Shown: positions 1 to 64,000 of the stretch, in pieces
Numbering within the stretch: the stretch's first letter is position 1
Layout: the number at the start of each line of letters is the position of its first letter
DNA from: Candidatus Bathyarchaeota archaeon
Lineage (GTDB): Archaea > Thermoproteota > Bathyarchaeia > Bathyarchaeales > Bathyarchaeaceae
Length of the DNA stretch: 64,000 bases
Direction: 5' to 3'
NCBI GenBank assembly: GCA_020348945.1
Contig: CP070759.1
Location: forward strand, 888,936-952,935
Program-made: the position numbers and the translations under genes
Notes under the pieces: model-generated
Databases searched by the model: none
Seen by the model: the letters and a program-made list of their open reading frames with translations, nothing else
Told to the model about the DNA's origin: nothing

Positions 1-318
1 AGCCAAACATCCTGTTGCCTTCATTATCCCAACATCTCGCACCCGCTCAGACATGGACAAATAAACAAGAAAAGACGTTACCAGCGCTCCAACCAAAACA
101 TTGAGGAGGGTGACCATGAAAACAAAACGCGAAAACACGTTGGAGAACCCTGTTGTGAGTTTGCCTCCTGTGACCAGAGCGATTTCAAAGCCAACGTTTT
201 CTCCGAAAAGAGTGAGAAAAACCGCTGTAGCGGTGGAAATGATTAACCCAACTATGGTTAAGCCTGTTTGAAACTTTCTTCGCATCAAGTCCTTTACGGG
301 AAAACCTATTTCACTCAT
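1..318 (-). CDS. ABC transporter permease, FtsX/MacB-type, N-terminal part (gene runs off window start)
   Basis: Own translation of minus strand from ATG 318-316: MSEIGFPVKDLMRRKFQTGLTIVGLIISTATAVFLTLFGENVG...SERVRDVGIMKATGCLA. It has an N-terminal TM helix and an RDxGxxKAxG-type motif typical of FtsX-family permeases. The start overlaps the end of the ATPase gene by 8 nt (operon). Not in the ORF track because truncated. Confidence 0.6.
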   Translation of the reverse strand, partial: MSEIGFPVKDLMRRKFQTGLTIVGLIISTATAVFLTLFGENVGFEIALVTGGKLTTGFSNVFSRFVFMVTLLNVLVGALVTSFLVYLSMSERVRDVGIMKATGCLA

Positions 319-1021
319 CTACGACAACGATCCTGCCGTCTCTCAGATGCAGTGTTCGATTTGCCAACTTCACTATTCTTTCATCGTGCGTAGCAACTAG
401 AATGGTTTTTCCCTTAGTTTTCAATTTCTCCATTATCCCAACAATTTCAAGACCTGTTTCTACGTCCAGATTTCCAGTTGGCTCGTCAATGAGGAGAAGA
501 GGAGGATCATTGGCCAAGGCTCTTGCAAAAGCGATACGCTGCTGTTCACCGCCGCTGAGTTGGGCGGGAAAATGGTCAGTTCGATGTGAGAGACCAACTA
601 ACTTCAGCAGTTTTTCTGATCGTTTCTCGACACGATTCCCTGACCAACCAGCTAATTCCATGGGAAACGCAACGTTTTCCAGAGCTGTAAGCGTGGAAAC
701 AAGGTTGTAGGATTGAAAAACAAATCCCACGTAGGCAGAGCGGAAGGTTGCTAGAAAATCCTCATCATAAGTGCTCAGATCATGACCACAAACAACGATT
801 TCTCCACTGGTTGGTTGATCAAGGCCGCCAATGAGGTTTAGAAGTGTTGTTTTTCCAGCGCCTGAGGGACCATAAATCGAAACGAACTCGCCCTCTACAA
901 CTTCAAGGTTTAAGCCTCTTAAAGCGGATATCGTATGACCAGTGATCGGGTACTCCTTGCACAACGCAGAAGCAAAAACCACTTTTTCCTTGATATCTCC
1001 CATCTGCACGGCCCGCATCAT
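311..1021 (-). CDS. ABC transporter ATP-binding protein (MacB/LolD/FtsE-like)
   Basis: Walker A GPSGAGKTT, ABC signature LSGGEQQR, Walker B LLLIDEPT, H-loop VATHD in the 236-aa ORF. Confidence 0.95.
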   Translation of the reverse strand: MMRAVQMGDIKEKVVFASALCKEYPITGHTISALRGLNLEVVEGEFVSIYGPSGAGKTTLLNLIGGLDQPTSGEIVVCGHDLSTYDEDFLATFRSAYVGFVFQSYNLVSTLTALENVAFPMELAGWSGNRVEKRSEKLLKLVGLSHRTDHFPAQLSGGEQQRIAFARALANDPPLLLIDEPTGNLDVETGLEIVGIMEKLKTKGKTILVATHDERIVKLANRTLHLRDGRIVVVDE

Positions 1022-1253
1022 ATAACTTTTAAAGATATAGAAGATAAACTTAACTAACTTTTTAAAATTCTAACCAAAACGAGGGATTTCTACTTTTAAC
1101 GACTATTCATTTTCAGCGCCCTTCAACATAGAAGTAACCATAGATATACAATGTTTGTTATTCTTTGGCAAAGAAAGTGTTATAAGGTGTTTTCATAAAT
1201 ACCTTGTAATTCGGAGGAGAAAATGCCTTTCTTCGTCATATGAGGTGAGAGAA

Positions 1254-1655
1254 ATGACGGCAATGGAAGAAATAGCTGAATATGCTTTCATGGCTTTCGT
1301 GGCGATAGCTATCATAGCTGGGTTGGCAGTGGGCTTCATAGCTTACGACGCTGGAGACTGGAATGCCACATCAGTGGCAGACGCCAACGCTTATGTTACG
1401 CTGATCATGCTGATCCTGGGTGTCATAGTTGGACTCGTAAGCATAACCACGAAAGAGGTTAGGCCTTTCCTTATAGCTTCGATTGCGTTGATGGTGACAA
1501 GAGTTGGGGTGGATGTGTGGGAACCCCTCTCCACAATCCACGGCCTGCTCTCCTACTGGGCAACGGGAATTCTTAACTACATTGTGGCCTTCGTGGCGCC
1601 AGCAGCAGTCATAATATCAATAAGGTCAGTATGGGTCCTAGCACAGAAAAAATAA
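1254..1655 (+). CDS. small integral membrane protein, function unknown
   Basis: ORF 1155-1655. The internal ATG at 1254 is preceded by GAGGTGA. Three or four hydrophobic helices (IAIIAGLAVGFIAY, LIMLILGVIVGLVSI, IVAFVAPAAVIISI). Confidence 0.5.
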   Translation: MTAMEEIAEYAFMAFVAIAIIAGLAVGFIAYDAGDWNATSVADANAYVTLIMLILGVIVGLVSITTKEVRPFLIASIALMVTRVGVDVWEPLSTIHGLLSYWATGILNYIVAFVAPAAVIISIRSVWVLAQKK

Positions 1656-1835
1656 TCTCCCCTTTTTTTGATCACATATTTCCTAATTACATCGAAAGTC
1701 ATCACAGGGAGCAGAGGAAGTTTTCAAGAAGAAGCATCCAGTATAAGTAGCTGCCTTTTCCGCGGAACCCTTTTCAATCAGAAAGCTTTATCTATTCCAA
1801 AACGGGAAAAGAAGCTTCTGATGAGGGAGTACGAA

Positions 1836-3206
1836 ATGAGTGCAGTTTATGAGGAGGAAAACAAAAAACTTGTCGAGAAAACGAAACGCTCTGAAGAAAT
1901 CTACAAGGAAAGTGTTGAAGTAACCCCTTTTGGTGTTCACAGCAACTATCGAGCTATGGATCCCTATCCCATATACTTCACTAAGGGAAAAGGAAGCAAA
2001 TTATGGGACGCCGACGGTAACGAATACATTGACTTTCACATGGCCTTTGGCGTCTTAGTCTCCGGCCATTCGCACCCAGTGCTGGTGGAAGCAATGAAAG
2101 ACAGAATCGCAAACGGCACCATTTTAGGTTTCGAATTCGAGGATTCTTACAAGTTAGCAAAGATTGTGTGCGAACGTTTCGGAGTTGACATGGTAAAGTT
2201 TTCCACCACTGGAGGAGAATCTACAAATTACGCGGTTAGATTTGCAAGAGCCTACACTGAACGAAAAAAAATATTAAAATTTGAGGGATGCTATCACGGT
2301 TTCCCAGACAGTTTTCTAGTAAACGTCAAACCTACAGTGGCTAAGGCAGGGCATCCTAGATTTCCGAATCAGGTTCCCGCGTCTAAGGGAATCTTAGAAG
2401 AAGCGGTCAAACAGACCTTGATAGCGCCTTTCAACGATTTGGAAGCCGTTGAAACGATAATGAAGAAACATGGAAACGAAGTGGCGGCCATCATCTTGGA
2501 ACCCATACCAATGAACATGGGCTACATTCTTCCGAGACCAGGATTCCTAGAAGGACTGAGGAAAATAGCTGACGAATACAATTCAGTTCTCATCTTTGAC
2601 GAAGTTAAGACCAGTGGAAAATTTTACAGAGGAGCCGCTGGATACTTCAAAGTCAAGCCGGACCTTGTAACCATGGCTAAAGCCGTTGCTGGAGGCTACC
2701 CATTGTCGCTTGTAGCTGGGAAAAAAGACATAATGAACGCTGTCGTACCAGGTGCTGTTTCTCATGCAGGCACTTTCAACTCCAACTCGCTCGTCATAAC
2801 CGCAGGGATAGTGACTCTTTCAAAAATACTGACGGAAAAGGCCATGAACGAAGCCACGAAACTTTCCAGGATGCTGGCCAAAGGTTATGAAGACATTATA
2901 AATGACGCTAAAATCCACGCGCTAGTTAAATGGGCTGGAACAAGCGGTACAGTTCACTTCACTAAGGCTAAGAAAATTGAGAACTGGAGAGATTTCCTAA
3001 CTACTGACGTTGCTAGGTGGTTCCTTTACACGGTGATCATGCTGAACAGAGGAATCGTGCCCAGCGCTTTGGGTCCAGATGAACAGTGGACGATTTCTGT
3101 GCAACATACAAAGGAAGACATAGCGAAACACTTGGAGATCTTTAAGGAAATCGCGGGACACGTAAGGAAACTCGACATTGAGATGCCAATAGTTGAAGCA
3201 ATTTAA
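1836..3206 (+). CDS. class-III PLP-dependent aminotransferase (glutamate-1-semialdehyde aminomutase-like)
   Basis: The 512-aa ORF has HemL/GABA-AT-like blocks: WDADGNEYIDFHMAFGVLVSGHSHP, GGESTNYAVRFAR, LIFDEVKTSGK, SHAGTFNSN. Likely start is ATG 1836 (GAGGGA upstream) or 1821; the long N-terminal extension of the ORF is probably untranslated. Confidence 0.85.
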   Translation: MSAVYEEENKKLVEKTKRSEEIYKESVEVTPFGVHSNYRAMDPYPIYFTKGKGSKLWDADGNEYIDFHMAFGVLVSGHSHPVLVEAMKDRIANGTILGFEFEDSYKLAKIVCERFGVDMVKFSTTGGESTNYAVRFARAYTERKKILKFEGCYHGFPDSFLVNVKPTVAKAGHPRFPNQVPASKGILEEAVKQTLIAPFNDLEAVETIMKKHGNEVAAIILEPIPMNMGYILPRPGFLEGLRKIADEYNSVLIFDEVKTSGKFYRGAAGYFKVKPDLVTMAKAVAGGYPLSLVAGKKDIMNAVVPGAVSHAGTFNSNSLVITAGIVTLSKILTEKAMNEATKLSRMLAKGYEDIINDAKIHALVKWAGTSGTVHFTKAKKIENWRDFLTTDVARWFLYTVIMLNRGIVPSALGPDEQWTISVQHTKEDIAKHLEIFKEIAGHVRKLDIEMPIVEAI

Positions 3207-3307
3207 GTTCGGCAGCGACGTCTTGAGGATGACCCCCTCAAACAACTCTTTCTTTTTTTAAAAAAAAGAACTATGTGTCACTAATAATTTGGTAATGTCT
3301 TTCATAA

Positions 3308-4456
3308 TTAATCGATGTAACTTTCCATCTTTTCGTGTATCTGTATGCCTCTCTTTGACAGCTCCTTGAAGAAATCCAAATGGTCGAGACCTGCTTCTGG
3401 AGACAGAACTCCCTTGTTTTCTGTTTTTCCTTTTGCAATCAGCTGGGCTCCAATCGAAAGAGGTATTCCAACATTTTTGCCGTATGCGGATTTTCCATCC
3501 CACTCGCTCATCGATGGATGGTTGTTTTTAAGAGTGATCTTCGCGGGTTTACCATTTTTCTGTCCCACTACTGTAACAATTAAGCCGTAGGCCCAAACGG
3601 GGTTTTTCTTGGCTTCTGGAGTTTGGTAGAGAAAATTGTACATAAAGTCTACTGGTTTCACTTTCTTTCCGTTTACTTCAATTGGCTGTGTTTGGTAAAA
3701 GTTGTATTTCACCATCAATTTGACCAGTTCCATAGTTGCTGGAGGGAAGCATCCTTTTACTTCCACTTTCTGTAGGTCTGGAAACATTTTAGGTAAGGTT
3801 TGTGTTTCTGGATGAGGAATGTAGACAACTTCTTGTCTTCCAATCTGCTCGTGGAATTCTACTATTTGTGCTCCTTCGAAGGGATTAACCTTTATGAATT
3901 CGCCGTTTTTGTAGTAGACTCTTTCTTCTATAGCTGGGTCGAATTCCCAAAAGGTTGTGCGTAATAGACCAGGCGCAATAGCTGTGCTTCGGAAAGCAGC
4001 AAATGCGATCTGCACCTCTTCTGCACGATCAAGTTTACTTATTCCATACTTCGCCATTAGATTAGTTGTGCCAGGTGTAGCTCCGCAGCCAGCTATATAC
4101 GTGATTCCTATTTTTTTCGCCTCTTCGTCGAGGGCAAATTGATTCTCTTCAGCTGAAAGGTCTATGCCATTTGTTCCAGCTTTTATGCAAGCCTTTGTCA
4201 CGTTAAGGTCATACTTGAAAGGTAATGCACAGGCAACGACATCGAAGCCTTTCATTGCGCTAGCAAGTTTATTAACGTTGCTTGCGTCAACTCTAACAAC
4301 TGAAAGTCTCTCGTCTCCTAGTTTAGAGACGACCTCTTTAGCTCTATCAACAGCTATATCTCCTATAACGATCTCTGAAAAATCACTTTTGCTCACTAGG
4401 TCTTTCGTGGTTTCCAAACCCATCGCGCCAACTCCACCTAGAACCAGTATTCGCAT
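3308..4456 (-). CDS. saccharopine dehydrogenase-family NAD(P)-binding oxidoreductase
   Basis: N-terminal Rossmann motif MRILVLGGVGAMG. Length (382 aa) and C-terminal domain layout resemble saccharopine/carboxynorspermidine dehydrogenase family proteins. Confidence 0.8.
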   Translation of the reverse strand: MRILVLGGVGAMGLETTKDLVSKSDFSEIVIGDIAVDRAKEVVSKLGDERLSVVRVDASNVNKLASAMKGFDVVACALPFKYDLNVTKACIKAGTNGIDLSAEENQFALDEEAKKIGITYIAGCGATPGTTNLMAKYGISKLDRAEEVQIAFAAFRSTAIAPGLLRTTFWEFDPAIEERVYYKNGEFIKVNPFEGAQIVEFHEQIGRQEVVYIPHPETQTLPKMFPDLQKVEVKGCFPPATMELVKLMVKYNFYQTQPIEVNGKKVKPVDFMYNFLYQTPEAKKNPVWAYGLIVTVVGQKNGKPAKITLKNNHPSMSEWDGKSAYGKNVGIPLSIGAQLIAKGKTENKGVLSPEAGLDHLDFFKELSKRGIQIHEKMESYID

Positions 4457-4604
4457 TTTAATGGCCTCAGCTATGATTTTGAATGGATTCCTATAAATCT
4501 ATCGTCCTAAGCGACTTCACAAACGCTGTCTGACTAGACCAAACATTTTCTCTATGATCCTCTGAAAAAAGATTCTGCCCAAAGTTGTTAGAGGTCTCCA
4601 AAGC

Positions 4605-4909
4605 GGAGACTTCGTTGATGCTTTTGTATCCGAAAACGCTTCTCCTGAACCGCAAAGAACATCGGTGATACATAGTGACTAGGTAATTCTGGTCCCACCA
4701 ACATCACCTAATATTAACATCGACATGTTGAGAACAATCAGAATTAGCAAGCTTTGCCTACTTAATTTACTTACAAAGCACATGCCTCCATCAAAAAATC
4801 GCGAGACAAACTTCTTTTTAACACAATAAAACGCTGACATCACCAACAAAACCCCTTCTCCGCTCCTCGCTTCAGATTTAGCGGATACAAAAGCATCAAC
4901 GAAGTCTCC
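4605..4909. repeat. perfect 28-bp inverted repeat pair (4605-4632 / 4882-4909) bracketing a 249-bp AT-rich segment
   Basis: GGAGACTTCGTTGATGCTTTTGTATCCG at 4605-4632; 4882-4909 is its exact reverse complement (checked base by base). Confidence 0.9.
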
Positions 4910-4915
4910 CAAAAA

Positions 4916-5569
4916 TCAGCCCAATTCACTTCTTAGTCTCTCTCTTTGTCTATGAATGTATCTTCTGCTATATCCAATGTAAGGGTCCACTGTCTTCGCC
5001 GATTTCCAACCGAACCAAGCTTTCATCTCAGGCAACGTTGTTGTTGGATCTTCAAGAAACCGCGTCGCCCGGTTTAATCGGAAAAAATGAGGATAGTAGC
5101 GGTTCCCCATAACACGTTTAACAACATTGATGGCTGTGCGGGGTGAAAAATCCCAGACTCTGCTCTCCTTGTTTTCTGAGCTATGTCTCGTTGCCTTAAC
5201 TTTCTCTATAATGAGATCTACGTACGGATAGTCAACGGGAACTTCTAACGGTTCTCTTTCGCCACCTTTCTTTGGTGTAGCGTCAACAATCAGCAAACCA
5301 TCTCTAATTAGGAAATCCTCGTTCGTTCTTTCTAGGGCCTCAGCCTTCCTTACCCCAAACCAGTAAAGAAAAGCTAGGAAAGATTTGTGACTCAGCATCT
5401 TGCTTTTAACGAACTTTCCATTTTCCATGGAATTTTTGAAAGTTTGAAAATCTATAGGTGTTGTTATTTTTCCATGCTTGTACTTCGGCAACGATAAACC
5501 ACCTAAGAAGAGACTTGTGCAATTGCGTAAAATGTACCTTTTGCGCAAATTAATATTGTTTTCTAACAT
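4916..5569 (-). CDS. tyrosine recombinase / phage-type integrase (catalytic domain only, 217 aa)
   Basis: Catalytic-residue pattern: R in GVRKAEAL, K in TPKKGG, HxxR in HFFRLNRAT, W in FGWKS, nucleophile Y in DPYIGYSRR. Confidence 0.8.
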   Translation of the reverse strand: MLENNINLRKRYILRNCTSLFLGGLSLPKYKHGKITTPIDFQTFKNSMENGKFVKSKMLSHKSFLAFLYWFGVRKAEALERTNEDFLIRDGLLIVDATPKKGGEREPLEVPVDYPYVDLIIEKVKATRHSSENKESRVWDFSPRTAINVVKRVMGNRYYPHFFRLNRATRFLEDPTTTLPEMKAWFGWKSAKTVDPYIGYSRRYIHRQRERLRSELG

Positions 5570-5651
5570 GCTGCACTATGTCAACATAATTAGCCTTCCC
5601 CTAAATGATAATAGCCGCTGGGTCACTAAAGAAGTGTTCAGTGAAAAACTA

Positions 5652-6119
5652 ATGGAAAAAATTCGCGCCAAAAGTGATCTTCAGAGGTTGCGCAGAAGAG
5701 GTTTTTATAGCGAGGCTGCTTTGGTTAAACTGCTTAAGAAAGAAGGGTACAAGGCTGTCCGGGTGCCAGTTAGCAACCCAAGCAGTAATCCTTTACCTGA
5801 CGTTATCGCAAGATGCGGCCAGCATGTTTATGCTTTTGAAGTGAAAAACGCAAGTTACCGTGCATATTTCCCTAAGGGACAAATTGAAAAGCTGTTTGGT
5901 TTCCTCGACCAGTTTATTCCCCTTTCCCATCAGTATAAACACGCGGTTTTGGCTGCCCACTTTGGCAGACGATGGATATTCCGCGAGATAAGCTGGAAAG
6001 ACTGGGAAGAGAACAAAATAGCTAAGCGAGAACGCATCTTGAAGAAAGATAAAGGTAATCTCAACTTGAAGACCAGTGCGACTCATCGACCTTTACTAGA
6101 CTATGCAATCTCCTCTTAA
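5652..6119 (+). CDS. hjc: Holliday-junction resolvase Hjc-like nuclease
   Basis: From ATG 5652: RRRGFYSEAALVKLLKKEGYKAVRVPVS...LPDVIARCGQHVYAFEVK matches the archaeal Hjc pattern G-x3-E ... VR-P-S ... PD-(I/V)-IA ... E-x-K. The upstream part of ORF 5478-6119 overlaps the integrase start and is probably not translated. Confidence 0.75.
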   Translation: MEKIRAKSDLQRLRRRGFYSEAALVKLLKKEGYKAVRVPVSNPSSNPLPDVIARCGQHVYAFEVKNASYRAYFPKGQIEKLFGFLDQFIPLSHQYKHAVLAAHFGRRWIFREISWKDWEENKIAKRERILKKDKGNLNLKTSATHRPLLDYAISS

Positions 6120-6231
6120 ACATCCTTACTGCTGCAATGAGCAATAACTGTCCATGTAGTTTGATGAATTCACCGCTACCAGTTTCTTCACAAATTTCCA
6201 TGATTGCCCATAATATTCTTCATTCTGCAAA

Positions 6232-6664
6232 ATGAAATCTTTCAGCAAGAGAACAACAAGAATGCAAAATCTAAATGCAAACCTCACAGTTTCGACGCAA
6301 AGCAAGATAGACTTCGCCGACCTCACTAGTCAAGTTGAAGAGAATGTGAGGAAATCAAGCGTCAAAAATGGAGTGGTTCATGTGTTTCCCACAGGCTACA
6401 AGCATCCTCGTCTTGACCGAGCATGAGCCAAAACTGTTAAACGATCTTAACACAGCTCTCAAGAAACTGATTCTAAAGCGAGGTCCCTATCAGCACCCAC
6501 CCAACGCCTATTTCTACATAAAGTCAGTGTTTCTGTGTCCAAACAGAACATGACTAGTGGCTAACGGACGCGTTGCTCTAGGCACCTGACAGCTCTAGGT
6601 CTTCGTCGAAACCGATGTGTATCCTCGGCGAAGAACCGAGATTGTACAGGTGATCGAAAAGTAG
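6232..6664 (+). pseudogene. decayed YjbQ/UPF0047-family gene (one frameshift, three in-frame stops)
   Basis: Frame 1 gives ...NLTVSTQSKIDFADLTSQVEENVRKSSVKNGVVHVF. Frame 2 continues ...ASILVLTEHEPKLLNDLNTALKKLI...YQHPPNAYFYIKSVFLCPNRT*LVANGRVALGT*QL*VFVETDVYPRRRTEIVQVIEK*. Family hallmarks (HTTA-like block, NE, NA-x-HIKS, LGTWQ with W codon now TGA) are recognisable. Confidence 0.75.
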
Positions 6665-7133
6665 CATCCACTTAAGCAGATTTGAACGAGTAGCAAGCAG
6701 GAGCGACGCTAAACTTTGATTTCGAACAAAAGACACAGATACGATTGTTGTTCGATCCTGCTACAACGATTTTGAAGAGGTTTTTTAAAACATTGACTTC
6801 ATAAATGCTTTAGAGAGATGCATTTTTTGCGTCTTTTAACTAAAAAATAAATCATTCGCTCTATTTCGAAACCATTTTCTAGGAAACTGTTGAAAGATGC
6901 TTCAACTCTAAAGTTGGGAATTCTTAATTTTGGAACAGAATCGCCTGTAAACCTCAATTTTCGGTTCTTTTTAACCATCAATCGTTCCCTTCACCACGTC
7001 ATAAAATATGGCAGGTCGCTGTCAAGTCAGCTTATATAAGATTCGAAAAATGTCGTTTTCCTTCTGAAAAAGTTGGGGAAACCAATCAGAAAACTAATCG
7101 GATAATGAAAACTTTTCAGGTTTCTAAGCTTTT

Positions 7134-8234
7134 TTAACGTTTCTTATGTAGCTCAAGTAGCTTCATTACAGCCTCTCGATACACTTGAACGCTGTCCAAG
7201 TATTCCTGAATCCCTATGTGCTCGTTCGGTGTATGGTCTAGATGAGAGTCGCCGGGTCCGTATGTGACCACTGGTGCTTTCAAAGCGTTACCAAGGACGT
7301 TCATATCTCCGGTTCCCGTCTTTCTCAAGAGACGGGGAGAACTAGATCTTACCTTTCTAATTGCCCAAGATAGAGCCCGAACAAGAAGTGAACTCGAATC
7401 TACCTCAAAAGGCTCAATCAGATCCTCAATCTTCACTCTCACTGAGACTCCTAAATTAGCTGCCTGATATTGCATAACCCTTTTGCTGACTTCTTCGAAC
7501 ACTTGCCGGGAAGTAAGCGGAGGCGGAATTCGAAGGTCCATGTAAAGATGACATTTAGATGGAACCGTGGACGCCTCTTTGCCTCCCCGTATTTTAGTCA
7601 GACACGAGGTGATGGAGTAAAAGCGGCTTTCTAATTTTTCTTGAGGAAAATGAAGCTCTTGAATCACTTTCCAGATTTCAATAGCTTTTTCAACAGCGTT
7701 TTCAAAGAGCCAAGGAGCAGCGGAGTGTCCAGCCTGGGTCTCACAGGTTATTTTGAGATGTAGCCGCCCTTTGTATCCGATAGTTATGTTTTCAACGCCG
7801 CTTGGCTCTCCAAATATGGCATAGTCAGGGGAGATTCCGCTTTCTAAGAAGTGTTTAATGCCCTTGCCCTCACCTTCCTCGTCAACTACACCCACAACCA
7901 GAATTTTACCTGGGAGCCTTTTGATGAATGTGGATGATGCGATGATCATTGCCGCGAGAGATGTCTTTGCGTCAACGGCTCCTCGACCGTACAGTTGATT
8001 GTTTTCAACTCGAATGGGTATGCGCCCATGAACCGTGTCCATGTGCCCACATAGTAGAATAATCGGTTTTCCCCGGCCAGTTTCTCCAATTACGTTTCCA
8101 ACATCATCCGTCCATACATGGAAGCCTAAACGCTCCATCTCTGGAGCAAGAAAAACGGAAAGTTCTTCCTCTTCGCCGGATGGGCTGTAGATTTCTAGCA
8201 TCCTAGTTAGGAGGCTAACTGCGTAGTTGCTCAT
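7134..8234 (-). CDS. lysK: [LysW]-lysine/ornithine hydrolase (M20 peptidase, ArgE/LysK)
   Basis: M20 motifs LCGHMDTV, GRGAVDAKTS, VVDEEGEG. Last gene of the lysWXYZJK cluster. Confidence 0.85.
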   Translation of the reverse strand: MSNYAVSLLTRMLEIYSPSGEEEELSVFLAPEMERLGFHVWTDDVGNVIGETGRGKPIILLCGHMDTVHGRIPIRVENNQLYGRGAVDAKTSLAAMIIASSTFIKRLPGKILVVGVVDEEGEGKGIKHFLESGISPDYAIFGEPSGVENITIGYKGRLHLKITCETQAGHSAAPWLFENAVEKAIEIWKVIQELHFPQEKLESRFYSITSCLTKIRGGKEASTVPSKCHLYMDLRIPPPLTSRQVFEEVSKRVMQYQAANLGVSVRVKIEDLIEPFEVDSSSLLVRALSWAIRKVRSSSPRLLRKTGTGDMNVLGNALKAPVVTYGPGDSHLDHTPNEHIGIQEYLDSVQVYREAVMKLLELHKKR

Positions 8235-9414
8235 TTTCCCCTTCCTCTAGAATTGTGCCAAGAACACTGATTACTTTGTCAATTTGCTCCTTTTCTATAA
8301 CTAGAGGTGGTAGGAACCGCAATATGTTTCTTCCAGCGTCAAGGACAAGCACTCCCTTATCCATGGATTGGAGAATTATGTTCAAAATGTCAAATCGGAA
8401 TTCTACGCCAATCATGAGTCCTAGCCCCCGAACCTCTCTCACAATATTGTATCTGGCCTGAAGTTCCTTTAGCTTTTCTTTAAAGTATCGCCCATGCGAT
8501 GCCGCTCTCTCTGGAAGCCTCTCCTCAACCATCACGTCAATTGCGGCGCACGCAGCCGCACAGACGAGCGGATTTCCACTGAAAGTACTTGTGTGTTCCC
8601 CAAGTTTAAAGGAGGACATAATGTTCTCTTTCGCGATTGTTATGCCCAGTGGGAGACCGCCTGCCACCGATTTTGCGAGGCATAAAATGTCAGGAGTGAC
8701 GCCCCAGTGTTCACATGCAAACATCTTTCCAGTGCGGCCAAATCCCGTTTGAACCTCATCAAATATTAATAGGACATCCTCCTCATCACAAATTTCTCTC
8801 AGTTCTTGAAGGAAACCTTTCGGAGGAATTCTAACTCCTCCTTCTCCCCTGATAGGTTCCACGAGTATGGCGGCTGTTTTCTCTGTTATGGCTCCCCTTA
8901 TCTTTTCGAGGTTGTCGGGAGGAACGTGCTTAAAGCCAGGGACTAGAGGCTTGAATGGTTCACGATACTTTTTATTCCATGTTGCGGATAGGGCGCCCAT
9001 GGTTTTTCCGTGAAAGGCAGTCATCATTGCAATTATCTCAGGCGAACCAGAAAACTTGCGTGCTAATTTTATGGCACATTCAACTGATTCAGCGCCGCTG
9101 TTTCCGAGGAAAATTTTGTTGAGGCTTTTGGGGGTTATTTGAACGATCTTTTGCAGAAGCTTGGATCTCTCATCATTGTAGAAGGATCCGTGACAGGAGA
9201 TGAGTGTTTCCGCCTGTCTTTTTATGGCTTCTACAACTTTTGGGTGAGAGTGCCCAACGATGCATACTCCATAGCTGCCTGTGCAGTCTATGTATTCTTT
9301 GCCGTGGATGTCCCAGACTAGGGCTCCTCTGCCCCTGTTGAGAGTAACTGGTCTTTTGGCGTATACATTTGCCATAAGCCTTCTTTCAATGTCTATAACT
9401 TCTTGCTCATTCAC
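8215..9414 (-). CDS. lysJ: [LysW]-aminoadipate semialdehyde / acetylornithine aminotransferase
   Basis: Class-III aminotransferase motifs GSYGVCIVGHSHP, LIFDEVQTGFGRTG, CLAKSVAGGLP. Overlaps neighbours in operon fashion. Confidence 0.9.
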   Translation of the reverse strand: MNEQEVIDIERRLMANVYAKRPVTLNRGRGALVWDIHGKEYIDCTGSYGVCIVGHSHPKVVEAIKRQAETLISCHGSFYNDERSKLLQKIVQITPKSLNKIFLGNSGAESVECAIKLARKFSGSPEIIAMMTAFHGKTMGALSATWNKKYREPFKPLVPGFKHVPPDNLEKIRGAITEKTAAILVEPIRGEGGVRIPPKGFLQELREICDEEDVLLIFDEVQTGFGRTGKMFACEHWGVTPDILCLAKSVAGGLPLGITIAKENIMSSFKLGEHTSTFSGNPLVCAAACAAIDVMVEERLPERAASHGRYFKEKLKELQARYNIVREVRGLGLMIGVEFRFDILNIILQSMDKGVLVLDAGRNILRFLPPLVIEKEQIDKVISVLGTILEEGENEQLRS

Positions 9415-10216
9415 GGCTTATCACAGTGCCACACTTGTGTTCTAACGGTGAGGAGATGGGGAACTTCTTCAGCCCAAAGGAAATTATAACCTCGCCGACA
9501 CCTAGGTTGAGGGCCTCAATTGCCGCGTAAAGCTTGGTGGACATTCCTCCGCCGACCTTTGGAAGAATCTTCTCTACCTCTGAAATGTTCAGCTTTGGTA
9601 CTAACTTGTCGCCTAATGTTAAACCTTGAACATCCGTTAAGAGGATGAGCTTGTCTGCATTGAGAGATCCAGCAATGTGAGCTGCCATTCGGTCGGCATC
9701 CACGTTCAAGGGTTCGAATTTCTCGCTTACGGCAACGGGTGCTATAACTGGCACATACCCATTTTCTACAAGAAGCCACAGCAACTTAGCGTTAACTTTG
9801 CATATTTTCCCAGTGTATCCTCCATCAACAACTCTTTTCCTTCCACTCTTATCAACAATTACGATCCTTTTTTTCCGATTTGCCTGCACAAGACGACCAT
9901 CTAAACCAGATAATCCCACGCCAAGTACACCGTGACTCTGGAGGATAGAAACCATCTGCTTGTTAATTTTCCCCGCCATGACCATCGTGAATATTTCAAC
10001 CGTGTCCTTATCGGTGTATCGACTGCGAAATCCTTTGGGTGAGACTACAAATTCTTGTTTTTTCCCTAGTTTGGAGGCGATTTCGGTAACCTCGGCCCCT
10101 CCGCCGTGAACTATGGCAATTCTGTTTTCAGAGAGAAGATTCTTTATGTCGAGAATGAGTTCGGGTGAAGACTTCCACCTTAGGATGTTTCCTCCTACCT
10201 TAGTTACAATTAACAT
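9407..10216 (-). CDS. lysZ: [LysW]-aminoadipate kinase / acetylglutamate kinase family
   Basis: Amino-acid kinase fold motifs VTKVGGN, IAIVHGGG, VPVIAPVAV, LILLTDV. Confidence 0.9.
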   Translation of the reverse strand: MLIVTKVGGNILRWKSSPELILDIKNLLSENRIAIVHGGGAEVTEIASKLGKKQEFVVSPKGFRSRYTDKDTVEIFTMVMAGKINKQMVSILQSHGVLGVGLSGLDGRLVQANRKKRIVIVDKSGRKRVVDGGYTGKICKVNAKLLWLLVENGYVPVIAPVAVSEKFEPLNVDADRMAAHIAGSLNADKLILLTDVQGLTLGDKLVPKLNISEVEKILPKVGGGMSTKLYAAIEALNLGVGEVIISFGLKKFPISSPLEHKCGTVISRE

Positions 10217-10220
10217 TTGA

Positions 10221-11273
10221 TCACACCGGGTGAAAACCTATACTATCTAATCCGGCTCTTTCATCAACACCAAGAACCGCGTTGAAGCATTGGACTCCAT
10301 GACCAGATGCTCCTTTCATCAAGTTGTCGATAGCTGACATTACAACAAGCCTATTGACGTGAGAGTCCAATTCAAAGCCTATGTCACAGAAGTTGGATCC
10401 TATCACGACCTTGGGGTCAGGAAATCGATAGAGCCCCTTCTGATATCTGACGAGGCGTATGAAGGGGTCTCCTTGGTAGCGTGAACGGTAGATTTTCCAA
10501 ACATCTCGGACTGCTAAGGATTTTGTGAGGAAAACGTGAATTGTGGATAGAATCCCTCTAGCCATATTAACCGAGTGGGGAGAAAACGAGATTGTTACTG
10601 GTTTATCCGTTAGAAGGCTGAGTTCCTGCTCTATCTCGGCGATATGTCTGTGGCCAACTGGTTTGTAAGGCCTTACTCCTCCAAACTTTTCTGCATGATG
10701 AGATGCGGGCGAAGGTTTGCTGCCTGCACCTGAAGAGCCAATTTTCGTATCAACAACAACTCTATCTTTTTCTATGACATCAGCCTCCACAAGCGGGGCT
10801 AGCCCAAGGATTGTTGCAGCAGCCATACATCCTGCACACGCTATTAAGCGGGCGTTCTTCATCTCCTGTCGATGAAGCTCAGGCAGACCGTACACAGCTT
10901 CTTTCAGCAGGTCTGGATGAAGGTGTTTCCATCCGTACCAGTTAATGTAGTCATCGGGATTTTTCAAGCGGAAGTCCGCGCTCATGTCAATGACCTTTAA
11001 TCCAGCCTCGAGCAGTTTAGGGACAAGACTCATGGAAGCACCGTGAGGCATAGCCGTAAACACCAAGTCACAGTTCTCTGCGATATGATTGAAATCTAGG
11101 GGAACGAATTTTAGATTGGTGGCTCCTCGAAAGTTTGGGTGAACCAAAAAAACGAATTCGCCTGCGTGCTTGCGTGAAACAACCGTTGTAACTTCTGCGT
11201 GCGAATGGGAAAGTAACAGACGTAGAAGCTCCCCGCCGACGTATCCTGAGCCGCCGATAATTCCCACTCTCAT
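10221..11273 (-). CDS. lysY: [LysW]-aminoadipyl-phosphate / N-acetyl-gamma-glutamyl-phosphate reductase
   Basis: MRVGIIGGSGYVGGELLRLL Rossmann start, active-site block ACAGCMAAATILGLAPL, C-terminal IDNLMKGASG. Confidence 0.92.
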   Translation of the reverse strand: MRVGIIGGSGYVGGELLRLLLSHSHAEVTTVVSRKHAGEFVFLVHPNFRGATNLKFVPLDFNHIAENCDLVFTAMPHGASMSLVPKLLEAGLKVIDMSADFRLKNPDDYINWYGWKHLHPDLLKEAVYGLPELHRQEMKNARLIACAGCMAAATILGLAPLVEADVIEKDRVVVDTKIGSSGAGSKPSPASHHAEKFGGVRPYKPVGHRHIAEIEQELSLLTDKPVTISFSPHSVNMARGILSTIHVFLTKSLAVRDVWKIYRSRYQGDPFIRLVRYQKGLYRFPDPKVVIGSNFCDIGFELDSHVNRLVVMSAIDNLMKGASGHGVQCFNAVLGVDERAGLDSIGFHPV

Positions 11274-11279
11274 TTCATC

Positions 11280-12464
11280 TCACGCTTCCAGTCCTATGAC
11301 GCTCTTGGCACACTTGAGTAGCGTTACTGCCAAGTTGACTTTAGCAACCAGCCTAGTTTGTTCCCAGAATTCGGGGCAGGAGTTTGCTTCATGGAACATT
11401 ATATTTTGCTTCCCTTTTTCCATGCTTTCCTCGATTATCCTCGTAACGTTTCCATATGCCTCTGAGTTCATGTATTCTTGAAAGGCTTTTTCCAGTTTTA
11501 CATTCCAAGTAGAAAAATCTTCTTTTTTAGTTCTGTCTCTTTTAACCTTCTTCACTGCATCAAAAGGTAGCATGAGTTTTTCGAACTCTGATCTAACGTA
11601 GTCGTCATCAACTATCTTATCTTCACCTATATTGAGCATAGCGTCCAACGCTAAAATCCAGACTTTACTGCCTTTTCCAATTGCCTCACCACATTTTATC
11701 GCCATGTCCCGGATGGAGGGTGGCAAGTTGACTCCGAACACCATGTTGCCCAAATAAGTGTTTGTTCTAAAATCTTTAAACCCAGCTCTTGCTAACGCCT
11801 TTGGATAGCAGTATGGTGCCCTCCCATGTTCTTTTGCAATCACTATCCTCAGGTCGTAAAACCACTTTGGAACAAACTCTTGAGCGAGAACACCTGTTGG
11901 GTTCAGTATTGTGGATTTAGTCTTCTGGAGAACCTTTAGAAGTTCATCTTGTGTATTAGCGAGCATAACCTCCTTTCCATGAGTACCAGCGTCCGGTTTA
12001 ACAACGATATCCCTGCCAAGTTCCTGTTGCATCAAATCAGCTATGTCTTCCTCGTTATGGAATTCCCGCCCATTCACCCCGTGTTCGTGAGCGTCGCACG
12101 GAACATAAACAGTTTTGGGCAGCGGTATTCCTGCTTTCCAGAAATGGAGCAGGGTTCTTAATTTGCTGAAGCAAACATATTCAACATAGGAGGAGTTTAT
12201 TACATTTTTACCGAATGCTTCCAGTATATGGACTGCAAAGAGCCTGCGGTTTTTGCTCTGCGTCCTGTTTAACACTACATCAACGTCTTTAACAATTTTA
12301 GAATAGTCTTTTCCCTTGCTTCTAAAACTGTATCCACTTTTATCAGCACGAATAGAAACCTTATGAAATGGTAAATATACCAGATTTATTCCCATTTCTC
12401 TTGCGGTTAATTTTATTCCCAATTCATCGGTTTCAGAACGCTCGTACAAAATTGCTATACTCAT
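11280..12464 (-). CDS. lysX: LysX/ArgX-like ATP-grasp ligase (amino-group carrier protein ligase) with a large insertion
   Basis: The LysX-like N-terminus MSIAILYERSETDELGIKLTAREMGINLVYLP, the ATP-grasp core VVKPDAGTHGKEV and the Mg-binding block MFHEANSCPEF are present. About 90 aa are inserted before the last block. Sits between lysW and lysY. Start is ATG 12464 or 12479. Confidence 0.75.
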   Translation of the reverse strand: MSIAILYERSETDELGIKLTAREMGINLVYLPFHKVSIRADKSGYSFRSKGKDYSKIVKDVDVVLNRTQSKNRRLFAVHILEAFGKNVINSSYVEYVCFSKLRTLLHFWKAGIPLPKTVYVPCDAHEHGVNGREFHNEEDIADLMQQELGRDIVVKPDAGTHGKEVMLANTQDELLKVLQKTKSTILNPTGVLAQEFVPKWFYDLRIVIAKEHGRAPYCYPKALARAGFKDFRTNTYLGNMVFGVNLPPSIRDMAIKCGEAIGKGSKVWILALDAMLNIGEDKIVDDDYVRSEFEKLMLPFDAVKKVKRDRTKKEDFSTWNVKLEKAFQEYMNSEAYGNVTRIIEESMEKGKQNIMFHEANSCPEFWEQTRLVAKVNLAVTLLKCAKSVIGLEA

Positions 12465-12574
12465 CTTCTTCTCTCGCATCTATTGTTTGACGCTGTCTCA
12501 GAATTCCAAGAATCTTTTCGTATTAAAGCCTTGGCATTTCGAATCTTTGAGAGGTGTCTAAGAGAAATATCTAG

Positions 12575-12751
12575 CTATTCTCCCCAATCTTCCCCCTCAA
12601 TTTTCAATTCTTTGAGTTTTACGCAATCTCCGTTGATTTCCCTAACTTCTAGTTCAAGTCCACAACTGGGGCAACTCATAATTTCTCCTAGTATGATGCC
12701 TTTATGGATTTCAAGCTCCGCGTCGCAGTCGGGGCACCGTACAGTTTCCAT
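12575..12751 (-). CDS. lysW: amino-group carrier protein LysW
   Basis: METVRCPDCDAELEI...CPSCGLELEV zinc ribbon and the diagnostic acidic C-terminus EGEDWGE. ATG 12751 is preceded by GGTGA. Confidence 0.9.
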   Translation of the reverse strand: METVRCPDCDAELEIHKGIILGEIMSCPSCGLELEVREINGDCVKLKELKIEGEDWGE

Positions 12752-12856
12752 TTCTTCACCTCTTGGTTGATTGAATCGACTACTCATAAACCTAAGCCAT
12801 TTATAAAAATTTCGGAATTGAATTATTTTATTTTACTACTTCTTTAAATTTTTTAC

Positions 12857-12892
12857 GAAATTCGTACTAAAATTCGCGTAGTGGAAAATTCG
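12857..12892. promoter_or_regulatory. three direct AAAATTCG repeats in the lysW / lrp divergent intergenic region (candidate regulator binding sites)
   Basis: GAAATTCG 12857-12864, AAAATTCG 12869-12876, AAAATTCG 12885-12892. A TATA-like TTTTTATAAA (minus-strand sense, about 12803-12812) lies upstream of lysW. Confidence 0.35.
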
Positions 12893-12986
12893 CAACATTC
12901 TGACGAAACTCGTTCCAAAATTTCCTTTAGCTTTCAGAAATCGTTAAATTATTCCGATACTAAACCATGTGACAGGGGGTGAGAAG

Positions 12987-13397
12987 ATGGATGAAATTAA
13001 TAAGAAAATAGTTGAAATCCTGAAGAAAAATGGGCGGGCTACCTATAGTAACATTGGAAAAATGGTTGGTTTATCTGAGGGGGCTGTTCGGAAAAGAATT
13101 AAGGCGCTCGTTGATTCAGGTGTAATAAGGCAGTTCACCATCAAAATTGGGCTCACAGAGGGTGCAGAGGCCATGGTTCAGATTTCCATAGATCCTTCCT
13201 TTGCAACATCCAAGATATCAATGATGCTGAAAAAAATTTCGAATGTTGAAACTGTCCATGAGATTACAGGTCAACACGATATCGCCGTTATGGTCTCTGC
13301 CATGAACATCGCGGAGCTTGACGAGTGTGTTGAAAAAATTCGTCGGATAGAGGGAGTCGCAAACACAAACACGATATTCATCTTGCGTAGCTGGTAG
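12987..13397 (+). CDS. Lrp/AsnC-family transcriptional regulator (LysM-like by position)
   Basis: MDEINKKIVEILKKNGRATYSNIGKMVGLSEGAVRKRIKALVDSGVI HTH plus a C-terminal RAM domain. Divergent from lysW, as for Sulfolobus LysM. Confidence 0.85.
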   Translation: MDEINKKIVEILKKNGRATYSNIGKMVGLSEGAVRKRIKALVDSGVIRQFTIKIGLTEGAEAMVQISIDPSFATSKISMMLKKISNVETVHEITGQHDIAVMVSAMNIAELDECVEKIRRIEGVANTNTIFILRSW

Positions 13398-13622
13398 TGG
13401 ATTGCCTTGTCTATCGCACATTTCAACTCCGTACAGATTGGACAATACTGATGAATTGGAGATTACTCTTCTGTTCATCTAACAACAGTTTTAAAGTACG
13501 AATTTAGGAATGCTGTTAGTTTTATCGTATTTAAAAGCTTGTTTTTTGCAAAAAAGATAAATATGTGTACGTTTTCCTATTCATACTCGTCTATGCTTAA
13601 TGAAGGTCAAGAAAAGAGGTTA

Positions 13623-14897
13623 ATGAAATTGAAAAATGGATACCTAGATGAACATGGAAGAAACATTCTGACAAGCTTAAGCAAAGAAGGGGTATTTCCA
13701 AGCCCATACAATTTTGTTGCTTATAACTGTCCTCCAACTGACGGATACGTTATACATGACAGCACTTTGAGAGAGGGAGAACAAACACCAGGTGTCATAT
13801 TCACTATAGGGGACAAGAAAAAGATTGCAGAAAAGTTAGACGCAGTGGGAATACAGCAAATAGAAACAGGATTTCCAGTTGCCTCAGAAAAACAGAGAAA
13901 AGGAGTCAAAGCTCTGGTAAACATGGATCTAGATACCGAAATATTCTGCTTTGCTAGAGCCAAACACGAAGATATAGACGCCGTTGCGGAAACGGGTGCT
14001 GACGGAATTATAATATCTTTCTCAATTTCTGAGCATCATAGGAGACACAAGTTCCACGGAATGACTAAAGAAGAGTACCTGAACAGACTAGATGACACGA
14101 TCAGTTACGCAGAGAAATATGGACTGTTTATTGTATATACTGCAGAAGATTCCACTCGGGAAAACGACTTAGACTTCTTGAAAAAAGCCTTTAAAAAAGC
14201 TGAGGAAGCTGGAGCAAACAGAGCTAGAATCGCTGATACTTTAGGATGTATAAACCCAAGTGGAATAGCGTATCTTGTAAGAGAAACAAAAAGTGTTCTA
14301 GACATTCCCCTAGAAGTGCATTGTCACAACGATATGGGACTGGCTTTAGCGAACTCACTTGCAGCTGTTGAGGCTGGAGCGTCAACAATATCAGCTACTG
14401 TAAACGGTCTCGGAGAAAGGTCCGGGGTTACACCCACAGAAGAAGTCATTGCTGCATTACACGTGATATTTGGGATAAAAACATTTGACATGAGCCAGTT
14501 AACCGAATTGTCAAGATTCGTTGAAAGCATTACTGGAGTAAGGACGGCTCCTAATAAACCAGTAACTGGTGAAAACGCGTGCACACATTGTTCGGGAATC
14601 CATCAACACGGAATTCTTATGAATCCCACAACTTATGAAGTCTATCCTCCTGAACTTGTGGGGCAAAAGAGAAGAGTGTACATAGATGAACTTTGCGGAA
14701 GCCACGGTATTTTATACGTTGCAGAAAAGAAGCTTGGAATGAACATCTCTAGAGACACAGCGCGAAAAGTCATTTCAAAGATAAAAAGGGCCTATTTGGA
14801 AGAGGATAGGCAGAGTGCTTATACACTAACTGAGCTTGAAAAGTTGATTCTTGAGGCTCAGAGCGCGGAGGCTGGTGGAACTGCAGCCGTTCCCTAA
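13623..14897 (+). CDS. homocitrate synthase / 2-isopropylmalate synthase family (DRE-TIM)
   Basis: HDSTLREGEQTPGV, IADTLGC, EVHCHNDMGLALANSLAAVEAGA. Context next to the lys cluster favours homocitrate synthase. Start ATG 13623 (AGAGG upstream) or 13593. Confidence 0.85.
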   Translation: MKLKNGYLDEHGRNILTSLSKEGVFPSPYNFVAYNCPPTDGYVIHDSTLREGEQTPGVIFTIGDKKKIAEKLDAVGIQQIETGFPVASEKQRKGVKALVNMDLDTEIFCFARAKHEDIDAVAETGADGIIISFSISEHHRRHKFHGMTKEEYLNRLDDTISYAEKYGLFIVYTAEDSTRENDLDFLKKAFKKAEEAGANRARIADTLGCINPSGIAYLVRETKSVLDIPLEVHCHNDMGLALANSLAAVEAGASTISATVNGLGERSGVTPTEEVIAALHVIFGIKTFDMSQLTELSRFVESITGVRTAPNKPVTGENACTHCSGIHQHGILMNPTTYEVYPPELVGQKRRVYIDELCGSHGILYVAEKKLGMNISRDTARKVISKIKRAYLEEDRQSAYTLTELEKLILEAQSAEAGGTAAVP

Positions 14898-14938
14898 AAC
14901 ATAAAATTACCAAAGTTCTTCTCTTTGAAGTGAAGAAC

Positions 14939-15937
14939 ATGTATAAAATAGCTGTGATTCCCGGAGATGGGATTGGCAAAATAGTTACTCCTGAGACAAT
15001 TCGAGTTCTAGAGAGCATAGATCTGAAATTCGAGTTTCAGCATATGGAAGTCGGATACGAAGTGTTCAAGAAAGTTGGCACCTCGGTTCCTGAAGATGTT
15101 ATTTCAAGCTTAAGGAACACTCAAGCCTGTTTGTTTGGGGCTACCACAACGCCGGTTGATGTGCCAAACTACAGAAGCGCAGTTGTAACTTTGAGGAAAG
15201 CGTTAGACCTGTACGCTAACGTGAGACCCGCTAGAAGCTATCCGATTCGAGGTCAAGTGAAAGATGTTGACCTTGTGATTGTTCGGGAGAACACAGAGGG
15301 GTTGTACAGCGGAATAGAGTTTGCCACAAAAGATTCAGCTTTTGCCATGAGGGTGATCACCAGAAGAGCGTGTGAAAGGGTTGCTAGGTTTGCATTTGAC
15401 CTAGCGATGAGAAGACGTAGAAAACTCATAGTGGTCACAAAAGCAAACATCATGCGAAAAACATGCGGTCTGTTTCGAGAAGTTACACTTTTCGTTGCCG
15501 AAAACTATCCCGAGGTTGAGGTGGACGAGATGTTTGTTGACGCCGCCGCCATGAATCTTGTTTTGAAACCGCAAGTGTTTGACGTGATACTTACGTCTAA
15601 TTTGTTTGGAGACATACTTTCCGACGAAGCAGCTGGCTTGGTCGGAGGACTGGGGTTGGCGCCAAGCGCTAACATAGGAGACGATTATGGACTATTTGAG
15701 CCAGTTCACGGTTCAGCTCCTGATATCGCAGGGAAGGGAATTGCAAACCCGATTGCAGCTATACTGTCTGCCAAAATGCTGTTAGATTTCTTAGGTGAAG
15801 TTACGTGGGCGGAGCGTGTTGAAAACGCGGTTTCAGCTGTCTTGAAAAAGAGGAAGTATCTGACACCTGATCTTGGAGGTAGCTCAACCACCCGTGAGGT
15901 CACTGAGGCAATAATAAGTGCTTTAGAAAAAATCTAA
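14939..15937 (+). CDS. homoisocitrate / 3-isopropylmalate dehydrogenase family
   Basis: [51 protein letters not shown]. Confidence 0.9.
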
Positions 15938-15950
15938 GATACAATAAATG

Positions 15951-17645
15951 CTAAAACGGCAGGTATCTGTCTTTTGCTCTGAACTGCTTCTCGTATATCT
16001 CTTTAATTCTCTGAATGGTGTCAGCTTCCCTCGGACTCTTGTCGTTTCGTATCCGCGTTATTCTGGCGAAGCGCAACGCCATCCCACACTCGTACTTTGG
16101 GCTCTCTTGAATCTCGTTGTACGCCACTTCAACCACAATTTGAGGAACCACAACAACCACTCCTCGCTCTTCTCTGACCGCCAAGTCCCTGAGTTGCTTG
16201 GTCATCCAGATGATCTCTTTGTCGGTGAGTCCCTTGAAAGTTTTCCCCACCATCAAAAACCTTCCAGTGTCGGGTTCTTGAGCCGCTAGGTGATAGTCGG
16301 AGAGCCAGCCATGTCTCCTCCCGTAACCGTATTCCGCTGCGACGATGACTAGGTCAAGAGGCTCCAGCGACATTTTAATCTTGAACCAACGCTTTCCACG
16401 GACTCCGGGAGTGTAGAGGCTGTCCAGTTTTTTGGCTACCAGTCCCTCATGTCCTCTATTCATGGCTTTTTTCAGGAACTTTTCCGCTTCTTTAGGGCTG
16501 TTGGTGATTATCTGCTTTGTTAAGGGTATGCTTCCCGCTCTTTCTCTCAGTTTTTCTCTTCTCTCCACGTAAGGAGTGGTAGTCAAGCTTTGACCATTCA
16601 GATATATGAGATCGAATAGGTAGAGTTCAACGGGAATTTGTTTAACCATGACTTCTATGTCGTGGACTCTTCGAAACCTTCTCATCAAGTGTTGGAAAGG
16701 CAGAGGGTTACCGTCCTCTCCTACGGCTATGACTTCACCCTCCAAAACGGCTTTCCGCGCCACTACTTCGTTTCGAACTAGCTGAACAACTTCAGGTAGG
16801 CTTTTAGTCACATCAGTCAGTCTACGACTGAAAAATCTGATGATGTCACCCGATTTGTGTATTTGAATGCGAGCGCCGTCCAACTTGTACTCGAAGGCGG
16901 TCTCACCTCCATGTTCTCTAAGAGCTTCGTTCACATTCTGGGCTGTTTGAGCCAGCATTGGTTTAACGGGTCTGAAAAACCGAAATCGAATCTTCAGGAC
17001 GCCTTCTTTGCCTTGCACTTTGGCTGTTTTAGCGACTTCCCCGATGTCTCCGGTTAGCATGCTCGCCGTTTGAACAGCGTTGTGAGGAACATCGAAGGCC
17101 TTGGAGACCGCGAGCTCCATAAGTCCCTCGTGAAAACCTGTTCTCATCTCGCCAACCAAGACTTTTACGATGTACTTGACTTCTAAGGGCGTAGCTGTTC
17201 CTAACAGTGTTTTAAGTAGACGCTCCTTTCGCTCCCTTGAGCCAGAACCAGTAGCTTCTGCTATGGCTTCTAGACTGCGCCTCACCTCAAGGATTGTCAA
17301 AGGCTTCTCCAGTAGCGTGGCCTGTTTCTGGATCTTAGTTGTTTCAAACACGACTTTGGCAGTTGATCCTATGTCACCTGTTTTGCTGAAGGCTTCCGAG
17401 AAGCTTTTCCATTCTATGTTAGTTAAACGTTTAATCACTCCGCTCAATGTGGCCCAGCTTACCTCTAGCGTTCTTTGATTCCACTTCGGAAACGCCCGGC
17501 CGAGCATCATGGAAGTTGCAGGTTCCACTTCGTCCACGCGTAGTTTCTTAAGAAAGTTCGCTACCAGATCAACCATGAGGGTACGTTTGGAAGTGCCCTC
17601 TAACTTCTCGCAGAGTTCAGTTAAGGCTTGAAACTTAGTTTGCAT
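15951..17645 (-). CDS. lig: ATP-dependent DNA ligase
   Basis: Adenylation motif I EYKLDGARIQIH. Also EGEVIA, LYLFDLIYLNG, EGLVAKK, WFKIK. 564 aa, typical archaeal Lig size. Confidence 0.95.
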   Translation of the reverse strand: MQTKFQALTELCEKLEGTSKRTLMVDLVANFLKKLRVDEVEPATSMMLGRAFPKWNQRTLEVSWATLSGVIKRLTNIEWKSFSEAFSKTGDIGSTAKVVFETTKIQKQATLLEKPLTILEVRRSLEAIAEATGSGSRERKERLLKTLLGTATPLEVKYIVKVLVGEMRTGFHEGLMELAVSKAFDVPHNAVQTASMLTGDIGEVAKTAKVQGKEGVLKIRFRFFRPVKPMLAQTAQNVNEALREHGGETAFEYKLDGARIQIHKSGDIIRFFSRRLTDVTKSLPEVVQLVRNEVVARKAVLEGEVIAVGEDGNPLPFQHLMRRFRRVHDIEVMVKQIPVELYLFDLIYLNGQSLTTTPYVERREKLRERAGSIPLTKQIITNSPKEAEKFLKKAMNRGHEGLVAKKLDSLYTPGVRGKRWFKIKMSLEPLDLVIVAAEYGYGRRHGWLSDYHLAAQEPDTGRFLMVGKTFKGLTDKEIIWMTKQLRDLAVREERGVVVVVPQIVVEVAYNEIQESPKYECGMALRFARITRIRNDKSPREADTIQRIKEIYEKQFRAKDRYLPF

Positions 17646-17748
17646 AAGTTTTACCTTTACGATTAACTGTTGCTCTGCAGAATTTAGCCTTTCGATACAA
17701 CATAAACGTTTTCGCAGCGTAACCCTTACGCAAAAACATCTGGGTTTG

Positions 17749-18129
17749 TCACGAAGTAGAAAGTTTTTCTTTTACTTCCTTTATCTTCTTCTCCAACTCT
17801 GCAACCTTGCCTTTTTCTCCCGTTGCCTTGTAGCAGTCAACCGCATACTCAAGCGCGCTTACCCCGAATCGATCATAACCTTTTTCGAAGGCAATGTCAG
17901 CTGCCTTAAGAAACTGCTCAATCGCGGCGCTATACTCTTTTATTAAGTAGTTGCACTCAGCTGCCTTGAACAACGTGTAGGACGCATCGAAATTGTTGCC
18001 AACTTTCTCGTACAGCTCAGAAGCCCTGAGAAACTTATCAACAGCCTCCTCAGGCTTCCCAACATCACAAAGAGTTGTTCCTTCCTTGTGAAGCTTTATC
18101 GGATCCTCCTTAACCTTTTCATCATCCAT
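17749..18129 (-). CDS. small TPR/SNAP-like helical repeat protein
   Basis: Repeated A-x3-Y/F-x2-A helical hairpin pattern (AVDKFLRASELYEKVGN, YTLFKAAECNYLIKEY, AIEQFLKAADIAFEKGY). Confidence 0.5.
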   Translation of the reverse strand: MDDEKVKEDPIKLHKEGTTLCDVGKPEEAVDKFLRASELYEKVGNNFDASYTLFKAAECNYLIKEYSAAIEQFLKAADIAFEKGYDRFGVSALEYAVDCYKATGEKGKVAELEKKIKEVKEKLSTS

Positions 18130-18290
18130 GTTCCTTTCACCTGCAATGGAATGGCTTTACTTATCAGTTGCCATCCACGCTTTTAGACTTTCCGTCTTTC
18201 CACAAGCCAACATGGTTAAAAGGAAAAGGGCTAGGTTTTATATTCTAAATGACAGCTGCTTTTGAGGGAGATGATGTGACCTCAACCGAG

Positions 18291-18761
18291 ATGTTTCCAG
18301 CAAAGGGAACCTACACGTTAATTGTGTTTTTGCGGAAGGAAGCACAGTTGAAGGTGAGGAAGTTGGGCACCCAGAGGTTCTCAGCAGGATATTACACTTA
18401 CACTGGATCAGCGTTAGGTACAGGCGCCTCAAGCTTGAAACAACGAGTTATGCGGCACCTGCAGAAACGGAAACGGAAGTTCTGGCACATAGATTTTCTC
18501 TTGGCTCATGAAAACGCAGCCGTATCCGCTGTGATAGCTGCCCAAACCGATGGAAAAGCAGAATGCAACATGAACCTTTCCCTAAAGAAGAAGTTAGAAG
18601 CAAAAATTCTTGTTGCGGGTTTTGGCGCCTCTGACTGCAAGCAAAACTGTGAAAGCCACCTCCTCTTCTTCCCTGAGATAACAAAAGAAGATATCTTGGT
18701 CAACAAAGTTGTGAAATGCTACCGGACGCTCGACGACATACATGTATTGCGTGTGCGTTGA
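18291..18761 (+). CDS. DUF123 / GIY-YIG-like (Uri superfamily) protein
   Basis: GTYTLIVFL...GYYTYTGSALG...LKQRVMRHL...WHIDFLL matches the archaeal DUF123 pattern as I recall it. Confidence 0.7.
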   Translation: MFPAKGTYTLIVFLRKEAQLKVRKLGTQRFSAGYYTYTGSALGTGASSLKQRVMRHLQKRKRKFWHIDFLLAHENAAVSAVIAAQTDGKAECNMNLSLKKKLEAKILVAGFGASDCKQNCESHLLFFPEITKEDILVNKVVKCYRTLDDIHVLRVR

Positions 18762-18859
18762 TGGTGTGCAACTAAGCCAAGTCCTCGACGTTGAGAAGGG
18801 CTTGATTTTACTTCAAATACTGGGTGAGCACAAATGGAATAAAGAGGAAAGGTTAAAGC

Positions 18860-19039
18860 TTAGTCGAAGTCGAAGATTGTTCGTCCTTTTGAGAAACTCA
18901 AGATAAAACGGCAGTTCTTACAGATCATCAAAATGATCTTATGAGCAGTGACGCCCCATTTACTGTCTATTTTTCCTTCCTGTTTCTCAAACTCTGTGTT
19001 TTGACACAAAGGACAGACCAGTTCTTTCTTGTTTGACAA
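18860..19039 (-). CDS. small zinc-ribbon protein (59 aa, below ORF-track cutoff)
   Basis: Own translation: (L/M)SNKKELVCPLCQNTEFEKQEGKIDSKWGVTAHKIILMICKNCRFILSFSKGRTIFDFD*. Two CxxC pairs. The only in-frame start seen is TTG. Confidence 0.4.
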   Translation of the reverse strand: MSNKKELVCPLCQNTEFEKQEGKIDSKWGVTAHKIILMICKNCRFILSFSKGRTIFDFD

Positions 19040-19228
19040 AAATAATCTCCCATTTCTCTAAACGTTTACTAACTGTATAAAAGTTGTGTGGTTAAGCTAT
19101 AGTGAATGCACACGCAATGGTGGTCGTTAAGCAACGTTTAATAGCTATAGTGTGTTACTAAGGAAATTACGTGTCATGAGTAAATGTGATTGTTGTTTTG
19201 AAATCAACCGTCACATGTTTAGGGTGAT

Positions 19229-19420
19229 ATGACGGCAATGAAAAATAAGATTGGAGATAAGATGAATATTCCAGTGGATGGGAAGTTTCATCCAGAACAT
19301 GGGCACCGTGGCAAAGTCGTGTGGCTAAGCGAAGACGGAAAAACTGTAGCGATACAATGCGAAAAGAACCACAACGGCAAAAAAACTGTTTTCCTTGTGA
19401 AAAGTAATCCTGAAAAATGA
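19229..19420 (+). CDS. hypothetical small protein
   Basis: 63-aa ORF, lysine/histidine rich, no recognised motif. Isolated in an intergenic gap. Confidence 0.3.
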   Translation: MTAMKNKIGDKMNIPVDGKFHPEHGHRGKVVWLSEDGKTVAIQCEKNHNGKKTVFLVKSNPEK

Positions 19421-19483
19421 ACTTTTAGAAAACAGAAAAATGTGCACGTTAAAAAAAAGGGAACCCTATGATTTGCTGAGAAT

Positions 19484-20416
19484 CTAGGGTGTCGTCGAAT
19501 TCGTTGGGATCAACACGGGTATTCCATCTGCACCAACTATCATAATTTCCACGTCTGGTGCGATTCTTTGTAAGGCTTGAACCCAAAGATAGAGCTCTGC
19601 AATTCTTGTCTCATTTCCGCTTTGACCAACCGACTCCAAAACCAGTTCAATAGCTTCTTTGGTTGCGTTAGCTTCTATAACTTTTGCCTCAGCTTCACCA
19701 AAAGCTTTAATGATAACTTCCTGAGCTGTTGCGTTAGCCAGTATTAGTATTTTTTCCCTCTCAAAATCTGCCTGAATCTTCTGCTGTTCCGCTACAAGCT
19801 TGTCTTCTATAGCTGAAGTGTACTTTTCTGGGTAGCCAATGTTCTTCAGGTCTAACTCAAAACTCACGAGAGCTCCCGTCAGCGACGGCTCTGTGTTCAA
19901 CTCTTGAAGCACAGCTGTTTCCACTTTATCTCTCACAATATCCCTGAACTCTATTGTTTCCAGAGCGGTGTAGTTTTTAGTTATTAACCGTATGGTTTCT
20001 TCCATAATTGACTCAATAGCCTTCTCTTTGTAGTTTAGATTCGGATAGTTGTTGTAAAGATCTCTAATCTTCTCAGGGTCAAGTGACCATCTCACCAGAA
20101 TCTCGATTTGCATCTCAAGTTGATCTGAAGAAAAAGTTGGAATTATGTCCTCAAACGTATCTGTAGCATAGTAAATATTAACAGCAGTAACCCATGGCGC
20201 TTTTATCAGATAAGCAGGTCCAAGCGTTGGACCACTTGTCGATCTTGAAATAGGGTCTACAAGCACTACTGCATGCCCAACACCAATACCAACCACCATA
20301 GTCAACCCAAAGACTACCATGAATATGAGAAAGAACACCAGAATCGAAATTAAAGCAATTACCTTAAGAGACACACCCATACTGAGTCTTTCATCTTCTC
20401 CCAATACATTCACCAC
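19484..20416 (-). CDS. SPFH/band-7 (prohibitin/HflK-like) membrane protein
   Basis: N-terminal TM helix, SPFH-like core and an alanine/glutamate-rich coiled C-terminal part (LVAEQQKIQADFEREKILILANATAQEVI). Confidence 0.85.
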   Translation of the reverse strand: MVNVLGEDERLSMGVSLKVIALISILVFFLIFMVVFGLTMVVGIGVGHAVVLVDPISRSTSGPTLGPAYLIKAPWVTAVNIYYATDTFEDIIPTFSSDQLEMQIEILVRWSLDPEKIRDLYNNYPNLNYKEKAIESIMEETIRLITKNYTALETIEFRDIVRDKVETAVLQELNTEPSLTGALVSFELDLKNIGYPEKYTSAIEDKLVAEQQKIQADFEREKILILANATAQEVIIKAFGEAEAKVIEANATKEAIELVLESVGQSGNETRIAELYLWVQALQRIAPDVEIMIVGADGIPVLIPTNSTTP

Positions 20417-20569
20417 CTTTGTTACTTACCAGCTAAAGAACTGTTCGAAATCAATCACAGATAAACCTTTCGTGCTCACAAATTATAGCACGCGCATGAG
20501 CGCGCAACAAGTTCTTTACTCGGAAGCCTTAAAACAGGATCATGCGAGCATTAAACATTGGTGTATTGA

Positions 20570-20947
20570 ATGAAAGTTGTTAAGTTAACTGACATCAAGG
20601 AGATGAAGGGAGAAGGATTCACCTTATGGCAACTGATAAATCCGAACACAGTAGGGTCAAAGAACGCTATGTTATTTGTCGTCACCATAGAGCCTGGAGG
20701 AAAAATACCAGTTCATAAACATGGTTCAGCGGATGTGACAATTCACATCCTTGAGGGACAAGGAGCCTTCTTAGTTGGTGAGGAAAGACAGATCCTTGAA
20801 TCTGAAACTGCGCTCTATGTCCCTGTCGATGTAGGAATTGGATTAGAAAATATCGGGAGAGAAACTCTACGATTTGTTGTGGCAATAGCGCCACCCATAG
20901 GCGTAGAAACTTGCCCCGTATGCGGCATCAAAATCAAAAACCTTTAA
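20570..20947 (+). CDS. cupin-domain protein
   Basis: Cupin motifs GGKIPVHKHGSADVTIHILEG and YVPVDVGIGLEN. 125 aa. Confidence 0.8.
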   Translation: MKVVKLTDIKEMKGEGFTLWQLINPNTVGSKNAMLFVVTIEPGGKIPVHKHGSADVTIHILEGQGAFLVGEERQILESETALYVPVDVGIGLENIGRETLRFVVAIAPPIGVETCPVCGIKIKNL

Positions 20948-21426
20948 TGTATGCGCCCAAAATTTTCATCTCGCGCGCAAAAATCGCTTATAAAAGCTTT
21001 TAAGAATTGCGCGCGTGACTCGATTAGTTTTAACGTTTGGTTATCAAGAGTGGCAACTCGAACTATGTCGGTCAGCGTAACTAAACCTACCAATCTGTTT
21101 CCATCTACTATAGGCAGTTTTTTCACTTTTTTTTCAAGAAGAAGCTTCGAGGCTTCAGCGAGTTGCATGTCTGGCTTTCCAACAATGACCTGTTTTGTCA
21201 TTATGTCTGAAACCCTTGTTTCTTTTGGGTCTCTGCATTTTCCCACAATTCTTTCAAGCACGTCTCTTTCAGTCAGAATCCCAACAACCCGATCCTGATC
21301 AACGACCACCAAACAACCTATTCGATTCTTATTCATAATCTCTACAGCATCGTTAGCTGAAACATCTTTCTCCATAGTGATGACATTTTTAACCATTATT
21401 TTCTCGATTATCATGGTCATTCTCAC
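20944..21426 (-). CDS. CBS-domain pair protein
   Basis: Two CBS repeats (VITMEKDVSANDAVEIMNKNRIGCLVVVD; VIVGKPDMQLAEASKLLLEKKVKKLPIVD). The last ~30 codons read through a GC-rich palindromic element (see repeat 20972-21015). Confidence 0.85.
   Translation of the reverse strand: MRMTMIIEKIMVKNVITMEKDVSANDAVEIMNKNRIGCLVVVDQDRVVGILTERDVLERIVGKCRDPKETRVSDIMTKQVIVGKPDMQLAEASKLLLEKKVKKLPIVDGNRLVGLVTLTDIVRVATLDNQTLKLIESRAQFLKAFISDFCARDENFGRIH
20972..21015. repeat. compound palindrome: CGCGCGCAA ... TTGCGCGCG arms enclosing TAAAAGCTTTTA
   Basis: Arms 20972-20980 and 21007-21015 are exact reverse complements. The inner 12-bp perfect palindrome is at 20991-21002. Lies between the convergent cupin and CBS genes. 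Confidence 0.7.
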
Positions 21427-21577
21427 CTAAAAACTTGGATAGTCACAAGAGTAATAAACATATTTAATGATGAATTTTGATTCAAAATCGGAATTATAAA
21501 TCAGTTCTGCACACGCAAAGAACGCATTCAAAACAGCCAACCAGAAAATAAAAAACTCTAAAAATTAAGAAGTGACA

Positions 21578-21901
21578 TTGAGTTTACACATAACCCAAAT
21601 CGGAACAGGGCGTGTGGGTTACCCAACAACCTATTCAATCTTGTGCACAGAACCTGCAAACACTCTAACAGTCTGCAACACAAAACCAAGACTCGCCTCA
21701 GCCTTCGCCTAAGAGCTACGATGTGTAACGGCAAGTTTAGAACTCGACGTAGAAATAAATGCTTGTGAAAGAGACGATGAAATCGCCGGAGCCAACATCA
21801 TTCTAATCTCAACAGGAGAACCCAAAAGTTCCTGAGTGAAAATGAGCAGACTTAATGTTTTGACCCAAAAACCTCAAATCTCATTAAACTCTTTGTATTA
21901 A
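21578..21901 (+). pseudogene. remnant of a malate/lactate dehydrogenase N-terminal (Rossmann) domain with in-frame stops
   Basis: Own translation: LSLHITQIGTGRVGYPTTYSILCTEPANTLTVCNTKPRLASAFA*ELRCVTASLELDVEINACERDDEIAGANIILISTGEPKSS*VKMSRLNVL. GxGxVG, D-x-x-K-A-x-G-x-A-x-DL-like and I(T/S)AG-x-PRKPGMSR-x-DL-like blocks are recognisable. Only ~90 codons remain. Confidence 0.6.
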
Positions 21902-21928
21902 GTAGAACGATAAGTAGTTGGCGATCAG

Positions 21929-22387
21929 TTGTTCATCACCGTACAGCAAGCCACAACCAAAGACCTGGAAACGCTTTACGAAATCGAGAGAGAATGCTTC
22001 ACTACAGAGGCCTTTACAAAGGAGCAAATAGCCTATCTCCTGAAAAACCCCGACGCCGTAAGCTTAGTCGCACAAATAGACGATGAAAACGCTGGATTTA
22101 TCATCGGCTTAACCTACCGTGGCAACAAAGCGAGAATCGGCCACATTTACACGATAGATGTTGCCGTCAAACATCGGAGAAAGGGAATTGGACTGAGACT
22201 TCTAAACGAGCTTGAACAAATCTTCGTTAAGAAGAGCATTAAAATTTGCCACTTGGAGGTCCGCATAGACAATGTGGCGGCGCGAGAACTATATCACAAG
22301 CAGGGCTACATAGAAATGAGACGACTGAAAGATTACTATCCTGTGGGAATCCATGGAGTTCAGCTTAAAAAGAAGCTTGAAGCCTAA
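21929..22387 (+). CDS. GNAT N-acetyltransferase (RimI-like)
   Basis: Acetyl-CoA binding block VAVKHRRKGIGLRLL plus ARELYHKQGY. TTG start. Confidence 0.85.
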   Translation: MFITVQQATTKDLETLYEIERECFTTEAFTKEQIAYLLKNPDAVSLVAQIDDENAGFIIGLTYRGNKARIGHIYTIDVAVKHRRKGIGLRLLNELEQIFVKKSIKICHLEVRIDNVAARELYHKQGYIEMRRLKDYYPVGIHGVQLKKKLEA

Positions 22388-22432
22388 GCGTTTCTTATAG
22401 GCTGACTGGTTTTGAAGATTCCTTTTTTATGC

Positions 22433-23125
22433 CTAGTCTTCCTCACGTTTCGATGGTCCAAACAACAACGTTAAGAAGAAACCGGCAAGAAACCCTCCTA
22501 TGTGAGCTTCGTGGGCGACATTTGGGTTAGCACCAGTAAAAACGTAAACCGTTTCAAGCCAAACGCTTAGGAGGACAAAGACAATGGCGGGAAGCGGTAT
22601 GGGAATGAACCCGATAAATGAAATCACCAGTTTAAAGGGAAACAAGATGGCGAAAGCAGCTAGAACGCCAAAGATCGCTCCAGAGGCACCTATGGTGGGA
22701 ATAGTGGACGTACTGTTCAGGTAGGCGTGAAAAAGTCCTGAACCAATGCCTGAGATCATGTAAAACGCTAAAAACCGGGAGTTGCCCATAGCGCGCTCAC
22801 ATTCACCGCCGGAAATTAAGAGAAAAAGCATGTTTAAAACTAGATGAAGGAAATTTCCGTGTAAAAACATTGAAGTAATAAGTGTTGGAAGTTGCTCGCC
22901 TTGCATAACATTGGCGGGAACCAAACCGTATTTGTGGACAAAATCAAATCGAGCTAATTCAGGGAGCCCCATCATGTAATAGAACATCAGGACATTTGCC
23001 AATATCAGCAGGTAGGTCACAACGGGAACCTTAGACGCCAAAAGGTTTTCTCTCCCACAGTTTTTCACAAACGTTTGATTTCTGTGACAACAATGACATT
23101 TTGTTGGAACATTCCTTGAACCCAT
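22433..23125 (-). CDS. rhomboid-family intramembrane serine protease
   Basis: MFLHGNFLHLVLNM, catalytic GASGAIFG and HIGGFLAG motifs. Cys/His-rich N-terminal tail. Confidence 0.85.
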   Translation of the reverse strand: MGSRNVPTKCHCCHRNQTFVKNCGRENLLASKVPVVTYLLILANVLMFYYMMGLPELARFDFVHKYGLVPANVMQGEQLPTLITSMFLHGNFLHLVLNMLFLLISGGECERAMGNSRFLAFYMISGIGSGLFHAYLNSTSTIPTIGASGAIFGVLAAFAILFPFKLVISFIGFIPIPLPAIVFVLLSVWLETVYVFTGANPNVAHEAHIGGFLAGFFLTLLFGPSKREED

Positions 23126-23163
23126 GCATCATAGCTTTTCATCGCCTCAAAATTCTCCCTTGT

Positions 23164-23883
23164 TTATTCGGCTTCTTCCCATCTCAGCCGCTTTTCGTCA
23201 TACTCCTTCCGCGTCATATAGGGACGCGCTGGAGCTCCTATTACAACAGTGTTAGCTGGCACATTCTTTGTGACAACAGCGCCAGCTCCCACCACCGCGT
23301 TTTCACCTATCTTGACTCCAGCTACTAGCGTAGAGTTCGCGCCAATGATCGCGTTTTTCTCCACTACAGCCCCTGCTAGGCGTTTACTCACTGGATAAGG
23401 ATCGTTAGTGAAACAAACGTTGGGCGCTATAAAAACTCCGTCTCCAATGACTGTTAAGTGGGGGATGTAAACGTTTGACTGAATGCTCACGTCTTTTCCA
23501 ACATTCACCGTGCCGTCCAGCTGCGCTGAAGACCCAATGAGCGTTTTCGCGCCTACAACGCTGCCCTCTCTAATTAATACGTTGTGCCCTGTCTCAACAT
23601 CGTCACCTATGGATGCAGTTTCGTAAATCACAGTGCCAAATCGGACAACACAGTTTCTGCCGACCTTGGCGCCCTTGCTGATCGAATTGTATTCTTCGAT
23701 GCTGAAGGATTCTGGAAATTGAAAGGCTTTGATGGAATTTCTAGCAGGATACCCCACGATCACATTTCTTCCAATGAGAGAGTTCTCCCCGATCACCGTG
23801 GGCCCCAAAATGATGTTCTCACCTTCCAAGCGTCCCTTAACCCGTGCTTTAGACGAAACAAAAATCATTCTTGCAACCCTCAT
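23164..23883 (-). CDS. left-handed beta-helix (hexapeptide-repeat) acyl/acetyltransferase
   Basis: Many [LIV]-G-x4 hexapeptide repeats (IGENSLIGRNVIVG, IGDDVETGHNVLI, IGANSTLVAGVKIGENAVVGAGAVV). Confidence 0.85.
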   Translation of the reverse strand: MRVARMIFVSSKARVKGRLEGENIILGPTVIGENSLIGRNVIVGYPARNSIKAFQFPESFSIEEYNSISKGAKVGRNCVVRFGTVIYETASIGDDVETGHNVLIREGSVVGAKTLIGSSAQLDGTVNVGKDVSIQSNVYIPHLTVIGDGVFIAPNVCFTNDPYPVSKRLAGAVVEKNAIIGANSTLVAGVKIGENAVVGAGAVVTKNVPANTVVIGAPARPYMTRKEYDEKRLRWEEAE

Positions 23884-23994
23884 GAATCCAAATGAAACAT
23901 ATTCGCTTATACAGAGTTCTAAACTATAAAAATATATGAATTAAAAAGTTATTGAAGAAAAACACTGAACAATTGCCACCAGAAGGTTTAACCA

Positions 23995-25212
23995 TTGATT
24001 GAAAAGGACATTCGCAATGTCTTAGTGATTGGTTTAGACGTTGTTTCGCTGGCCTCTTCCGCGAGGAAAGCTGGCTACCAAGTTCACGCAGTAGACTATT
24101 TCGGTGATCAAGACCTTAAACGCTTGTGCTGCAAAACTCGATCGATTATTGAGCAGAGGGCAGGAGAAAACTGTGGACAATTAGATATAAACTTCAGTGC
24201 AGAAGCCCTCCTCCAGTTAACAAAGGACCTTCTGAAAAGCAGCGAAATAGAAGCCATGTTGCTATCTTCCAGTTTAGAAGACTCTCCAAAGGTTTTGTTT
24301 GCGCTTAACGAGCTGATCCCTGTAATCGGAAACCCTCCTGACATTATCCAGAAGGTTCGCAACAAAGCACACTTTTTCCGAGAGCTTGAACGTCAAGGAA
24401 TACCACATCCAGAGACAGCAACCGCTGAAAACTTTGAAGAAACTAGAAAAAAATCTGAAAATATAGGGTTCCCAGTTGTGGTTAAACCTTCCAAGGGCTT
24501 TGGAGGTGCAGGTGTAAGAGAAGCATATAATGTTCAAGAGTTGAAACAAGCGTTCCGAAACGCTACTCTCGTTGATAATAAAGTTTTAGTTCAAGAGCGC
24601 GTTTCTGGAACAGCGGCAAGCGCCTCTCTCATTTCATCTACCGACAAAGCCGTTGTTCTAACATTAAATGAGCAGCTTTTGGGAATGCGCGAGGTTGGTC
24701 AACAAGAGCCCTTCGGTTACTGCGGAAACGTGGTTCCACTTTCATTAATGGCAGCCGTTACAGATGCGTGTAAAAGTGTAGTTGAGAAAGTTGTCCTGCA
24801 TTTTGGTCTTGTTGGATCTAACGGCGTGGATTTAGTGATATCCGAAGAAGGCGTGCCCTACGTTATAGAGGTGAACCCTCGATTTCAAGGAACCTTGGAA
24901 TGTGTTGAAAGGGTTCTTAGAACAAACATTGTGAAGGCGCATGTAGAAGCCTGTGCCCAAGGAATTCTTCCAACAGTTTTGAAGAAGCCTTCGATTTTTT
25001 GCGTTCGATTAATCTTGTTCGCTCCGCAACGTTCAATTACACCTGACTTAAGCATCTTTCAGGAGGCTAGCGATATTCCCTTGCCAGGAACCATTGTAGA
25101 GGAGGGTGAACCCGTCTGTTCCATAGTAGTAGAAGGAACAAGCAGAGATTCTTCACTAATGAAAGCGAGGAAAATAATTGAATCAATTCGCAAATCACTC
25201 CAGCCACTATAA
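23995..25212 (+). CDS. ATP-grasp domain protein (carboligase-like, COG2232-type by recollection)
   Basis: FPVVVKPSKGFGGAGV, LVQERVSG, GSNGVDLVISEEGVPYVIEVNPRFQG. TTG start. Confidence 0.75.
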   Translation: MIEKDIRNVLVIGLDVVSLASSARKAGYQVHAVDYFGDQDLKRLCCKTRSIIEQRAGENCGQLDINFSAEALLQLTKDLLKSSEIEAMLLSSSLEDSPKVLFALNELIPVIGNPPDIIQKVRNKAHFFRELERQGIPHPETATAENFEETRKKSENIGFPVVVKPSKGFGGAGVREAYNVQELKQAFRNATLVDNKVLVQERVSGTAASASLISSTDKAVVLTLNEQLLGMREVGQQEPFGYCGNVVPLSLMAAVTDACKSVVEKVVLHFGLVGSNGVDLVISEEGVPYVIEVNPRFQGTLECVERVLRTNIVKAHVEACAQGILPTVLKKPSIFCVRLILFAPQRSITPDLSIFQEASDIPLPGTIVEEGEPVCSIVVEGTSRDSSLMKARKIIESIRKSLQPL

Positions 25213-25275
25213 GAAGCTAGTTTTTCCAATAGCATTGACCACTACGGGCCTAACTGTCGTCTGTGAGTAAGAAAG

Positions 25276-25971
25276 TTACAGCTCAAGCTTTCCAAGAATG
25301 CGCATGATTTGTGGCACAATTAACGTTGCAAAGAAAGTGGATAACAGTACCTTGAAAGGGGTGATCAAAGGCGCTGGAACGGCCCATATGGCCACTAGTG
25401 CTTCAGGCGTGAGACCGTAGAAAAATTGATAGGTCTGCCCAGGTATAAGTATAGATATCCTAAGTAGCACATCGGCTTCTAAACCTATAAAAGCGCTTAC
25501 TGCAAAGGGAGAAATACGCTTAATTTCATCTGAACCCCGCACACTCATGATGATGCCTAAAGCTAGAAGGATACCGTAAGCAGCGTAAACATCCCACATC
25601 CCCCAAAACGGGAGACGCCAAGAAATAGGGGTGATAAAGTAGAACACAAGCAGAGTTGTGTAAAAGGCGAAAACCTTCTTCCAGTCTCCCCTGAACATAA
25701 ATCCAGACATCATGGAGCCTATGGGTGCTCCTAAGGTGAACACAAGCTCATATACCGTTTCCCTTGGAACCAGCGAGTGGCCAATCATAACAGCTATCAA
25801 AATAGACAGGAACCCCTTGTACGGTCCAAGCACCATTCCCGCGATTGCACTGATCAAGAAAATTGACCCAAACCATATGCCAGCCGAAAAGCTGGGTGTT
25901 ACTATAACATCGCATACCACTCCTAAAGCCGCAAAAACAGCAATAAGAGAGATAGCTCGAGATTTTCTCAT
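25276..25971 (-). CDS. polytopic membrane protein (ECF-transporter S-component-like topology)
   Basis: From ATG 25971: MRKSRAISLIAVFAALGVVCDVI..., 6-7 predicted TM helices. Function not assignable. Confidence 0.5.
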   Translation of the reverse strand: MRKSRAISLIAVFAALGVVCDVIVTPSFSAGIWFGSIFLISAIAGMVLGPYKGFLSILIAVMIGHSLVPRETVYELVFTLGAPIGSMMSGFMFRGDWKKVFAFYTTLLVFYFITPISWRLPFWGMWDVYAAYGILLALGIIMSVRGSDEIKRISPFAVSAFIGLEADVLLRISILIPGQTYQFFYGLTPEALVAIWAVPAPLITPFKVLLSTFFATLIVPQIMRILGKLEL

Positions 25972-26166
25972 ATTTTTCCATTCATAGTGCATTCTGCAAA
26001 ACCTCATGTTGTATAACGGCTTTTTTCTTAACATCTTCTAGGCATATAAAAGCTTCACAGATAGATGGGTTGCTCTCGACCACGCTTTCTAAAAATGCTC
26101 TCGATAGTACACGTCCACATCTGCGCACGTACTTGTAAACACACGTAGGTCCCACTTGATCATAAT

Positions 26167-26688
26167 TCAAGTGACATTAAGTAGATATTTGGCAACAAAC
26201 TTTTCGTTTACCATTTTTCCACGCTGAACGTTCAAGCCTCTACAGCAGGGAATAAGTTTCAGCACGAAGAAGTAAGGACTTGCCTTTTCGATTTCGAAGG
26301 GGTAAAGCCTGCAGAGAGTTGGTCTAACATTGTAAATCGAACATTTGTGAATATCTTTCTCTTCGTCAAACTTGAGAAAAATACATGAACCGTCTTCTCT
26401 GTTTTTTAAGCTGCCACGCATAACTGGCAAGCCCTTAAACTCTCTGTTTGACAAAGGTTCAAGAAAATCTTCTGCACTATAGCCGACTTGTTTTATGCGT
26501 TCGATGTCTCTCTCTGTAAGTTTAGGTCCACCCAGTTTACAGCAGAAGGTGGCACACCGTTGACACTTGAATCGCAGATGCTTCTGATGGAAAGCCATCT
26601 TCATAATGCGCTTGGTTTTAGGGTGTAAAGCGACTTCCGCGATGTTTTCGTTCAGATTTACGTTAAGCATCTCAACGGTTATCTCCAC
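26167..26688 (-). CDS. YkgJ-family cysteine-cluster (Fe-S/Zn) protein
   Basis: FKCQRCATFCCKLGGP ... DGSCIFL ... CSIYNVRPTLCRLYPF, the UPF0153/YkgJ CxxCxxCC pattern. Confidence 0.75.
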   Translation of the reverse strand: MEITVEMLNVNLNENIAEVALHPKTKRIMKMAFHQKHLRFKCQRCATFCCKLGGPKLTERDIERIKQVGYSAEDFLEPLSNREFKGLPVMRGSLKNREDGSCIFLKFDEEKDIHKCSIYNVRPTLCRLYPFEIEKASPYFFVLKLIPCCRGLNVQRGKMVNEKFVAKYLLNVT

Positions 26689-26697
26689 ATCTTGCGT

Positions 26698-26739
26698 TTA
26701 AAGTATTTGTACAATCATCGAATTGTACAAATACTTTAA
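26698..26739. promoter_or_regulatory. 18-bp perfect inverted repeat with 6-nt spacer, candidate operator/hairpin
   Basis: TTAAAGTATTTGTACAAT (26698-26715) catcga ATTGTACAAATACTTTAA (26722-26739). Begins 10 nt upstream of the ykgJ-like start, in the divergent region shared with a small wHTH gene. Confidence 0.6.
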
Positions 26740-27116
26740 GAAATAGTAGTAGTTGTTCATAAGATATGACACGTTTCAACCTATGATATATGTTAGCATA
26801 GGTAATCATGGTTAAATAACTTAGAATGGTCTTTTTGGATAGGGAAGATGCGGGTGGTCCCTCCATAATTATTGTGGATTTAGCAACTCTTTTGATTACA
26901 CTAGTCTTTACATTAATTGGAGGAAAACAAAAGAATAGAGCTACCAATTTCCTTCTGTTTTTCACTTTAGAAATCGACTTGTCTTCGTTGCCATAATAGA
27001 TGCACGCACTTTCTCCCTGTCTAAAACGATAATTCTTCTCTCTTATTCTAGCATCTACGCAAAACCTAAAAATCAACAGCACATAATTATTAAGCGCAAT
27101 GTTGAGGACAAAAGTC

Positions 27117-27380
27117 ATGGCGGAACAATCTGAGAAAGATGCTCCGAGGAAAATTAAAGCCATCGCGGTTCTTCTTCGAAACACCACTTGGAAATGTGGA
27201 AGGGTGGAGCGGTTAGTGGTGAAATACATGCAACAAAAGATTCAAAGATGTGGTCGCGCACGAACCCCAATAAAAGAAATGTTGCAACACTTCAAGTTGA
27301 GTGGAAAACAGAAGAGCGAGTTTCTGGACGCCATAAAGCGCCTCGAAAAAAGGCGAATAATCAAGATTGAAAGGTTCTGA
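27117..27380 (+). CDS. small winged-helix-like DNA-binding protein (hypothetical)
   Basis: MAEQSEKDAPRKIKAIAVLL...TPIKEMLQHFKLSGKQKSEFLDAIKRLEKRRIIKIERF. Basic; helix-turn-helix-like. No specific family recognised. Confidence 0.45.
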   Translation: MAEQSEKDAPRKIKAIAVLLRNTTWKCGRVERLVVKYMQQKIQRCGRARTPIKEMLQHFKLSGKQKSEFLDAIKRLEKRRIIKIERF

Positions 27381-27460
27381 CGTATTCAAGGCTTGCTTAG
27401 ATCTTAGAAATCACAAAGTCGATTGAAAATCTAAGTCTGTTAGAAAGCGGGGAAGCCGTT

Positions 27461-28882
27461 GTGACATTGAAGGTTTTCAATAATCTCACAAAAAGGAAAG
27501 AGGAGTTCGTACCAGTAGAAAAGGGCAAAGTCAATATGTATGTATGTGGCCCCACAGTTTACGATTACATACACATAGGCAACGCGAGGTCCTTTGTTGC
27601 TTTCGATGTAATTCGTCGCTATCTAGAGTACAAGGGCTACAAGGTAACGTATGTGAGCAACTTAACCGACGTAGATGACAAAACGATCAGAAGAGCAAAA
27701 GAAAGGAGGATAAGCATCCAGCAACTCGGCGAGAAATACAGCGATGCCTACTTTGATGATCTCACAAAACTCGGCATGAAAAAACCGGATATTAACCCAC
27801 GGGCTACTCAACACATCGAAGAAATCATCGACCTGATTCAAATTTTGATTGATAAAAAATACGCGTACGTGGTCGACGGAAACGTCTACTATGATATCTC
27901 AAAGTTCGAAGACTATGGCAAACTTTCCGGAAACAAAGCAGAAGCGCTGGAAGCTGGAGCACGAATTGAAGTTGATCCCCGCAAGAGGAATCCTGCTGAC
28001 TTTGCTCTCTGGAAGAGACAGAAGTCTGAAGAACCAGCGTGGAACAGTCCTTGGGGCAAAGGCAGGCCTGGGTGGCACATTGAATGCTCTGTTATGTCCA
28101 TGAAATATTTGGGTGAAACATTGGACATTCACGCTGGTGGGAAAGACCTCATTTTTCCGCATCATGAGAATGAAATTACGCAATCTGAGGCTGCAACCGG
28201 AAAGCCTTTTGCAAAATATTGGCTTCACAACGAATGGCTCACGGTGAACGGGGAAAAAATGTCAAAGTCTCTTGGAAACTTCATTACTGCTCATGAAGCA
28301 ATAGAGAAGTATGGTTCACAGGTTGTAAGGTTGTTTTTGGTTTCCGTTCATTACCGAAGCCATATCGATTTTAATGACAGAAGCTTGAAGCAGGCGAAAA
28401 GAAATCTTGAGAAGTTGTTCAATGCTATGGAGATGTTTGAAGCGTTAAGAGAGGAGCACAAAAGTGCTGGTGGCAAGGAACTCTTTAAACAGGTGGAAAA
28501 AATAAGGCAAAAATTTGAGGAGGCAATGGATGACGATTTTAACACATCCCTAGCGGTTTCCGCGCTTTTCAGCTTGACGAGGAAAATCAACCTTTACGTC
28601 AAGGATCATGGAGAGATAGAGACTGAAGTCAAAAAGAAGATCAGAGGAATTGTAAAGAGGCTGGTGGAAGATGTTTTTGGCATTAAGATGGAGAGGCGGA
28701 AGCCTGAAACTGACAAGCTTGTAGAGAATCTTATGAAGTTAATTATTGAAATACGGAGGCAGTTGCGTGAACGGGGAGATTGGGAGACAGCGGATGATAT
28801 CAGAGCCAAGCTGAAAGCGTTAGAGCTTGTTCTTGAAGATACGCCAAAAGGAACTGAATGGAAAATTGAGAGTGAACCTTGA
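27461..28882 (+). CDS. cysS: cysteine--tRNA ligase
   Basis: Class-I motifs HIGNARS and KMSKSLGN, Zn ligands (CGPT, WHIECS). 473 aa, GTG start. Confidence 0.97.
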   Translation: MTLKVFNNLTKRKEEFVPVEKGKVNMYVCGPTVYDYIHIGNARSFVAFDVIRRYLEYKGYKVTYVSNLTDVDDKTIRRAKERRISIQQLGEKYSDAYFDDLTKLGMKKPDINPRATQHIEEIIDLIQILIDKKYAYVVDGNVYYDISKFEDYGKLSGNKAEALEAGARIEVDPRKRNPADFALWKRQKSEEPAWNSPWGKGRPGWHIECSVMSMKYLGETLDIHAGGKDLIFPHHENEITQSEAATGKPFAKYWLHNEWLTVNGEKMSKSLGNFITAHEAIEKYGSQVVRLFLVSVHYRSHIDFNDRSLKQAKRNLEKLFNAMEMFEALREEHKSAGGKELFKQVEKIRQKFEEAMDDDFNTSLAVSALFSLTRKINLYVKDHGEIETEVKKKIRGIVKRLVEDVFGIKMERRKPETDKLVENLMKLIIEIRRQLRERGDWETADDIRAKLKALELVLEDTPKGTEWKIESEP

Positions 28883-28915
28883 AAAGTTGTGTTGCGGCGA
28901 CCTGCACTCAAAATG

Positions 28916-30673
28916 TCAGGATCTTCGAAATATAGAACGCTTGTAAACATATGCAACAAGTAAGGCTGCTATTGAAGTTGCTGTGATGACAGCTGTGAGG
29001 TATAAGACAATGTTCATGGTGTGCGCTGTTGAGATTGTCTTGGTTGTTCGTGAAAGGTTTGAGTGTTCAACGTGAACCGTCACACTTTGGTAGGGATTCC
29101 AAGTAGATATTGTACACTCGTAAACACCAGATTCAATTTCTCCACATAGTTTTCCATTCACAATCGTGGTTGCGCCTGTCACCGAAGTCTCGTCGAAAAC
29201 ATAGACAACATTCACACTCACCTTTAACACTCCAAAAGTAGTTGTATCCACGTTCACTTCTGCTATTTCCGTTTTGTCCCAAATGATGTACGGGTTAACA
29301 ACAGTTTCTTTGTAACAATTCGCTTCGGGGTGTCGAACATCAGTGACAGTCCACGAACGGTTGCCTACGGTGTCGTATGATGCACTGAAGCTTGCCCATC
29401 CAGTTCTGTTCGTTACATGTTCGGTTCCGTTCACGTAAACCTTGGCTTCAACCACATCAGTGTCATTGTGTTCCCAACTGACGTGAAAACCAACCCACTG
29501 GTCCTTGTTAACACCACTCCTCTCAACAGTGACAAAGGTTTCATCTATCACAAGGACTCGCCTACTCAGAGAATACCACTGCGTAACAACATCTTGAACT
29601 GGCTTGTTTTGCGGAGTGTAGTCAGTATCATCTGATCCACCAGCGTTGGGATTGGTGTCCCAGTTCCACCAATAGAAGCCGTAGAACCAGCTCTCATTCC
29701 AAAGCGTCTGAAAAGCGGCTTCGTAGCAGTCCACCTGTTCTTGAAGATCAACAGAGAAATCCGTCCAATAGTTTCCAGGTGTCATGTTTGTGCCATCGCC
29801 ACTTCGATAGCCGATCTCTGTGAAAATTATTGGCTTATCTACTGTTGACTGCCAAGTTTCAATTTCCTTTGCATAACCGATCCAAGCGTTTTTCAGCTCT
29901 TCAAAAGTGGGGTCGTATTTTAGAAGTGATAAGGGGAAGTAAGCGTCTATTCCAACGTAGTCCAGGGAATCCCACCACTCAATGTTTTGGAAGTTAGACC
30001 AGTCTGCAGCGTATGTGAGGGGTCCAGAGTACCGTTCACGCACCCCTGAAACGATGTTTTCCCATTGCTGTTTTTCTCGAGTTGTTTCTTTGAGTTCACA
30101 TCCGACTGAGAAAAGCTCTACATCGTTTTGTTCAGCAAACTCGGCGAAAAAGTTGATGAAGCTGGAGTAGCTTTCAAACCACTCGTCAGATGGTGGAATT
30201 TCGCCTCTCCAAACGGGCCATAGACGTGGTCCTTCACTTTCCAACGGATCAAGCATTGGTTTCAGCATGACCTTCAAACCCAGATTGTGGGCTTGGCTGA
30301 TGGCATGGGCAACCGACTCGTTGGTTGGTGTGCGTTCGGGGTCAGCGTGAATATCGTGTGAAGATATGTTAGTTTGATACCAAAAGACAGCAATCGCCAC
30401 CCACTCTGTGTTTGTTTCTGTTAAGAGCCTCAGAGACTCGTCGGAATCAGAACCATTGTAAGCGTTGCTAGACCAAGTCGTGTAAGACATTCCTTTTTGA
30501 AAAACAGGTTTTCCCGAAGAGACTGGTTGGGATTCTGTGAAAACAAGGGATTTAGCAACCCCGTTTGAACTCGTTCCAGAAAATATCATTGGTAAGGTGG
30601 GATGAAGAAAAAATTCCAAGATAAGAAAGAGAAGCAACGAACGAAAAATAACCAAGTTTTGTTGTTTTCTCAT
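28916..30673 (-). CDS. secreted, C-terminally membrane-anchored glycoside-hydrolase-like protein (clan GH-A TIM barrel plus beta-sandwich domains)
   Basis: N-terminal signal/TM. VGCELKE (acid/base-like) and FTEIGYRS (nucleophile-like) blocks. C-terminal Ig-like region and TM anchor LYLTAVITATSIAALLVAYVY. Family assignment tentative. Confidence 0.7.
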   Translation of the reverse strand: MRKQQNLVIFRSLLLFLILEFFLHPTLPMIFSGTSSNGVAKSLVFTESQPVSSGKPVFQKGMSYTTWSSNAYNGSDSDESLRLLTETNTEWVAIAVFWYQTNISSHDIHADPERTPTNESVAHAISQAHNLGLKVMLKPMLDPLESEGPRLWPVWRGEIPPSDEWFESYSSFINFFAEFAEQNDVELFSVGCELKETTREKQQWENIVSGVRERYSGPLTYAADWSNFQNIEWWDSLDYVGIDAYFPLSLLKYDPTFEELKNAWIGYAKEIETWQSTVDKPIIFTEIGYRSGDGTNMTPGNYWTDFSVDLQEQVDCYEAAFQTLWNESWFYGFYWWNWDTNPNAGGSDDTDYTPQNKPVQDVVTQWYSLSRRVLVIDETFVTVERSGVNKDQWVGFHVSWEHNDTDVVEAKVYVNGTEHVTNRTGWASFSASYDTVGNRSWTVTDVRHPEANCYKETVVNPYIIWDKTEIAEVNVDTTTFGVLKVSVNVVYVFDETSVTGATTIVNGKLCGEIESGVYECTISTWNPYQSVTVHVEHSNLSRTTKTISTAHTMNIVLYLTAVITATSIAALLVAYVYKRSIFRRS

Positions 30674-30710
30674 CTTTCATCATTCAGAAGCTACACCGAA
30701 TACTTTTTCA

Positions 30711-31178
30711 TCAATGCACAGAAAAATGGCCAGTTTCAACTTTTTTTGCTAAAAACCTCGTTAGTTGAAACATGGTTTTTGCAATCCCTAAAAGATTAAC
30801 TAAAATGAGTATCGTCAAGATTGCTTTAAGGTCAACTACAAGATTCACCGTGGCCTCTTCCATGGGCATTGTCAAACTTACAATACCGCCATTGAAGACA
30901 CTGATAAAGTAAATTATTATGATCAAAGCTTTCGCTATGCTAAATGCGTATTCAAGAATAGTTCCGGAAAAAAGCTTGGTGACGACAGCGAAGAAAACAC
31001 ATATCCCCGCGAACAAATAGAAAAACTGATTGTAACCGGCAGGAAGGAAGCTCATGGGATATATGAGCGTTGGCAGGTAGTAAACAAAAACAAACGTGAG
31101 CGTACCCCATATTGCTGCCTTGAGAATTCTTGGAATCAGCTTCTTTACGAGTCCTTTTGTGTTTACCTTTTTAACCAT
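30711..31178 (-). CDS. integral membrane protein (4 TM)
   Basis: From ATG 31178 (MVKKVNTKG...). Overlaps the upstream gene stop by 8 nt. Hydrophobic helices throughout. Confidence 0.55.
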   Translation of the reverse strand: MVKKVNTKGLVKKLIPRILKAAIWGTLTFVFVYYLPTLIYPMSFLPAGYNQFFYLFAGICVFFAVVTKLFSGTILEYAFSIAKALIIIIYFISVFNGGIVSLTMPMEEATVNLVVDLKAILTILILVNLLGIAKTMFQLTRFLAKKVETGHFSVH

Positions 31179-31944
31179 AGGGCATCCACTGCTCCACTGT
31201 AAATACAGGAGTTTCAAAAATGAAATGCACTTGCCCACTGTCTGTTAGTTTCGAGGCATCTGCGGGTTGCATATTAATTTGGTCATTATACATGCTTTGC
31301 GACGGTGCATCTAGACTAGTTTCTCCAAAGGTTACCAGCTCATCCACATCATTGTACATTTCCAGTTTCATCGTTCCCGTTATGTCAAAATAAGAATTAT
31401 TTTCGAAGCTTAGCGGTATTCCTACTCTAACATGAGTGCTGTTAAAGGGAAGAACAGAAATTTCTCCGACAGAGACATTATTGAAGGGCGCTCCCCAAGG
31501 CACTGTCATGTTCATAGACAACTGAACTGGAACAAAACGTGCAAAATTCAACGCTACAAATGTCTCAAACACGAAAAAGCTGTCTTCAAAGATAAGTCCG
31601 ATACGCTCCATGACATCGCTTAGATCAATGGAAATGTTGTGCGCTGCCTCAACACTGTTACCCGTTGAGACCAAGGGAACAAAGGTTTCGGATACACTTA
31701 GCGCTGTTTCGTTGGAATCCGTTATACGTGTCGTAATGTTCAACTCGGATAAATCATAGTAGCCACTGTTGTTGATGAAGAAAGGCAACGAAAGCACCAC
31801 GCCCGTAGTTGATGGAAGAAATTGGACTTCTCCAAAGCCAAAGCCTAAGTTCATAACCGAGTAAAGAGCCGTAACCGAAAAAGCAATCAAGAATATCCAA
31901 ATTATGATTGTTGCTATGCCCAGCGCCCTTATGGCTGGCTTCAT
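31171..31944 (-). CDS. membrane-anchored extracellular beta-rich protein (LEA_2/WHy-like repeats suspected)
   Basis: N-terminal TM (LGIATIIIWIFLIAFSV) followed by two similar beta-strand-rich halves with N-x-S/T sites. ATGA overlap with the upstream gene. Confidence 0.55.
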   Translation of the reverse strand: MKPAIRALGIATIIIWIFLIAFSVTALYSVMNLGFGFGEVQFLPSTTGVVLSLPFFINNSGYYDLSELNITTRITDSNETALSVSETFVPLVSTGNSVEAAHNISIDLSDVMERIGLIFEDSFFVFETFVALNFARFVPVQLSMNMTVPWGAPFNNVSVGEISVLPFNSTHVRVGIPLSFENNSYFDITGTMKLEMYNDVDELVTFGETSLDAPSQSMYNDQINMQPADASKLTDSGQVHFIFETPVFTVEQWMPYG

Positions 31945-32291
31945 TTGCTCTTCTTTCCTTTAGTCTTCGCTGAAGAATGTCCAGAATTTTTGGAACTCTG
32001 CTTCACGGGCTCGATTTTTGGAACAGTTTCTGGTTTTGGTGAAGTGAGAAGTTGCACTCCCCTTATCGTCACTATGGAGCCGATCCATCCCATTATGCCA
32101 AGATACATTACTCGAATGCTTGCCTCAATCAGCGGACCTAAAGCTTCACCGAAAAGATTCTCAATACCAGAGGTAGAGACTATGCTTAAATCTTTTTGAA
32201 GGAAACTGTACGCGTTAAAGAACGCGAACACTAACAGAATCACGCCTATAAGCAGAAGAGTGAAATTTGGAATTTCAGTCTTACTGATCAT
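31941..32291 (-). CDS. small membrane protein with Lys-rich tail
   Basis: Two TM helices and the C-terminal SSKNSGHSSAKTKGKKSK. First gene of an overlapping 3-4 gene minus-strand operon. Confidence 0.5.
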   Translation of the reverse strand: MISKTEIPNFTLLLIGVILLVFAFFNAYSFLQKDLSIVSTSGIENLFGEALGPLIEASIRVMYLGIMGWIGSIVTIRGVQLLTSPKPETVPKIEPVKQSSKNSGHSSAKTKGKKSK

Positions 32292-32399
32292 TTAATGAAA
32301 CCTCTGTGTGTGAGAATAAGCAAGAATGCGCAGATGTTTAAAAATTGTGTCTTACTAAACTATATTCTTACTCATTATTTCCTACCTGCTCTGATAGGC

Positions 32400-32412
32400 A
32401 TGCGCGCGCAAA
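32400..32412. repeat. left arm of perfect 13-bp inverted repeat ATGCGCGCGCAAA
   Basis: 32400-32412 ATGCGCGCGCAAA is the exact reverse complement of 33618-33630. Confidence 0.9.
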
Positions 32413-32459
32413 GTTTTCACTTATGAAATCCAATTCAAGTTTACACATATGAGATAAGC

Positions 32460-33617
32460 GTGTATAATCATTTAAGCCAGCCGTCTATAGATAGGGCTGA
32501 GAAAATGAAAACTGATATTACCAGCTCATTTGTGAGGGTGTGCCGGAAGCTCGATGAGTTAAGGTTCAGGTCTACTGTTAACTGGGGCGTTCTTGGAAAG
32601 AATATATTTAGAAACTCGCAACTCAAGGCTTCAACTCGTCTTTTCCTCTTCTGGCTTTGCAGCATTATAGACCAGTTCTACGGATATGTTACCCTATGGA
32701 CCAAGGGAGAGAAAGCAATGCTGAGATTGATAGAAGACAATCCACGATCATTTTCTGAAGTGAAAGATAAGATAGAAAACCTACGAAGGGATCGTAAGGG
32801 AAACATATTGGGGGACATCTTTTTCAACGGTGGAAAAATTGGCTTGGTCAGAGATGACTACAAGCGAATTAACAACTCCTTTGAGTTTTTAACACGATAC
32901 AATAAGCCTGAGCCAAACTTGGGTATCAAGTTTGCTAAGGTATTAGGTGAGCTCATAGCAGGATGCCATGGAAAAAACGGTGTCCTAAAAATGGCATATT
33001 TCCTTGACGGATGGATGTTCAGCAACATCTTAATCTCTCTGGATCCAACACTAACCGAACTTCACAGATTTCGAGAGAAACCACGGAAAAGACTATGGAT
33101 GTTCATAATGTTTTTGAGAAGAGATCCATCTGTACTAAATCTGTTCCAGAAAGCGCTGATCGAAGTCCATGGGAACAATAACGGCAACGCTCTGTTTAGT
33201 ATATGGAATGATAAAAGCAGGTTTGATCCTAAGGAAGTCGAGCTACCAGGAGACATGTGGAATCAGCGATTATTCAAAGCGTTGCTCAGCGAACTCCCAA
33301 AATTCTTGAAACAAAAACCAAAGCAAACAGCAAGAGAACTGGCATTGAGATATGATCTTTCACCATCTATCTTCGATGTAACATTTGAACTCGGAGCTAA
33401 TAAATGCAGGTCCATGGAATGCAGTCTATGTCCATTCGGCGATAACCAGCTATGCCACAAAGGAAAAGAGAAGTTCTGTTCAATCACAGATTGGCTCTTT
33501 CCATACTATGAAAAGGGGCATCATGGGATAATGTGCAATCCGGAAGATTGTCCAATTGGTAAAGACTTGGGCAAGAGTCTGTGTACTCGCAAAATTGATC
33601 GAGAAATAACACATTAA
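32460..33617 (+). CDS. hypothetical protein with C-terminal cysteine cluster (possible distant DUF2400/TIGR02757-like)
   Basis: 385-aa ORF (GTG 32460; ATG 32505 alternative). KRLWMFIMFLRRD, VELPGDMWNQRL and the C-terminal CRSMECSLCPFGDNQLC...C...C...C resemble, from memory, the TIGR02757 pattern (LFLRWMVR, PLDTHV, C-x-C-x2-C). Low certainty. Confidence 0.6.
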   Translation: MYNHLSQPSIDRAEKMKTDITSSFVRVCRKLDELRFRSTVNWGVLGKNIFRNSQLKASTRLFLFWLCSIIDQFYGYVTLWTKGEKAMLRLIEDNPRSFSEVKDKIENLRRDRKGNILGDIFFNGGKIGLVRDDYKRINNSFEFLTRYNKPEPNLGIKFAKVLGELIAGCHGKNGVLKMAYFLDGWMFSNILISLDPTLTELHRFREKPRKRLWMFIMFLRRDPSVLNLFQKALIEVHGNNNGNALFSIWNDKSRFDPKEVELPGDMWNQRLFKALLSELPKFLKQKPKQTARELALRYDLSPSIFDVTFELGANKCRSMECSLCPFGDNQLCHKGKEKFCSITDWLFPYYEKGHHGIMCNPEDCPIGKDLGKSLCTRKIDREITH

Positions 33618-33630
33618 TTTGCGCGCGCAT
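33618..33630. repeat. right arm of perfect 13-bp inverted repeat TTTGCGCGCGCAT
   Basis: Starts 1 nt after the stop codon of the 32460-33617 gene. Exact reverse complement of 32400-32412. Confidence 0.9.
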
Positions 33631-33851
33631 TCTCGGTGCCGACTCAGCGACAGGATGATAGGTGACTAACAATGCAACTCCTTAACCCCTCATTTTTTTC
33701 TGTAAATGCGACGGCTGAACCTCCTAATTCGTAAGGCTTATGTTAACGAACTTCTTAAAACCTATCTGGAGCGTTGGTTAGATAAGGTAAACTCTATTAT
33801 TTGAATCCAAAGACTAGTCATGCACACTAAAATCATGATGGAGAGGGTTGA

Positions 33852-35279
33852 TTGAAACGGATAATTTTTGGAACAGACGGTTGGCGCGGAGTAATTGCCC
33901 AAGAATTTACATTCGACAATGTTAAAGTGGTTGCTCAAGCCGTAGCCGACTACCTTAAAACCAAGAGTTTAGATCAAAAGGATTTGATTGTTGGTTACGA
34001 CACACGGTTTCTGTCAGACATGTTTGCAAGAAGCTTTGCTGAAGTGGTGGCCAGCAACGACATTCAAGTTCGTTTAGCTTCCAAACCAACCCCTACGCCC
34101 ATAGTTTCCTTCACCGTAAAGAACCGCAACGCAGGCGGAGGAGTAGTCATCACTGCCAGCCACAATCCGTCCATGTATAATGGGATCAAGTTTAAGCCTG
34201 AGTACGGTGGGTCAGCCCTCACTCAAATCACTAAAGAAATCGAGAGCCTTCTTTATAGAAATCCCGTAAAGTATGATGAGGAAAAGGCGAAGCGATACGT
34301 TAGGGAAGTGGATTTTGAAGCTGATTACCTTAACAGAATAAAAAGTCTGGTGGATTTACAGCTCATCGGAGAAGCTGGTTTCAAAATCGTTGTTGATGCC
34401 ATGCACGGGGCCGGAGACAGAATTATTGAAAGATTATTGTCGACTACAAAATGCCAGTTAAAGAACATTCGCTTCAAGCCTGACCCGACGTTTGGCGGAG
34501 TGAAACCCGAACCCATCCCCCAAAACTTGCAGCCCTTGATTGACACGGTGGTTGAGTGGGGCGCTGATATTGGATTGGCCACGGACGGAGACGCGGACAG
34601 GTTCGGGTTAATCACATCGAAAGGAGAGTTTGTCTCGCCCCATGAAGCTCTTGCGCTATTCATCCTGCATCTGTACCACAATAAAGGTTGGAGGGGTGGA
34701 GTGGTTAAAACTGCGTCCGTGTGCAACATTGTGCCTAGAGTGGCTGAGAAGCTGGGTTTGCCTCTTTACGAAACGGCGGTGGGCTTCAAAAACATATGCG
34801 AACTCATGCTCAAGGAGGACATCCTCATCGGTGGAGAAGAAAGCGGAGGCGCTGGCTTCAAAAACCATGTGCCAGAACGCGACGGGATACTGGCATCTCT
34901 CTTCATCTTGGAGATGATGGCGATAGAAGAAAAAAGCATCAATGATCTTCTGAAGGATTTGAAGGACGAGTTTGGCGAGATGCACTATGATCGAATCGAC
35001 CTGACATATGACAAACCTAATCGCATGGAACTTATCCCCAACATGCAATCCAATCCGCCACGCCAAGTATGTGGTTTAAAGGTGAAGAAAGTCAGCACTT
35101 ATCGTGGAGTTGAGGTTATTAACGGAATTAAGTTTCACTTCGCTGACCAGCGGAGTTGGCTTCTAATAAGGGCTTCAGAAACGGAACTTATCATGAGGGT
35201 TTACGCAGAGGCAACTAGCGACGACATGGTGCAACGACTGCTGAGAGAGGGACAGCGATTGCTGAAGAAAAGTGGCTAA
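33852..35279 (+). CDS. phosphoglucomutase/phosphomannomutase family protein
   Basis: FGTDGWRG, active-site ITASHNPSMYNG, Mg site ATDGDADR, sugar-binding GGEESGG. TTG start. Confidence 0.9.
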   Translation: MKRIIFGTDGWRGVIAQEFTFDNVKVVAQAVADYLKTKSLDQKDLIVGYDTRFLSDMFARSFAEVVASNDIQVRLASKPTPTPIVSFTVKNRNAGGGVVITASHNPSMYNGIKFKPEYGGSALTQITKEIESLLYRNPVKYDEEKAKRYVREVDFEADYLNRIKSLVDLQLIGEAGFKIVVDAMHGAGDRIIERLLSTTKCQLKNIRFKPDPTFGGVKPEPIPQNLQPLIDTVVEWGADIGLATDGDADRFGLITSKGEFVSPHEALALFILHLYHNKGWRGGVVKTASVCNIVPRVAEKLGLPLYETAVGFKNICELMLKEDILIGGEESGGAGFKNHVPERDGILASLFILEMMAIEEKSINDLLKDLKDEFGEMHYDRIDLTYDKPNRMELIPNMQSNPPRQVCGLKVKKVSTYRGVEVINGIKFHFADQRSWLLIRASETELIMRVYAEATSDDMVQRLLREGQRLLKKSG

Positions 35280-35476
35280 AGGTTTGGAGAGTCTGCTCTT
35301 TTCCTTTTTAAGGCTCGTATGAGACTTGATGCTTCTGAAGCAGATTTTGCATGAGCAACTTTCTTCACTTTTTCCAAAACCAATCGGGCTTCGCAGTGAG
35401 GGCATCGCCTCGTTTTCTGAGTGTTTTTAGCCAGCAGGAGTTGTCCACACTTGGAGCAAACGATCACCATGTGCAT
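35276..35476 (-). CDS. DUF1922-type zinc-ribbon protein
   Basis: VIVCSKCGQLLLAKNTQKTRRCPHCEARL followed by a basic tail, the archaeal DUF1922 layout as I recall it. Confidence 0.7.
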   Translation of the reverse strand: MHMVIVCSKCGQLLLAKNTQKTRRCPHCEARLVLEKVKKVAHAKSASEASSLIRALKRKRADSPNL

Positions 35477-35545
35477 TCGACGTGCCTCAATAAGCGAAAG
35501 GTTTTTCCTCAGTGCCGTTTAATTGCTGTAAGAGGATGCTAATAA

Positions 35546-35884
35546 ATGAGTCGTGTTCCCCTCGTTGACCTTGCAATCAAGTATTTCAGACAGCGAGGCT
35601 ACAAGATAGAGAAGAACACTGTTTTAGAAGGATTTTCCGGGCTCCCACACAGCTTTGACCTCGTTATCCGCAAGGGCAAAGAACGGCAATTAGTCTGGAT
35701 CAGAGACTGGAGACGAACGGTTGGCATCAACATGGTGATAAAAATGGACAAGGCTTCGGCAGATGTTGGTTTTGTAAACCCAGTGATGGTTTCTGGGAAG
35801 TTTAGCGGACACGCCAAGGCATATGCCAACCGCCGAGGCGTCACGTTATTAATGAAACGTCAAATCCTGCGGGGACTAGGATAG
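35546..35884 (+). CDS. hypothetical protein, possible restriction-endonuclease-like fold
   Basis: 112-aa ORF: LAIKYFRQRGYKIEKNTVLEGFSGLPHSFDLVIRKGKERQLVWIRDW. Resembles small archaeal Mrr-cat-like proteins, but the catalytic motif is not clear. Confidence 0.5.
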   Translation: MSRVPLVDLAIKYFRQRGYKIEKNTVLEGFSGLPHSFDLVIRKGKERQLVWIRDWRRTVGINMVIKMDKASADVGFVNPVMVSGKFSGHAKAYANRRGVTLLMKRQILRGLG

Positions 35885-35885
35885 A

Positions 35886-36479
35886 TTAAAAGTCTTTTAG
35901 AAAATCATTTAATCGCCCTTCTCTTTCCAGTCTTCCCAACCAGTCCACTATGCCAATGCTGAGTTTTCTTTTTCCCTCTAAAACCGAAACTATCTCCTCC
36001 ACCACTTCTTCAATTTTTTTGCCACTAGTATCGATTTCACACACTTTTTCAGAGCCGCAAGCCCGTACAGCGTTCCACAGACAAACATCCAAAACTTCAG
36101 CAGCTAGGTTTTCCCAAAGTTTTCTTCCCTTAAACCCGCGGTTCTTCATTGCCTCTCTTAACTCTTCAGGATTCCGTCTAAGAACAAAGACAAAGTGAAT
36201 GTCTTTGGCAGGCAAAACATTGACGGCGTAGTGACCGTCGACTACGATGTCGCGTTTACAATCTTCTATGAGTTTTTGCATTCGTTCTGAAACCTTCTCC
36301 ATATCAGCAATCAGAGTTCCTCTGATTTTGTCCACGCCGCTGGTAAGCGCTTCTTCCTTAACGAGTTTTGTTAGATCGATGTGGGTGGCGTTTAGCTTGG
36401 AGCCTAAGATTTGGGAGACAGTTGTTTTTCCCACTCCGGGAGTGCCCGTGACTACGATTACTCGCTTAAACTCATTCAT
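35886..36479 (-). CDS. adenylate kinase isoenzyme-6 / Fap7-like NTPase
   Basis: P-loop VIVVTGTPGVGKTT, DGHY block. ~190 aa, typical of archaeal Fap7. Confidence 0.8.
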   Translation of the reverse strand: MNEFKRVIVVTGTPGVGKTTVSQILGSKLNATHIDLTKLVKEEALTSGVDKIRGTLIADMEKVSERMQKLIEDCKRDIVVDGHYAVNVLPAKDIHFVFVLRRNPEELREAMKNRGFKGRKLWENLAAEVLDVCLWNAVRACGSEKVCEIDTSGKKIEEVVEEIVSVLEGKRKLSIGIVDWLGRLEREGRLNDFLKDF

Positions 36480-36671
36480 CCTCCTTCAAACAAACCTTAC
36501 ATACTTCCTTTCTGTGATAAAAAAATTCACGTAATGCATCGGCTGAGAAATAAACTATTTTGCTGCGCGCACACGTTCACCATGCTCAAAAATTCTATAA
36601 GTTTAATTTAACAATCCTATTAGTTACTTGACTAAAAAACTTATTAAACTAACCTTACAAAATTGCGAGGT

Positions 36672-38216
36672 ATGCCGCAAGAAAGGGTTGTTCCCTCAGA
36701 GGTCAAGGGAGTTTCCATTGTTCTCACGGGTTCTGCTACTGATATGAGCGATTTTAAACTCAATCCCTTTAAGGCATTTACGGGAGGTTTCCCAACAGGC
36801 ATTATTCCGAGAAAATTGCTGAGAAAATATTGGTACCCACCAGTGCCCAACAATGGAGATGGCACCGCTAAATATGCACCTTATGGAATGCGAAAAATCG
36901 AAGCCGTGTTGATTAAGAAATTTGGCGCCGAAAACGTTGTGGTCGTGCATCCGAATAATCTGCAAAAAGTTGTGGGACCGAAAACAAAGGTTATTGGAAT
37001 AACCTCTATGGAGCCAGTTGGAACAGGTTTCGTCAGCCGAACTTACACATCATTTGTAGGCTTTGGCGGAAAACCCATAGCAGCTGCTGAATTCAGAGAA
37101 CTAGTAGACAATCCAATTCTGCGAAAATGGGGCGCTAAAATAATCCTTGGAGGCTCAGGTGCGTGGCAGATTCACAAAGCGAAACTGCAGAAAAAATACG
37201 GCATAGACTGCATCATCATGGGCGAAGGTGAAAAGACAGCTTTGAAAATTTTTCGCATGGCCCTCAATGACGAGAAACTTCCGCCAGTAGTTGAAACCAA
37301 GCCTCCTGATCCAGAAGAAATTCCATGCATTATTCACCCTTCGATTTTTGGCATTGTGGAGATTATGCGCGGTTGTGGACGTGGTTGTAGGTTTTGTTCG
37401 CCAACGTCACGAAGGCGTTACTCTTTTCCTTTAGAACATGTCTTGAAAGAGGTTGAATTGAACGCGAGTAAAGGCACGAAAATGACCATTTTGGCTAGTG
37501 AAGATTTGTTCTTGTATCAGTCTAGGGAGAAGTTTCTGCCAAATCGTGAAGCGATTGTAAAGTTGATTGAATCAATTGCTGCTGTGCCTGGAGTAGAGTA
37601 CATTCAACCTGCTCATGCGTCGTTGGCGCCTGTTGTCTATGATCCTAGGGTTGTTGAAGAAATTGGTCCGGTTCTTTTTGAGAAATCGCGGTGGGTTTCG
37701 AAAGGCACTAGGCATAGTTCGGTTGAAATTGGCATAGAGACAGGAAGCATTCGACTTATGAATGAGTATATGAGGGGCAAGGTGTTGCCGTACAAACCTG
37801 AAGAATGGCATGACATCGTGACGAAAGGGATTGAAATTTTGAATGAGAACCGTATTTGGCCATTGGTAACATTAATCATTGGCTTGCCTAGTGAAAACGA
37901 TAAAGATACAATTGCGACGCTTGAATTATTAGACAAACTGAAACATAGCAAAATATTCTATGTGCCTCTGCTGTTTACTTCAGAAGAAGACTGCATGCTC
38001 AGAGAAGCACGACACATGGACTTGAACCATTTAACGTCATTGCAGTGGGAGCTTGTAGCTACATGCTGGAAACATAACATAGAGGTTTTTGTTCCAGAGG
38101 ATGATCGTTGGAAGATACGGCTTGGTGGAATGGTTGCCTACGCCATGTATTATCGGTGGAAACATGGCAAGAGGATTTTGAAGCCGATAATGAAATTTTC
38201 AGGATGGAACGGATAG
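36672..38216 (+). CDS. B12-binding-domain radical SAM protein
   Basis: Radical SAM cluster motif MRGCGRGCRFCS, preceded by a cobalamin-binding-like Rossmann region (VIGITSMEPVG). Confidence 0.9.
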   Translation: MPQERVVPSEVKGVSIVLTGSATDMSDFKLNPFKAFTGGFPTGIIPRKLLRKYWYPPVPNNGDGTAKYAPYGMRKIEAVLIKKFGAENVVVVHPNNLQKVVGPKTKVIGITSMEPVGTGFVSRTYTSFVGFGGKPIAAAEFRELVDNPILRKWGAKIILGGSGAWQIHKAKLQKKYGIDCIIMGEGEKTALKIFRMALNDEKLPPVVETKPPDPEEIPCIIHPSIFGIVEIMRGCGRGCRFCSPTSRRRYSFPLEHVLKEVELNASKGTKMTILASEDLFLYQSREKFLPNREAIVKLIESIAAVPGVEYIQPAHASLAPVVYDPRVVEEIGPVLFEKSRWVSKGTRHSSVEIGIETGSIRLMNEYMRGKVLPYKPEEWHDIVTKGIEILNENRIWPLVTLIIGLPSENDKDTIATLELLDKLKHSKIFYVPLLFTSEEDCMLREARHMDLNHLTSLQWELVATCWKHNIEVFVPEDDRWKIRLGGMVAYAMYYRWKHGKRILKPIMKFSGWNG

Positions 38217-38645
38217 TCTGTTAATTGGAGAGGCTAATTACTTTACAGTGTAAAGGCTCTTTTCTTCATGGCTTTAAGAATAGTTTAGCAATGGTTGGTA
38301 CATTTACTACTCTAAGAGAAGAAGACTATCTCAATGAATTTCTCACGTTAAGAATAAGAAAACTTTCGGCAGTCTGCTTCAAAAAGCTAATTTACATACT
38401 TTGATAGGCAAGTAATGTTTTGAGAGAGAGGTGGGAGAGTGAGAGGGTATTGAATCGTTCCTAAACCTCTATAACTGAAGTACTTAGCAGAGGAAAAAAC
38501 ATTAGAAAACTAGTGTCTTTCTTCCAATTTCATATCATGCACGTTGGTCTAAATACAGTAAGCCAAGTTCACGCTTCAAACTCATCTGAACCTAAACAAA
38601 AACTGCAGAGCAGTGCACGTGCAAGGCTGTCTCTTTAAAGAAGTT

Positions 38646-38745
38646 TGGTGCTCCGGCCGGGATTTGAACCCGGGTCGGCGGCTTTCTCTCCAGTGTTGTA
38701 GAGGACGAGAGGCCGCTATACTTGACCGGACTATACTACCGGAGC
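38646..38745 (-). tRNA. tRNA-Glu(CUC) with a 22-nt canonical (37/38) intron; CCA encoded
   Basis: Minus-strand read: GCUCCGG UA GUAU AGUCCGGUCAA GUAU A GCGGC CUCUCG[UCCUCUACAACACUGGAGAGAA]A GCCGC CGAC CCGGG UUCAAAU CCCGG CCGGAGC A CCA. The GCUCCGG acceptor is typical of archaeal tRNA-Glu. Confidence 0.85.
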
Positions 38746-38750
38746 GTATG

Positions 38751-38823
38751 TGGACCGGGCGGGAGTTGAACCCGCGACCTCCGCCGTGCGAGGGCGGCAT
38801 TCATGCCACTGAACTACCGGCCC
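38751..38823 (-). tRNA. tRNA-Ala(CGC)
   Basis: GGGCCGG UA GUUC AGUGGCAU GAAU G CCGCC CUCGCAC GGCGG AGGUC GCGGG UUCAACU CCCGC CCGGUCC A. G3:U70 identity pair present. No encoded CCA. 5 nt upstream of tRNA-Glu on the same strand. Confidence 0.9.
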
Positions 38824-38920
38824 ATTTACGTTTCAAATCATAAGTCTAATTAAACGTTTTTGGATGTTCTAGGTAGGATCTGGTTCTGTTGTTAAAATGC
38901 GGTTCTTTTTGGATTCTAAT

Positions 38921-39036
38921 GATGGTGGGATGTTGGAAGCAATGTTTTTTTCTGATAGTAGTGGTGTGATTGGTGAGGTTGAGAGGGAGTGTAGTTTTGG
39001 GTCCCGTTAGAAAAAATGTTTTGGGGCCCAATTCTC
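38921..39036 (+). repeat. interspersed repeat family, copy A (upstream of the tRNA-Ala/Glu unit)
   Basis: Shares with 57539-57650 a 20-nt identical block (38930-38949 = 57548-57567) and a 41-nt identical core GAGTGTAGTTTTGGGTCCCGTTAGAAAAAATGTTTTGGGGC (38987-39027 = 57596-57636). Confidence 0.85.
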
Positions 39037-39736
39037 TGTGGTTGATGCAGTGTAGTTGGGTCACGTGTACTTCTATCAGTGTTTTCTGGTTGTTGATGTT
39101 TGAAGTTGGATTCTGGAGAGTTTTGAAAATTAAGATGGATTCTATTGAATATTGGACGAGCAGGTTGGAGGGACAGGATTAGGTTTGTGTTGGAAACATT
39201 TTTATAGTGTTTGGTTTATATTAGTTGGTTCTGGTGGTTGGGGAGAAAGATGGTTTCTACCTGTTAGAACCTTATTTTCAGCTCCTTTCACTTTCAAAAA
39301 ATCTCCTCAATCGCCATATCTTGAATATGCAAGGCAACACGATGAACTGGTTTAAAGATTGGGAAAATAGAGACACTGGAAGGCTAACCAGCTATATACC
39401 GAAATGCTTATAACAAGAGGGTTACACTACGTATTTGGTGGTTTAGGAGAGAAGCTAGTTATCATGTGTTGAAATCTTAATCCCTTTCTCCTTTCGCTCT
39501 TTCCTATGCTCTCCTTGACCACCCCCAACATCCACAAACACATTTCCCGACACACAATCACTATTCGTCGGTGTGTAACAAATTCGTTTTTTATTTGTGT
39601 GGGGGGACCTAAAGTTTTAACCCAAACCCAAAAATGCGCGAACACAAGTTTATAAGCAACTCTACAGTAAGCATCCCTTAGAATTAGTATCTTGGGCGAA
39701 AACTAGTTCTTTTAGTGAATAGGAGGTGCAACATGA

Positions 39737-39889
39737 ATGTCTTATGGTAGACCAAGAGAAATGCACGATGCAGTCTGCGCTGAATGTGGACAAAAATGTC
39801 AAGTCCCTTTCAAACCAGACCAAAGCAGACCCATATATTGCCGAGAATGCTACGCAAAAAGAAGACCACCAAGAAGAAATAGATATTAA
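39737..39889 (+). CDS. CxxC-x17-CxxC small protein (50 aa, below ORF-track cutoff)
   Basis: Own translation MSYGRPREMHDAVCAECGQKCQVPFKPDQSRPIYCRECYAKRRPPRRNRY*. AGGAGGTG lies 8 nt upstream. Matches the conserved archaeal/bacterial CxxC_CxxC small-protein pattern. The antisense ORF 39662-39895 in the track is therefore likely spurious. Confidence 0.75.
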   Translation: MSYGRPREMHDAVCAECGQKCQVPFKPDQSRPIYCRECYAKRRPPRRNRY

Positions 39890-39989
39890 GCTCACAAGCT
39901 AACATCTATTCTTAGTACACAATCTTTTTCATATGCACATTTTTTTTGTGTGCCTTAAATTATTAATACAACTTAAAATGGAATGATAC

Positions 39990-40280
39990 ATGAAAGAAGA
40001 GAGTGGTTTAATGGCTATATTCGGATTGGTCGAGTTCATCCTTATTGTTGCTGTTTTGATATTTCTCGGAATCATGTACTGGATGGGAAAAAGAAATTTG
40101 GCAGTTGGGTTTATTTTTCTCATCATTGGGAGTGCCTATTTTCTTTATGTTGGAATAATCTTTTTGTTGAATCTATACGTGAATATTGGCAACGGCGTGA
40201 TATCTCTCTCAGACTTTTCAAACATTCTAACGTTCATACCGTTTCTGGCGGTGAGCTTACTTATGAGAGCTTACTTATGA
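39990..40280 (+). CDS. small membrane protein (3 TM)
   Basis: MKEESGLMAIFGLVEFILIVAVLIFLGIMYW... Hydrophobic helices. Preferred over the overlapping frame 39983-40366. Confidence 0.5.
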   Translation: MKEESGLMAIFGLVEFILIVAVLIFLGIMYWMGKRNLAVGFIFLIIGSAYFLYVGIIFLLNLYVNIGNGVISLSDFSNILTFIPFLAVSLLMRAYL

Positions 40281-40410
40281 CAGGTTTAGGAATCTACGGG
40301 TTGATTAACGCCTACCTAAATTTGCAAACAATTTTCGTCGTTTTTCAAAAAGAACAAATGAAATAGGAGTTTTTCTTTGTCAGCTTCCATAGCGTTTCTC
40401 AACACCATTG

Positions 40411-40743
40411 TTATTTCGCCTCGCGCTTGTCTCTCGACATTGGAAAGACATCTAACATGGCTCTTACCTCACAGCTATCGCTAATCTCCACAAAAGACCT
40501 ACGCGTGTGGTCCTCAAGGACGTCTTTGAGCTGAGCGAAGGCCTCTAGGAAGCGGTGTCCCTTCTCGGTTGTTACATATGTGTCTGAATTGTGCGCAAGC
40601 AGATTACGTGATGTAAGAAGCGTCAAGTAATTTTTAAGTTGTAAATGACTCAAGTTGTTCATGTACATAATGCGCGTCTTTCGTTTGGAGTCCATGCAGA
40701 ACATCAAAATCTGAGCCGTAATCTCGATCCGTTGTCTCTTCAT
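40411..40743 (-). CDS. winged-helix DNA-binding protein
   Basis: ILMFCMDSKRKTRIMYMNNLSHLQLKNYLTLLTSRNLLAHNSDTYVTTEKGHRFLEAF, the typical archaeal wHTH (HTH_45-like) layout. Confidence 0.65.
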   Translation of the reverse strand: MKRQRIEITAQILMFCMDSKRKTRIMYMNNLSHLQLKNYLTLLTSRNLLAHNSDTYVTTEKGHRFLEAFAQLKDVLEDHTRRSFVEISDSCEVRAMLDVFPMSRDKREAK

Positions 40744-40988
40744 CCTAAATCCACCTCTCCGCGCGTTTTCAAAAGGTGTTCATCTGGGTTTTCAATTAGT
40801 GTTCTAATTTGTAATTGTGGACTTTTAACCTTATGTGACTGTGGCACAACAGTCACATACGCTTATTAGCTTATACTTCCTTATCCGTATTTTGCACGCA
40901 ACTAAACATCTAGATGCGTGGGTAGAGAATAGATGCATGGCATGCAAGCCTTTACTAGACGATTAGCAATAATGAAGTTGGAGATAAG

Positions 40989-41249
40989 TTGTCCACGACT
41001 TTTTCTTCTATTCTTACGAAATTTGTCTTATTATTTGAGCCAATATCACCTCGTTTTGTCTCCTTCCTAGTGGGAAGAAAGCTAAAAGAATGGAAGAACA
41101 AGGGGTTGATTGATGGTTATAAAACCAAAACGAAAAGGATTGGGAAGTTTCATTATAAAATTTACCTCGATCTAGATTTAACATCGAAACAAGCAAGTAG
41201 AATACTAAGAGACACGTTGATTCAGGCATTAAAACGTATCAGGAGGTGA
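40989..41249 (+). CDS. hypothetical small basic protein
   Basis: 86-aa ORF with a TTG start, followed by a possible 47-aa ORF (41254-41397, MVEEKKGQAKITIEVEINEALMEIV...) behind AGGAGGTGA. No family recognised. Confidence 0.3.
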   Translation: MSTTFSSILTKFVLLFEPISPRFVSFLVGRKLKEWKNKGLIDGYKTKTKRIGKFHYKIYLDLDLTSKQASRILRDTLIQALKRIRR

Positions 41250-41728
41250 TGTGATGGTTGAAGAGAAGAAGGGACAAGCGAAAATCACTATTGAAGTAGA
41301 GATAAACGAGGCCTTAATGGAAATAGTCAAAGAAGCCATGAAGAATATGCCTCAGATGATGAAGATGCCAGGGATGCCCGGGCAAAAGAAAGAGTAAGAG
41401 TGAATAATGCGGGCCCGAACAGAACCAAATGTTTCCAAGTAACCTGTCCTCGATGCATGCATACATGCCTAATGGACCTCTAGGGACCAAAACAACTGAT
41501 TCCCTAATGCGCGCACGGGAAGTCTTAAATGTTCAATCACAGATTTACATTTTGTTTCAACTATTCTAATCCCACCAAGCGCCTACCACTGCCAATGTTT
41601 GAACGATGGCAAACATGTAGGTAACCTCTTAAGTAAATACTACTTCATTTTTCAATTAGAATTTTTGGGTTTAGCATGCATTCCTACTGGATTTGCTTTA
41701 GACATCTTCTCACCTTCTACTTTGCTAT

Positions 41729-42247
41729 TTTCATTTCAAGTTGCATTAATAATTTAAGGAAAAGAATTACAGGGATATGTAAGGCGATGTTAAGTTGAAA
41801 GAATACGTATGTGTGCAAGTTGGTCATCATAAGAATGTCGGTAAAACAATTGAGGAACACCAAAGGAATGGCTGGCGTCTACACACCTATCAAGCCCAAG
41901 GATCTCCAACCCTTGTCAATCATTACTTACTGTTTGAGAGAGGCGAATGAGTAAGACCGACGCTTCTCAATTTCCCCTCTTTTTTCTATACACGCATTCG
42001 GTTGCATTAATACATATTTATCTTTATTTACTTACGACTTTCTCCCACCCCTATAGAGAAGAAAAAAGAGTAGTAAGCTCTTATGATGAGAATAACACTA
42101 TTTTTGATGGTTATCTATCGGTTTAACCTTACAAATCCTCTCTCTCCATAAAAGGCGAAAAAATCAAAACCTAAACTATTGAAGCCAAGTCATAGCGAAA
42201 CCAAAAGAAGGTTTCTCCTTAAATCTTTAATGCAACTTCAAATGAAA
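41729..42247. repeat. IR-bounded 519-bp element (31-bp imperfect terminal inverted repeats, 28/31 match)
   Basis: TTTCATTTCAAGTTGCATTAATAATTTAAGG (41729-41759) versus the reverse complement of 42217-42247, TTTCATTTGAAGTTGCATTAAAGATTTAAGG. An extra GTTGCATTAATA copy lies near 42003. Confidence 0.75.
41795..41950 (+). CDS. DUF4177-like small protein (51 aa, TTG start)
   Basis: Own translation (L/M)KEYVCVQVGHHKNVGKTIEEHQRNGWRLHTYQAQGSPTLVNHYLLFERGE*. The xEYK-V ... GWRL ... LLFER pattern resembles DUF4177. Confidence 0.4.
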   Translation: MKEYVCVQVGHHKNVGKTIEEHQRNGWRLHTYQAQGSPTLVNHYLLFERGE

Positions 42248-42335
42248 TAATTAACAGATGAAAAGAGAGAGTTGATGATTGAGTATGCCTTGTTTTCTGA
42301 CTTTTGTTTTTGGAACTGTTTGTCTCTAGTTTATG

Positions 42336-42716
42336 CTATTCGATTCCCCATCTTTTGGTGACCTTGACTAGTATGAAGATTACGAAGGTTACGATGGCGA
42401 AGGTTATTAGATGAACTAGGAAGTCTCCTATCCCGAATATTTGCTGAAAGATCTCTATCTGATAGGTTGCTAGATCACCAAGACCTGGTAATGCCAAGCC
42501 AATAACTGGCATCACTAAATCCTTAACTAATGCTTGAACTAGGTTGCCAAGATAAAGAGCCATGATGAAAGCAACAGCGAGACCCATGACCTTATACTTT
42601 GAAAGGAAGTCCAAGAATTCATTCCAGAGTCCTTTTGGTGGCGATGGAGGAGGTTTCGTTTCAAGCAACTCTCTGATTCGCTTTAGCTCTTCCAACATTT
42701 CATCTTCCTTAGACAT
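42336..42716 (-). CDS. mscL: large-conductance mechanosensitive channel MscL-like
   Basis: WNEFLDFLSKYKVMGLAVAFIMALYLGNLVQALVKDLVMPVIG aligns with the E. coli MscL N-terminal helix/TM1 ([41 protein letters not shown]). A second TM and a basic tail follow. Confidence 0.7.
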   Translation of the reverse strand: MSKEDEMLEELKRIRELLETKPPPSPPKGLWNEFLDFLSKYKVMGLAVAFIMALYLGNLVQALVKDLVMPVIGLALPGLGDLATYQIEIFQQIFGIGDFLVHLITFAIVTFVIFILVKVTKRWGIE

Positions 42717-42933
42717 GAACCATCACAATCCCACAGTCATTGAATTTCTGTATAAGTTTTGTGGAATATCAAGCAAGATGAAGTAAACACTACTCCGGTA
42801 CTGCTTAACATTAGACCTGATTGAGCTCTATCATCTCGGTGCTGGCTTCTTTCCCACTAAATGGTACCGACTGACACCGCGGGGGCGTGCCATTATAGAA
42901 TGCTGCAGAGCCGAGGGCCTGAAACTGAGTAGA

Positions 42934-43075
42934 TTTGGGACCCAATAGAAAAAATACTTGACCCAATTCCCGCTACTGACGTAACATAGCTGGATCATAT
43001 AGTGAAAAGGTATGTTGAAAACAGCATTTTTCAGAAAAACAGCTTGCGCTAAAGTGGGGAGAAGGGGAGCTATCT
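42934..43075 (+). repeat. interspersed repeat family, copy L (abuts the stop codon of the pentapeptide-TIR gene)
   Basis: 42934-42973 (TTTGGGACCCAATAGAAAAAATACTTGACCCAATTCCCGC) resembles the 41-nt core of copies A/B. 42991-43075 is a direct repeat of 44652-44737. Confidence 0.8.
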
Positions 43076-44410
43076 CTATGTGCGTTTTAGCCCTCTCAAC
43101 AGCTTGCGGAAAGAGTTGTTATACATTGATTCATCGGTGAAGTCCGCATAGTTTCGTTCCAGAAGGGAGGGTTTCAGATCTCGTTTCCCTCGTTTAACCG
43201 AGAAGCCATTCTCTTTCCATAGGTTGTCCAGAGATATCGGCACCATCTTGTCCGGGTCTTCGTCTATCTGCTCTTCAATCTCCTTTAGAACTCCGTCTCG
43301 CACAAGAGCCTCAGCAGAGCATAGTATAATCATCTTCTCTGCCTCCCGTCTCTTCTCAATGATTTCTCCCCAGACCTTTTTGCCTGGAGTGGCGTCCATA
43401 GAGTAGAGCCAGCAAGATACTCCTCTCTCTTTCAGATCTTTCACCAGCCTCTCTGCAAAGCCTAGGTCTGGCTGTCCATAGCAGACGAAGCAGGTGCAGT
43501 ATTGAACCTCTGCTAGGATTCTTGGCAACGTCTCAAGAAGCTCTTTAGGTATGCCTGAGTTAAGGAAAAAGGTCTTCAGCTCGGACGTGAAGCAGTTTCC
43601 TGACCTCCTAAATGAAATTATTAGCGTGTTGACATCTATGTTGGATGGTCCCTCGTGTTTCACAGTTTCAAGCCCCACACCATGCGCCAGATTACAACCT
43701 CCTAATGTTGTAATACTCATTATTGCGCCCGTAAGGTTGACATTAGAAGCGTCAGATTCTAAGAGTTTGGCGCCTCTAAGGTCGGTATTGGAGAGGTTAG
43801 TCTCTAAGAGCTTGATAGAATCTAAGGTGGCACGTATGAGGCTGGTTCCAGAAAGGTCGGCTTTAGAGAGGTTAGCATCACTAAGGTCAATTCCAAAGAG
43901 ATCGGCCCCAGAACAAATCACCCCAGAAAAGTTGGCACCATAAGCGCTGGCGAAAGAAAGGTCGGCTTTAGAGAGGTTAGCCCCAGAAAGATTAGCTCTA
44001 AAGAGAGTGGACTTTTCGAGGCTGGCCCCGGAAAGATTAGCTTTAGAGAGGTTAGCTTTATGTAGATTGACTTGGACGAGTTCGGCTTCAGAAAGATTGG
44101 CCCCAGAAAAGTCGGCACCATAAGCTTTGGCCATAGAAAAGTTGACTTTAGAGAGATTGGCCCTAGAAAGATTGGCTTCCATGATGTAGGCCCCGACGAG
44201 GTTGGCCCCAGAAAGATTAGCTTTAGAGAGGTTAGCCCCAATAAGATTGGCTCCAAAGAGGTTAGCTGCGGTGAGGTTGGCCCCACTGAGGTCAGCGTCA
44301 GGGAGTTGGGCTTGAAAAAGATCGAGAGTTTGTTCTGGGTGCTTTTGCCTCCACTCTTCAATACAAGCGGCTCCTTTCCGCACTATTGCCACATGCTCTG
44401 GGTTCGCCAT
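43076..44410 (-). CDS. pentapeptide-repeat protein with C-terminal TIR domain
   Basis: About 45 A(D/N)LxX pentapeptide repeats (ANLSGANLSKADLS...). The C-terminal YCTCFVCYGQPDLGFAERLVKDLKERGVSCWLYSMDATPGKKVWGEIIEKRREAEKMIILCSAEALVRDGVLKEIEEQI fits the TIR pattern (F-(I/V)-S-Y ... D ... A ... L ... G ... W ... PG ... I ... S ... S ... E). Confidence 0.85.
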   Translation of the reverse strand: MANPEHVAIVRKGAACIEEWRQKHPEQTLDLFQAQLPDADLSGANLTAANLFGANLIGANLSKANLSGANLVGAYIMEANLSRANLSKVNFSMAKAYGADFSGANLSEAELVQVNLHKANLSKANLSGASLEKSTLFRANLSGANLSKADLSFASAYGANFSGVICSGADLFGIDLSDANLSKADLSGTSLIRATLDSIKLLETNLSNTDLRGAKLLESDASNVNLTGAIMSITTLGGCNLAHGVGLETVKHEGPSNIDVNTLIISFRRSGNCFTSELKTFFLNSGIPKELLETLPRILAEVQYCTCFVCYGQPDLGFAERLVKDLKERGVSCWLYSMDATPGKKVWGEIIEKRREAEKMIILCSAEALVRDGVLKEIEEQIDEDPDKMVPISLDNLWKENGFSVKRGKRDLKPSLLERNYADFTDESMYNNSFRKLLRGLKRT

Positions 44411-44623
44411 ATGAATCACCCATTTTAGAACGTAGCACATTATTAACTCTGTGTGCTATTTATGATTTTATTCATTTTCTCGTGATGCTTGAATGCCTAT
44501 ATGCTTCTTTCTTTCAGAAAAAAGGGAATTGCGGAGGACATCTCCATTTCATAGATCTTCAAGAAGAATCCGTGAAGTTCTAGGTGAATTCTATAAATAG
44601 CAGTTATTTTCTTCGTCTCGAGA

Positions 44624-44737
44624 TTTTGACCCCAGAGTCCTTTGTCATATTTGGATCATATAGCGCAGAGGTATGTTGAAAACAGGTTTTTCTCTGAAAA
44701 ACTGCTTGCGCCAAAAGAGGGGAGAGGGGGCTATATG
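44624..44737 (+). repeat. interspersed repeat family, copy R (upstream of the pentapeptide-TIR gene, downstream of the FAH gene)
   Basis: 44652-44737 aligns with 42991-43075 (hand alignment roughly 80-85% identity with one 2-nt indel). Shared blocks: TGGATCATATAG, GGTATGTTGAAAACAG, GCTTGCGC, GGGGAGA. Confidence 0.8.
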
Positions 44738-44874
44738 CTGTATAGAAAGCGAAGGAGATGACTTGGTGTTAACCTAATTCACGTTCCGCATAGAATGAGT
44801 TGCGTGCCTAGTGGTCATACCAGTATATTTGTCTAAAACACGAGGTTTGCTTCGTTTCCAGTTCAAGTGTCCAC

Positions 44875-45828
44875 TTAATTTTGACTTTCCTTTGCAACCG
44901 CGTTTCTCAGGGTTCCGATTTTCTCAATTTCCACCTCAACCATGTCGCCTGGAGAAAGATATCTGGGATGCGGTTTCATAAAGGCAGCTACGCCTGCAGG
45001 AGTCCCAGTGGCGATGACATCACCTGGTTCCAACGTCATCACACGACTGAGCTGATGAACCACTTCGTACACGCTGAACACCATATTCCGTGTGGAAGAA
45101 TTTTGCCTCACTTCTCCATTTACCCTCGTGCGCATCCACAAGTTGTTTGGGTTTGGAATCTGTTTTGCAAGGGTAATGCACGGTCCCATAGGAGCAAAGG
45201 TGTCAAAGCTCTTCCCCCTCGTCCACTGTTTGTCTCCGAACTGAATGTCCCGGGCAGAAACATCGTTAAACGCCGTATATCCGAAAACATGCTTTTCAAC
45301 ATCCGAGACAGGTATATTTTTGCCTCTCCGCCCCATAACCACAGCTAACTCCGCTTCATAATCCAACTTTTTCACAAAACTCGGATAGACTATGGACTCG
45401 TTAGGACCAACAATAGCCGTTCTGGGTTTCATGAAAATTATAAGGTTTTTAGGTATCTTTGCCCCCGCCTCTTCAGCGTGATCTCGATAGTTCAGACCTA
45501 AACAAATAATCTTAGGAGGAGAAAGAACAGGAGCCAAAAGAGTAACATCACCCACTCTTAACGATGCCTCCCTCCTCACATCTTCTGGCGAAATGCGCAT
45601 CAACTCCTCTGCGGCAGTAGCACCTTCCACTCCAAGCGATATCAATCTCTCCAAGTTCAGTGGAAAAGGATGCCTCAAAACCTTTGAGAGCACTGGTAAA
45701 CCAACAACCTCATCGTTGATTAGGAAACCATAAGATTCGACGCCAGAATGAAGGTAGCGAACCAGCTTCAACTCTCTTGACCTGCCAGCATTATCTCCAA
45801 CAATAGAGACCCTAAGTGAAAAATTCAC
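44875..45828 (-). CDS. fumarylacetoacetate hydrolase (FAH) family protein
   Basis: IICLGLNYRDHAEE, DYEAELAVVMG, GYTAFNDVSARDIQ, TGTPAGV. Alternative TTG start at 45771 gives the typical MKLVRY N-terminus. Confidence 0.9.
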   Translation of the reverse strand: MNFSLRVSIVGDNAGRSRELKLVRYLHSGVESYGFLINDEVVGLPVLSKVLRHPFPLNLERLISLGVEGATAAEELMRISPEDVRREASLRVGDVTLLAPVLSPPKIICLGLNYRDHAEEAGAKIPKNLIIFMKPRTAIVGPNESIVYPSFVKKLDYEAELAVVMGRRGKNIPVSDVEKHVFGYTAFNDVSARDIQFGDKQWTRGKSFDTFAPMGPCITLAKQIPNPNNLWMRTRVNGEVRQNSSTRNMVFSVYEVVHQLSRVMTLEPGDVIATGTPAGVAAFMKPHPRYLSPGDMVEVEIEKIGTLRNAVAKESQN

Positions 45829-45831
45829 CCA

Positions 45832-46335
45832 CTACTCAAGCAACACAAGCCCATAGTAATTGGGAGTCTCATCCTTACTCCTAAGAGTATTTATCGGAAG
45901 CCCCAGCTTTTTAACAGTGGCAAAAACATCTATACCCAAAGCCTGCATTGACGGCCTCGCCTTTGTCGGAAAAATGCAAGGAGCAGGAAACGTACAAGTT
46001 TCACAAAGATAACACTCAGCCAACGCAAAAGCTAAGGGATAACCATCATAGAAAGCTTCCAACTCTATCATATACGCAATCTCCTGCAAACGCTCAGCGT
46101 CATGAGCCTGCACAATTATGCCGCGACTATACCTCCGCAAAATCTTTTCAGCATCCCACGGCATAAGCGCCTTTGGAGCAGATGGACACGACCAACGTTT
46201 CCCCCAATCCTCACAACCGTACATGCACTTCAAAAGCGTTCTCGGATCAAACACTAAATCCTGAACTGACACAATTTTCGCGTTCTCAGCTCCCATTTCA
46301 AGAGCCAAGTGAACATATTTTTTCGATTCTCCCAT
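45832..46335 (-). CDS. DUF2284-type metal-binding protein
   Basis: Cys pattern CMYGCEDWGKRWSCP ... CYLCETC ... C, typical of the predicted metal-binding DUF2284 family (recollection). Confidence 0.7.
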   Translation of the reverse strand: MGESKKYVHLALEMGAENAKIVSVQDLVFDPRTLLKCMYGCEDWGKRWSCPSAPKALMPWDAEKILRRYSRGIIVQAHDAERLQEIAYMIELEAFYDGYPLAFALAECYLCETCTFPAPCIFPTKARPSMQALGIDVFATVKKLGLPINTLRSKDETPNYYGLVLLE

Positions 46336-46488
46336 TGCTTCACCACATTTTGAAGGATACTGAAGGTAATATCACTCCACATTATAAGGATTAACACAGA
46401 AACAAAGCTTTCAGAAAAATAAGTGCAAATTTCAAGTCTTTTCAACAGCATGAAAATTAAAGGTAATAAAAGCCGAGCGCGTGCAGTT

Positions 46489-46839
46489 TCACTTACGCGT
46501 ATACGGTATAAGACAGAGAAACTTCACAGTTTTTTCGCCACTGTTTTTGAACTGATGTTCCTCATTTGAAGGAATGAAAATAACATCGCCAACTCTAAAC
46601 TTTCTCTCTTCTTCCCCACCAATAACAAAACCTTCACCTTCCAGAACAAAGACCTCATGTTCCCAAGGATGACTGTGAAAAGGACTGTAACCTCCAGACT
46701 CCATCTCGAACAATCTCATTGCAAAGTTTTTAGCCCCCATCTCCTCAGTGATAAGCCATCTCACCTTTAATTTTGAAGCCCCATTCTCCACATCTTTTGC
46801 TACAACATCTTGATAATAGAAGATTTCCATCTCATTCAC
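46489..46839 (-). CDS. cupin-domain protein
   Basis: GGYSPFHSHPWEHEVFVLEGEG and VIFIPSNEEHQFKN cupin motifs 1 and 2. Confidence 0.8.
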   Translation of the reverse strand: MNEMEIFYYQDVVAKDVENGASKLKVRWLITEEMGAKNFAMRLFEMESGGYSPFHSHPWEHEVFVLEGEGFVIGGEEERKFRVGDVIFIPSNEEHQFKNSGEKTVKFLCLIPYTRK

Positions 46840-47031
46840 CTCTAAAGTACATTATACTGACACATGACCTTTTATTTCTTAGTTCACCAAACCATAATAC
46901 CTTTAATCCTACTGCTCAGCGACAAAGTGATTCCAAGCAGAAGCAGAGAAACATCGCAACAAATTTTTTACCAACCTCAAACTTCATTTAGATAATGCAC
47001 CTACATTTTAGGTAGGAAGCTCGGAGCCTTG

Positions 47032-48234
47032 ATGGTAGGCGTCGTTGGAAAGCCTAATACAGGCAAGTCCACCTTTTTCTCAGCTGCAACCTTAGTCCCA
47101 GTTGAAATCGGAAGCTATCCATTTACCACCATAAAACCAAACCGAGGAATAGGATACATACGCTCACCCTGCGTATGCAAAGAACTCAACGTAAAAGACA
47201 AACCCCAAAACTCGCTATGCCTAGACGGAATACGCTTGATCCCAGTTGAGCTAATCGACTGCGCCGGGTTGGTACCAGGTGCCTGGCAAGGAAGAGGACT
47301 TGGAAACCAGTTTCTAGACGAAATCAGAAAAGCAGACGCCCTCATCCACACAGTCGACGCCGCTGGAGCAACAGACTCCGAAGGAAAAACATGCAAACCC
47401 GGAACCCACGACCCCACGGAAGACGTGAAATTCCTAGAGACAGAGATAACCATGTGGCTCACCCAAATACTCAAGAAAGACTGGCCCAAACTCGCCAGAA
47501 CCGCTGAATCAGCTAAAGCAGACCTGCTTACTCTTCTTGAAAATCGTTTGAGCGGACTAACAATAAAGAGAAGCCACATCTTTGAGGCGCTGAGAAAAAC
47601 TACTCTAAATGTTGAGAAACCAACCATGTGGAGCGACAACGATCTTATTGAATTTCTAGACGTGTTAAGAAGAGTCTCCAAACCCATGCTAATCGCAGCT
47701 AACAAGATTGACCTTCCGCATGCAGAGGAAAATGTGGAGAAACTGAAAAAGACTGGTTACACAATTATTCCATGTTGTGCAGAAGCAGAATTGGCGCTGA
47801 GGAGAGCCCGAGAAAAAGAACTAATTGACTACAAACCAGGAAACCACAACTTCACAATCACGAAACCCGAAAAACTGACAGCTGTCCAAAAAAAGGCGTT
47901 GCTGACGATTCGAGAAAAAGTACTACAGAAATTTGAGTCCACCGGCGTCCAACAAGCAATCAACAGGGCTTTCTTCCAACTCCTAAACATGATCGTTGTT
48001 TATCCAGTGGAAGACCTTGAGCACCTTAGTGATCACGAAGGGAGGATTCTTCCACACGCGTACATCGTGCCTTACGGAACCACCGCACGCCAACTGGCCT
48101 ATAAGATTCACACAGAACTGGGAGAAAGCTTCATTTACGCGGTAGAGGCTCGCGAAAAAAAGAGAATTGGAGAAAACCACGTTCTGAAAGACAGAGATGT
48201 TATTTCAATCGTAAGTGCAAAAAAGAGAACCTAA
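47032..48234 (+). CDS. ychF: YchF/OLA1-type Obg-family GTPase/ATPase with TGS domain
   Basis: G1 VGKPNTGKST, G3 DCAGLV, NKID, C-terminal TGS-like HVLKDRDVISIV. Confidence 0.9.
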   Translation: MVGVVGKPNTGKSTFFSAATLVPVEIGSYPFTTIKPNRGIGYIRSPCVCKELNVKDKPQNSLCLDGIRLIPVELIDCAGLVPGAWQGRGLGNQFLDEIRKADALIHTVDAAGATDSEGKTCKPGTHDPTEDVKFLETEITMWLTQILKKDWPKLARTAESAKADLLTLLENRLSGLTIKRSHIFEALRKTTLNVEKPTMWSDNDLIEFLDVLRRVSKPMLIAANKIDLPHAEENVEKLKKTGYTIIPCCAEAELALRRAREKELIDYKPGNHNFTITKPEKLTAVQKKALLTIREKVLQKFESTGVQQAINRAFFQLLNMIVVYPVEDLEHLSDHEGRILPHAYIVPYGTTARQLAYKIHTELGESFIYAVEAREKKRIGENHVLKDRDVISIVSAKKRT

Positions 48235-48238
48235 CCTT

Positions 48239-49021
48239 TCAAGTGCCGAAGCGTCGTTTTCTTCTCTGATACGTCCGAACAGTTCGCAAGAGATCTATTC
48301 GTCGGAAGTCTGGCCAGTAAACGTCCAAGAAACAGAGCTCGCTGTAGGCGCACTGCCACAGGAAAAAACCGCTCAGTCGCTCCTCCCCGGAAGTCCGAAT
48401 AACTAGGTCTGGGTCCTGCTTAGGCATGTAAGCCGTGTACAGATGACTTTCAAACACCCCCTCGTCTATTCCCTCAGGAGCCAACTCTCCTTTCTTCACT
48501 TTCTTAGCAATCTCCCTCGTGGCATCCACAATTTCCGCCCTCCCACCATAAGCCAGCGCCACGTTCAGAAAGTGCTCGTCATAATCCTTCGTAGCCTCCT
48601 CCACCTTCCAAACCATCTCTTGGACGCTCTTCGGCAAAAGGCCAAGCCTACCAATCGCTCTGACCTTAACCTTACGTGTGTGAATCAGCTCGTCTTCGAG
48701 AATCTCACGTAGTTTTTCCTCAGCGATCTTCATTATTTCACTCACCTCATCTGGGGGACGTTGAAAGTTCTCGGTGGAAAAAGCATATAGGGTGATCGAT
48801 TTCACTCCCAAATCGAGACACCACCTCAGCAAATCCTGAATTTTGTCGGCACCATGGTGATGACCAACCCACGGGTTTAACAGTCTCTCCGAAGCCCAGC
48901 GACGATTACCATCGAGTATGATGGCAATGTGCTCAGGCTTCAAACCGCCCTTCACCTGATACCACAACCACTTCTCATACGCCTTGTAAACGCCAAGCAT
49001 AGACAGCAACGTTTCCAGCAT
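48239..49021 (-). CDS. uppS: cis-prenyltransferase, undecaprenyl-diphosphate synthase family
   Basis: HIAIILDGNRRWA, TLYAFSTENFQRP, IRTSGEERLSGFFLWQCAYSEL. Confidence 0.92.
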   Translation of the reverse strand: MLETLLSMLGVYKAYEKWLWYQVKGGLKPEHIAIILDGNRRWASERLLNPWVGHHHGADKIQDLLRWCLDLGVKSITLYAFSTENFQRPPDEVSEIMKIAEEKLREILEDELIHTRKVKVRAIGRLGLLPKSVQEMVWKVEEATKDYDEHFLNVALAYGGRAEIVDATREIAKKVKKGELAPEGIDEGVFESHLYTAYMPKQDPDLVIRTSGEERLSGFFLWQCAYSELCFLDVYWPDFRRIDLLRTVRTYQRRKRRFGT

Positions 49022-49024
49022 AAT

Positions 49025-49819
49025 TTAACCCCGAAGTCTCGCGTCTCTAAGCGCGTGTGCGCAAGGACAGCAACGGTCTTCTGGTAGATGTTTGACAGCC
49101 TCTCTTAAAATTTGCTGCATGATCGGCAGTTTTTGCTTCGCTACTTCCACCACTTCGTTGGCTGTTAATCGCCGCTGCATTCCCGCAGCCAAGTTTGAAA
49201 CGAAACACAAGGTTGCGTAGCATATCTCCAGCTCGCGGGCGAGCACCGCCTCGGGCATTCCAGTCATGCCCACGATATCGCATCCCAACTGCCTAAACAT
49301 CTCGATTTCCGCGGGGGTCTCATAGCGAGGGCCCTCAGTGCAAACAAGAACAGCTTGATCCCGCACTTGCACACCGAACTCCTTTGCCTTTTCAATTAAA
49401 AGGCCACGAATCTCCGGACAGTATGGCTGAGATACATCTATATGTGTAACTGGTGTCTCATCATAAAACGTGAGCTGACGACACCTAGTAAAATCGATCA
49501 GGTCGTGTGGAACCACTAGGTCTCCCGGCTTAAAGTCAAGATTTATAGCACCCACGGCGTTTGTGGCGGTTATCCGTTTAACACCGATCTTGTGCAGGCC
49601 GTACACGTTAGCTCGATAATTCACTTGGTGAGGGGGAACCGAATGGTGAATGCCGTGGCGAGGCAAAAAAGCCACGGTCTTTTTATCAATCTTGCCGACT
49701 GATGTAGGAGGCAGAAGTCCATAGGGGGTTTCTACTAGAATCTGTTTTGTGCTTTTTAACAAGGCTTCTAAGCCTGTTCCGCCGATTATCGCTATCTCAG
49801 CCTTTCTCAATTTTCCCAT
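49025..49819 (-). CDS. mtnP: S-methyl-5'-thioadenosine phosphorylase / PNP family
   Basis: IAIIGGTG, FLPRHG, TNAVGA, EGPRYETPAE, VGMTGMPE. Cys-rich C-terminus (CCPCAH). Start taken at ATG 49819. Confidence 0.9.
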   Translation of the reverse strand: MGKLRKAEIAIIGGTGLEALLKSTKQILVETPYGLLPPTSVGKIDKKTVAFLPRHGIHHSVPPHQVNYRANVYGLHKIGVKRITATNAVGAINLDFKPGDLVVPHDLIDFTRCRQLTFYDETPVTHIDVSQPYCPEIRGLLIEKAKEFGVQVRDQAVLVCTEGPRYETPAEIEMFRQLGCDIVGMTGMPEAVLARELEICYATLCFVSNLAAGMQRRLTANEVVEVAKQKLPIMQQILREAVKHLPEDRCCPCAHALRDARLRG

Positions 49820-50987
49820 CTTTCTCCATGAAAAAGCTTGCATATTTTCTGTGTAACAAGCTGGTAACTGAAACGGCGACCACTGTTAAGATTATGCTGG
49901 CAACAATAGCAATTACAAGGGTTGTGTATTCTAAAGAGGGATTGATGAGAATTTGGGACGCTTCGTAAAAGATTCCCCATGAACAAGCACATGCAACTAC
50001 GATGACGACTGTGCGTAACACTCTAGAATCCCGTTCAAGGAACCACCGTACCATCCTACCCAAGAACAGAACGCAGATACCAATCACAATAAGAGCTATT
50101 GACCCAGAAATGAACTCTCCCACCAACCTAGGAACAATTGCGATCCATTGACTGGGGTTTGGTGGAGGGTTTTGCATAGTATACGAGTTTGCAAAATGTG
50201 CTCCCTGATAACTGCCAATGGCAACCAACAAGAGTCCAGCAGCAGCGGAAAAACTTGCTATTTGCACGGGGAAAGGCGGAGGAGAATATTCTTGGACCCA
50301 ATTGTAGAAATCTTGAGCTGTTCTATCGAATCCGAATCCCTTTACAAAAAGGAATGTGCCAAAAACAAGGAAAATGGCTATCCAAACATGGTGAGGTTGG
50401 ATAGTAATTGGGGAAAGGGCCAAAACACCTAAAATTAACAGAAGGATTCCAGGCAATCCAAGTGCGATTCGAGAATAACGAGGGTTCTTAATGAGAATTT
50501 TTAAGTAACGAGAAAATACTGCCAGAGTTTCCTCAACTGATTTACTGTGGGCTACAACAATTCTTCGAACAGAGGTCACGGGCACCCTCGACTCAACCAG
50601 TGGCAAAATCACCTCGTCCCCATAGCCGTCGGTGACCAAAACAACATCGGTTGCAGGAAATTTTTCCAACACATCTGTGAGTTCAGATACGAGTTTTCTA
50701 TCAGCTCCCACGCCGCCCAGTTCAGAGCCTGTGATAGTGGCTATCTGACACTCTCCAAGCGCCTCCTTAATCTCTTCCCGCAAGCGATCGTAGACCCTGA
50801 CCGCCTCGAACATGGCGTTGGCGTCAGGTTCTTCAGGATCCCTCAGGATAAGGGCGGTGGCGGCGTTGACGTTTTCTTTTCTTCCAAGAACAGGTGTGCC
50901 TATTCCTGCTTTCACACCTAGGTCGTCGTCTCTGTCGACGCAGAGAACGAGGATGCGCTCCGTCTTTCCTTTTTTAGACTTGGGCAT
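49797..50987 (-). CDS. DUF373-family membrane protein
   Basis: ILVLCVDRDDDLG N-terminal soluble domain followed by ~7 TM helices, the archaeal DUF373 layout. Confidence 0.75.
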   Translation of the reverse strand: MPKSKKGKTERILVLCVDRDDDLGVKAGIGTPVLGRKENVNAATALILRDPEEPDANAMFEAVRVYDRLREEIKEALGECQIATITGSELGGVGADRKLVSELTDVLEKFPATDVVLVTDGYGDEVILPLVESRVPVTSVRRIVVAHSKSVEETLAVFSRYLKILIKNPRYSRIALGLPGILLLILGVLALSPITIQPHHVWIAIFLVFGTFLFVKGFGFDRTAQDFYNWVQEYSPPPFPVQIASFSAAAGLLLVAIGSYQGAHFANSYTMQNPPPNPSQWIAIVPRLVGEFISGSIALIVIGICVLFLGRMVRWFLERDSRVLRTVVIVVACACSWGIFYEASQILINPSLEYTTLVIAIVASIILTVVAVSVTSLLHRKYASFFMEKDGKIEKG

Positions 50988-51068
50988 TCTAGTTCTCCAA
51001 CCCCTGATTAATGCTTGCTTATCACTTTAATTTTACTCATGCTCCATTTTAAGCTTCTGAATTGGTAA

Positions 51069-51959
51069 TCACCCTTTGCGGGTCTTTTTTGGTGATTTTA
51101 CCTTCTTCTGCTCAGTCACTACTTTGAACTCTTCCCAAGTTAGTTTCTCGCCCCGTTTCATTTTGCCTAATGCCTTGTCTACTAATTCTTTGCGAAGCTC
51201 ACGTTGACGCTTAAGCTGCTTTTTCTCTTCTGTTTGACGAAGCTCTTGCATGAGAGAGTTGGCTTGGCGCAAAAATTCCGCGCGTTCTTGATGCAGAGCT
51301 TGGGCTTTTTGCTTGATTTCGACGTATTTTTGATGTGCGTCATCTGCATCAACTTGAAAGGCGTGAATCTTGTTAAATATTTCGGATACTTTTTCATGAA
51401 AGCTTTGGCTTTGCTTGGCTAGTTCCGAGAGCTTTTCGTGGTGAAGATTAGCTTTTGTTTCTAACGCTTTCTCCTCAGCCTGCAATTCAAGAAAGCTCTC
51501 TTCCAATTTACGTATCTGTTTGTGTGTCAACAGTTGGTTTTCGAGAGCCCTCACCTGATCAATTAAAATCTTCTCCTCACGAACTGGGAGGGAGGTGGTT
51601 TGAATCTCCCATTCTAGTCTTTCAATTTCACTTTCTACGTCCCGCATGTTTCGAATAGGCTTCTTCTCTGTGGGACGCCTCAATTTTTCCTTAAGCTTCA
51701 GGATTTGAGTACGCTTTTCCCTGCGCTCTGTCCTCGCTTGTTCGCGCATGTTCTTGAGTTCTTGAACCTTCTTGTTTAACTCGTCGCGTTTTTCTTTAAG
51801 ATCATCGACTTTTGTTCGTAGAGCCTTGATTTGTTTATGTATGGAGTTTCTCTTTTCAGCCCACTTTCGGGCTTCTGGATTCAGTTTGTCAAGCTCTTCC
51901 TTGAGGGAAGCAAGCTTACTGTTTAATTCTTCAATTCTCTGCTTAAGAGGATTAGACAA
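51069..51959 (-). CDS. archaeal coiled-coil protein (COG1340-like)
   Basis: 296 aa, almost entirely heptad-like K/E/L-rich sequence. Confidence 0.7.
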   Translation of the reverse strand: MSNPLKQRIEELNSKLASLKEELDKLNPEARKWAEKRNSIHKQIKALRTKVDDLKEKRDELNKKVQELKNMREQARTERREKRTQILKLKEKLRRPTEKKPIRNMRDVESEIERLEWEIQTTSLPVREEKILIDQVRALENQLLTHKQIRKLEESFLELQAEEKALETKANLHHEKLSELAKQSQSFHEKVSEIFNKIHAFQVDADDAHQKYVEIKQKAQALHQERAEFLRQANSLMQELRQTEEKKQLKRQRELRKELVDKALGKMKRGEKLTWEEFKVVTEQKKVKSPKKTRKG

Positions 51960-52222
51960 GTTCTCCTACCTCTGCATCGGCTTTGACCCATTGAAGGACC
52001 TGCTGAATCAATACTTTTTCCCCCCTTTGAAGTGAAAATAGGGAGGTTCCAGTTCTCTTTGCAGATGCAATGAGACACAGCGAATTTTTTAACAAACGGT
52101 TTTCCAGCGCCAATCGTTTCTGAAACGGCTTGAAAGCATCTCCCATCAAATCGAACGAGGAAAGGAACGTCGGGCGAAATGCAAAACCGGAGTAAACCGC
52201 GTTTTTGGGATGCTTGAAGCTT

Positions 52223-52918
52223 TTATCCCAGTATAATTCTTGCATCAACTGTTTTTGCTCCATTTTCGTAGACCAGAATTGGGTTCAGGTCAAGCTCCTT
52301 GATCTCCGGGTGATCTATCACCAGTCTTGATGTGTTCAGCAAAATCTCTACGATGGCGTTAATGTCCGCTGGAGGCTGACCGCGATAGCCTCTGAGAATC
52401 GGGTATCCCTTCACCTCAGTGATCATTTCCTCAGCATCTGATCTGGTGATTGGAGCGATTCTAAAAGACACATCTTTAAGAACCTCTACAAAGATTCCGC
52501 CGAGCCCAAACATTAACGCTGGTCCAAACTGTGGGTCCTCGGTCGCTCCGACAATGACCTCGGTTGAAGGAGGAATCATCTCCTGCACCAAAATGCCCAC
52601 AATCTTGGCGTCGGGCTTATGCTTCTTCACGTTCACCAGTATTCTCTTGTAAGCGTCTTTGACTTCCTCAGAACTCTTGAGATTAAGAATCACCCCGTCC
52701 ACGTCAAACTTGTGGATGATATCGGGAGAAACGATCTTAAGAACCACTGGATAACCTGTTTCCTCCGCAAACCGCACCGCCTCCTCAGTGTTTTCTGCCA
52801 CCTGGAACTTCGTTACGGGTATTCCGTACTCCGTGCATACTGCTTTCGCCTCGGGTTCCAGCAGATGTTTTCTCCTCTCCTTACGGGCTTCCTCGAATAC
52901 TCGAGAAATCTTCCCCAT
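52223..52918 (-). CDS. ADP-forming acetyl/acyl-CoA synthetase beta-subunit-like ATP-grasp protein
   Basis: LLEPEAKAVCTEYGIPV, GYPVVLKIVSPDIIHKFDVDGVILNL, GVLVQEM, GPALMFGLGGIFVEVLKDVSFR. Start taken at ATG 52918. Confidence 0.8.
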   Translation of the reverse strand: MGKISRVFEEARKERRKHLLEPEAKAVCTEYGIPVTKFQVAENTEEAVRFAEETGYPVVLKIVSPDIIHKFDVDGVILNLKSSEEVKDAYKRILVNVKKHKPDAKIVGILVQEMIPPSTEVIVGATEDPQFGPALMFGLGGIFVEVLKDVSFRIAPITRSDAEEMITEVKGYPILRGYRGQPPADINAIVEILLNTSRLVIDHPEIKELDLNPILVYENGAKTVDARIILG

Positions 52919-53208
52919 TGAGTTCAACGACCTTTTCAGGTTAAAAATATAATTACGTCTCTTCTTTCTAACTTTTCGCATATTTTAATTTTTAAGTCCC
53001 ATATGACTAGATCTCTTTTATTCAAACAGTTCATTACCTCGGAAAGCCATTTCTAGCATGGATTTCAGTGGGTTGTTTACTTGGAATCGTTACTTTGAAT
53101 TATAATTGCTATTGTCGAGTATTGTTAAATATGCTGAATAAATATATTTATATGTCTCAGGATATATATTGTGTATTAATAGTTACGATATGCTTAGAAG
53201 GCACCGAA

Positions 53209-56200
53209 ATGAACGTCCTCTCAACATTTAGACGAAGAGAATTCATTAGTCTTCTCTTGCTGTGTTCTATAGCAATAACGGCGTCGGCAGGTGCCACGTT
53301 ATTTTTTTTGGTGGAAACAGGCGCTAAGTTGCCTTCATTGGAGAAGTTGAGCAGTCCTCTTCAGCAACAGTTAGACGAAGCTGATGATGTTGGTCGCGCG
53401 ATCACCCTGGTCATTAAGTTGCGTGATGCTGATTTTCGCGCTGACGAAAGTGGTACAACGGTTGATGTGTTGAGGTCGGGTGCAGATAGAGTTCAAGGGC
53501 GTGTGCTGGAGTTTTTGAGGGGAGAAAAGGATGCTGTGATTTTGAATACTTTTTGGCTCATTAACGCCATACTAGCTAACGTTACCGTTGACACCTTGTA
53601 CGAGCTCACTTACTTGGAGGATGTGGAGGAGGTTTTCGAAAACTTTGAGGTTACTGTTCCTGAAACCATGAGTGAAAGCAACATGAGTTCCAGTGACGTT
53701 ACGTGGGGTTTGGATAAAATTAATGCTCCAGAAGCTTGGGATCTAGGTTTCAACGGTTCGGATATACGCGTAGCCGTGTTAGACACGGGTGTTGACATAG
53801 GTCATCCAGACCTTGAGGGAAAAATGTGGACTGATAACGCGTCGGATCCAACGTTTCCTGGCGGATGGATTGAGTTCGACTGGTCTGGCAACGCTGTTAC
53901 AAATTCAACACCACACGACACACATGGCCACGGAACTCACGCATCCGGCACAGTTCTTGGGGGGAACGCGAGCAGCGTCGCTATAGGTGTCGCGCCAGGC
54001 GCTTGGCTCATGCACGGGTTAGTGTTGCCGTATGGTTCGGGGTCATTCGCTCAAGTTATAGCGGGTATGCAGTGGGCGGTAAATCCGTTTGATCAGTATG
54101 GAAATCCTGTAGGTGAGGGGGCGCATGTTGTTAGCATGTCTTGGGGCACCTACGGCTATTATGAAGAGATGATAGAACCTATTCAGAACATGAGGGCAGC
54201 TGGTGTGGTGCCAGTTGCGGCAGCAGGCAACAACGGGGAAGAATCGTCAGGGAGCCCAGGCAACGTTTACGAAAGCTTCGGAATCGGCGCCATAGACGAG
54301 TACGATAATGTTGCGTGGTGGAGTAGTGGTGAAGTGGTAGATTGGGCGGCTTCGCATTCTGAACCTTACATAAAACCAGATTTCAGTGCGCCAGGCGTAT
54401 ATATTTACTCATCTTTGCCCTCAGGAGAATGGGAATACTGGTCGGGCACATCAATGGCAACTCCACACGTGGCTGGAACTGTCGCGTTGATGCTTCATGC
54501 CAACCCGGATATGACCGTTGACAGCGTTTACGCTTTGCTCAAAATAACCGTGGAGGATCTGGGCGATGCTGGTCAAGACATTAGGTACGGTTGGGGCGTT
54601 ATCGATGCATACGCGGCTGTGGAACTGGCATTCTTGAACTCTGGTGTTGAAGGTTACGTGACAGATGCTGAAATCTCAGAGTTGATTGAATGGGGAGCTC
54701 AAGTAACCGCATTAGAAGTCTCGTGGGGAAGCAAACAAACAGACGCGGACGGATATTACAAAATCTGGTTGTATCCAGGCAATTACTCGTTAACAGCCAG
54801 CTCGTTTGGATACCATGAACAGAACGCCACAGCAGAGGTGGTTGAGAAGGAGTGGGCTAGGCTTGATTTCGAACTGGCACCGCTACCCCGAGGGTCTATC
54901 GCGGGTTTCGTTACTCGCGTTGGAATGGACAGTATTATAGCAAACGCAACCATTACGTTGTTGAACACGCCGTTAAGACCTACTGAAACAGACGACTCTG
55001 GTTACTACGTTATAGAAGCTCCAGTTGGAATCTATGATGTTGACGCTTGGAAATGGGGTTACAAGCCATCAGTAACCCGTTACGCGGAAGTCTTCGAAAA
55101 TCAAATCACAACCGTAGACGTTCAGTTGGAGTCAACTGTGAAGGTTGCAATATTAGGAGATTTTAGAGGGGAAATTACTGATCTTCTCATGAGGAACATC
55201 AGTGCTCACGAAAGAGAATGGAACGTGACGCAAGATATCTATAACTATGACGTGATTGTGGTTAACTTACCCACTGATCCGGGTAACGAAACTTTTTCTG
55301 CCTTAATTGACGCCGCTGATGGTTATCAAGTGGGGCTCGTCTTCACTAGCACATGGCCGGGACGGTGGTCGCCATACGGTATTTCTCTGTTACAACAGTA
55401 TTTCAATGATCCGAAGGGTTCGTACCATGCATATTCTGAGGGTGACGTGTATTATGAGGTGGCCACGAAACATCCAATCTTTGAAGGATGGAGTGTGGGT
55501 GAAAAAATATCTATTATCAACGGCGGCTGGTACGACTCCGCGTGGTTTTATCGTTATTCAGGGTTGACGATAGCGGATGTTGGTACTGACCGGATTGGTG
55601 TCATAGGCGGTGGTATTGCATATGATGTAAGGGAAAATGGGAATGTTCATCTACTTTTAGCTGGGCTTTCACAAAACATTTACACACACATCAGCAACGC
55701 TTGGACCGATGAAGCTAAGACGATTTTCATCCGTGCAGTAACGTGGGTCAGTGAGCCAGCGACACTGCCTCCCAGCATAACTATCGATCCAACCTCTGGT
55801 CCGTTGGGAACTAAGGTAACTGTTAGTGGATCAGGATTCGCGTTTAACTCAAGTGTCACGGTGAAGTTTGATGACTCGCCAATGGCAACTACCACAACCA
55901 ATGTTGATGGAAGTTTTGTAGCGGTCTTCAATGTGCCTGTGGCGGAGGCTGGTGCCCATGTGGTTAAGGCACTGGATGGTTACGGTGTCTACGCTGAAGC
56001 GGTGTATATGGTAACGGTGGCTGGTGGCACGGATGTGGATGTTTTAAGCGTGGAAGTGGATGTTGGCTCAGTGCACTTTAGGACAGAGGCAGCGGACTTT
56101 TACGTGCTCACGACTCTTAACGGGGTTCCTGTCAATGTCACCGAAATTAACGCAACAATTCACAAGCCTGATAGAACCGTCGAGACTTTGACTGCTGAAA

Positions 56201-56805
56201 ACGTAGTCACAGGCATCTATCTTGTAGCCTACAAAATTTCAGCTAATGCCTCTGATGGTACGTACACTTTAAGTGTCCAAGCGGATGCGGACGGGGTTAG
56301 TGGGGCTTCCCTCAGCAGTTTCTTGGTGAGTTTGACATTGACCGATTGGAGTGCTAGCCTCTTGGCCGTTAAAGATAATGTAGCCACTGTTCAGACGGAC
56401 ATTGGTGTGATCAAGGTGAATCTCGTGTCCACTGACGCTAAGATAGTTTCGGTGCAAGGAGATGTGGTGGTTATGGAAACTGATATTGGCGAGATTAAGG
56501 CTGATGTTGCTTACATTAAACCAATTGTTGAGAACACTAATGCTACGGTGGTTACAATTGATGGAGATGTAGCTACCATAGAGACTGCAGTTGGTGAGAT
56601 TCAAGGGATCATAGTTTCAATTCATGGGAGTGTTGCTGTGGTTGAGACAGATGTGGGTGTGGTGAAAGCGGATTTGCCTGATTCGAATGGGACAACTGCA
56701 GCTTTGAATTCGGTTAGCACAGCTGGGCTTTCTGTTTCATCGGTTTTGTCAGGGATTGTTGTGGTGGGATGTTGCATGGCGGTTTGGATTATGAGGAGGG
56801 AGTGA
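53209..56805 (+). CDS. large secreted subtilisin-family (S8) serine protease with accessory beta-sandwich domains and C-terminal TM anchor
   Basis: Catalytic triad blocks VAVLDTGV, HGHGTHASG, GTSMATPHVAG. Signal/TM after MNVLSTFRRREFISLLLL. CarboxypepD_reg-like segments (DADGYYKIWLYPGNYSL, DDSGYYVIEAPVGIYDV), an IPT-like PSITIDPTSGPLGTKVTVSGSGF and a terminal hydrophobic anchor. Confidence 0.92.
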   Translation: MNVLSTFRRREFISLLLLCSIAITASAGATLFFLVETGAKLPSLEKLSSPLQQQLDEADDVGRAITLVIKLRDADFRADESGTTVDVLRSGADRVQGRVLEFLRGEKDAVILNTFWLINAILANVTVDTLYELTYLEDVEEVFENFEVTVPETMSESNMSSSDVTWGLDKINAPEAWDLGFNGSDIRVAVLDTGVDIGHPDLEGKMWTDNASDPTFPGGWIEFDWSGNAVTNSTPHDTHGHGTHASGTVLGGNASSVAIGVAPGAWLMHGLVLPYGSGSFAQVIAGMQWAVNPFDQYGNPVGEGAHVVSMSWGTYGYYEEMIEPIQNMRAAGVVPVAAAGNNGEESSGSPGNVYESFGIGAIDEYDNVAWWSSGEVVDWAASHSEPYIKPDFSAPGVYIYSSLPSGEWEYWSGTSMATPHVAGTVALMLHANPDMTVDSVYALLKITVEDLGDAGQDIRYGWGVIDAYAAVELAFLNSGVEGYVTDAEISELIEWGAQVTALEVSWGSKQTDADGYYKIWLYPGNYSLTASSFGYHEQNATAEVVEKEWARLDFELAPLPRGSIAGFVTRVGMDSIIANATITLLNTPLRPTETDDSGYYVIEAPVGIYDVDAWKWGYKPSVTRYAEVFENQITTVDVQLESTVKVAILGDFRGEITDLLMRNISAHEREWNVTQDIYNYDVIVVNLPTDPGNETFSALIDAADGYQVGLVFTSTWPGRWSPYGISLLQQYFNDPKGSYHAYSEGDVYYEVATKHPIFEGWSVGEKISIINGGWYDSAWFYRYSGLTIADVGTDRIGVIGGGIAYDVRENGNVHLLLAGLSQNIYTHISNAWTDEAKTIFIRAVTWVSEPATLPPSITIDPTSGPLGTKVTVSGSGFAFNSSVTVKFDDSPMATTTTNVDGSFVAVFNVPVAEAGAHVVKALDGYGVYAEAVYMVTVAGGTDVDVLSVEVDVGSVHFRTEAADFYVLTTLNGVPVNVTEINATIHKPDRTVETLTAENVVTGIYLVAYKISANASDGTYTLSVQADADGVSGASLSSFLVSLTLTDWSASLLAVKDNVATVQTDIGVIKVNLVSTDAKIVSVQGDVVVMETDIGEIKADVAYIKPIVENTNATVVTIDGDVATIETAVGEIQGIIVSIHGSVAVVETDVGVVKADLPDSNGTTAALNSVSTAGLSVSSVLSGIVVVGCCMAVWIMRRE
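56359..56685 (+). repeat. four tandem ~25-aa coding repeats (V-x-V-(E/Q)-T-D-(I/V)-G-x-I-K) near the protease C-terminus
   Basis: DNVATVQTDIGVIKVNL / GDVVVMETDIGEIKADV / GDVATIETAVGEIQGII / GSVAVVETDVGVVKADL in the translated ORF. Confidence 0.7.
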
Positions 56806-56806
56806 A

Positions 56807-57250
56807 ATGGAATTAAACGTTGAAGTTCGTTGCAACCAGTTGAGAACTCTGTTGGCAAAGACAAGGTATACGTTGATTAGTTCGGCTTTGGGGTGGCTAG
56901 GTTCGATAAACATTGTTTTGATTGGGATTCATGTGACCACTATTTACCTTCACCTTGCTATGCTAAGCAGGTCTTTTCTAGTGAGAGCCTACATAATGGA
57001 AGGAATAGCAACCGCATTAACCTTGACACTTGTTTTCGGCAGCTACTTGATATGGAGAAACCAGACTGGAAGAGGAGGATTTTTAAATTTCGCTGGAGGA
57101 GTAGTGACCATTGTTTTGTGTTACTATTTCACTTCGACCTTTCCGTTGTTACGTCAACTTGAGCCGGTTGTATATTTTTTGCCTGCTCCAGCTTTAGTTA
57201 GCGGTCTCTTGGCGTTATTTATGTCGAAAAGTCCTTCGCAAAACATCTGA
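56807..57250 (+). CDS. integral membrane protein (4 TM), translationally coupled to the protease gene
   Basis: Start is 1 nt after the protease stop. Hydrophobic helices (IVLIGIHVTTIYLHLAML, ATALTLTLVFGSYLIW, VVTIVLCYYF, LPAPALVSGLLALFM). Confidence 0.55.
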   Translation: MELNVEVRCNQLRTLLAKTRYTLISSALGWLGSINIVLIGIHVTTIYLHLAMLSRSFLVRAYIMEGIATALTLTLVFGSYLIWRNQTGRGGFLNFAGGVVTIVLCYYFTSTFPLLRQLEPVVYFLPAPALVSGLLALFMSKSPSQNI

Positions 57251-57261
57251 GCATAATTTGG

Positions 57262-57468
57262 TGGTCGGGCGGGCAGGAGTTTCATGGAGGTTTTCCTCCA
57301 TTTTGAATTCGCCGAGCTAAAAGCTTGTTTTAAGCTCTCCTGCGACAACCCGGTGTCTGTGCGCTTGATAGGCTGGGTGAGCATCTACCTAGGGTAGGCG
57401 TCTACAGCGTCTCCGTCAGTCACGGTTGTGGCTGGCTCGGAAGCTCTACCAAGCTGAGCTACCGCCCG
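57262..57468 (-). tRNA. tRNA-Tyr(GUA), predicted to carry four introns (about 130 nt in total); CCA encoded
   Basis: Minus strand: perfect acceptor CGGGCGG/CCGCCCG with the C1:G72 pair and A73 (archaeal Tyr identity), D arm GCUC AGCUUGGUA GAGC. Removing plus-strand 57409-57437, 57355-57401, 57308-57338 and 57279-57301 gives CGGGCGGUAGCUCAGCUUGGUAGAGCUUCCGGCUGUAGACCGGGUUGUCGCAGGUUCAAAUCCUGCCCGCCCGA (74 nt). This has a canonical anticodon arm UCCGG-CUGUAGA-CCGGG and T arm GCAGG-UUCAAAU-CCUGC. Confidence 0.75.
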
Positions 57469-57538
57469 TTGCCCGACCAGAATGTTACTGAAGAAAGTTT
57501 CTCATTTATACATTTCGTTGTCTTGTTTGGAGTTTCAT

Positions 57539-57718
57539 GATAGTAGAATGTTGGAAGCAATGTTTTTCTTTGAAAGTAGCGTTGAGATTGAGAAGGAGTG
57601 TAGTTTTGGGTCCCGTTAGAAAAAATGTTTTGGGGCTCAATCCCCGCGAATGACGTAGCCATTGACACGGCACATTTGGACCATATCCCAAACCCAAAAA
57701 CAGATTGTGCGTGCACGC
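57539..57718 (+). repeat. interspersed repeat family, copy B (upstream of tRNA-Tyr)
   Basis: See copy A. Additional blocks are shared with copies L/R (TGACGTA, ATTTGGA(C/T)CATAT, AAAAACAG-TTG-GCG) and with 39621-39640 (CCCAAACCCAAAAA). Confidence 0.85.
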
Positions 57719-57817
57719 AAATGACTGCGTTTGTTCTGAAATTAGAACATTGCTTGTTCGGGTGTTCTAATCCGTAGCATTATAAGAGACGAAAAACAAG
57801 AACTTAAAGGGGTTTAT

Positions 57818-58891
57818 TTGCAGAAGAGTTGCTTCATCTGCATATTTGCGTCCTTGTTATTGGCTTCTCTGTTTTTCCCTTCTGTTTATGCTGACAGAGG
57901 GATGATTCCCGTCTACCCTGAAATCTCGGTCTATGAGCCAGGACAGAAAGCAATACTCGCATGGAACGGACAAGAGGAGATAATGATACTTTCAACAGAC
58001 ATAATCTCAAGCCAAGAAACCTTGATTGTTGAGATTCTTCCTCTTCCTTCGAAACCTACTGTGGAGACTGCAAGCTTCCAATCCTTCGAAGAAATTCAAC
58101 GTCTAATCTGGAATGAAGGCTTGAGCCTGTTCTTGTATAATACAGAAGATAAGGCTCGCTCTGGAAGTGTTGAAGTTGTCTTCCATGAGGAGATAGGCGC
58201 CCACAACATCACGGTCGTCAAAGCAAGCAGCGCCTCCGAACTGAGCAGTTGGATAGACAACTTTCTGGAGAACAGTGGTGTTGATGACGTGGTGTCCTTA
58301 GGAAGTTTTGAATCGGTAGTTGAAGACTACATAGATAGGGGATTCCGCTACTACGTTCTGGATTTAATAACTGTTTCTTCAGAGGAGAGAAGTGTGGACC
58401 CGATACTTTACAGATTTAACTCAGACTTCCTTTATTATCCTCTTGTCATTACAAGCCCAGTAGGTGGAGAAACAAAGATAACACTGTTTGTCCTTAGTGA
58501 GGACAAAGTGGATGAAAAATATTCCCCCTTCCAAAAGGCAAGCTACAGAGTTTCCGGTGGAAGTCGGGAGCCAATTGAGTTTGTACTCTCCAAAGGTGAC
58601 TTGTCCAAGATAGACCTTAGAATAGGAGAAAATTTCCAGTATAAGGCTTGGCTAACAATCCTCGAGTATGATGGAAAGGTGAGTTTCCTAGATAGGGACC
58701 TGATGATTTCAGGCTCCACACCAACTACCGAACCAACTATAAACGTTGAAGTATCCTTGCCTCCAATACTAGTTGCCCTTCTTATTCTCTTTGGAGCAGT
58801 GTCCACTTCAGCTGGAGTCGTAATAACTCTCTTGGTAGCCCGTTTGAAGTCTAGAAGAGAACTAATGCTGACCTGGATTGGAACGGTATGA
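57818..58891 (+). CDS. secreted protein with C-terminal TM anchor, function unknown
   Basis: Signal-like N-terminus CFICIFASLLLASLFFPSVYA, a mixed soluble domain and the C-terminal helix LPPILVALLILFGAVSTSAGVVITLLV followed by basic residues. Confidence 0.6.
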   Translation: MQKSCFICIFASLLLASLFFPSVYADRGMIPVYPEISVYEPGQKAILAWNGQEEIMILSTDIISSQETLIVEILPLPSKPTVETASFQSFEEIQRLIWNEGLSLFLYNTEDKARSGSVEVVFHEEIGAHNITVVKASSASELSSWIDNFLENSGVDDVVSLGSFESVVEDYIDRGFRYYVLDLITVSSEERSVDPILYRFNSDFLYYPLVITSPVGGETKITLFVLSEDKVDEKYSPFQKASYRVSGGSREPIEFVLSKGDLSKIDLRIGENFQYKAWLTILEYDGKVSFLDRDLMISGSTPTTEPTINVEVSLPPILVALLILFGAVSTSAGVVITLLVARLKSRRELMLTWIGTV

Positions 58892-59152
58892 TTAATATTT
58901 TAGACCTGAAATTGATGAAGCTTATCTACAGCGGCATACTATAAGAGTCACAAGCGAAAACCGTCTTTTAAGTCGATTCTAACGGAATACTGGATACCTT
59001 ACTCTTTACGAATGTGTAACAATTTATCAATGGTATTCCGAAAACGTTCGGTTTAACGAAGGATGACTCTAGCTTTTACTTGAGTTATCACTGATTTGTA
59101 GGATATACACGCGCTTTTCTTTTTCTCCAGTTGGCATGCGCGCGCGAGTCAT

Positions 59153-59365
59153 CTAGTTCTCAATTGAGCAACGTGTCTCTATATACTGAGAAGGTTCTAT
59201 TATCTCTGTGAAATCGCCATTATACCGGTTTGGAGCGAGATACAAAAGATGATTGTCAGTACTGATTATGTATTTAGCTCTGATCGCGATGGCAGCTTTG
59301 ATCCATTTTTTGTCTTTTTTCTTGGTAGGATAGTTGATTTTTCTTTTATTTTCTGTTCGTTTCAC
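59153..59365 (-). pseudogene. 5'-truncated PIN-domain (TIGR00305-like toxin) fragment
   Basis: KKKDKKWIKAAIAIRAKYIISTDNHLLYLAPNRYNGDFTEIIEPSQYI matches only the C-terminal third of PIN-family toxins (D-x-x-D-x-K-x-L-x-x-A-I-x-x-x-A-D-Y-L-V-T-G-D-K-D-L-L ... I-x-T-P-x-E-F). The N-terminal acidic residues are absent and stops lie upstream. Confidence 0.55.
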
Positions 59366-59694
59366 ACGAGAGATAATTAGACTTCGTTTAAAATAGGCTA
59401 TACATGCATGCTAAAATCCAAGGCACACACACAAGAGGTATCGGGTTGTATCGATGAAAAAAGTTATAGCCTATGTTAAATAGATAATGTCAAGTCAGGC
59501 GAATGGGGGGTAATTAAATATCTTTTAAAAACATTACCTATGAGAATTCCATAGAGAAATGGGGCGAATCAAAGACAATATTATATGGTGGAATTATTTC
59601 GCTGAGTTTATTAGGTGGAATTTTTTCTCTATTATCAACATTCGTTTATCCTATCCCCGCCGAATGGGGTGAGGGTATTGGCGAGATTATTTTC

Positions 59695-60420
59695 TTGGTT
59701 ATAGCTATTGTATTGCTTTCTATTGGATTCAACACGCGCGCGATTATTAAGAAGATATTCAACAATACAGGCGGGCTAAATTTTCTAGAGTTTACTTATA
59801 AGGTGAATAAGATACTTACAATCTCAATCTTTACCTTTGTTTTGACAACGTTCTTGAGAATTATGTTCAGCAGCATAGATGTTATTAATTGGTTATGGAG
59901 TTTGACTTTGTCTTTTGTTTTGTTTTCTATTCCTTTTTTTATATTCGCAAATGCGTTAACCGATTTGGGTGAATTTAGAATAGTGTTTAAGGAGCTTATT
60001 CTCCAAATTTCTGACACACAAAAGCGTGCGCAGCATTTTAACCAACGACAAAAATGGATGAAGAAGTTTTTTGAAAGACTTGAAGAACAACTTAGAATAG
60101 CGAGAATTAAGGTTAAAAGTGATAAGTTAGTTTACATTTGCAACTTGAAATTAATGAATTCTGAAGAGATTACGGAAAATCTGAAAAATCTTGGAAATTG
60201 GATACTTGGAGAAAAAACAGAAAATGTGCTTTCATCATTCAAAAAGATATTTCCAGATGAAGAAATCAAGCCAATTGAAAAAACTTCACAACGACTATTA
60301 GATAAATTCGTAGGTATTCCCAAGGATGTTAGAAAATACATTTTTTTAGCTATAATTCTAGTGTTTGTCGCTGTCTTTAAACCTGAATGGATTGAAGGAC
60401 TCGTTAGTAAACTTTTTTAG
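59695..60420 (+). CDS. membrane protein with cytoplasmic coiled-coil C-terminal domain, function unknown
   Basis: Three TM helices (VIAIVLLSIGF, ILTISIFTFVLTTFL, LWSLTLSFVLFSIPFFIFA), then a charged helical region and a final hydrophobic helix. AT-rich codon usage. TTG start; the frame is open upstream to 59518 with no ATG/GTG. Confidence 0.6.
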   Translation: MVIAIVLLSIGFNTRAIIKKIFNNTGGLNFLEFTYKVNKILTISIFTFVLTTFLRIMFSSIDVINWLWSLTLSFVLFSIPFFIFANALTDLGEFRIVFKELILQISDTQKRAQHFNQRQKWMKKFFERLEEQLRIARIKVKSDKLVYICNLKLMNSEEITENLKNLGNWILGEKTENVLSSFKKIFPDEEIKPIEKTSQRLLDKFVGIPKDVRKYIFLAIILVFVAVFKPEWIEGLVSKLF

Positions 60421-60581
60421 ATTATTCCGATGCATGCATAACGTTTTCGCGCGCGTACCCCAAAATGTGGACCAAATACGACATATAAAAGAGAGGAACT
60501 AGAAACCCTCTAAGCCTTCTCTTTGTAGATTCTACCGTCTTCCGATAGGTTTTTGAATGAATTGCGGATAACAACTATCTG

Positions 60582-61493
60582 TTGAAGATGCTTTACTACC
60601 ACATTTATACTAAATATACGGCGAAAAATGGAAAAAAGAAAAAATCTTTCATGTTTAATTACTCGAAAAAAGAAATGGAAAGACTGTTTGCCGTTCCCTA
60701 CATGAAAAATAAAGCCGTTCCAATTTTTGGGGGATTTGTTCCTGCATCAGCCATAGATACTATTCGCATTTTCAAATCCAAAAAGCCATTCGAAGAAATA
60801 ATTCTTCCAGATGGAATATCCTCTGTTGAAAATCCACAAGAGCGTGTGTCTTACATTGTGGATTGCATTAGTTTAAGGAAAGTGCAAGGTGTTGATGACT
60901 CCACACTTACTTTTATTACTTCACCACCACAGAAAGAAGTAAAACCGATTAAATCACTCACTAAACCACTTGGCAAAAAGGAAAAGGTATTCATAGTTCA
61001 CGGTAGAGACGAAACCCAAGCATCGAGGCTTCAAAAATACTTGACAAAAACGTTGAAAATTGACGCTACAATGTTTGAAAACTTCAAGGAAAAAAGCGGT
61101 AGCAACACAATAATTGAGCAACTTGAATATATTAAGGACAACGTGGGTTATGCCTTTGTTATTGTTACGCCAGACGATTTAGGTTGCCTACGTGAAAATA
61201 TTGACAAATGCAGAACCACCATGCTGACAGGCAAGAAAAATATTACTGTAAAGAGCGTTTGTGACATTCTTGATAATCTTAATGCGAGGGCACATCAAAA
61301 CGTTGTTTTTGAACACGGACTTTTCACAGGTGCTTTAGAAAGAGACAGAGTATGTTGCCTTCTTCAAAAAGACACTAAAGAGAAGCCAAGCGACATTGAC
61401 GGAATCCTTTATGTGGGTTTCAAAAAATCTGTGAAAGAAACATTCAGTGAAATAACTGAAAAACTGAAAAAGGCTGGGCTAGTCAAAACTTAA
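60582..61493 (+). CDS. protein with C-terminal TIR-like nucleotide-binding domain (CAP12/PycTIR-type, COG4271-like) and an unknown ~130-aa N-terminal domain
   Basis: KVFIVHGRDETQASRLQKYL...TIIEQLEYIKDNVGYAFVIVTPDDLG...ARAHQNVVFEHGLFTGALERDRVCCLLQKDTKEKPSDIDGILYV follows the family pattern VFIVHG-x-D ... TIIEKFE ... FAVVLLTPDD ... RARQNVIFELGYF-x-GKLGR-x-RV ... PSDL-x-G as I remember it. Confidence 0.75.
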   Translation: MKMLYYHIYTKYTAKNGKKKKSFMFNYSKKEMERLFAVPYMKNKAVPIFGGFVPASAIDTIRIFKSKKPFEEIILPDGISSVENPQERVSYIVDCISLRKVQGVDDSTLTFITSPPQKEVKPIKSLTKPLGKKEKVFIVHGRDETQASRLQKYLTKTLKIDATMFENFKEKSGSNTIIEQLEYIKDNVGYAFVIVTPDDLGCLRENIDKCRTTMLTGKKNITVKSVCDILDNLNARAHQNVVFEHGLFTGALERDRVCCLLQKDTKEKPSDIDGILYVGFKKSVKETFSEITEKLKKAGLVKT

Positions 61494-61675
61494 CGATAGA
61501 GCAAACTTTTATGTAAGCTCCAAATAAGATCGGATTCATTGTTATGCTTTAAATTTTAGGTAAGCATTCCCACACACTTTCTAGACTAAGTATTCTATAC
61601 TCAATTTTAAAAAGCACACCACCCACTAAAACTTGAAAAGTCACAAAGAATAGATAGGAGAGGAAGGAGACACCC

Positions 61676-62881
61676 ATGAAACCTTTCAGCTTCGTCCACG
61701 TGGCTGACCTACACCTAGGCTACACACAGTACAATTCAGACACTCGACGAGAAGACTTCAACACAGCATTCCAAGAGGTAGTGGACAAAACCATCGAGCT
61801 GAAACCAGATTTCATGATCATCGCAGGAGACTTTTTCCAACACGCCCGCCCATCCAACATCACCCTCGAAAACGCTATAACCAGTTTCAGGCGACTCAGA
61901 GACGCCGGGATACCCGTGCTGACCGTGGACGGCTCCCACGACTCAGCGCCCAACGTGATCACAGGCACCATTCTTAACCCCCTGGACAGCGCTGGCCTAA
62001 TCCAGTATCTGCCCCGCCAAGAAGGAGCTTGTTGGCGAAACGAAAGCTGCTACGTTTACGGAGTCCCCAACTTCCGAACAAAACAAAGAACTGAGGAGCA
62101 ACTGCCTATTTTTATGGAAGAAAACAAGCCAACACCCAACTCTTCCCTCTTCAACATCTTTGTTTTCCACATGGGCCTAGACATTCCCAGAGTGAGTCGC
62201 CACCAAATGGAAGCAGAAGCTCGACCAGAACTCTTCCCAAAAGGCTTCAACTATTACGCAGGTGGCCACATTCACATCCCAAGCACGGATTCATTCAAAA
62301 AAGGAATCCTCGTTTACAGCGGATGCACCGAAACCGTAAGCTACGAGGACGCCAAAGTTGAAAAAGGCTTCTACCATGTAAAAGTCAACGAAAAAGGCAT
62401 TCCCAAACTTCACCGCATCAAACTCGAAACCCCCCGACGCTTCATCATCCTAAGTCACGACTACAGCGGCTCAACCCCCTCAACAATCACAAAGAAGGCA
62501 ACGCAACTAGTGAAAGAAGCTGACAAAGCCGGAGCAGTAATCATTCCCGTACTGCGAGGAACGTTACCCACAGAAGCTGGACGATGGGAAATTGACCTCG
62601 CCAAAATCAAAAACGCCGCAGAGAAAGCGCTCCTCGTACGTCCCCTTATCCAACTGACACAAACCGAAATTTCCGAAGAGGTTGTCCGCTCCATATTTGA
62701 GGGCAAACTCAAAGACCTCAAGACAAAAGCGTTTGAATACTTTCTTGAAATTTTCTCGGATCGCTACCCTCAGCAAGCTGAAAGAATTGCCCGACTCGCC
62801 GTGGACCTTATGGAGCCGTTAGTGAGGAAGGAAGACACCGAGGTAAAGGAAGCTCTGGAGGAGTTTTCAAGTGAGAATTAA
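61676..62881 (+). CDS. mre11: DNA double-strand-break repair nuclease Mre11
   Basis: Phosphoesterase motifs FVHVADLHLG, IIAGDFF, VDGSHD, VFHMG, YYAGGHIH. Confidence 0.92.
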   Translation: MKPFSFVHVADLHLGYTQYNSDTRREDFNTAFQEVVDKTIELKPDFMIIAGDFFQHARPSNITLENAITSFRRLRDAGIPVLTVDGSHDSAPNVITGTILNPLDSAGLIQYLPRQEGACWRNESCYVYGVPNFRTKQRTEEQLPIFMEENKPTPNSSLFNIFVFHMGLDIPRVSRHQMEAEARPELFPKGFNYYAGGHIHIPSTDSFKKGILVYSGCTETVSYEDAKVEKGFYHVKVNEKGIPKLHRIKLETPRRFIILSHDYSGSTPSTITKKATQLVKEADKAGAVIIPVLRGTLPTEAGRWEIDLAKIKNAAEKALLVRPLIQLTQTEISEEVVRSIFEGKLKDLKTKAFEYFLEIFSDRYPQQAERIARLAVDLMEPLVRKEDTEVKEALEEFSSEN

Positions 62882-64000
62882 AGCTGTGCAACTAGAAAAC
62901 ATTCGATCCCACGCCAAAACAACGGTTCCCTTTACCAGAGGCTTCAACTGCCTCGTAGGCGGCTTAGGATGCGGAAAATCCAGCATACTCTACGCTATTG
63001 ACTTCGCCCTCTTCGGAGACCCCCTTGGCAGAAGCTACGACTACCTTCTTCGAGAGGGAAAGGACATCGGCAAAGTCACTATAAAGTTTGTTCACGACGG
63101 AAAAACCTACACGCTCCATAGAGCCCTCCGAAGAAAAGGAGAAAGCATAGGCCAAAACAAGGAGCAACTCAAACTTTTTGAAGAAGACAAACTAATCGCC
63201 AGCATAAAGGGCGACGCGGTCATAGAACAGTTAGAAGCAATAACTGGCCTCAACAAGGAACTCTTCCGCGAAGTCGTCTGGATGAGACAAGAACGATTAA
63301 AAGAACTACTTAACGCGACCCCACGAGAACGCCAGAAGAAACTGGACAAACTTTTCGGACTTTCCAACTACGAATTGGCATGGAGCAGTTTAGCTGTGTT
63401 TCAAAGAGAATACGAAGTTGAAAAGAAAGCTTACGAACGCGACTTCGATGTCATAGGGATGGAAAAGCTTCAAGCTGACTACAACAAAGCAGTTGAAGAG
63501 TTTTCACTGACAGAAGTCGAACTTGAGAATTTAAAGGAAAAGTTCACTCAAGCTGAAGTCGCCTTCCATGAAGCAACTTCCCGCCTTCAGAGCCTAGAAG
63601 ACTTGAGGAAACAAACCGAGGAGTTGGGGAAAAGAGAAACTCAACTGCAAACAAACATCACAAATATTGAACACACTTCTACGAGGCTGATGGACGAAAT
63701 TAAACGAAAGAAACTCACCATCAAAAACTCTGAAGAACGCTTAAAATCCATGGAAATTCAAGAGAAAACTCATCGAAACAGACTCAGCGAAGAAGGAATG
63801 AAAACCGATCAAACAATCGAGGAGTTCAGGAAATACCTTGTGACGTTGGAGAAGCAGATAACAAAGGTTGGAGGCGAACAAGAAACTGTGAAAAAGGAGA
63901 AGCTAACCTCCCAAAAGCGCATTTCAAACCTAACAACCGAAAGCAAATGCCCACTGTGCCTTCAAGACCTCACTGGAAAATACAAAAAAAGCCTCCTTGA
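62871..64000 (+). CDS. rad50: Rad50 ATPase, N-terminal part (runs off window end)
   Basis: GTG 62871 behind GGAGGAG, overlapping the mre11 stop. VRIKAVQLENIRSH...LVGGLGCGKSSILYAIDFALFG Walker A, a long coiled coil, and the zinc-hook CPLC at about 63949-63960. Confidence 0.92.
   Translation, partial: MRIKAVQLENIRSHAKTTVPFTRGFNCLVGGLGCGKSSILYAIDFALFGDPLGRSYDYLLREGKDIGKVTIKFVHDGKTYTLHRALRRKGESIGQNKEQLKLFEEDKLIASIKGDAVIEQLEAITGLNKELFREVVWMRQERLKELLNATPRERQKKLDKLFGLSNYELAWSSLAVFQREYEVEKKAYERDFDVIGMEKLQADYNKAVEEFSLTEVELENLKEKFTQAEVAFHEATSRLQSLEDLRKQTEELGKRETQLQTNITNIEHTSTRLMDEIKRKKLTIKNSEERLKSMEIQEKTHRNRLSEEGMKTDQTIEEFRKYLVTLEKQITKVGGEQETVKKEKLTSQKRISNLTTESKCPLCLQDLTGKYKKSLL

Follow-up and report, generated by a model that had tools for sequence, protein, structure and literature searches.

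Programmed DNA inversion is a classic bacterial route to heritable diversity within a population. The fimS switch of E. coli, inverted by FimB and FimE, is the described system whose layout is most relevant here, and MrpI of Proteus and RecV of Clostridioides difficile follow the same design. In fimS a segment bounded by 9-bp repeats drives a downstream operon (fimA), and fimE is itself controlled by orientation-dependent read-through of its transcript into the switch. Among the serine invertases, the Hin gene lies inside a ~1 kb segment with 26-bp repeats, while the Gin and Cin genes lie just outside their segments. For archaea, a 2021 review of tyrosine recombinases (PMC8371274) covers integration, excision, dimer resolution and large chromosomal inversions, and describes no small dedicated switch. 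A long-read screen by Chanin et al. (bioRxiv 10.1101/2023.03.11.532203) reported 12 putative invertons in 42 euryarchaeal and crenarchaeal read sets, and its authors describe chromosomal invertons in archaea as minimally investigated. We have analyzed a locus in a 64-kb stretch of Bathyarchaeia DNA, referred to here as the window, that looks from its sequence like a recombinase-driven inversion switch of a kind undescribed for archaea in the literature that we searched. The searches, one on tyrosine recombinases at archaeal invertons and one on inverted repeats at integrases of Bathyarchaeia, found no account of the module. Like the invertons of Chanin et al., it is a short region bounded by inverted repeats on an archaeal chromosome; unlike those cases as presented there, for which neither a dedicated recombinase family nor conservation in a lineage is described, it is conserved across Bathyarchaeia with a recombinase of its own.

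The locus is built around two 28-nt arms at positions 4605-4632 and 4882-4909 of the window, which are 100% complementary and have 249 nt between them (the invertible segment, 4633-4881). A search of the 64 kb with up to 3 mismatches allowed finds the 28-mer at the two arm positions and nowhere else, and 100 dinucleotide-preserving shuffles gave 0 matches. The inverted repeat is real, and chance is excluded. A first-pass annotation of this DNA had already described the repeat as perfect, and the geometry that it gave is also correct. The recombinase-proximal arm ends at 4909, 6 nt short of the stop codon (4916-4918) of a minus-strand recombinase ORF of 217 aa (4916-5569), and 148 nt separate the distal arm from the start (4456) of a gene of the saccharopine-dehydrogenase family, which matches Pfam PF03435 and PF16653. 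The hexamer GTCTCC at 4594-4599 and the tip of the left arm together form a palindrome of 6 bp, again as annotated. The segment had also been called AT-rich, which is true only to a mild degree: its GC content is 0.38-0.40, against 0.41-0.45 in the surroundings.

The ORF beside the repeat (4916-5569, minus strand) encodes a minimal tyrosine recombinase with the catalytic domain only, as proposed earlier. The length given then, 217 aa, is that of the full ORF; since most homologues have 186-197 aa and cover 88% of it, the true protein is probably ~191 aa long and starts at the TTG codon at 5491. In an alignment of 25 homologues (A3) the catalytic set R-K-HxxR-W-Y is complete, with R74, K100/K101, H161, R164, W188 and Y197 (window ORF numbering) invariant. 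The window protein matches the Phage_integrase family (PF00589) with 14.6 bits (E=0.03), below the gathering cut-off of 27.1; some of its homologues have a precomputed match to this family. A lookup of the 217-aa protein itself returned 0 records. The nearest solved structure in a profile search is XerA of P. abyssi (4a8e, residues 116-275, E=7.5e-5), and the alignment spans the catalytic half of XerA only. An AlphaFold2 model (mean pLDDT 76, ~90 in the core) had its best Foldseek matches to XerH, XerA and Cre, with E values from 7e-6 to 1e-4 and probability 1.00, and the predicted fold is that of a tyrosine-recombinase catalytic domain. The nearest NCBIfam model is likewise archaeal XerA (NF040815), which one homologue (P0084) matches with 28.9 bits, far under the family cut-off of 220, and which the window protein does not match. 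In contrast, hhalign of A3 against FimE of E. coli K-12 gave a probability of 1.2% over 36 columns near the first catalytic Arg. By these comparisons the recombinase is distantly Xer-like and unrelated to FimB/E. Archaeal XerA (P. abyssi 4a8e; Thermoplasma 5hxy) is thus its closest relative by profile and fold, although at ~190 aa the enzyme is considerably shorter than the ~280 aa of XerA. The fimS/FimBE-type architecture suggested in the first-pass annotation holds for the layout, as an analogy without a detectable sequence relationship: as in fimS, a tyrosine recombinase of ~190-200 aa without an N-terminal core-binding domain is encoded next to a segment of ~250-310 bp bounded by short inverted repeats.

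Related loci from genomes and metagenomes, 111 in all, were compared with the window; wherever the record names an organism, it belongs to the Bathyarchaeia. About 80 of them carry, beside the recombinase gene, an inverted pair of an 18-nt core with the consensus GTTGATGCTT[T/C]TGTATCC. This linkage is seen wherever there is sufficient flanking sequence, and it persists across differing gene neighbourhoods. The two copies in the window lie at 4614-4631 on the plus strand (GTTGATGCTTTTGTATCC) and, inverted, at 4883-4900 on the minus strand. The repeat in the window is perfect over the 28 nt that had been taken as the unit, but in each arm the conserved functional site appears to be confined to the inner 18-19 nt. 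Toward the outside, 9-10 nt are semi-conserved and often unlike between the two arms of one relative, so that 33 of 71 arm pairs have no perfect complementarity past the core. In ~80 loci the core is identical or has at most 2 mismatches, including some in which the recombinase is only 37% identical. It stays unchanged where the recombinase has fallen to this level (L024) and where inner segments have diverged until BLAST barely detects homology. The constancy of the core while recombinase and inner segment diverge indicates a site for a sequence-specific protein.

The core begins ~14-35 nt past the recombinase stop codon in the relatives, and the two copies are spaced 228-561 nt apart. In L024, L026 and L027, all distant relatives, the recombinase gene itself lies between these cores together with the same cassette, 972 nt in total; the linkage of core and recombinase is kept in three different layouts. 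Gene-inside (L024, L027) and gene-outside (the window and most loci) arrangements therefore both occur here, as they do between Hin on the one hand and Gin and Cin on the other, although the catalytic class is tyrosine rather than serine, the payload is neither a flagellin promoter nor a tail-fibre gene, and no enhancer or Fis-type element was identified at the locus. The core, twice as long as the fimS repeats, can be read as TTGATG / CTTTTG / TATCCA, that is, as imperfect inverted 6-nt arms, which we read as TKGATR, around an asymmetric 6-nt spacer. At many loci one spacer position is T in one core and C in its partner. In canonical tyrosine recombinase systems, a spacer mismatch between sites reduces the efficiency of recombination.

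The enclosed segment is homologous among the ~80 recombinase loci, and it occurs in both orientations. In an all-against-all comparison of 77 segments, the 969 edges of the signed similarity graph are without a single conflict; the segment is co-directional with the recombinase in 57 loci and reversed in 10 (85:15). A bias to one orientation is also known for fimS. At least 6 independent changes of orientation are placed on the recombinase tree (67 tips), where the two states are strongly clustered; this clustering, with the 85:15 bias, is consistent with rare or biased switching. The segment in the window has the minority orientation and is inverted with respect to its closest relatives, L001, L032 and L035. 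Its plus strand aligns to the plus strand of L001 and L002, whose recombinase gene is on the opposite relative strand. Two pairs of related strains display exact flips. L088 and L089 are 96-96.5% identical in their flanks, and their segments are ~94-96% identical only if one is inverted. L073 and L080 share 89-95% identity in the recombinase-side flank and 98% in the far flank, and their segments are 98% identical, again only if inverted. The breakpoints of both pairs fall within the core: outer bases specific to one arm have remained with their flank while inner bases are swapped, which places the crossover inside the core. The orientation states are repeated in independent assemblies (L063 with L088, L072 with L073, and L096 with L080). 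The closest pairs of opposite orientation have ~95% identical flank at best, and the flips observed are differences between strains or species, unlike those of fimS, which are seen within one clone. One contig (L071) ends 2 nt beyond the core and six others end within the segment; by a rough count from the locus tables, the repeats are not clearly richer in contig ends than the next 340 nt downstream. A recombinase gene adjoining the segment, and both orientations present in nature among strains and species with breakpoints in the repeats, are features that the locus shares with the functional class of recombinase-linked invertons. The invertible-segment reading of the first-pass annotation is supported by these comparisons.

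Within the segment lies a cassette whose architecture is conserved in 65 sequences (alignment A4). Its elements are, in order, the box GGTGA...TCACCAATATCACC, a TATA-like box rich in A/T, the near-invariant motif GTTTTGCCTAC, and a hairpin with a T-run behind it. In the window the cassette is on the plus strand and aimed at the 3' end of the recombinase gene, whereas in the majority orientation (85% of loci) it lies downstream of that gene and runs in the same direction. The first box (GGTGA...TCACCAAYATCACC, 4664-4708, plus strand) contains invariant positions in A4 (G15, C57 and their neighbours) and a helix formed by 4664-4668 with 4704-4708, which is 90% paired and whose outermost pair varies among GC, AU and GU. 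Straight after its ATCACC repeat, at a conserved position, comes the A/T-rich box TAATATTAACA (4709-4719, plus strand), which we infer to be a promoter element; it is less convincing in some clades than in others. The next element (4751-4779, plus strand) consists of the motif GYTTTGCCTAC (4751-4761), in which T103, T105, C108, T109 and A110 are invariant in the 65 sequences, and its partner CAAAGC (4774-4779). This second helix is 64% paired, with many U-G pairs that are possible on the cassette strand alone. The last element (4796-4819, plus strand), aligned to its counterparts in relatives, is terminator-like and includes the T-run CTTCTTTTT at 4811-4819. Most loci have a hairpin AAAGCY-N-RGCTTCTTT here, which is weak in the window itself, and 4 of the 6 pairs of this third helix have changed on both sides. 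TATA-like boxes had been proposed in both orientations. The one at about 4708-4718 is the conserved A/T-rich box; the other, at 4815-4830, corresponds to the T-run after the hairpin and is rather terminator-like. A sigma-70 promoter and terminator scan was uninformative for an archaeon.

The three local helices, specified by hand, are 74% paired compared with 33-49% in slid controls, with modest covariation support, and many of their G-U pairs would work on the cassette strand only. RNAalifold found no global consensus structure for the 65 payload sequences (-0.6 kcal/mol); in folds made clade by clade the repeat stem dominates, and single-sequence folds are mutually inconsistent. Rfam searches of the whole window at gathering thresholds and of 4400-5000 at E<=10 returned two tRNAs and one spurious 12-bit match only. 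With no consensus structure, modest covariation and no Rfam family, the case for RNA as the payload is a weak one. The cassette is nonetheless probably a small RNA gene, or else the recombinase's own 3' UTR. A small protein was considered and rejected: neither the ORF of 77 aa at 4679-4912 nor a possible one of 17 aa is conserved, their starts and frames varying with indels when the alignment is inspected by eye.

We consider it quite likely that the locus is a site-specific DNA inversion module that a lineage of Bathyarchaeia has conserved. The ~191-aa catalytic-domain-only recombinase would act on the two adjacent inverted copies of its probable core site and, as these are oppositely oriented, strand exchange within the cores would flip the intervening segment, which in the window is 4633-4881. 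That this recombinase is the agent of the flip is suggested by its linkage to the cores. In its simplest reading the cassette would be a unit of ~70-100 nt for a small non-coding RNA, or else supply the recombinase transcript with its 3' UTR and terminator. Since it lies downstream of the recombinase gene and co-directional with it in 85% of loci, and is otherwise flipped toward the 3' end of that gene, inversion would switch the transcription of the cassette relative to the recombinase gene. Sense, or co-transcribed, and convergent, or antisense, are the states most likely to result. As in fimS, the recombinase gene meets the switch with its 3' end, and its transcript would enter a different sequence in each orientation. 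A flip may also redirect transcription into the gene beside the far arm, whichever that is. Unlike fimS, the payload resembles a self-contained small transcription unit, and the archaeal host uses TATA/BRE promoters.

A more specific proposal is that the module is a dedicated and self-contained switch throughout the lineage, in which a minimal Xer-derived recombinase and a flippable small-RNA or 3'-UTR cassette form a heritable two-state device. We hold this tentatively, at slightly under even odds; if the recombinase has no other substrate, such a switch would govern only the expression of the recombinase itself and of the small RNA. Because the enzyme is without a DNA-binding N-terminal domain, one could speculate that the conserved RNA helps in site recognition, an idea to which we attach almost no weight. 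If the proposed switch is real, archaea would have in it their first conserved phase-variation system coupled to a recombinase, and the payload would be of a new kind. An active switch could serve these organisms as a bet-hedging or memory device, and would define a minimal ~190-aa recombinase with an 18-bp site, possibly a compact tool. Inversion assays and read mapping can address it directly, given that site, enzyme and both junctions are defined.

Several other explanations of the locus must be weighed. The recombinase could be a housekeeping Xer-like enzyme for which the cores are dif-like sites, used for example in dimer resolution, with inversion incidental and the inner sequence accessory or architectural. 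The similarity to XerA in the structure and NCBIfam searches agrees with this, as do the strong conservation of a chromosomal gene (60-87% identity across many species, usually one copy per locus), surroundings that include DNA-repair genes (Hjc, and ERCC4/XPF in relatives) and the lack of a conserved target gene. On our reading the layout of the core, inverted arms about a 6-nt spacer, is also dif-like. Moreover, in single-recombinase Xer systems such as XerS and XerH the gene adjoins its own dif site. However, dif has 28 nt (11+6+11 nt) and is present in single copy (PMC8371274), and at these loci there are always two inverted copies, with arms of ~6 nt rather than 11 nt, which enclose a conserved directional cassette at a conserved spacing. 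The missing N-terminal core-binding domain and the low score against the XerA family model also argue against this explanation, which we regard as improbable. Alternatively, the inversions could arise by general homologous recombination between short repeats, with the recombinase occupied elsewhere. Any inverted repeat can give rare inversions, and the flips on the tree are indeed infrequent, but at 18-28 nt the arms are very short for this process. That the core is conserved almost absolutely, and is strictly linked to the recombinase gene in all three layouts, calls for a sequence-specific partner, so that homologous recombination is a most unlikely source of the flips.

The first-pass annotation had offered a MITE as its alternative. 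In this reading the 305-bp unit, or the termini of some small mobile element, would have inserted beside an integrase gene by accident. The terminal inverted repeats fit such an element, as does the short interior without coding sequence, and the repeats that enclose the recombinase gene in L024 and L027 are reminiscent of an insertion sequence. An additional repeat pair with a second integrase-like ORF is found in L107, and L004 and L005 each have a third, solitary core. These apart, with a few solitary cores, the unit occurs only at the recombinase gene, once per locus, in ~450 kb of related loci, and it is single in the 64-kb window. There is no target-site duplication: the flanks ...CCAAAGC/GGAGAC and GTCTCC/CAAAAAT share no abutting direct repeat. 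The position of the unit with respect to the stop codon is constant across species though the flanks have diverged, interior divergence tracks that of the host lineage, and the orientation changes while the place does not. On these grounds the MITE is rejected as having scarcely any probability. An attachment site of a virus or mobile element was also considered and rejected. Seven exact core matches in 2.9 million viral contigs, by a rough estimate about the number expected by chance, are all single sites and come without a recombinase, second arm or inner motif, which speaks equally against a mobile element. If the arms were instead the closing stem of a structured non-coding RNA of ~300 nt, for example a 28-bp terminal helix used in processing, the recombinase would be an unrelated neighbour. 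Folding of the region is indeed far stronger than that of shuffles (z = -7.7 and -6.9), the outer arm parts vary by species and are often still complementary within a locus, and the local helices inside the segment show some covariation. Yet the z-scores are due almost wholly to the perfect repeat itself, and the 18-nt core is conserved as sequence, beyond what pairing requires. The outer arms are often non-complementary, as the 33 arm pairs mentioned above illustrate, the interior has neither an RNAalifold consensus nor an Rfam family, and an RNA stem leaves the exact arm-to-arm flips between related strains unexplained. We judge such an RNA very unlikely. A replication origin, with inverted origin-recognition boxes on either side of an AT-rich unwinding element, was rejected as well, since the segment is barely AT-richer than its surroundings, no orc1/cdc6 gene is nearby, and the recombinase is the constant partner.

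The inversion module also differs from fimS in that it drives no conserved downstream operon. No conserved neighbouring gene under the control of the segment was found among the compared loci. The gene next to the distal arm varies among relatives, and it is convergent in 29 of 53 loci with the majority orientation. These observations do not favour the saccharopine-dehydrogenase gene as the controlled target, the role that the first-pass annotation had implied for it. In the window, the promoter-like element faces away from this gene.

The inverted repeat of the window is exactly as perfect as the first-pass annotation had claimed: arms of 28 nt at 4605-4632 and 4882-4909 are fully complementary and lie 249 nt apart. 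No further copy of the 28-mer occurs in the 64-kb window with up to 3 mismatches allowed, and 100 dinucleotide-preserving shuffles gave no match to it. The geometry first described also holds, the right (near) arm ending 6 nt ahead of the stop codon (4916-4918) of a minus-strand recombinase ORF and a saccharopine-dehydrogenase-family gene (3308-4456, minus strand; Pfam PF03435 and PF16653) starting 148 nt away from the left (far) arm. The enclosed segment (4633-4881), characterized earlier as AT-rich, does exceed its surroundings in A+T, but only slightly (GC 0.38-0.40, compared with 0.41-0.45 nearby). Neither this composition nor a survey of the ORFs of the window supports a replication origin.

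The recombinase ORF is 217 aa long, as first reported, but its probable start is a TTG codon at 5491, which would give a protein of 191 aa; most homologues have 186-197 aa. In an AlphaFold2 model (mean pLDDT 76, about 90 in the core) the N-terminal 31 residues of the ORF are disordered, and they are probably untranslated. The window protein matches the Pfam Phage_integrase model below threshold (14.6 bits, E=0.03). With the archaeal XerA model of NCBIfam it gives no hit, and a homologue reaches 28.9 bits where the cut-off is 220. The full catalytic set (R74, K100/K101, H161-x-x-R164, W188 and Y197) is invariant in an alignment of 25 homologues. The closest solved structure by family profile is Pyrococcus abyssi XerA (4a8e, E=7.5e-5, aligned over the catalytic half only, residues 116-275), and Foldseek matched the AlphaFold2 model to XerH, XerA and Cre. 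On the basis of the catalytic residues, the XerA profile match and the fold match, the protein is therefore a genuine minimal tyrosine recombinase, distantly Xer-like and devoid of an N-terminal core-binding domain. The FimB/FimE comparison made at first is one of architecture: a sequence relationship to E. coli FimE is undetectable (hhalign probability 1.2%).

Homologues of the recombinase number 188, of which the best 120 are 60-87% identical; all named genome records with a close homologue belong to Bathyarchaeia. We collected 111 related loci (given L numbers below), 5 through look-ups of three homologues, 26 from species-representative genomes and 80 from metagenomes. Wherever the flank suffices, in about 80 loci, two inverted copies of the 18-nt GTTGATGCTTTTGTATCC, with no more than 2 mismatches, lie beside the recombinase gene. 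The pair starts about 14-35 nt past the stop codon in most loci and encloses 228-561 nt, and the genes beyond the far arm vary between loci. When arms are compared across loci, only the inner 18-19 nt of each are conserved, and the 28-nt perfect repeat of the window is among the longer ones. This core remains unchanged while similarity between the enclosed sequences fades to the limit of pairwise alignment; in locus L024 the core is identical despite a recombinase of only 37% identity. Since the core is strictly kept in sequence, beyond complementarity, it points to a protein recognition site, more than an RNA stem alone. Two paralogues, L013 and L021, occur in a single MAG (CAZUQX01) and are 72% and 56% identical to the window protein. 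Near the loci of the 56-57% identity group (found in this MAG, L019 and L020) neither the 18-nt core nor any similar repeat occurs, so this paralogue may act on different sites. The contigs of L048, L077, L086, L090, L091 and L104 break towards the 3' end of the recombinase gene, where it is most conserved, near the MKAWFGW motif, which is probably a matter of assembly-graph collapse among co-occurring strains rather than of biology.

The plus strand of the window aligns over the whole segment with the plus strands of L001 and L002, two close relatives, whereas the recombinase gene is on the minus strand in the window and on the plus strand in the relatives; the segment of the window is thus flipped relative to the recombinase. 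In an all-against-all comparison of 80 segments in both orientations, with relative orientation stored as a sign, 77 segments formed one component whose 969 edges included no inconsistent sign. Where the recombinase gene directly precedes the pair (67 loci), 57 loci have one orientation and 10, including the window, the other. Parsimony on a neighbour-joining recombinase tree requires at least 6 changes of orientation, of which several fall at the tips. The flanks of L088 and L089 are 96-96.5% identical over 3.1 and 1.4 kb, and their segments match (about 94-96%) only if one is inverted; likewise L073 and L080 share 89-95% identity in the recombinase-side flank and 98% in the far flank, and their segments are 98% identical only when inverted. 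Other samples, assembled independently, show the same orientation states (L063 with L088, L072 with L073, L096 with L080), so that misassembly is an unlikely source of the flips; the repeats are presumably also shorter than the final k-mers, which we read from the contig names as k119-k141. In both flipped pairs the outer, arm-specific bases stay with their flanks and the bases just inside the core change sides, which places the breakpoints within the 18-nt core. Even the closest pairs of opposite orientation have flanks of only about 95% identity, and flipping is thus established between strains, not within a clone. At that level the invertible segment postulated by the first-pass annotation is borne out by the occurrence of both orientations and by exact flips with breakpoints in the core, and we regard a recombinase-driven invertible module as likely.

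With both arms of every locus laid out in register, the 18-nt core is invariant and is usually followed by an A on its inner side. Conservation is only partial in the purine-rich outer extension GRRGAARYTC, which is often unlike between the two arms of a locus; perfect complementarity stops at the core in 33 of 71 distinct arm pairs. By our reading of the sequence, the core may be divided into TTGATG, CTTTTG and TATCCA, that is, imperfect inverted 6-nt arms (TKGATR) around a 6-nt non-palindromic spacer, which would make it a miniature of the usual tyrosine-recombinase core site. Such a spacer would confer polarity, so that sites facing in opposite directions would yield inversion. The commonest core polymorphism, T or C at position 11, falls within the presumed spacer, and the arms of a locus can be T/T, C/C or T/C (L059, L063, L073, L080, L088 and L089 are among the loci concerned). 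The flipped pair L088 (C/C) and L089 (T/T) differs at both arms. Such variation would be expected if position 11 lay in the region of strand exchange, and would fit heteroduplex formation at the crossover, which is suggestive and not proven.

Comparison of 65 distinct segments, oriented alike, revealed a constant order of elements on the plus strand of the window. A box reading GGTGA ... TCACCAATATCACC (4664-4708) and an A/T-rich TATA-like box (4709-4719), the latter not equally clear in every clade, are shared, and many clades have a second TATA-like box resembling TTAAAAAT. These are followed by the near-invariant GTTTTGCCTAC (4751-4761), able to pair through its first bases with a GCAAAAC further downstream, and by a short hairpin (AAAGCY...RGCTT) and CTTCTTT(T), again common to the 65 segments (T-run at 4811-4819). 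Three hand-specified local helices are 74% paired (33-49% in controls with the partners shifted by 1-3 columns), and double-sided changes are somewhat more frequent than in shuffles (43 vs 30 +/- 5); G-U pairs are many, and these pair only with the window plus strand as RNA. A global RNA structure of the segment is unsupported (RNAalifold, -0.6 kcal/mol), Rfam has no family matching it, and no conserved small ORF is visible in it. Read most economically, this directional cassette would be a small unit of transcription (about 70-100 nt) or else a 3' untranslated region with a terminator at its end.

Lineages differ in the gene that lies past the far arm. With the cassette in the majority orientation, 29 loci have this gene convergent and 24 have it co-directional, so that a conserved controlled gene of the kind that fimA represents at fimS is excluded. 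The saccharopine-dehydrogenase gene is a mere local neighbour; the cassette presently points away from it in the window and towards it in L008, L009 and L081, relatives that have this neighbour too. What remains constant is the relation of the cassette to the recombinase gene: it is downstream of and co-directional with that gene in 85% of loci, and convergent with it in the window. It is also co-directional in L024, L026 and L027, whose recombinases have 37-38% identity. There the same cores, perfect in L024, bound a segment of 972 nt comprising the recombinase gene and then the same inner motifs in the same direction; proB and a metallo-beta-lactamase-fold gene flank the segment, both facing outward, with starts some 85 nt from the arms. 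The recombinase gene is within the invertible segment in Hin and outside it in Gin, Cin and FimE, and both layouts likewise occur here. This constancy favours a model in which inversion would toggle the cassette between sense co-transcription with the recombinase gene and transcription against it, and might secondarily affect whatever gene lies beyond the far arm. The control of fimE, which is orientation-dependent, would be comparable. Any particular output of inversion is much less certain than the module itself.

The most serious rival is that of a Xer-like housekeeping enzyme, comparable to XerA acting at dif, for which inversion would be incidental. The enzyme is indeed Xer-like, strongly conserved and placed among DNA-repair genes, but here a conserved directional cassette is in every case bounded by two inverted sites, whereas dif is a single 11+6+11 site (PMC8371274); we consider this explanation improbable. 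Homologous recombination between the repeats could produce inversions, yet would leave both the invariant core and the strict linkage to the recombinase unexplained. An RNA closing stem formed without recombination does not explain the conservation of the core at the sequence level, the non-complementary outer arms or the exact flips. A MITE, the alternative named in the first-pass annotation, is rejected: in the window and the related loci, apart from a second core pair in L107 and a few solitary cores, there is a single unit per locus. It adjoins the recombinase gene in a position that is kept while the flanks diverge, and target-site duplications are absent. Viral contigs contain the unit to no meaningful extent.

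Invertons of tyrosine recombinases are well known in bacteria. For archaea, the literature searched includes a preprint that screened 42 euryarchaeal and crenarchaeal read sets, reports 12 putative invertons and describes the subject as "minimally investigated" (bioRxiv 10.1101/2023.03.11.532203). The list in a 2021 review of archaeal tyrosine recombinases includes no small dedicated switch (PMC8371274), and a search of the literature on integrases or tyrosine recombinases of Bathyarchaeia/Bathyarchaeota with inverted repeats or invertons gave no account of this module. The mechanism is familiar; new are the recombinase family, the domain of life, the lineage-wide conservation and a payload without a controlled operon.

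In L015, L016, L102, L103 and L107 the pair is upstream of an intact paralogous recombinase gene. Decayed, frameshifted 3' fragments of an older recombinase gene abut the arm at L016:2576-2860 (minus strand) and L107:385-555, and the intact paralogue (N-terminus MVKRKGNPHKHHYKYGKQT...) is divergent, about 400 nt from the fragment. The ancestral contact between gene 3' end and arm is thus preserved in these two loci, where the paralogue seems to have taken the place of a truncated resident gene; by analogy of layout, L015, L102 and L103 may share this arrangement. Between the fragment and the intact gene, L107:1148-2331 holds a different, 210-aa integrase-like ORF, a second inverted core pair (the 509 nt inside it are unrelated to the payload seen elsewhere) and a zinc-finger-like ORF of 118 aa, and may be a mobile element with the same core as attachment site. 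A solitary third copy of the core is found 3.6 kb downstream of the module, by a YjbQ-family gene, at L004:8516-8533 (also L005:5159-5176). Since this gene family adjoins Hjc and the recombinase gene in the window and L001, the solitary core hints at a past larger rearrangement between core sites.

The recombinase gene has a divergent neighbour, the Holliday-junction resolvase gene Hjc (5652-6119, plus strand; Pfam PF01870, E=1.3e-15). At the far arm, close relatives have a convergent gene for an ERCC4/XPF-type nuclease (L001:5027-5725, L002:1670-2323), which is absent from this position in the window. These neighbours place the module within a small DNA-repair/recombination neighbourhood. Its metabolic context consists of the saccharopine-dehydrogenase-family gene, further aminotransferases nearby and a LysW-type lysine/arginine biosynthesis-like run (7134-10216, minus strand) of M20 peptidase (LysK-like), class-III aminotransferase (LysJ-like) and amino-acid kinase (LysZ-like) genes, whose Pfam families were read on the syntenic genes of L001. 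Two adjacent tRNA genes lie at 38646-38823 (minus strand). One is tRNA-Ala(CGC); the other, of about 100 nt, is assigned no amino acid by ARAGORN, scores 51.6 bits with the Rfam tRNA model and is most likely an intron-containing archaeal tRNA.

Follow-up and report, generated by a model that had tools for sequence, protein, structure and literature searches.

In the 64,000-nucleotide stretch of a Candidatus Bathyarchaeota archaeon contig analysed here (the window), a gene for a cysteine-rich protein lies between the two arms of a perfect 13-bp inverted repeat, which raises the question of whether gene and repeat form a single unit. The first-pass annotation had offered two readings, that of a single-gene cassette delimited by recombination or hairpin sites and that of a gene with matched promoter-proximal and terminator hairpin halves. 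Both are left unsupported by the comparison with relatives, in which the homologues have unrelated neighbourhoods and the element represented by the arms is one-sided or missing, and never two-sided. We consider it probable that the bracket consists of two copies of a dispersed GC-cored element, and that the gene is not a cassette and belongs to a DUF2400-related family of Fe-S-type enzymes.

Geometry of the Inverted Repeat

The arms enclose a single ORF at the coordinates first annotated, ATGCGCGCGCAAA on the left (32400-32412) being matched on the right (33618-33630) by its exact reverse complement. The repeat ends at 13 bp in both directions, the outward flanks reading GATAGGC against ACCGAGA and the inward ones GTTTTCAC against TTAATGTG. 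In agreement with the distances given earlier, the right arm begins at 33618, directly after the TAA stop codon (33615-33617), and the left arm lies 47 nt before the first possible start, the GTG at 32460; it lies 92 nt before the ATG at 32505. On the minus strand the left arm reads TTTGCGCGCGCAT, and the right arm is a second TTTGCGCGCGCAT copy, on the plus strand. The left arm is situated midway between divergent genes, with 108 nt separating it from the point where the minus-strand gene 31941-32291 starts. The next ORF, which is phosphoglucomutase-like, follows the right arm after 221 nt, at 33852.

A candidate TATA-box region is provided by an A+T-rich TTTACA-N17-TATAAT sequence on the plus strand (32440-32468), which lies 37 nt before the ATG; the scan consensus is bacterial and only indicative for an archaeal host. 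A T7 run on the same strand (33693-33699), 76 nt past the stop codon, is a candidate archaeal oligo-T terminator, which would place the right arm in the 3′ UTR. The left arm is upstream of the likely promoter, so that the two arms are unlikely to be carried on one transcript, and this argues against matched hairpin halves. Folded alone, each arm reaches −0.7 to −1 kcal/mol, weaker than shuffled sequences, and Rfam returned nothing over 31.5-34.5 kb but two sub-threshold snoRNA-like matches. The outer flanks, GATAGGC and TCTCGGT, have no direct repeat in common, and thus no target-site duplication is present; the G+C content is without discontinuity across the 32400-33630 segment.

Over-Representation of the GC-Cored Motif

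In first-order Markov simulations of the window, perfect inverted repeats of 13 bp or more within 2 kb number 2.4 ± 1.5, and 95 of 100 simulations contain at least one; the real window has nine. The length of the repeat alone is no more than chance, and the non-random part is the sequence of the arms. With up to two mismatches the 13-mer occurs six times in the window against 1.0 expected, a count that none of 100 shuffles reaches, and TTGCGCGC occurs five times against 1.04 expected (0 of 100 shuffles). Similarly, ATGCGCGCGCAT at up to two mismatches is found four times against 0.93 expected, and all four sites are intergenic. Recurrence in intergenic DNA is what the first-pass annotation had named as counting against a cassette. 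Furthermore, GCGCGCGC is self-complementary, so that any two copies automatically form an inverted repeat of at least 8 bp.

Judged on crude ORF maps used as gene maps, 8 of the 15 (GC)≥3 runs in the window are intergenic, compared with about 20% intergenic DNA (binomial p = 0.004), and the same holds for 5 of 8 runs in L022 (loci of relatives are numbered with the prefix L), a relative at 72% identity (binomial p = 0.011). Eight relatives' loci, about 123 kb in total, contain no such run, two of these loci having 44-45% G+C.

Further Copies and Strain Variation

All eight copies of the element in the window lineage read GCGCGCGCAT, and the CAT flank is common to all eight. A third (GC)4 copy, ggCATGCGCGCGCGag (59134-59146, minus strand), is intergenic, unrelated to the gene, and has GGCATGCGCGCGC in common with the left arm. 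The related site ATGAGCGCGCAAC (20496-20508) lies where a Band-7 gene and a cupin gene diverge, and a doublet, GCGCGCAA-N26-TTGCGCGC (20973-21014), lies where the cupin gene and a CBS gene converge. In single-stranded form the DNA of this doublet gives a strong hairpin (−16.2 kcal/mol, z = −4.1), and together with the site at 20500 it likewise "brackets" the cupin gene. Finally, a CGCGCGCG run (60448-60455) follows ORF 59695-60420, 28 nt past its stop, and a TIR-domain gene comes 127 nt further on.

The element also varies between strains. Indeed, the near-identical strains L007 and L039 differ by one SNP in 266 nt and by a clean 15-nt indel, CATGCGCGCGCGCGC, which creates the perfect palindrome CATG(CG)5CATG. 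In L031, eight runs occur in 4.1 kb, five of which make up an oriented 16-18-nt repeat family, and the locus is array-like, with short segments split by the oriented (GC)4 repeat, one copy per spacer. It matches L032, from another sample, over the stretch common to both, and it carries a perfect 14-bp inverted repeat, TTTTAAGCGCGCGC/GCGCGCGCTTAAAA, around another gene. A search of the literature for intergenic GCGCGCGC motifs of archaea returned no paper.

The Locus in Relatives

In four separate lineages, namely the window, L001/L022, L024 and L007, the gene has a (GC)4+ element no more than about 120 nt away; the element is downstream only in L001/L022 and L024, and upstream only in L007. 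A copy also follows directly past the stop of a truncated distant homologue in L031. The element is missing beside the gene in L004, L038, L040, L041, L008 and L010, several of the closest relatives (78-73% identity) lack any copy, and no relative has it on both sides. Copies near the gene are commoner than the window-wide density suggests, and there may thus be some link between the element and the gene, or its type of neighbourhood.

The neighbouring genes vary from locus to locus among the homologues, in place of the invariant syntenic locus that would also have spoken against a mobile unit. The upstream neighbours in the window, L001 and L004 are unrelated to one another, and an exact-protein look-up of the 116-aa upstream neighbour returned no other contig.

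An Archaeal Protein Family with Eight Invariant Cysteines

The ORF list starts the gene at GTG 32460 (385 aa); the N-termini of 28 homologues and of the NCBI MAG protein JSV12_05110 (Candidatus Bathyarchaeota archaeon) favour ATG 32505, which is the probable translation start and gives a 370-aa protein (32505-33617, plus strand) identical to JSV12_05110. The C-terminal cluster of eight cysteines, described from the start, is invariant in 29 sequences (C301, C306, C309, C317, C325, C344, C349 and C360); the region (33405-33584, plus strand) has the arrangement C301-x4-C306-x2-C309-x7-C317-x7-C325-x18-C344-x4-C349-x10-C360 and is predicted to bind one or two Fe-S clusters. Invariant residues beyond the cysteines are W65, K195, R196, W198, D250 and D291; K195, R196, W198 and D250 fall within the core motifs KRLWMFIMFLRRD and ELPGDMWN (33087-33254, plus strand), and D250 is a candidate catalytic aspartate.

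We found 32 close and 203 remote relatives of the protein, and the family, which is archaeal, comprises about 200 clusters at 50% identity. It was not enlarged when homologues were sought a second time, by word index, with the broad family profile A2. The window protein has no match in Pfam or NCBIfam at E ≤ 10 and none in PADLOC. An AF2 model (pLDDT 87.7, pTM 0.90) gave no significant match in structure searches; among the non-significant matches, an endonuclease III heads the viral ones and MutY comes fourth in the PDB search. PDB profile searches with A2 and with the narrow family profile A1 gave noise only.

Directly downstream of the homologue, a YaaA/DUF6884 gene is recognized by Pfam in four distinct loci (L004, L037, L039 and L040) and by a CxxxK-type N-terminal motif read in the sequence in L011, L019, L020 and L021. 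A role in binding DNA lesions has been proposed for DUF6884 (PMC11701544). Other neighbours of the family belong to DNA repair or the sensing of DNA modification (EVE, Mrr-like nuclease, Dam methylase, NurA-HerA-Mre11-Rad50). A tblastn search over the whole window revealed no YaaA/DUF6884, EVE, DUF2400 or Dam homologue.

Remote Relationship to DUF2400

The first-pass annotation had seen a weak resemblance to DUF2400/TIGR02757, and this is borne out as remote homology and not as membership. Aligned with hhalign against the DUF2400 alignment A3, profile A2 gives E 6.6e-5 over 239 co-linear columns, a single profile-profile comparison of moderate probability (63.8%). The narrow profile A1 does not match DUF2400 significantly (E 0.45), nor do the family profiles match single DUF2400 sequences in hhalign. 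A PF09674 search of 40 family members returned one match, at E = 0.12, with none for the window protein at E ≤ 10, whereas true DUF2400 neighbours score 1e-31 and 4e-28 by Pfam; likewise the NCBIfam TIGR02757 cut-off is not reached and no NCBIfam family matches at E ≤ 10. Genuine DUF2400 genes adjoin homologues in two loci. The DUF2400 model in turn matches MUTYH/MutY at E 0.011-0.04 (probability 0.96-1.0). The family thus appears to be remotely related to DUF2400 and thereby to MutY/EndoIII-type enzymes. Our literature search found no paper on the function of DUF2400/TIGR02757.

Origin of the Bracket and Possible Function of the Protein

We propose that two independent, oppositely oriented copies of a short, lineage-specific intergenic element happen to lie on either side of one gene. 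The element would consist of a (GC)4-6 core, as (T-rich)GCGCGCGCAT in the window lineage, and span roughly 11-18 nt. The perfect 13-bp inverted repeat is then accounted for by the self-complementary core together with the consensus flanks carried by both copies. Within intergenic DNA the element would come and go as a whole, in the manner of REP-like palindromes, and would mark no gene boundary.

A cassette, in which the 13-mers would serve as recombination or hairpin sites at the limits of a mobile unit with the cysteine-rich gene, would fit the non-syntenic neighbourhoods, the (GC)4 element close behind the stop codon in the window, L001, L024 and L031, and the array in L031. It is nevertheless highly improbable given that no relative is two-sided and several of the closest have no element, that the element is present or absent independently, as a 15-nt indel upstream of a locus that is otherwise the same, and that the same motif stands, also singly, beside unrelated genes; the arms moreover lack any extension or target-site duplication, and G+C runs on evenly through the segment. 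Nor does pure coincidence, two unrelated short G+C-rich strings belonging to no element family, offer a convincing account. Inverted repeats of this length are indeed expected by chance, but the over-representation relative to shuffles, the intergenic bias in two genomes, the CAT flank in eight of eight copies, the restriction of the motif to some lineages at equal G+C and the indel polymorphism make it quite improbable.

Two readings give the copies a role in expression. A palindrome-binding regulator might occupy both copies, perhaps with DNA looping, and control the gene together with its divergent neighbour, as the over-represented motif and the central position of ATGCGCGCGCAT-like near-palindromes in divergent promoter regions (32402, 20500 and 36565; L008 404 and L039 3830) might suggest. 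Paired operators of this kind are improbable, however, since no common function links the flanked genes (Band-7, cupin, CBS, DUF2330, TIR-domain protein, phosphoglucomutase), many copies lie directly behind stop codons, and the site is dispensable between strains and missing at most orthologous loci. A regulon was rejected for the same lack of functional relation among the genes beside motif copies. Alternatively, the (GC)n could be a 3′-end or termination signal, acting through a small hairpin or a Z-DNA-prone tract that has T-rich sequence behind it, with the upstream copy serving the neighbouring unit. Copies do occur 0-28 nt past stops (window 33621 and 60448; L001 7152 and 8398; L024 576; L031 1515), T-runs follow several of them (L024 1247, ...CATTTTT; L008 404, ...CATTTTG), and the doublet at 20973-21014, which lies between convergent genes, has a strong fold. 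Single (GC)4 copies, at about −1 kcal/mol, fold no better than shuffles, however; neither arm here has a T-run behind it, and nothing terminates in the divergent promoter regions that contain the left arm and other copies, so that we give this reading only the slightest chance.

A more speculative view, doubtful in our judgement, is that the (GC)4-6 motifs are undescribed, very short, oriented, dispersed repeats specific to lineages of Bathyarchaeia-like archaea, which insert or expand de novo in the DNA between genes, as in the 15-nt indel, and punctuate gene ends where regions are variable, as in the L031 array. They may serve as recombination junctions or as Z-DNA- or cruciform-prone signals. 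With copies beside the family in five lineages, the element could also be functionally tied to the DUF2400-like Fe-S family.

Returning to the proposal of two independent copies, the enclosed gene would encode an all-helical core remotely homologous to DUF2400/TIGR02757, followed by the eight-cysteine module, and DUF2400 would in turn have a MutY/EndoIII-like HhH-GPD fold. The protein is most likely an Fe-S, HhH-GPD-like enzyme acting on DNA, in base excision or in the recognition of lesions or modified bases. Normally it would be paired with a YaaA/DUF6884-type DNA-binding partner encoded directly downstream, a partner that is missing in the window. Metal binding, catalysis and substrate, like any role of the element, we infer.

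Together, these observations remove a false lead, in that a perfect palindromic "bracket" around a gene can result from the dispersal of a self-complementary motif. They define an archaeal family, marked by the eight-cysteine module and the recurrent YaaA/DUF6884 partner, for which Pfam and NCBIfam have no model. The family suggests a new base-excision or lesion-sensing module and bears on DUF2400 as well, and the presence/absence polymorphism of the (GC)n is a small but real observation on genome dynamics in uncultured archaea.

Comparison with Known Systems

The protein resembles EndoIII and MutY in the all-helical two-lobed core predicted for it, in a conserved aspartate past a turn that contains Pro/Gly, and in a C-terminal loop of the form Cys-Xn-Cys-X2-Cys-Xm-Cys. 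The [4Fe-4S] cluster loop of those enzymes is Cys-X6-Cys-X2-Cys-X5-Cys; the spacing here, C-x4-C-x2-C-x7-C, is similar without being identical, and four more cysteines follow, making eight instead of four. Direct comparison of sequence or structure gave no significant match, and an HhH motif was not identified.

Three of the four DUF2400 motifs (GFKHRF, KRLxLFLRWMVR, PLDTH and DPxKYDF) have counterparts in the family (KRLWMFIMFLRRD, LPGDMWN and SPSIFDVTF). Thus KRLW.F.MFLRRD corresponds to KRLNLFLRWMVR, LELPGD.WN to L.VPLDTH and SP..FDVTF to DP.KYDF.L, and the first four cysteines, C-x4-C-x2-C-x7-C, to C-x8-C-x2-C-x5-C; both families also occur in the same archaeal gene neighbourhoods. The invariant HR of GFKHRF (the H124/R125 pair), however, is not conserved in the new family, in which about 30 additional residues separate the KRLW motif from the LPGD motif and four further cysteines are invariant. 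Archaeal DUF2400 neighbours carry a NucS/EndoMS-like PD-(D/E)XK domain, unlike the protein described here.

The bracketed gene recalls an integron cassette in being a lone, promoter-less-looking ORF with a palindromic site directly behind its stop codon, and L031 is array-like. Integron attC sites, however, are imperfect inverted repeats of 57-141 bp with R and L boxes, one per cassette, whereas here a pair of 13-bp alternating GC sites flanks the gene; no extended palindrome is present, the site is missing or differently placed at orthologous gene ends, and no recombinase was found among the scanned ORFs (28.9-38.2 kb and a few others). A transposable element or MITE also fits poorly: there is no target-site duplication, the enclosed gene is no transposase and the 13-bp arms are unextended.

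The element bears a likeness to REP and REPIN sequences. These are bacterial, and REPs measure 20-40 nt, whereas the element is archaeal, about 11-18 nt long and built on a pure alternating GC tract, with a copy number taken here from 64 kb; no RAYT (IS200/IS605-like) transposase is encoded among the ORFs scanned. Nonetheless, the element is REP-like in being short, G+C-rich, palindromic, intergenic, multi-copy and variable between strains, and at times, as at 20973-21014, it forms inverted hairpin doublets.

The Arms and the Gene They Enclose

The left arm, ATGCGCGCGCAAA (32400-32412), is the exact reverse complement of the right arm, TTTGCGCGCGCAT (33618-33630), and the match ends at 13 bp outward and inward alike. 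As the first-pass annotation had described, the arms enclose one long ORF (32460-33617), whose first possible start, GTG 32460, lies 47 nt past the end of the left arm and whose stop codon TAA (33615-33617) is directly abutted by the right arm, with no base between. ATG 32505, 92 nt from the left arm, is a better start, matching the N-termini of homologues and an identical 370-aa database entry (JSV12_05110, hypothetical protein; Candidatus Bathyarchaeota MAG, 1.72-Mb contig). A likely TATA-like region (32440-32468) lies downstream of the left arm, and a T7 run (33693-33699) lies 3′ of the right arm; given these positions, the two arms would not be expected on one RNA.

Judged by its length, the 13-bp repeat is no more than chance. 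In the window, nine distinct inverted repeats match perfectly over at least 13 bp with arms no more than 2 kb apart, and first-order Markov simulations gave 2.4 ± 1.5 such repeats per window, with at least one in 95 of 100 simulations. The unusual feature is the arm sequence. GCGCGCGC has only three copies in the 64 kb, and the arms account for two of them. Six matches to the arm 13-mer with up to two mismatches were found in the window (1.0 expected), together with five copies of TTGCGCGC (1.04 expected; none of 100 shuffles reached five) and four of the full palindrome ATGCGCGCGCAT with up to two mismatches (0.93 expected), all four intergenic. (GC)4 is self-complementary, so any pair of copies makes an inverted repeat; the five further matching bases of the arms are the motif's common flanks.

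Other structured features occur elsewhere in the window. A perfect 28-bp inverted repeat, GGAGACTTCGTTGATGCTTTTGTATCCG (4605-4632/4882-4909), lies between two ORFs with about 250 nt of non-coding DNA inside, and resembles a MITE or a long hairpin; where two minus-strand ORFs meet, 18 bp of perfect stem enclose a 6-nt loop (TTAAAGTATTTGTACAAT...; 26698-26739). A perfect A+T-rich 15-bp inverted repeat (39953-39967/41745-41759; 1.8 kb apart) encloses a wHTH gene (40411-40743) and a 1.6-kb stretch (40743-42336) containing no ORF of at least 100 aa. At 38646-38745, adjoining tRNA-Ala(CGC), ARAGORN finds a tRNA-like gene of 100 nt whose anticodon has four bases (tctc); it may be an archaeal tRNA with an intron.

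A Dispersed (GC)-Cored Intergenic Element

By a crude ORF map, on which the intergenic statistics rest, intergenic DNA makes up ~20% of the window yet holds 8 of its 15 (GC)≥3 runs (p = 0.004); on L022, which carries a homologue of 72% identity, 5 of 8 runs are intergenic (p = 0.011). Two window runs scored as coding (20972 and 21009) sit in the final codons of a convergent gene, and another (59735) is barely inside an ORF started at TTG. No (GC)≥3 runs occur in the loci of eight relatives (~123 kb in total), including two loci at 44-45% G+C, and the motif is thus restricted to certain lineages, composition not being the cause. The consensus GCGCGCGCAT, often preceded by a T- or CT-rich flank, is present in all eight non-redundant copies of the window's lineage (window 33621(+), 32402(−), and 59138(−); on homologue-carrying contigs, L001 7152, L007, L039 3830, L008 404, and L024 1247). 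Copies stand either 0-28 nt past a stop codon or midway within a divergent promoter region, and the adjoining genes are functionally unrelated.

The element turns over independently of the rest of the locus. Upstream of the homologous gene, the near-identical sisters L007 and L039 differ by 1 SNP in 266 nt and by a clean 15-nt presence/absence indel, CATGCGCGCGCGCGC (L007 2279-2293; L039 ~1258), which in L007 makes a perfect 18-bp palindrome, CATG(CG)5CATG, ~105 nt upstream of the gene; the element has therefore been gained or lost on its own.

Similar brackets occur around other genes. The window's cupin gene (20570-20947) is likewise flanked, by GCGCGCAA (20500) and TTGCGCGC (21007), and a doublet, GCGCGCAA-N26-TTGCGCGC with an inner AAAAGCTTTT palindrome (20973-21014), lies between the convergent cupin and CBS genes; it is predicted to form a strong DNA hairpin (−16.2 kcal/mol, z = −4.1). 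Over 4.1 kb, the distantly related contig L031 (positions 1-4165), which matches L032 from an independent sample over their common stretch, contains eight (GC)3-4 runs. An oriented 16-18-nt family, hCTCTTWA-GCGCGCGC-TA, comprises five of these, at spacings of 380, 1025, 373, and 371 nt with short gene segments in between, one being a truncated, frameshifted, Cys-less homologue (1180-1514). On the same contig, a perfect 14-bp inverted repeat, TTTTAAGCGCGCGC/GCGCGCGCTTAAAA, encloses another gene, a bracket of the same type made by an element of the same type. Overall, this stretch of L031 resembles an array of small cassettes or a region that has been heavily rearranged.

Origin of the Bracket

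We consider it probable that the repeat consists of two copies of this dispersed element that came by chance to lie in adjacent spacers. The first-pass annotation had proposed that the arms delimit a single-gene mobile cassette, which is less likely: homologues at 43-78% identity were recovered on ~30 contigs, and none of these loci has the element on both sides of the gene. A single copy lies 23-24 nt past the stop in L001/L022 and L024; the element is absent at L041, L038, L040, and L004 (78-73% identity) and, the L031/L032 contig apart, at every more distant locus. Neither a target-site duplication at the arms nor a G+C step across the 32400-33630 segment was found. Gene neighborhoods do vary from locus to locus, so the Cys-rich gene, or its island, moves in evolution, and the moving unit is not delimited by the 13-mer. 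L003 (~4230) and L001 (~8360), which carry the same homologue, diverge completely from a breakpoint in the 3′ end of the downstream EVE gene, placing this locus within a recombining, variable region.

The alternative of matched promoter-proximal and terminator hairpin halves is likewise less likely, since the arms probably do not share one RNA and, at about −1 kcal/mol, a single copy does not fold. An operator pair is less likely too, as the genes beside the copies are functionally unrelated; so is a terminator, the positions past stop codons being accompanied by others within divergent promoter regions. With chance placement of dispersed copies as the preferred reading, one residual oddity is that copies lie close to the Cys-rich gene family in five lineages, in L031 directly past the stop codon of the truncated homologue, possibly linking the element to this kind of locus.

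Gene Neighborhoods of the Family

A YaaA/DUF6884 gene lies directly 3′ of the homologue at four distinct loci by Pfam (L004, L037, L039, and L040), and its CxxxK-type N-terminal motif is legible in the sequence of L011, L019, L020, and L021; tblastn found no such partner in the window. A published proposal has DUF6884 binding DNA lesions and flipping a base (PMC11701544). Other neighbors include a downstream EVE-domain protein (L001), a Dam-type methyltransferase and a HEPN protein (L040), an SNF2 helicase and a DUF7664 protein (L004), and DUF7662 and PIN/MazE genes (L033 and L036). On one strand of L037 (1-7612), an Mrr/Hjc-like nuclease, the homologue, and the DUF6884 gene come directly after a NurA-HerA-Mre11-Rad50 operon. 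This small nuclease, immediately upstream of the homologue, is similar to a 112-aa Mrr_cat/PD-(D/E)XK nuclease in the window (35546-35884), 2 kb downstream of the Cys-rich gene. Elsewhere in the window, the gene at 60582-61493 has a CAP12/Pycsar-type TIR effector domain (Pfam E 3.5e-29) and matches the PADLOC candidate system PDC-S35 (E 2.9e-41), and is thus likely a defense gene.

The Cys-Rich Protein Is Probably a Remote Relative of DUF2400

Pfam, NCBIfam, and PADLOC gave no match for the Cys-rich protein, and an exhaustive profile search gathered 203 clusters at 50% identity. The broad family alignment has invariant W65, K195, R196, W198, D250, and D291 and the motifs WLD..RW, HWLCYI.DRQ, KRLW..LRDY, LELPGD.WN, and YPEQFDVTFDF, followed by the cysteine module. 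The C-terminal eight-cysteine cluster is genuine, invariant across 29 sequences, and missing from some relatives. C-P dipeptides are typical of ferredoxin-like ligands; the cysteine pattern contains them and would fit one or two predicted [4Fe-4S] clusters.

The AF2 model is confident and mostly helical (pLDDT 87.7, pTM 0.90). Foldseek with this model gave no significant match; among non-significant ones, endonuclease III is the top viral match (probability 0.44, TM 0.42 by target) and MutY ranks 4 in the PDB search. The homologues on L033 and L036, which have an N-terminal DUF7669 domain, are adjoined by a bona fide DUF2400 gene (E = 1e-31 and 4e-28). A confident model of this neighbor (pLDDT 93) matches MUTYH/MutY (E 0.011-0.04, probability 0.96-1.0), and its C-terminal domain matches NucS/EndoMS. 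These neighbors (L033 4584-5933; L036 4635-5888) are archaeal DUF2400 proteins with a fused NucS/EndoMS-like PD-(D/E)XK nuclease domain (Foldseek E 6.6e-4); the surroundings on L033 also hold PIN/RHH genes and a protein that matches Piwi faintly.

Aligned by hhalign to 32 DUF2400/TIGR02757 proteins, the broad family gave E 6.6e-5 (probability 64%) over 239 columns with motif order fully kept; the DUF2400 profile in turn matches endonuclease III weakly (E 0.65), at the Asp and Fe-S-loop region. Together, the adjacency, the alignment, and the MutY-like model make the DUF2400/TIGR02757 resemblance noted in the first-pass annotation a correct lead, as remote homology and not as membership by any curated threshold. 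The protein would be a putative Fe-S enzyme working on DNA, serving either base excision or the detection of lesions or modified bases. Profile and model comparisons place its family, outside curated thresholds, as a probable sister of DUF2400 within the HhH-GPD-like fold, and the gene is a new, unannotated relative of the DUF2400/HhH-GPD type.

Follow-up and report, generated by a model that had tools for sequence, protein, structure and literature searches.

Genes and repeat copies in the window

The DNA analysed here, referred to as the window, is a stretch of 64,000 nucleotides. For the proteins encoded in the neighbourhood of the repeat, the best named homologues come from Candidatus Bathyarchaeota/Bathyarchaeia. 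The window contains two tRNA loci and four copies (A to D) of a repeat, all of which share the plus orientation. The modules of the repeat are called the L unit, core, R unit and tail; the relevant features are as follows.

38646..38823, minus strand: tRNA transcription unit (ARAGORN and Rfam tRNA, 63.6 and 51.6 bits)
38905..39065, plus strand: copy A, L unit (38905-38969) plus core (nhmmer E=1e-39 against the family profile; unit-profile match)
38987..39027, plus strand: 41-nt block of copy A, identical to 57596-57636
39066..39617, no strand: spacer of about 550 nt between copy A and its distal remnant
39618..39650, plus strand: A', distal remnant (TAACCCAAACCCAAAAATGCGCG), matching the degenerate R side of copy B
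42886..43085, plus strand: copy C (nhmmer E=4e-52)
44626..44745, plus strand: copy D, 5'-truncated (repeat search; nhmmer E=1e-13 with the whole-element profile and 3e-26 with the R-unit profile)
57262..57468, minus strand: tRNA-Tyr(GTA) with four introns (collinear exons spliced by hand, then called by ARAGORN)
57521..57715, plus strand: copy B (nhmmer E=6e-46)
57596..57636, plus strand: second identical 41-nt block, in copy B (exact match)

The unit at the first locus combines tRNA-Ala(CGC) (38750-38823) with an intron-containing tRNA (38646-38745), 4 nt apart. At the second locus tRNA-Tyr is interrupted by introns after positions 30, 37, 53 and 59, and its five collinear exons yield a perfect cloverleaf. 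In unspliced form this gene was missed by ARAGORN and Rfam, the latter detecting the D-arm alone. Two further tRNA genes lie beside copies of the repeat in other contigs: tRNA-Leu(CAA) at locus L016, called after removal of an intron in the D region, and tRNA-Pro(CGG) at locus L023. For annotators it is a warning that multi-intron tRNAs beside the element escape the standard tRNA finders run here.

The left end of copy A is located 82 nt upstream of tRNA-Ala, and its right side degenerates past about position 39065. Copy B precedes tRNA-Tyr by 53 nt and a DUF2330 gene by about 100 nt; it is made up of an L unit (57521-57592), a core and an R unit that is degenerate and has undergone internal deletions. 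Copy C comprises a partial L unit, a core (42925-42985), a complete R unit (42985-43055) and a purine-rich tail. It is placed between the MscL gene (42336-42716, minus strand), whose start lies 170 nt to its left, and a pentapeptide-repeat/TIR gene (43076-44440, minus strand), whose stop codon is abutted by the tail. On the other side of the TIR gene, copy D (end of the core, R unit and tail) lies between the TIR gene start (44440) and the stop of an FAA-hydrolase gene (44875). Copy D had not been recorded in the initial annotation of this DNA.

Conserved blocks shared by the tRNA loci

The initial annotation had pointed to similar stretches upstream of the two tRNA units and gave their distances correctly (98-213 nt from tRNA-Ala; 71-182 nt from tRNA-Tyr). 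The 41-mer GAGTGTAGTTTTGGGTCCCGTTAGAAAAAATGTTTTGGGGC has exactly two exact occurrences in the window, at 38987-39027 and 57596-57636, both on the plus strand, and the accompanying 20-mer ATGTTGGAAGCAATGTTTTT is exact at 38930-38949 and 57548-57567; the 9-nt indel reported between the copies is present in the alignment. In 100 shuffled sequences the 41-mer found no match, even with three mismatches allowed. Copies A and B are 81.5% identical over about 130 nt. Their alignment contains 30 mismatches in 146 aligned nt, yet includes perfect runs of 42 and 20 nt. When mismatches were placed at random, 0.04% of trials produced a run of at least 41 nt, and none of these also had a second run of at least 20 nt. 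Because perfect runs of this kind are not expected from random placement, the blocks of A and B are constrained. The shuffles and the mismatch-placement test thus rule out a chance match, and the constraint that had been deduced from the 41-nt identity is borne out. The shared sequence looks functional.

The 41-nt block at 38987-39027 includes GGGTCCC and TAGAAAAAAT. Its sub-block GTAGNTTTGGGNCCCNNTAGAAAAAAT, a 27-mer, is also kept in copy C and in the metagenomic locus L001. The related core that had been seen beside the TIR gene is real and corresponds to a degenerate match of this 27-mer at 42929-42955, within copy C. Equally real is the distal block CCCAAACCCAAAAA, which extends to 17 nt at 39618-39634 and 57684-57700 (17/17 with one mismatch); its E=0.001 holds when only the two right flanks are compared with each other. 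Since this block matches the degenerate right side of copy B at that flank-to-flank value, the proposed splitting of copy A is plausible, and the copy is probably parted from its right end by about 550 nt of intervening DNA. The first half of the spacer is G+T-rich, with a GC skew of +0.4 to +0.5. It has no Rfam match, and apart from the motif CCCAAACCCAAA it has no homologue in the fetched loci. The remnant A' sits about 85 nt upstream of a zinc-ribbon gene at 39737.

A modular repeat family of Bathyarchaeia

Copies A and B belong to a modular, non-coding interspersed repeat family that is present in several Bathyarchaeia genomes. Independent loci were tabulated by nhmmer with the family profile in about 490 kb of Bathyarchaeia sequence, the loci having been retrieved through the element itself. 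Eleven were obtained: four in the window (A, B, C and the R-only copy at 44626-44745) and seven in other Bathyarchaeia contigs, including one of the MAG BA2. The core pattern had no match among the GTDB genomes and was found in one metagenome contig, L001 (Ga0315314_1000049). The copy on this contig is the most complete of all; it precedes a TatD-like gene and is separated from the end of the contig by 85 nt. The R-unit pattern matched three places in the GTDB genomes, namely two contigs of MAG CAYFTS01 (L015, L016) and Bathyarchaeota BA2 LIHK01 (L017). A search of protein collections with the translated R module returned 24 tiny singleton ORFs sharing YLDHIAKRYVEN. Through two of these, additional loci were reached: L023 and L018-L022, the latter being a single locus that is represented in five samples and holds two copies. 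A literature search with the motif string and keywords found no mention of the motif. The repeat is restricted to the Bathyarchaeia lineage and previously undescribed.

The full element measures about 200-260 nt and consists of an L unit, a core, an R unit and a purine-rich tail. L and R are diverged direct repeats of about 60 nt each, as seen in alignments of eight R units and six L units. The L unit has the consensus TATTTGGAGCCTAATAAAGGTGGAATGTTGAAAACAAGATTTTCTCAGG. The core (45-110 nt) contains TTGGGWCCCAAT, AGAAAAAAT, a second CCCAAT and TGACGTAGC, its end being also given as GACCCAAT. The R unit reads TCATATTTGGATCATATAGCGAAAAGRTATGTTGAAAACAG-NN-TTTTCTCAGAAAAAC and the tail TGCTTGCGCCAAAAGAGGGGAGAGGGGGCTATA. 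A 37-nt block of the R unit is nearly invariant in eight copies from at least five assemblies, and the hexamer ATGYTG is invariant in 14/14 units. The modules occur in varying combinations: L, core and R in copy C and L001; L and core with a degenerate or displaced R in copies A and B; L, a short middle and R in L015 and L018a; and R alone in copy D, L016, L017 and L023. Being multi-copy, intergenic, non-coding and variable in its module combinations at 11 independent loci, the element is a modular dispersed intergenic repeat.

Genomic context and the link to tRNA genes

All copies at the 11 independent loci are intergenic. At four of these loci the element closely precedes a tRNA gene, for Ala, Tyr, Leu and Pro respectively; its orientation relative to the tRNA never changes, the two lying on opposite strands and being separated by 53-135 nt. 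Against a background of 3% for tRNA-5' intergenic regions, a binomial test gives p=2e-4 for 4/11 loci and p~0.03 for the 2/9 that are left without the two discovery loci. Based on these values the bias to tRNA 5' flanks is real but modest and non-exclusive, and it rests on small numbers. Thus the connection to tRNA genes that had been suggested stands as a preference for their 5' flanks and fails as a specificity, seven of the 11 loci having no tRNA. Copies C and D, for instance, adjoin MscL and the TIR gene rather than a tRNA gene.

More generally, the L side faces the 5' end of an opposite-strand gene in 8-9 of the 10 loci that could be judged; the non-tRNA genes in this position are MscL, the TIR gene, a 376-aa gene (BA2) and a small membrane ORF (L018, by eye). 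Two arrangements are found on the R side. Either a plus-strand gene starts 75-240 nt away (zinc-ribbon at A', DUF2330, TatD, PAC2, NrdD and a 258-aa gene), or the stop codon of a convergent gene is reached within 0-130 nt (TIR, FAA hydrolase, and ORFs in L015 and L016). In C, D, L015 and L016 the R side directly follows the stop codon of an upstream co-directional gene.

The initial annotation had favoured an upstream control element linked to tRNA genes. In such a model the repeat would be a binding platform, made up of the palindrome TTGGGWCCCAA, an A-tract and repeated CCCAAT half-sites, for a regulator of stable-RNA or housekeeping promoters. Its location upstream of four tRNA genes of different specificities in one orientation, the block-wise constraint in the core and the gene 5' ends faced by the L side are compatible with this model. 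We nevertheless consider it distinctly unlikely given the seven loci without a tRNA, the distance to the gene start, which varies from 50 to 190 nt, and the R-only copies L016, L017 and L023, which lack the core although two of them are tRNA-linked. Moreover, the element is missing from the orthologous genes of close relatives, and the base of comparison is small (three tRNA genes in the window and few in the fetched loci).

Integration at tRNA genes would be another reason for their proximity to the repeat, and an integration target had indeed been listed among its possible identities. In its usual form this was not borne out, as the repeat holds no tRNA sequence and no integrase was identified among the scanned ORFs of the window. 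An att site or tRNA-derived repeat was rejected because none of the three tRNAs has a fragment that is repeated elsewhere in the window. A weaker version would see in the copies attL/attR-type scars left by integrative elements or cassettes beside tRNA genes, with A, C and D bracketing a low-GC segment of 4 kb and the TIR gene. The direct copies A, C and D do enclose small hypothetical genes and the defence-type TIR gene, the region from the radical-SAM gene to MscL is completely different in the relative L012, and scars of tRNA halves are found nearby in relatives. The model is nonetheless highly improbable: besides the missing tRNA sequence and integrase, the element lies on the 5' and not the 3' side of the tRNAs, its copies differ by 30-40%, and single copies are found upstream of the housekeeping genes PAC2, NrdD and TatD.

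Age and turnover of the copies

The copies in the window are 60-79% identical to one another, and copy C is as close to L001, which stems from another genome, as to A or B. At the loci L003-L014, which encode DUF2330 and radical-SAM orthologues of 77-90% identity, the element is not found. In L007, the only comparable relative (DUF2330 protein 90% identical), inspection by eye revealed the apparent remnant of a unit, AAAAAACAAGACTCTCC, fused to the 3' end of a different tRNA; this locus is rearranged and appears to hold a remnant rather than an empty site. Given the low identity within the genome and the orthologous loci devoid of the element, the family is old, with copies that are gained, lost and rearranged, and represents neither a young burst nor a fixed part of any one promoter. 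The youth that had been ascribed to a mobile repeat is therefore not supported. The absence of the element from orthologous loci in relatives also speaks against its being an essential regulator of any one gene.

Its dispersal and variability between relatives, its partial and mosaic copies, the single orientation of all four window copies and the position of the L001 copy 85 nt from a contig end could be accounted for by a selfish, non-autonomous mobile element of the MITE or PATE type. The element would then have no host function, its blocks being transposase sites and the tRNA bias a matter of target choice or safe haven. The direct repeats L and R with a bulged A/T hairpin (CAGTATTTTCTCAGAAAAACTG) recall the ends of IS200/IS605 elements; this hairpin is found in most R units and is not kept in the L units of A and B. 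No inverted repeats pairing the ends of any window copy were detected, the ends being direct repeats, and no target-site duplication is visible flanking the copies. Neither the window nor the gene tables of the fetched loci contain TnpA, TnpB or any other transposase. A Pfam scan of the larger ORFs of the window (mostly at least 110 aa, plus several smaller ones near the copies) likewise identified no integrase, transposase, cas or orc1/cdc6 gene. The advanced age of the copies within the genome, as opposed to one block that is near-invariant across genera, and the absence of the element from viral and plasmid collections also disagree with a purely selfish nature, which we judge very unlikely. 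Regarding a virus or plasmid origin, specific pattern scans of viral sequences and blastn against phage and plasmid collections gave no match, and a looser two-unit pattern hit 24 viral loci, none of which matched the family profile.

Coding potential, RNA structure and other candidate identities

A divergent structured non-coding RNA, another of the identities initially considered, was not confirmed: there is neither an Rfam match nor a fold supported by covariation on either strand. In the Rfam scan of the window two tRNAs alone passed, and relaxed scans of copy B, L001 and the copy-A region gave chance matches or nothing. RNAalifold, applied to four full copies and to eight R units on both strands, returned -0.4 to -2.2 kcal/mol with 0-1 compensatory pairs, a test whose power is limited by the number of sequences (eight at most). 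Based on the relaxed Rfam scans, which covered sequence over or beside the copies, and the four alignment folds a structured RNA was rejected. A C/D-box sRNA was dismissed by eye, box C/D-like strings being present in copy A alone and absent from B and L001.

The element is not a protein gene either. Its ORFs range from 13 to 134 aa with unrelated ends, and no frame is kept between the copies. The 24 singleton ORF calls (26-92 aa) have YLDHIAKRYVEN alone in common, and since the T-run varies in length between copies, the DNA that follows it is translated in each of the three frames in one copy or another (SEKLLAPK, LRKTACAK, QKNSLR*). An exhaustive profile search of 1.84 billion protein representatives yielded 26 small singleton ORFs and no real family. 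Neither the minus strand nor the LDHI frame can be coding, in view of stops and of frame changes between copies. The element has repeatedly been annotated by mistake as small 'hypothetical proteins', namely the YLDHIAKRYVEN ORFs, which calls for caution.

A more limited form of expression may be envisaged, in which each unit would be its own small transcription unit, that is, the promoter of a leaderless micro-ORF or of a short unstructured sRNA, and tRNA flanks would merely be permissive. Candidate micro-ORFs begin with MLKTxFSQKNCLH... in R units and read MLEAMFF...ECSFGSR in the L units of A and B. In line with this idea, the sole change within the invariant ATG(Y)TG, TTG/CTG, is synonymous, and the end of the 37-mer coincides approximately with the expected leaderless start or TSS downstream of the TATA-like CATATTTG/TCATATAG. 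The frame MLKTxFS.K is kept for about 13 codons in six of eight R units (by eye), the 9-nt indel between A and B is in frame, several replacements are conservative (D/E, V/I, R/K), and leaderless-type promoter-plus-ATG repeats (I1/I2) are present in the window. Against it, ORF lengths vary from 13 to 57 aa, stop positions are unconserved, changes in T-run length shift the frame between copies, the promoter-like part is better conserved than the supposed product, and no RNA structure was detected. The comparison of the micro-ORF between A and B (two synonymous and five non-synonymous changes by hand count, dN/dS ~0.75) is uninformative and gives no sign of purifying selection on a peptide. On balance we regard small transcription units as unlikely.

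A replication origin of the ORB type was discarded in view of copies that are all direct and spread over 19 kb and of the lack of orc1/cdc6 in the window. The GC skew showed no switch across the 37.5-45.5 kb profiled, an interval that includes copy A.

A proposed model of portable transcription signals

The explanation that we prefer, with a probability of roughly 0.45, is that the element is a Bathyarchaeia-restricted, modular non-coding repeat whose conserved blocks would act as archaeal transcription signals or protein-binding sites. These blocks would function at the DNA level, as TATA-like boxes and as T-runs on both strands. Each unit contains a TATA-like octamer (TCATATAG, CTAATAAA) followed, about 10-20 nt downstream, by the invariant ATGYTG. 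Read as its reverse complement, the 41-mer resembles, by eye, a promoter of the BRE/TATA type directed toward the tRNA (GCCCCAAAAC-ATTTTTTC-23 nt). It is similar to the tRNA-Ala promoter CCAAAAACG-TTTAATTA, which is itself located 23 nt before the tRNA, and the R-unit part CGAAAAGATATGTTGAAAAC resembles the tRNA-Tyr promoter CGAAATGTATAAATGAGAAAC. The direction of the TATA-like boxes is ambiguous because they are nearly symmetric.

Runs of T4-T7 are an archaeal terminator signal. Runs of at least T5 occur one to three times per strand in each copy of 0.1-0.25 kb, as compared with a window average of 2.6-3.0 per kb, so that T-runs are several-fold enriched on both strands. On the tRNA strand, the stretch from the 41-mer to the tRNA has no T5 run and contains 8-12% G at both tRNAs. 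Such features suggest that the element may be a portable terminator/promoter, an insulator-like cassette in 5' intergenic DNA. Duplication or transposition could have carried the cassette into intergenic DNA on the 5' side of genes, with a preference for the flanks of tRNA genes, and selection may have kept the signal blocks while the linkers drifted. Both the promoter and the terminator readings are inferred, reflecting pattern recognition by eye.

As for how the element might spread, neither a mobilising enzyme nor terminal inverted repeats nor a target-site duplication came to light, and the copies are unlike those of a recent transposition burst. The model of a transcription-signal cassette leaves the 37 invariant bases of the R unit unexplained, a terminator or promoter needing no such length. 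They point to a sequence-specific protein or to an RNA function that escaped detection. One may go further and speculate about a non-autonomous archaeal terminator/promoter cassette whose targets would be the 5' flanks of tRNA genes and other promoters and which would always home to them in one orientation, as a counterpart of the tRNA-targeting retroelements of yeast and Dictyostelium. The 37-nt block would then be the recognition site of a putative Bathyarchaeia DNA-binding or recombination protein. We consider this extended model improbable.

Relation to known repeat families

The closest known class is that of the bacterial modular intergenic repeats, represented by the pneumococcal BOX elements (boxA-boxB-boxC), the BIME/REP mosaics of E. 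coli and the Correia elements of Neisseria. Like these, the Bathyarchaeia element is short, non-coding and strictly intergenic, and its modules occur in full or partial combinations that are dispersed and vary between relatives. The bacterial families carry or create promoters, terminators and protein-binding sites; for the Bathyarchaeia element a likeness in transcription signals is inferred. It differs from them in its archaeal host and by showing no sequence similarity, an apparently modest copy number, the tRNA 5'-flank bias and a 37-nt block conserved across genera. It also lacks the stable G+C-rich palindrome of REP and the terminal inverted repeats of Correia elements.

Among mobile DNAs, the archaeal MITEs (SM1-SM4 of Sulfolobus) are comparable as small non-autonomous repeats in archaeal intergenic DNA, and the palindrome-associated elements derived from IS200/IS605 as repeats with similar ends, direct orientation and an imperfect hairpin. 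By contrast, for the Bathyarchaeia element no inverted repeats, target duplication or partner transposase were found, its A/T hairpin is weak and not kept in L units, and its copies are old and divergent. Yeast Ty1/Ty3 and Dictyostelium TRE5/DGLT-A are likewise found upstream of tRNA genes of many specificities, in compact genomes and at short, variable distances. Those retroelements, however, are autonomous and find their sites through Pol III factors, whereas archaea possess only one RNA polymerase. In the Bathyarchaeia element coding capacity and evidence of transposition are lacking, and the resemblance is one of analogy only.

Finally, the succession of a repeat-like unit, a conserved 'spacer' and a second repeat-like unit is reminiscent of creA in CreTA mini-CRISPRs and of solitary CRISPR repeats. 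Moreover, the string UUGAAAAC, which comes after a small hairpin of the R unit (CATAT...RTATG), brings to mind the 8-nt handle of crRNAs (AUUGAAAC/G). However, the Bathyarchaeia units are about 60 nt long with a similarity that extends beyond the supposed end of the repeat, and the many dispersed copies have a conserved 'spacer' in common. With two units per element, 82-200 nt apart and separated by a conserved interval, no cas genes in the window and no Rfam CRISPR-DR match at E<=10, a CRISPR array or mini-array was rejected.

Significance

Bathyarchaeia are abundant in sediment and nearly all of them are uncultured; to our knowledge nothing is known about their non-coding DNA. The present analysis defines a searchable motif set, consisting of the 37-mer of the R unit and the 27-mer of the core, and connects an archaeal repeat with the 5' flanks of tRNA genes in a way that can be tested. 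Should the conserved blocks turn out to serve as signals for transcription or as the binding site of a protein, they would count among the earliest cis-elements described for Bathyarchaeia. Mobility with tRNA targeting, or a dedicated binding protein, would, if true, sharply raise the interest of this family.

tRNA genes and tRNA-like remnants

The tRNA-Tyr(GTA) gene of the window (57262–57468, minus strand) contains four introns of 29, 47, 31 and 23 nt, located after positions 30, 37, 53 and 59, respectively. In its unspliced form the gene was called by neither ARAGORN nor Rfam, and it was detected only after splicing by hand. At 38646–38823 (minus strand), tRNA-Ala(CGC) and an intron-containing tRNA are separated by a gap of 4 nt, and the two apparently form one transcription unit.

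In relatives, sequences resembling tRNA 3' halves (TGGTGCYCCGGCCTAGATTCAAAT..., followed by TTTAAAT) were found either adjoining MscL or downstream of the radical-SAM gene, at three loci (L011, L012 and L013):

L011:2320–2370, tRNA 3'-half-like remnant
L012:13795–13840, tRNA 3'-half-like remnant
L012:14040–14085, tRNA 3'-half-like remnant
L013:3880–3915, tRNA 3'-half-like remnant

One such remnant in L013 lies about 550 nt from the intact intron-containing tRNA. The remnants resemble scars left by old integration events at that tRNA.

Repeat copies and base composition

A full copy of the modular intergenic element is present at L001:1–320. The metagenome contig that carries it (Ga0315314_1000049) is 169 kb long and ends 85 nt from the copy, as would fit a break of the assembly at or close to a repeat. 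Locus L018 harbors, about 600 nt upstream of its main copy, a second, odd copy (L018:2393–2530), which consists of an L-type unit, a core fragment (TTTGTGACACAA) and an inverted tail motif (TATATAGCCCCCCCTCCCCC).

Around copy A of the element, about 450 nt (window 38800–39300) are strongly G+T-rich on the plus strand, with a GC skew of +0.4 to +0.53 and an AT skew down to −0.39; on the tRNA strand the same region is C/A-rich and G-poor. This stretch reaches past copy A.

Other repeats and motifs

A 35–38-nt repeat, CCTTAAATTATTAATRCAACTTNAAATGRAA, in which a TATA-like box is followed about 23 nt downstream by ATG, occurs at three sites of the window:

39946–39983, plus strand
41729–41766, reverse complement
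42213–42247, plus strand

The repeat looks like a leaderless promoter-plus-start shared by small paralogues of the low-GC segment that separates copies A and C. Two minus-strand ORFs of the window are separated by a gap that contains a perfect inverted repeat of 28 nt (4605–4632 and 4882–4909, arms 249 nt apart). A GCGCGC-centred motif (TGCGCGCGCA and variants) recurs against the A/T-rich background of intergenic DNA in these Bathyarchaeia, often close to the start of a gene:

Window: 57705–57720; 39636–39645
L007:115–125
L009:260–275
L011:2385–2395
L012:17490–17510
L013:3970–3980; 4310–4320
L016:1440–1450

Other genes and RNAs

In MAG CAYFTS01, a TPP riboswitch (L016:460–572, plus strand) lies upstream of a 174-aa ORF; the riboswitch scores 61.3 bits, which exceeds the gathering score. 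The LysX/ArgX-type amino-acid biosynthesis cluster of the window (7134–12479, minus strand), comprising a RimK-like ATP-grasp protein, a semialdehyde dehydrogenase, an amino-acid kinase, an aminotransferase and an M20 peptidase, is ordinary housekeeping context. An Mrr_cat-like ORF lies at 35546–35884. Two genes of the window encode TIR domains:

43076–44440, minus strand, pentapeptide-repeat/TIR_2 protein, with direct R-unit copies on both sides (two)
60582–61493, plus strand, TIR domain of the CAP12/Pycsar type

Both are possible defence genes.
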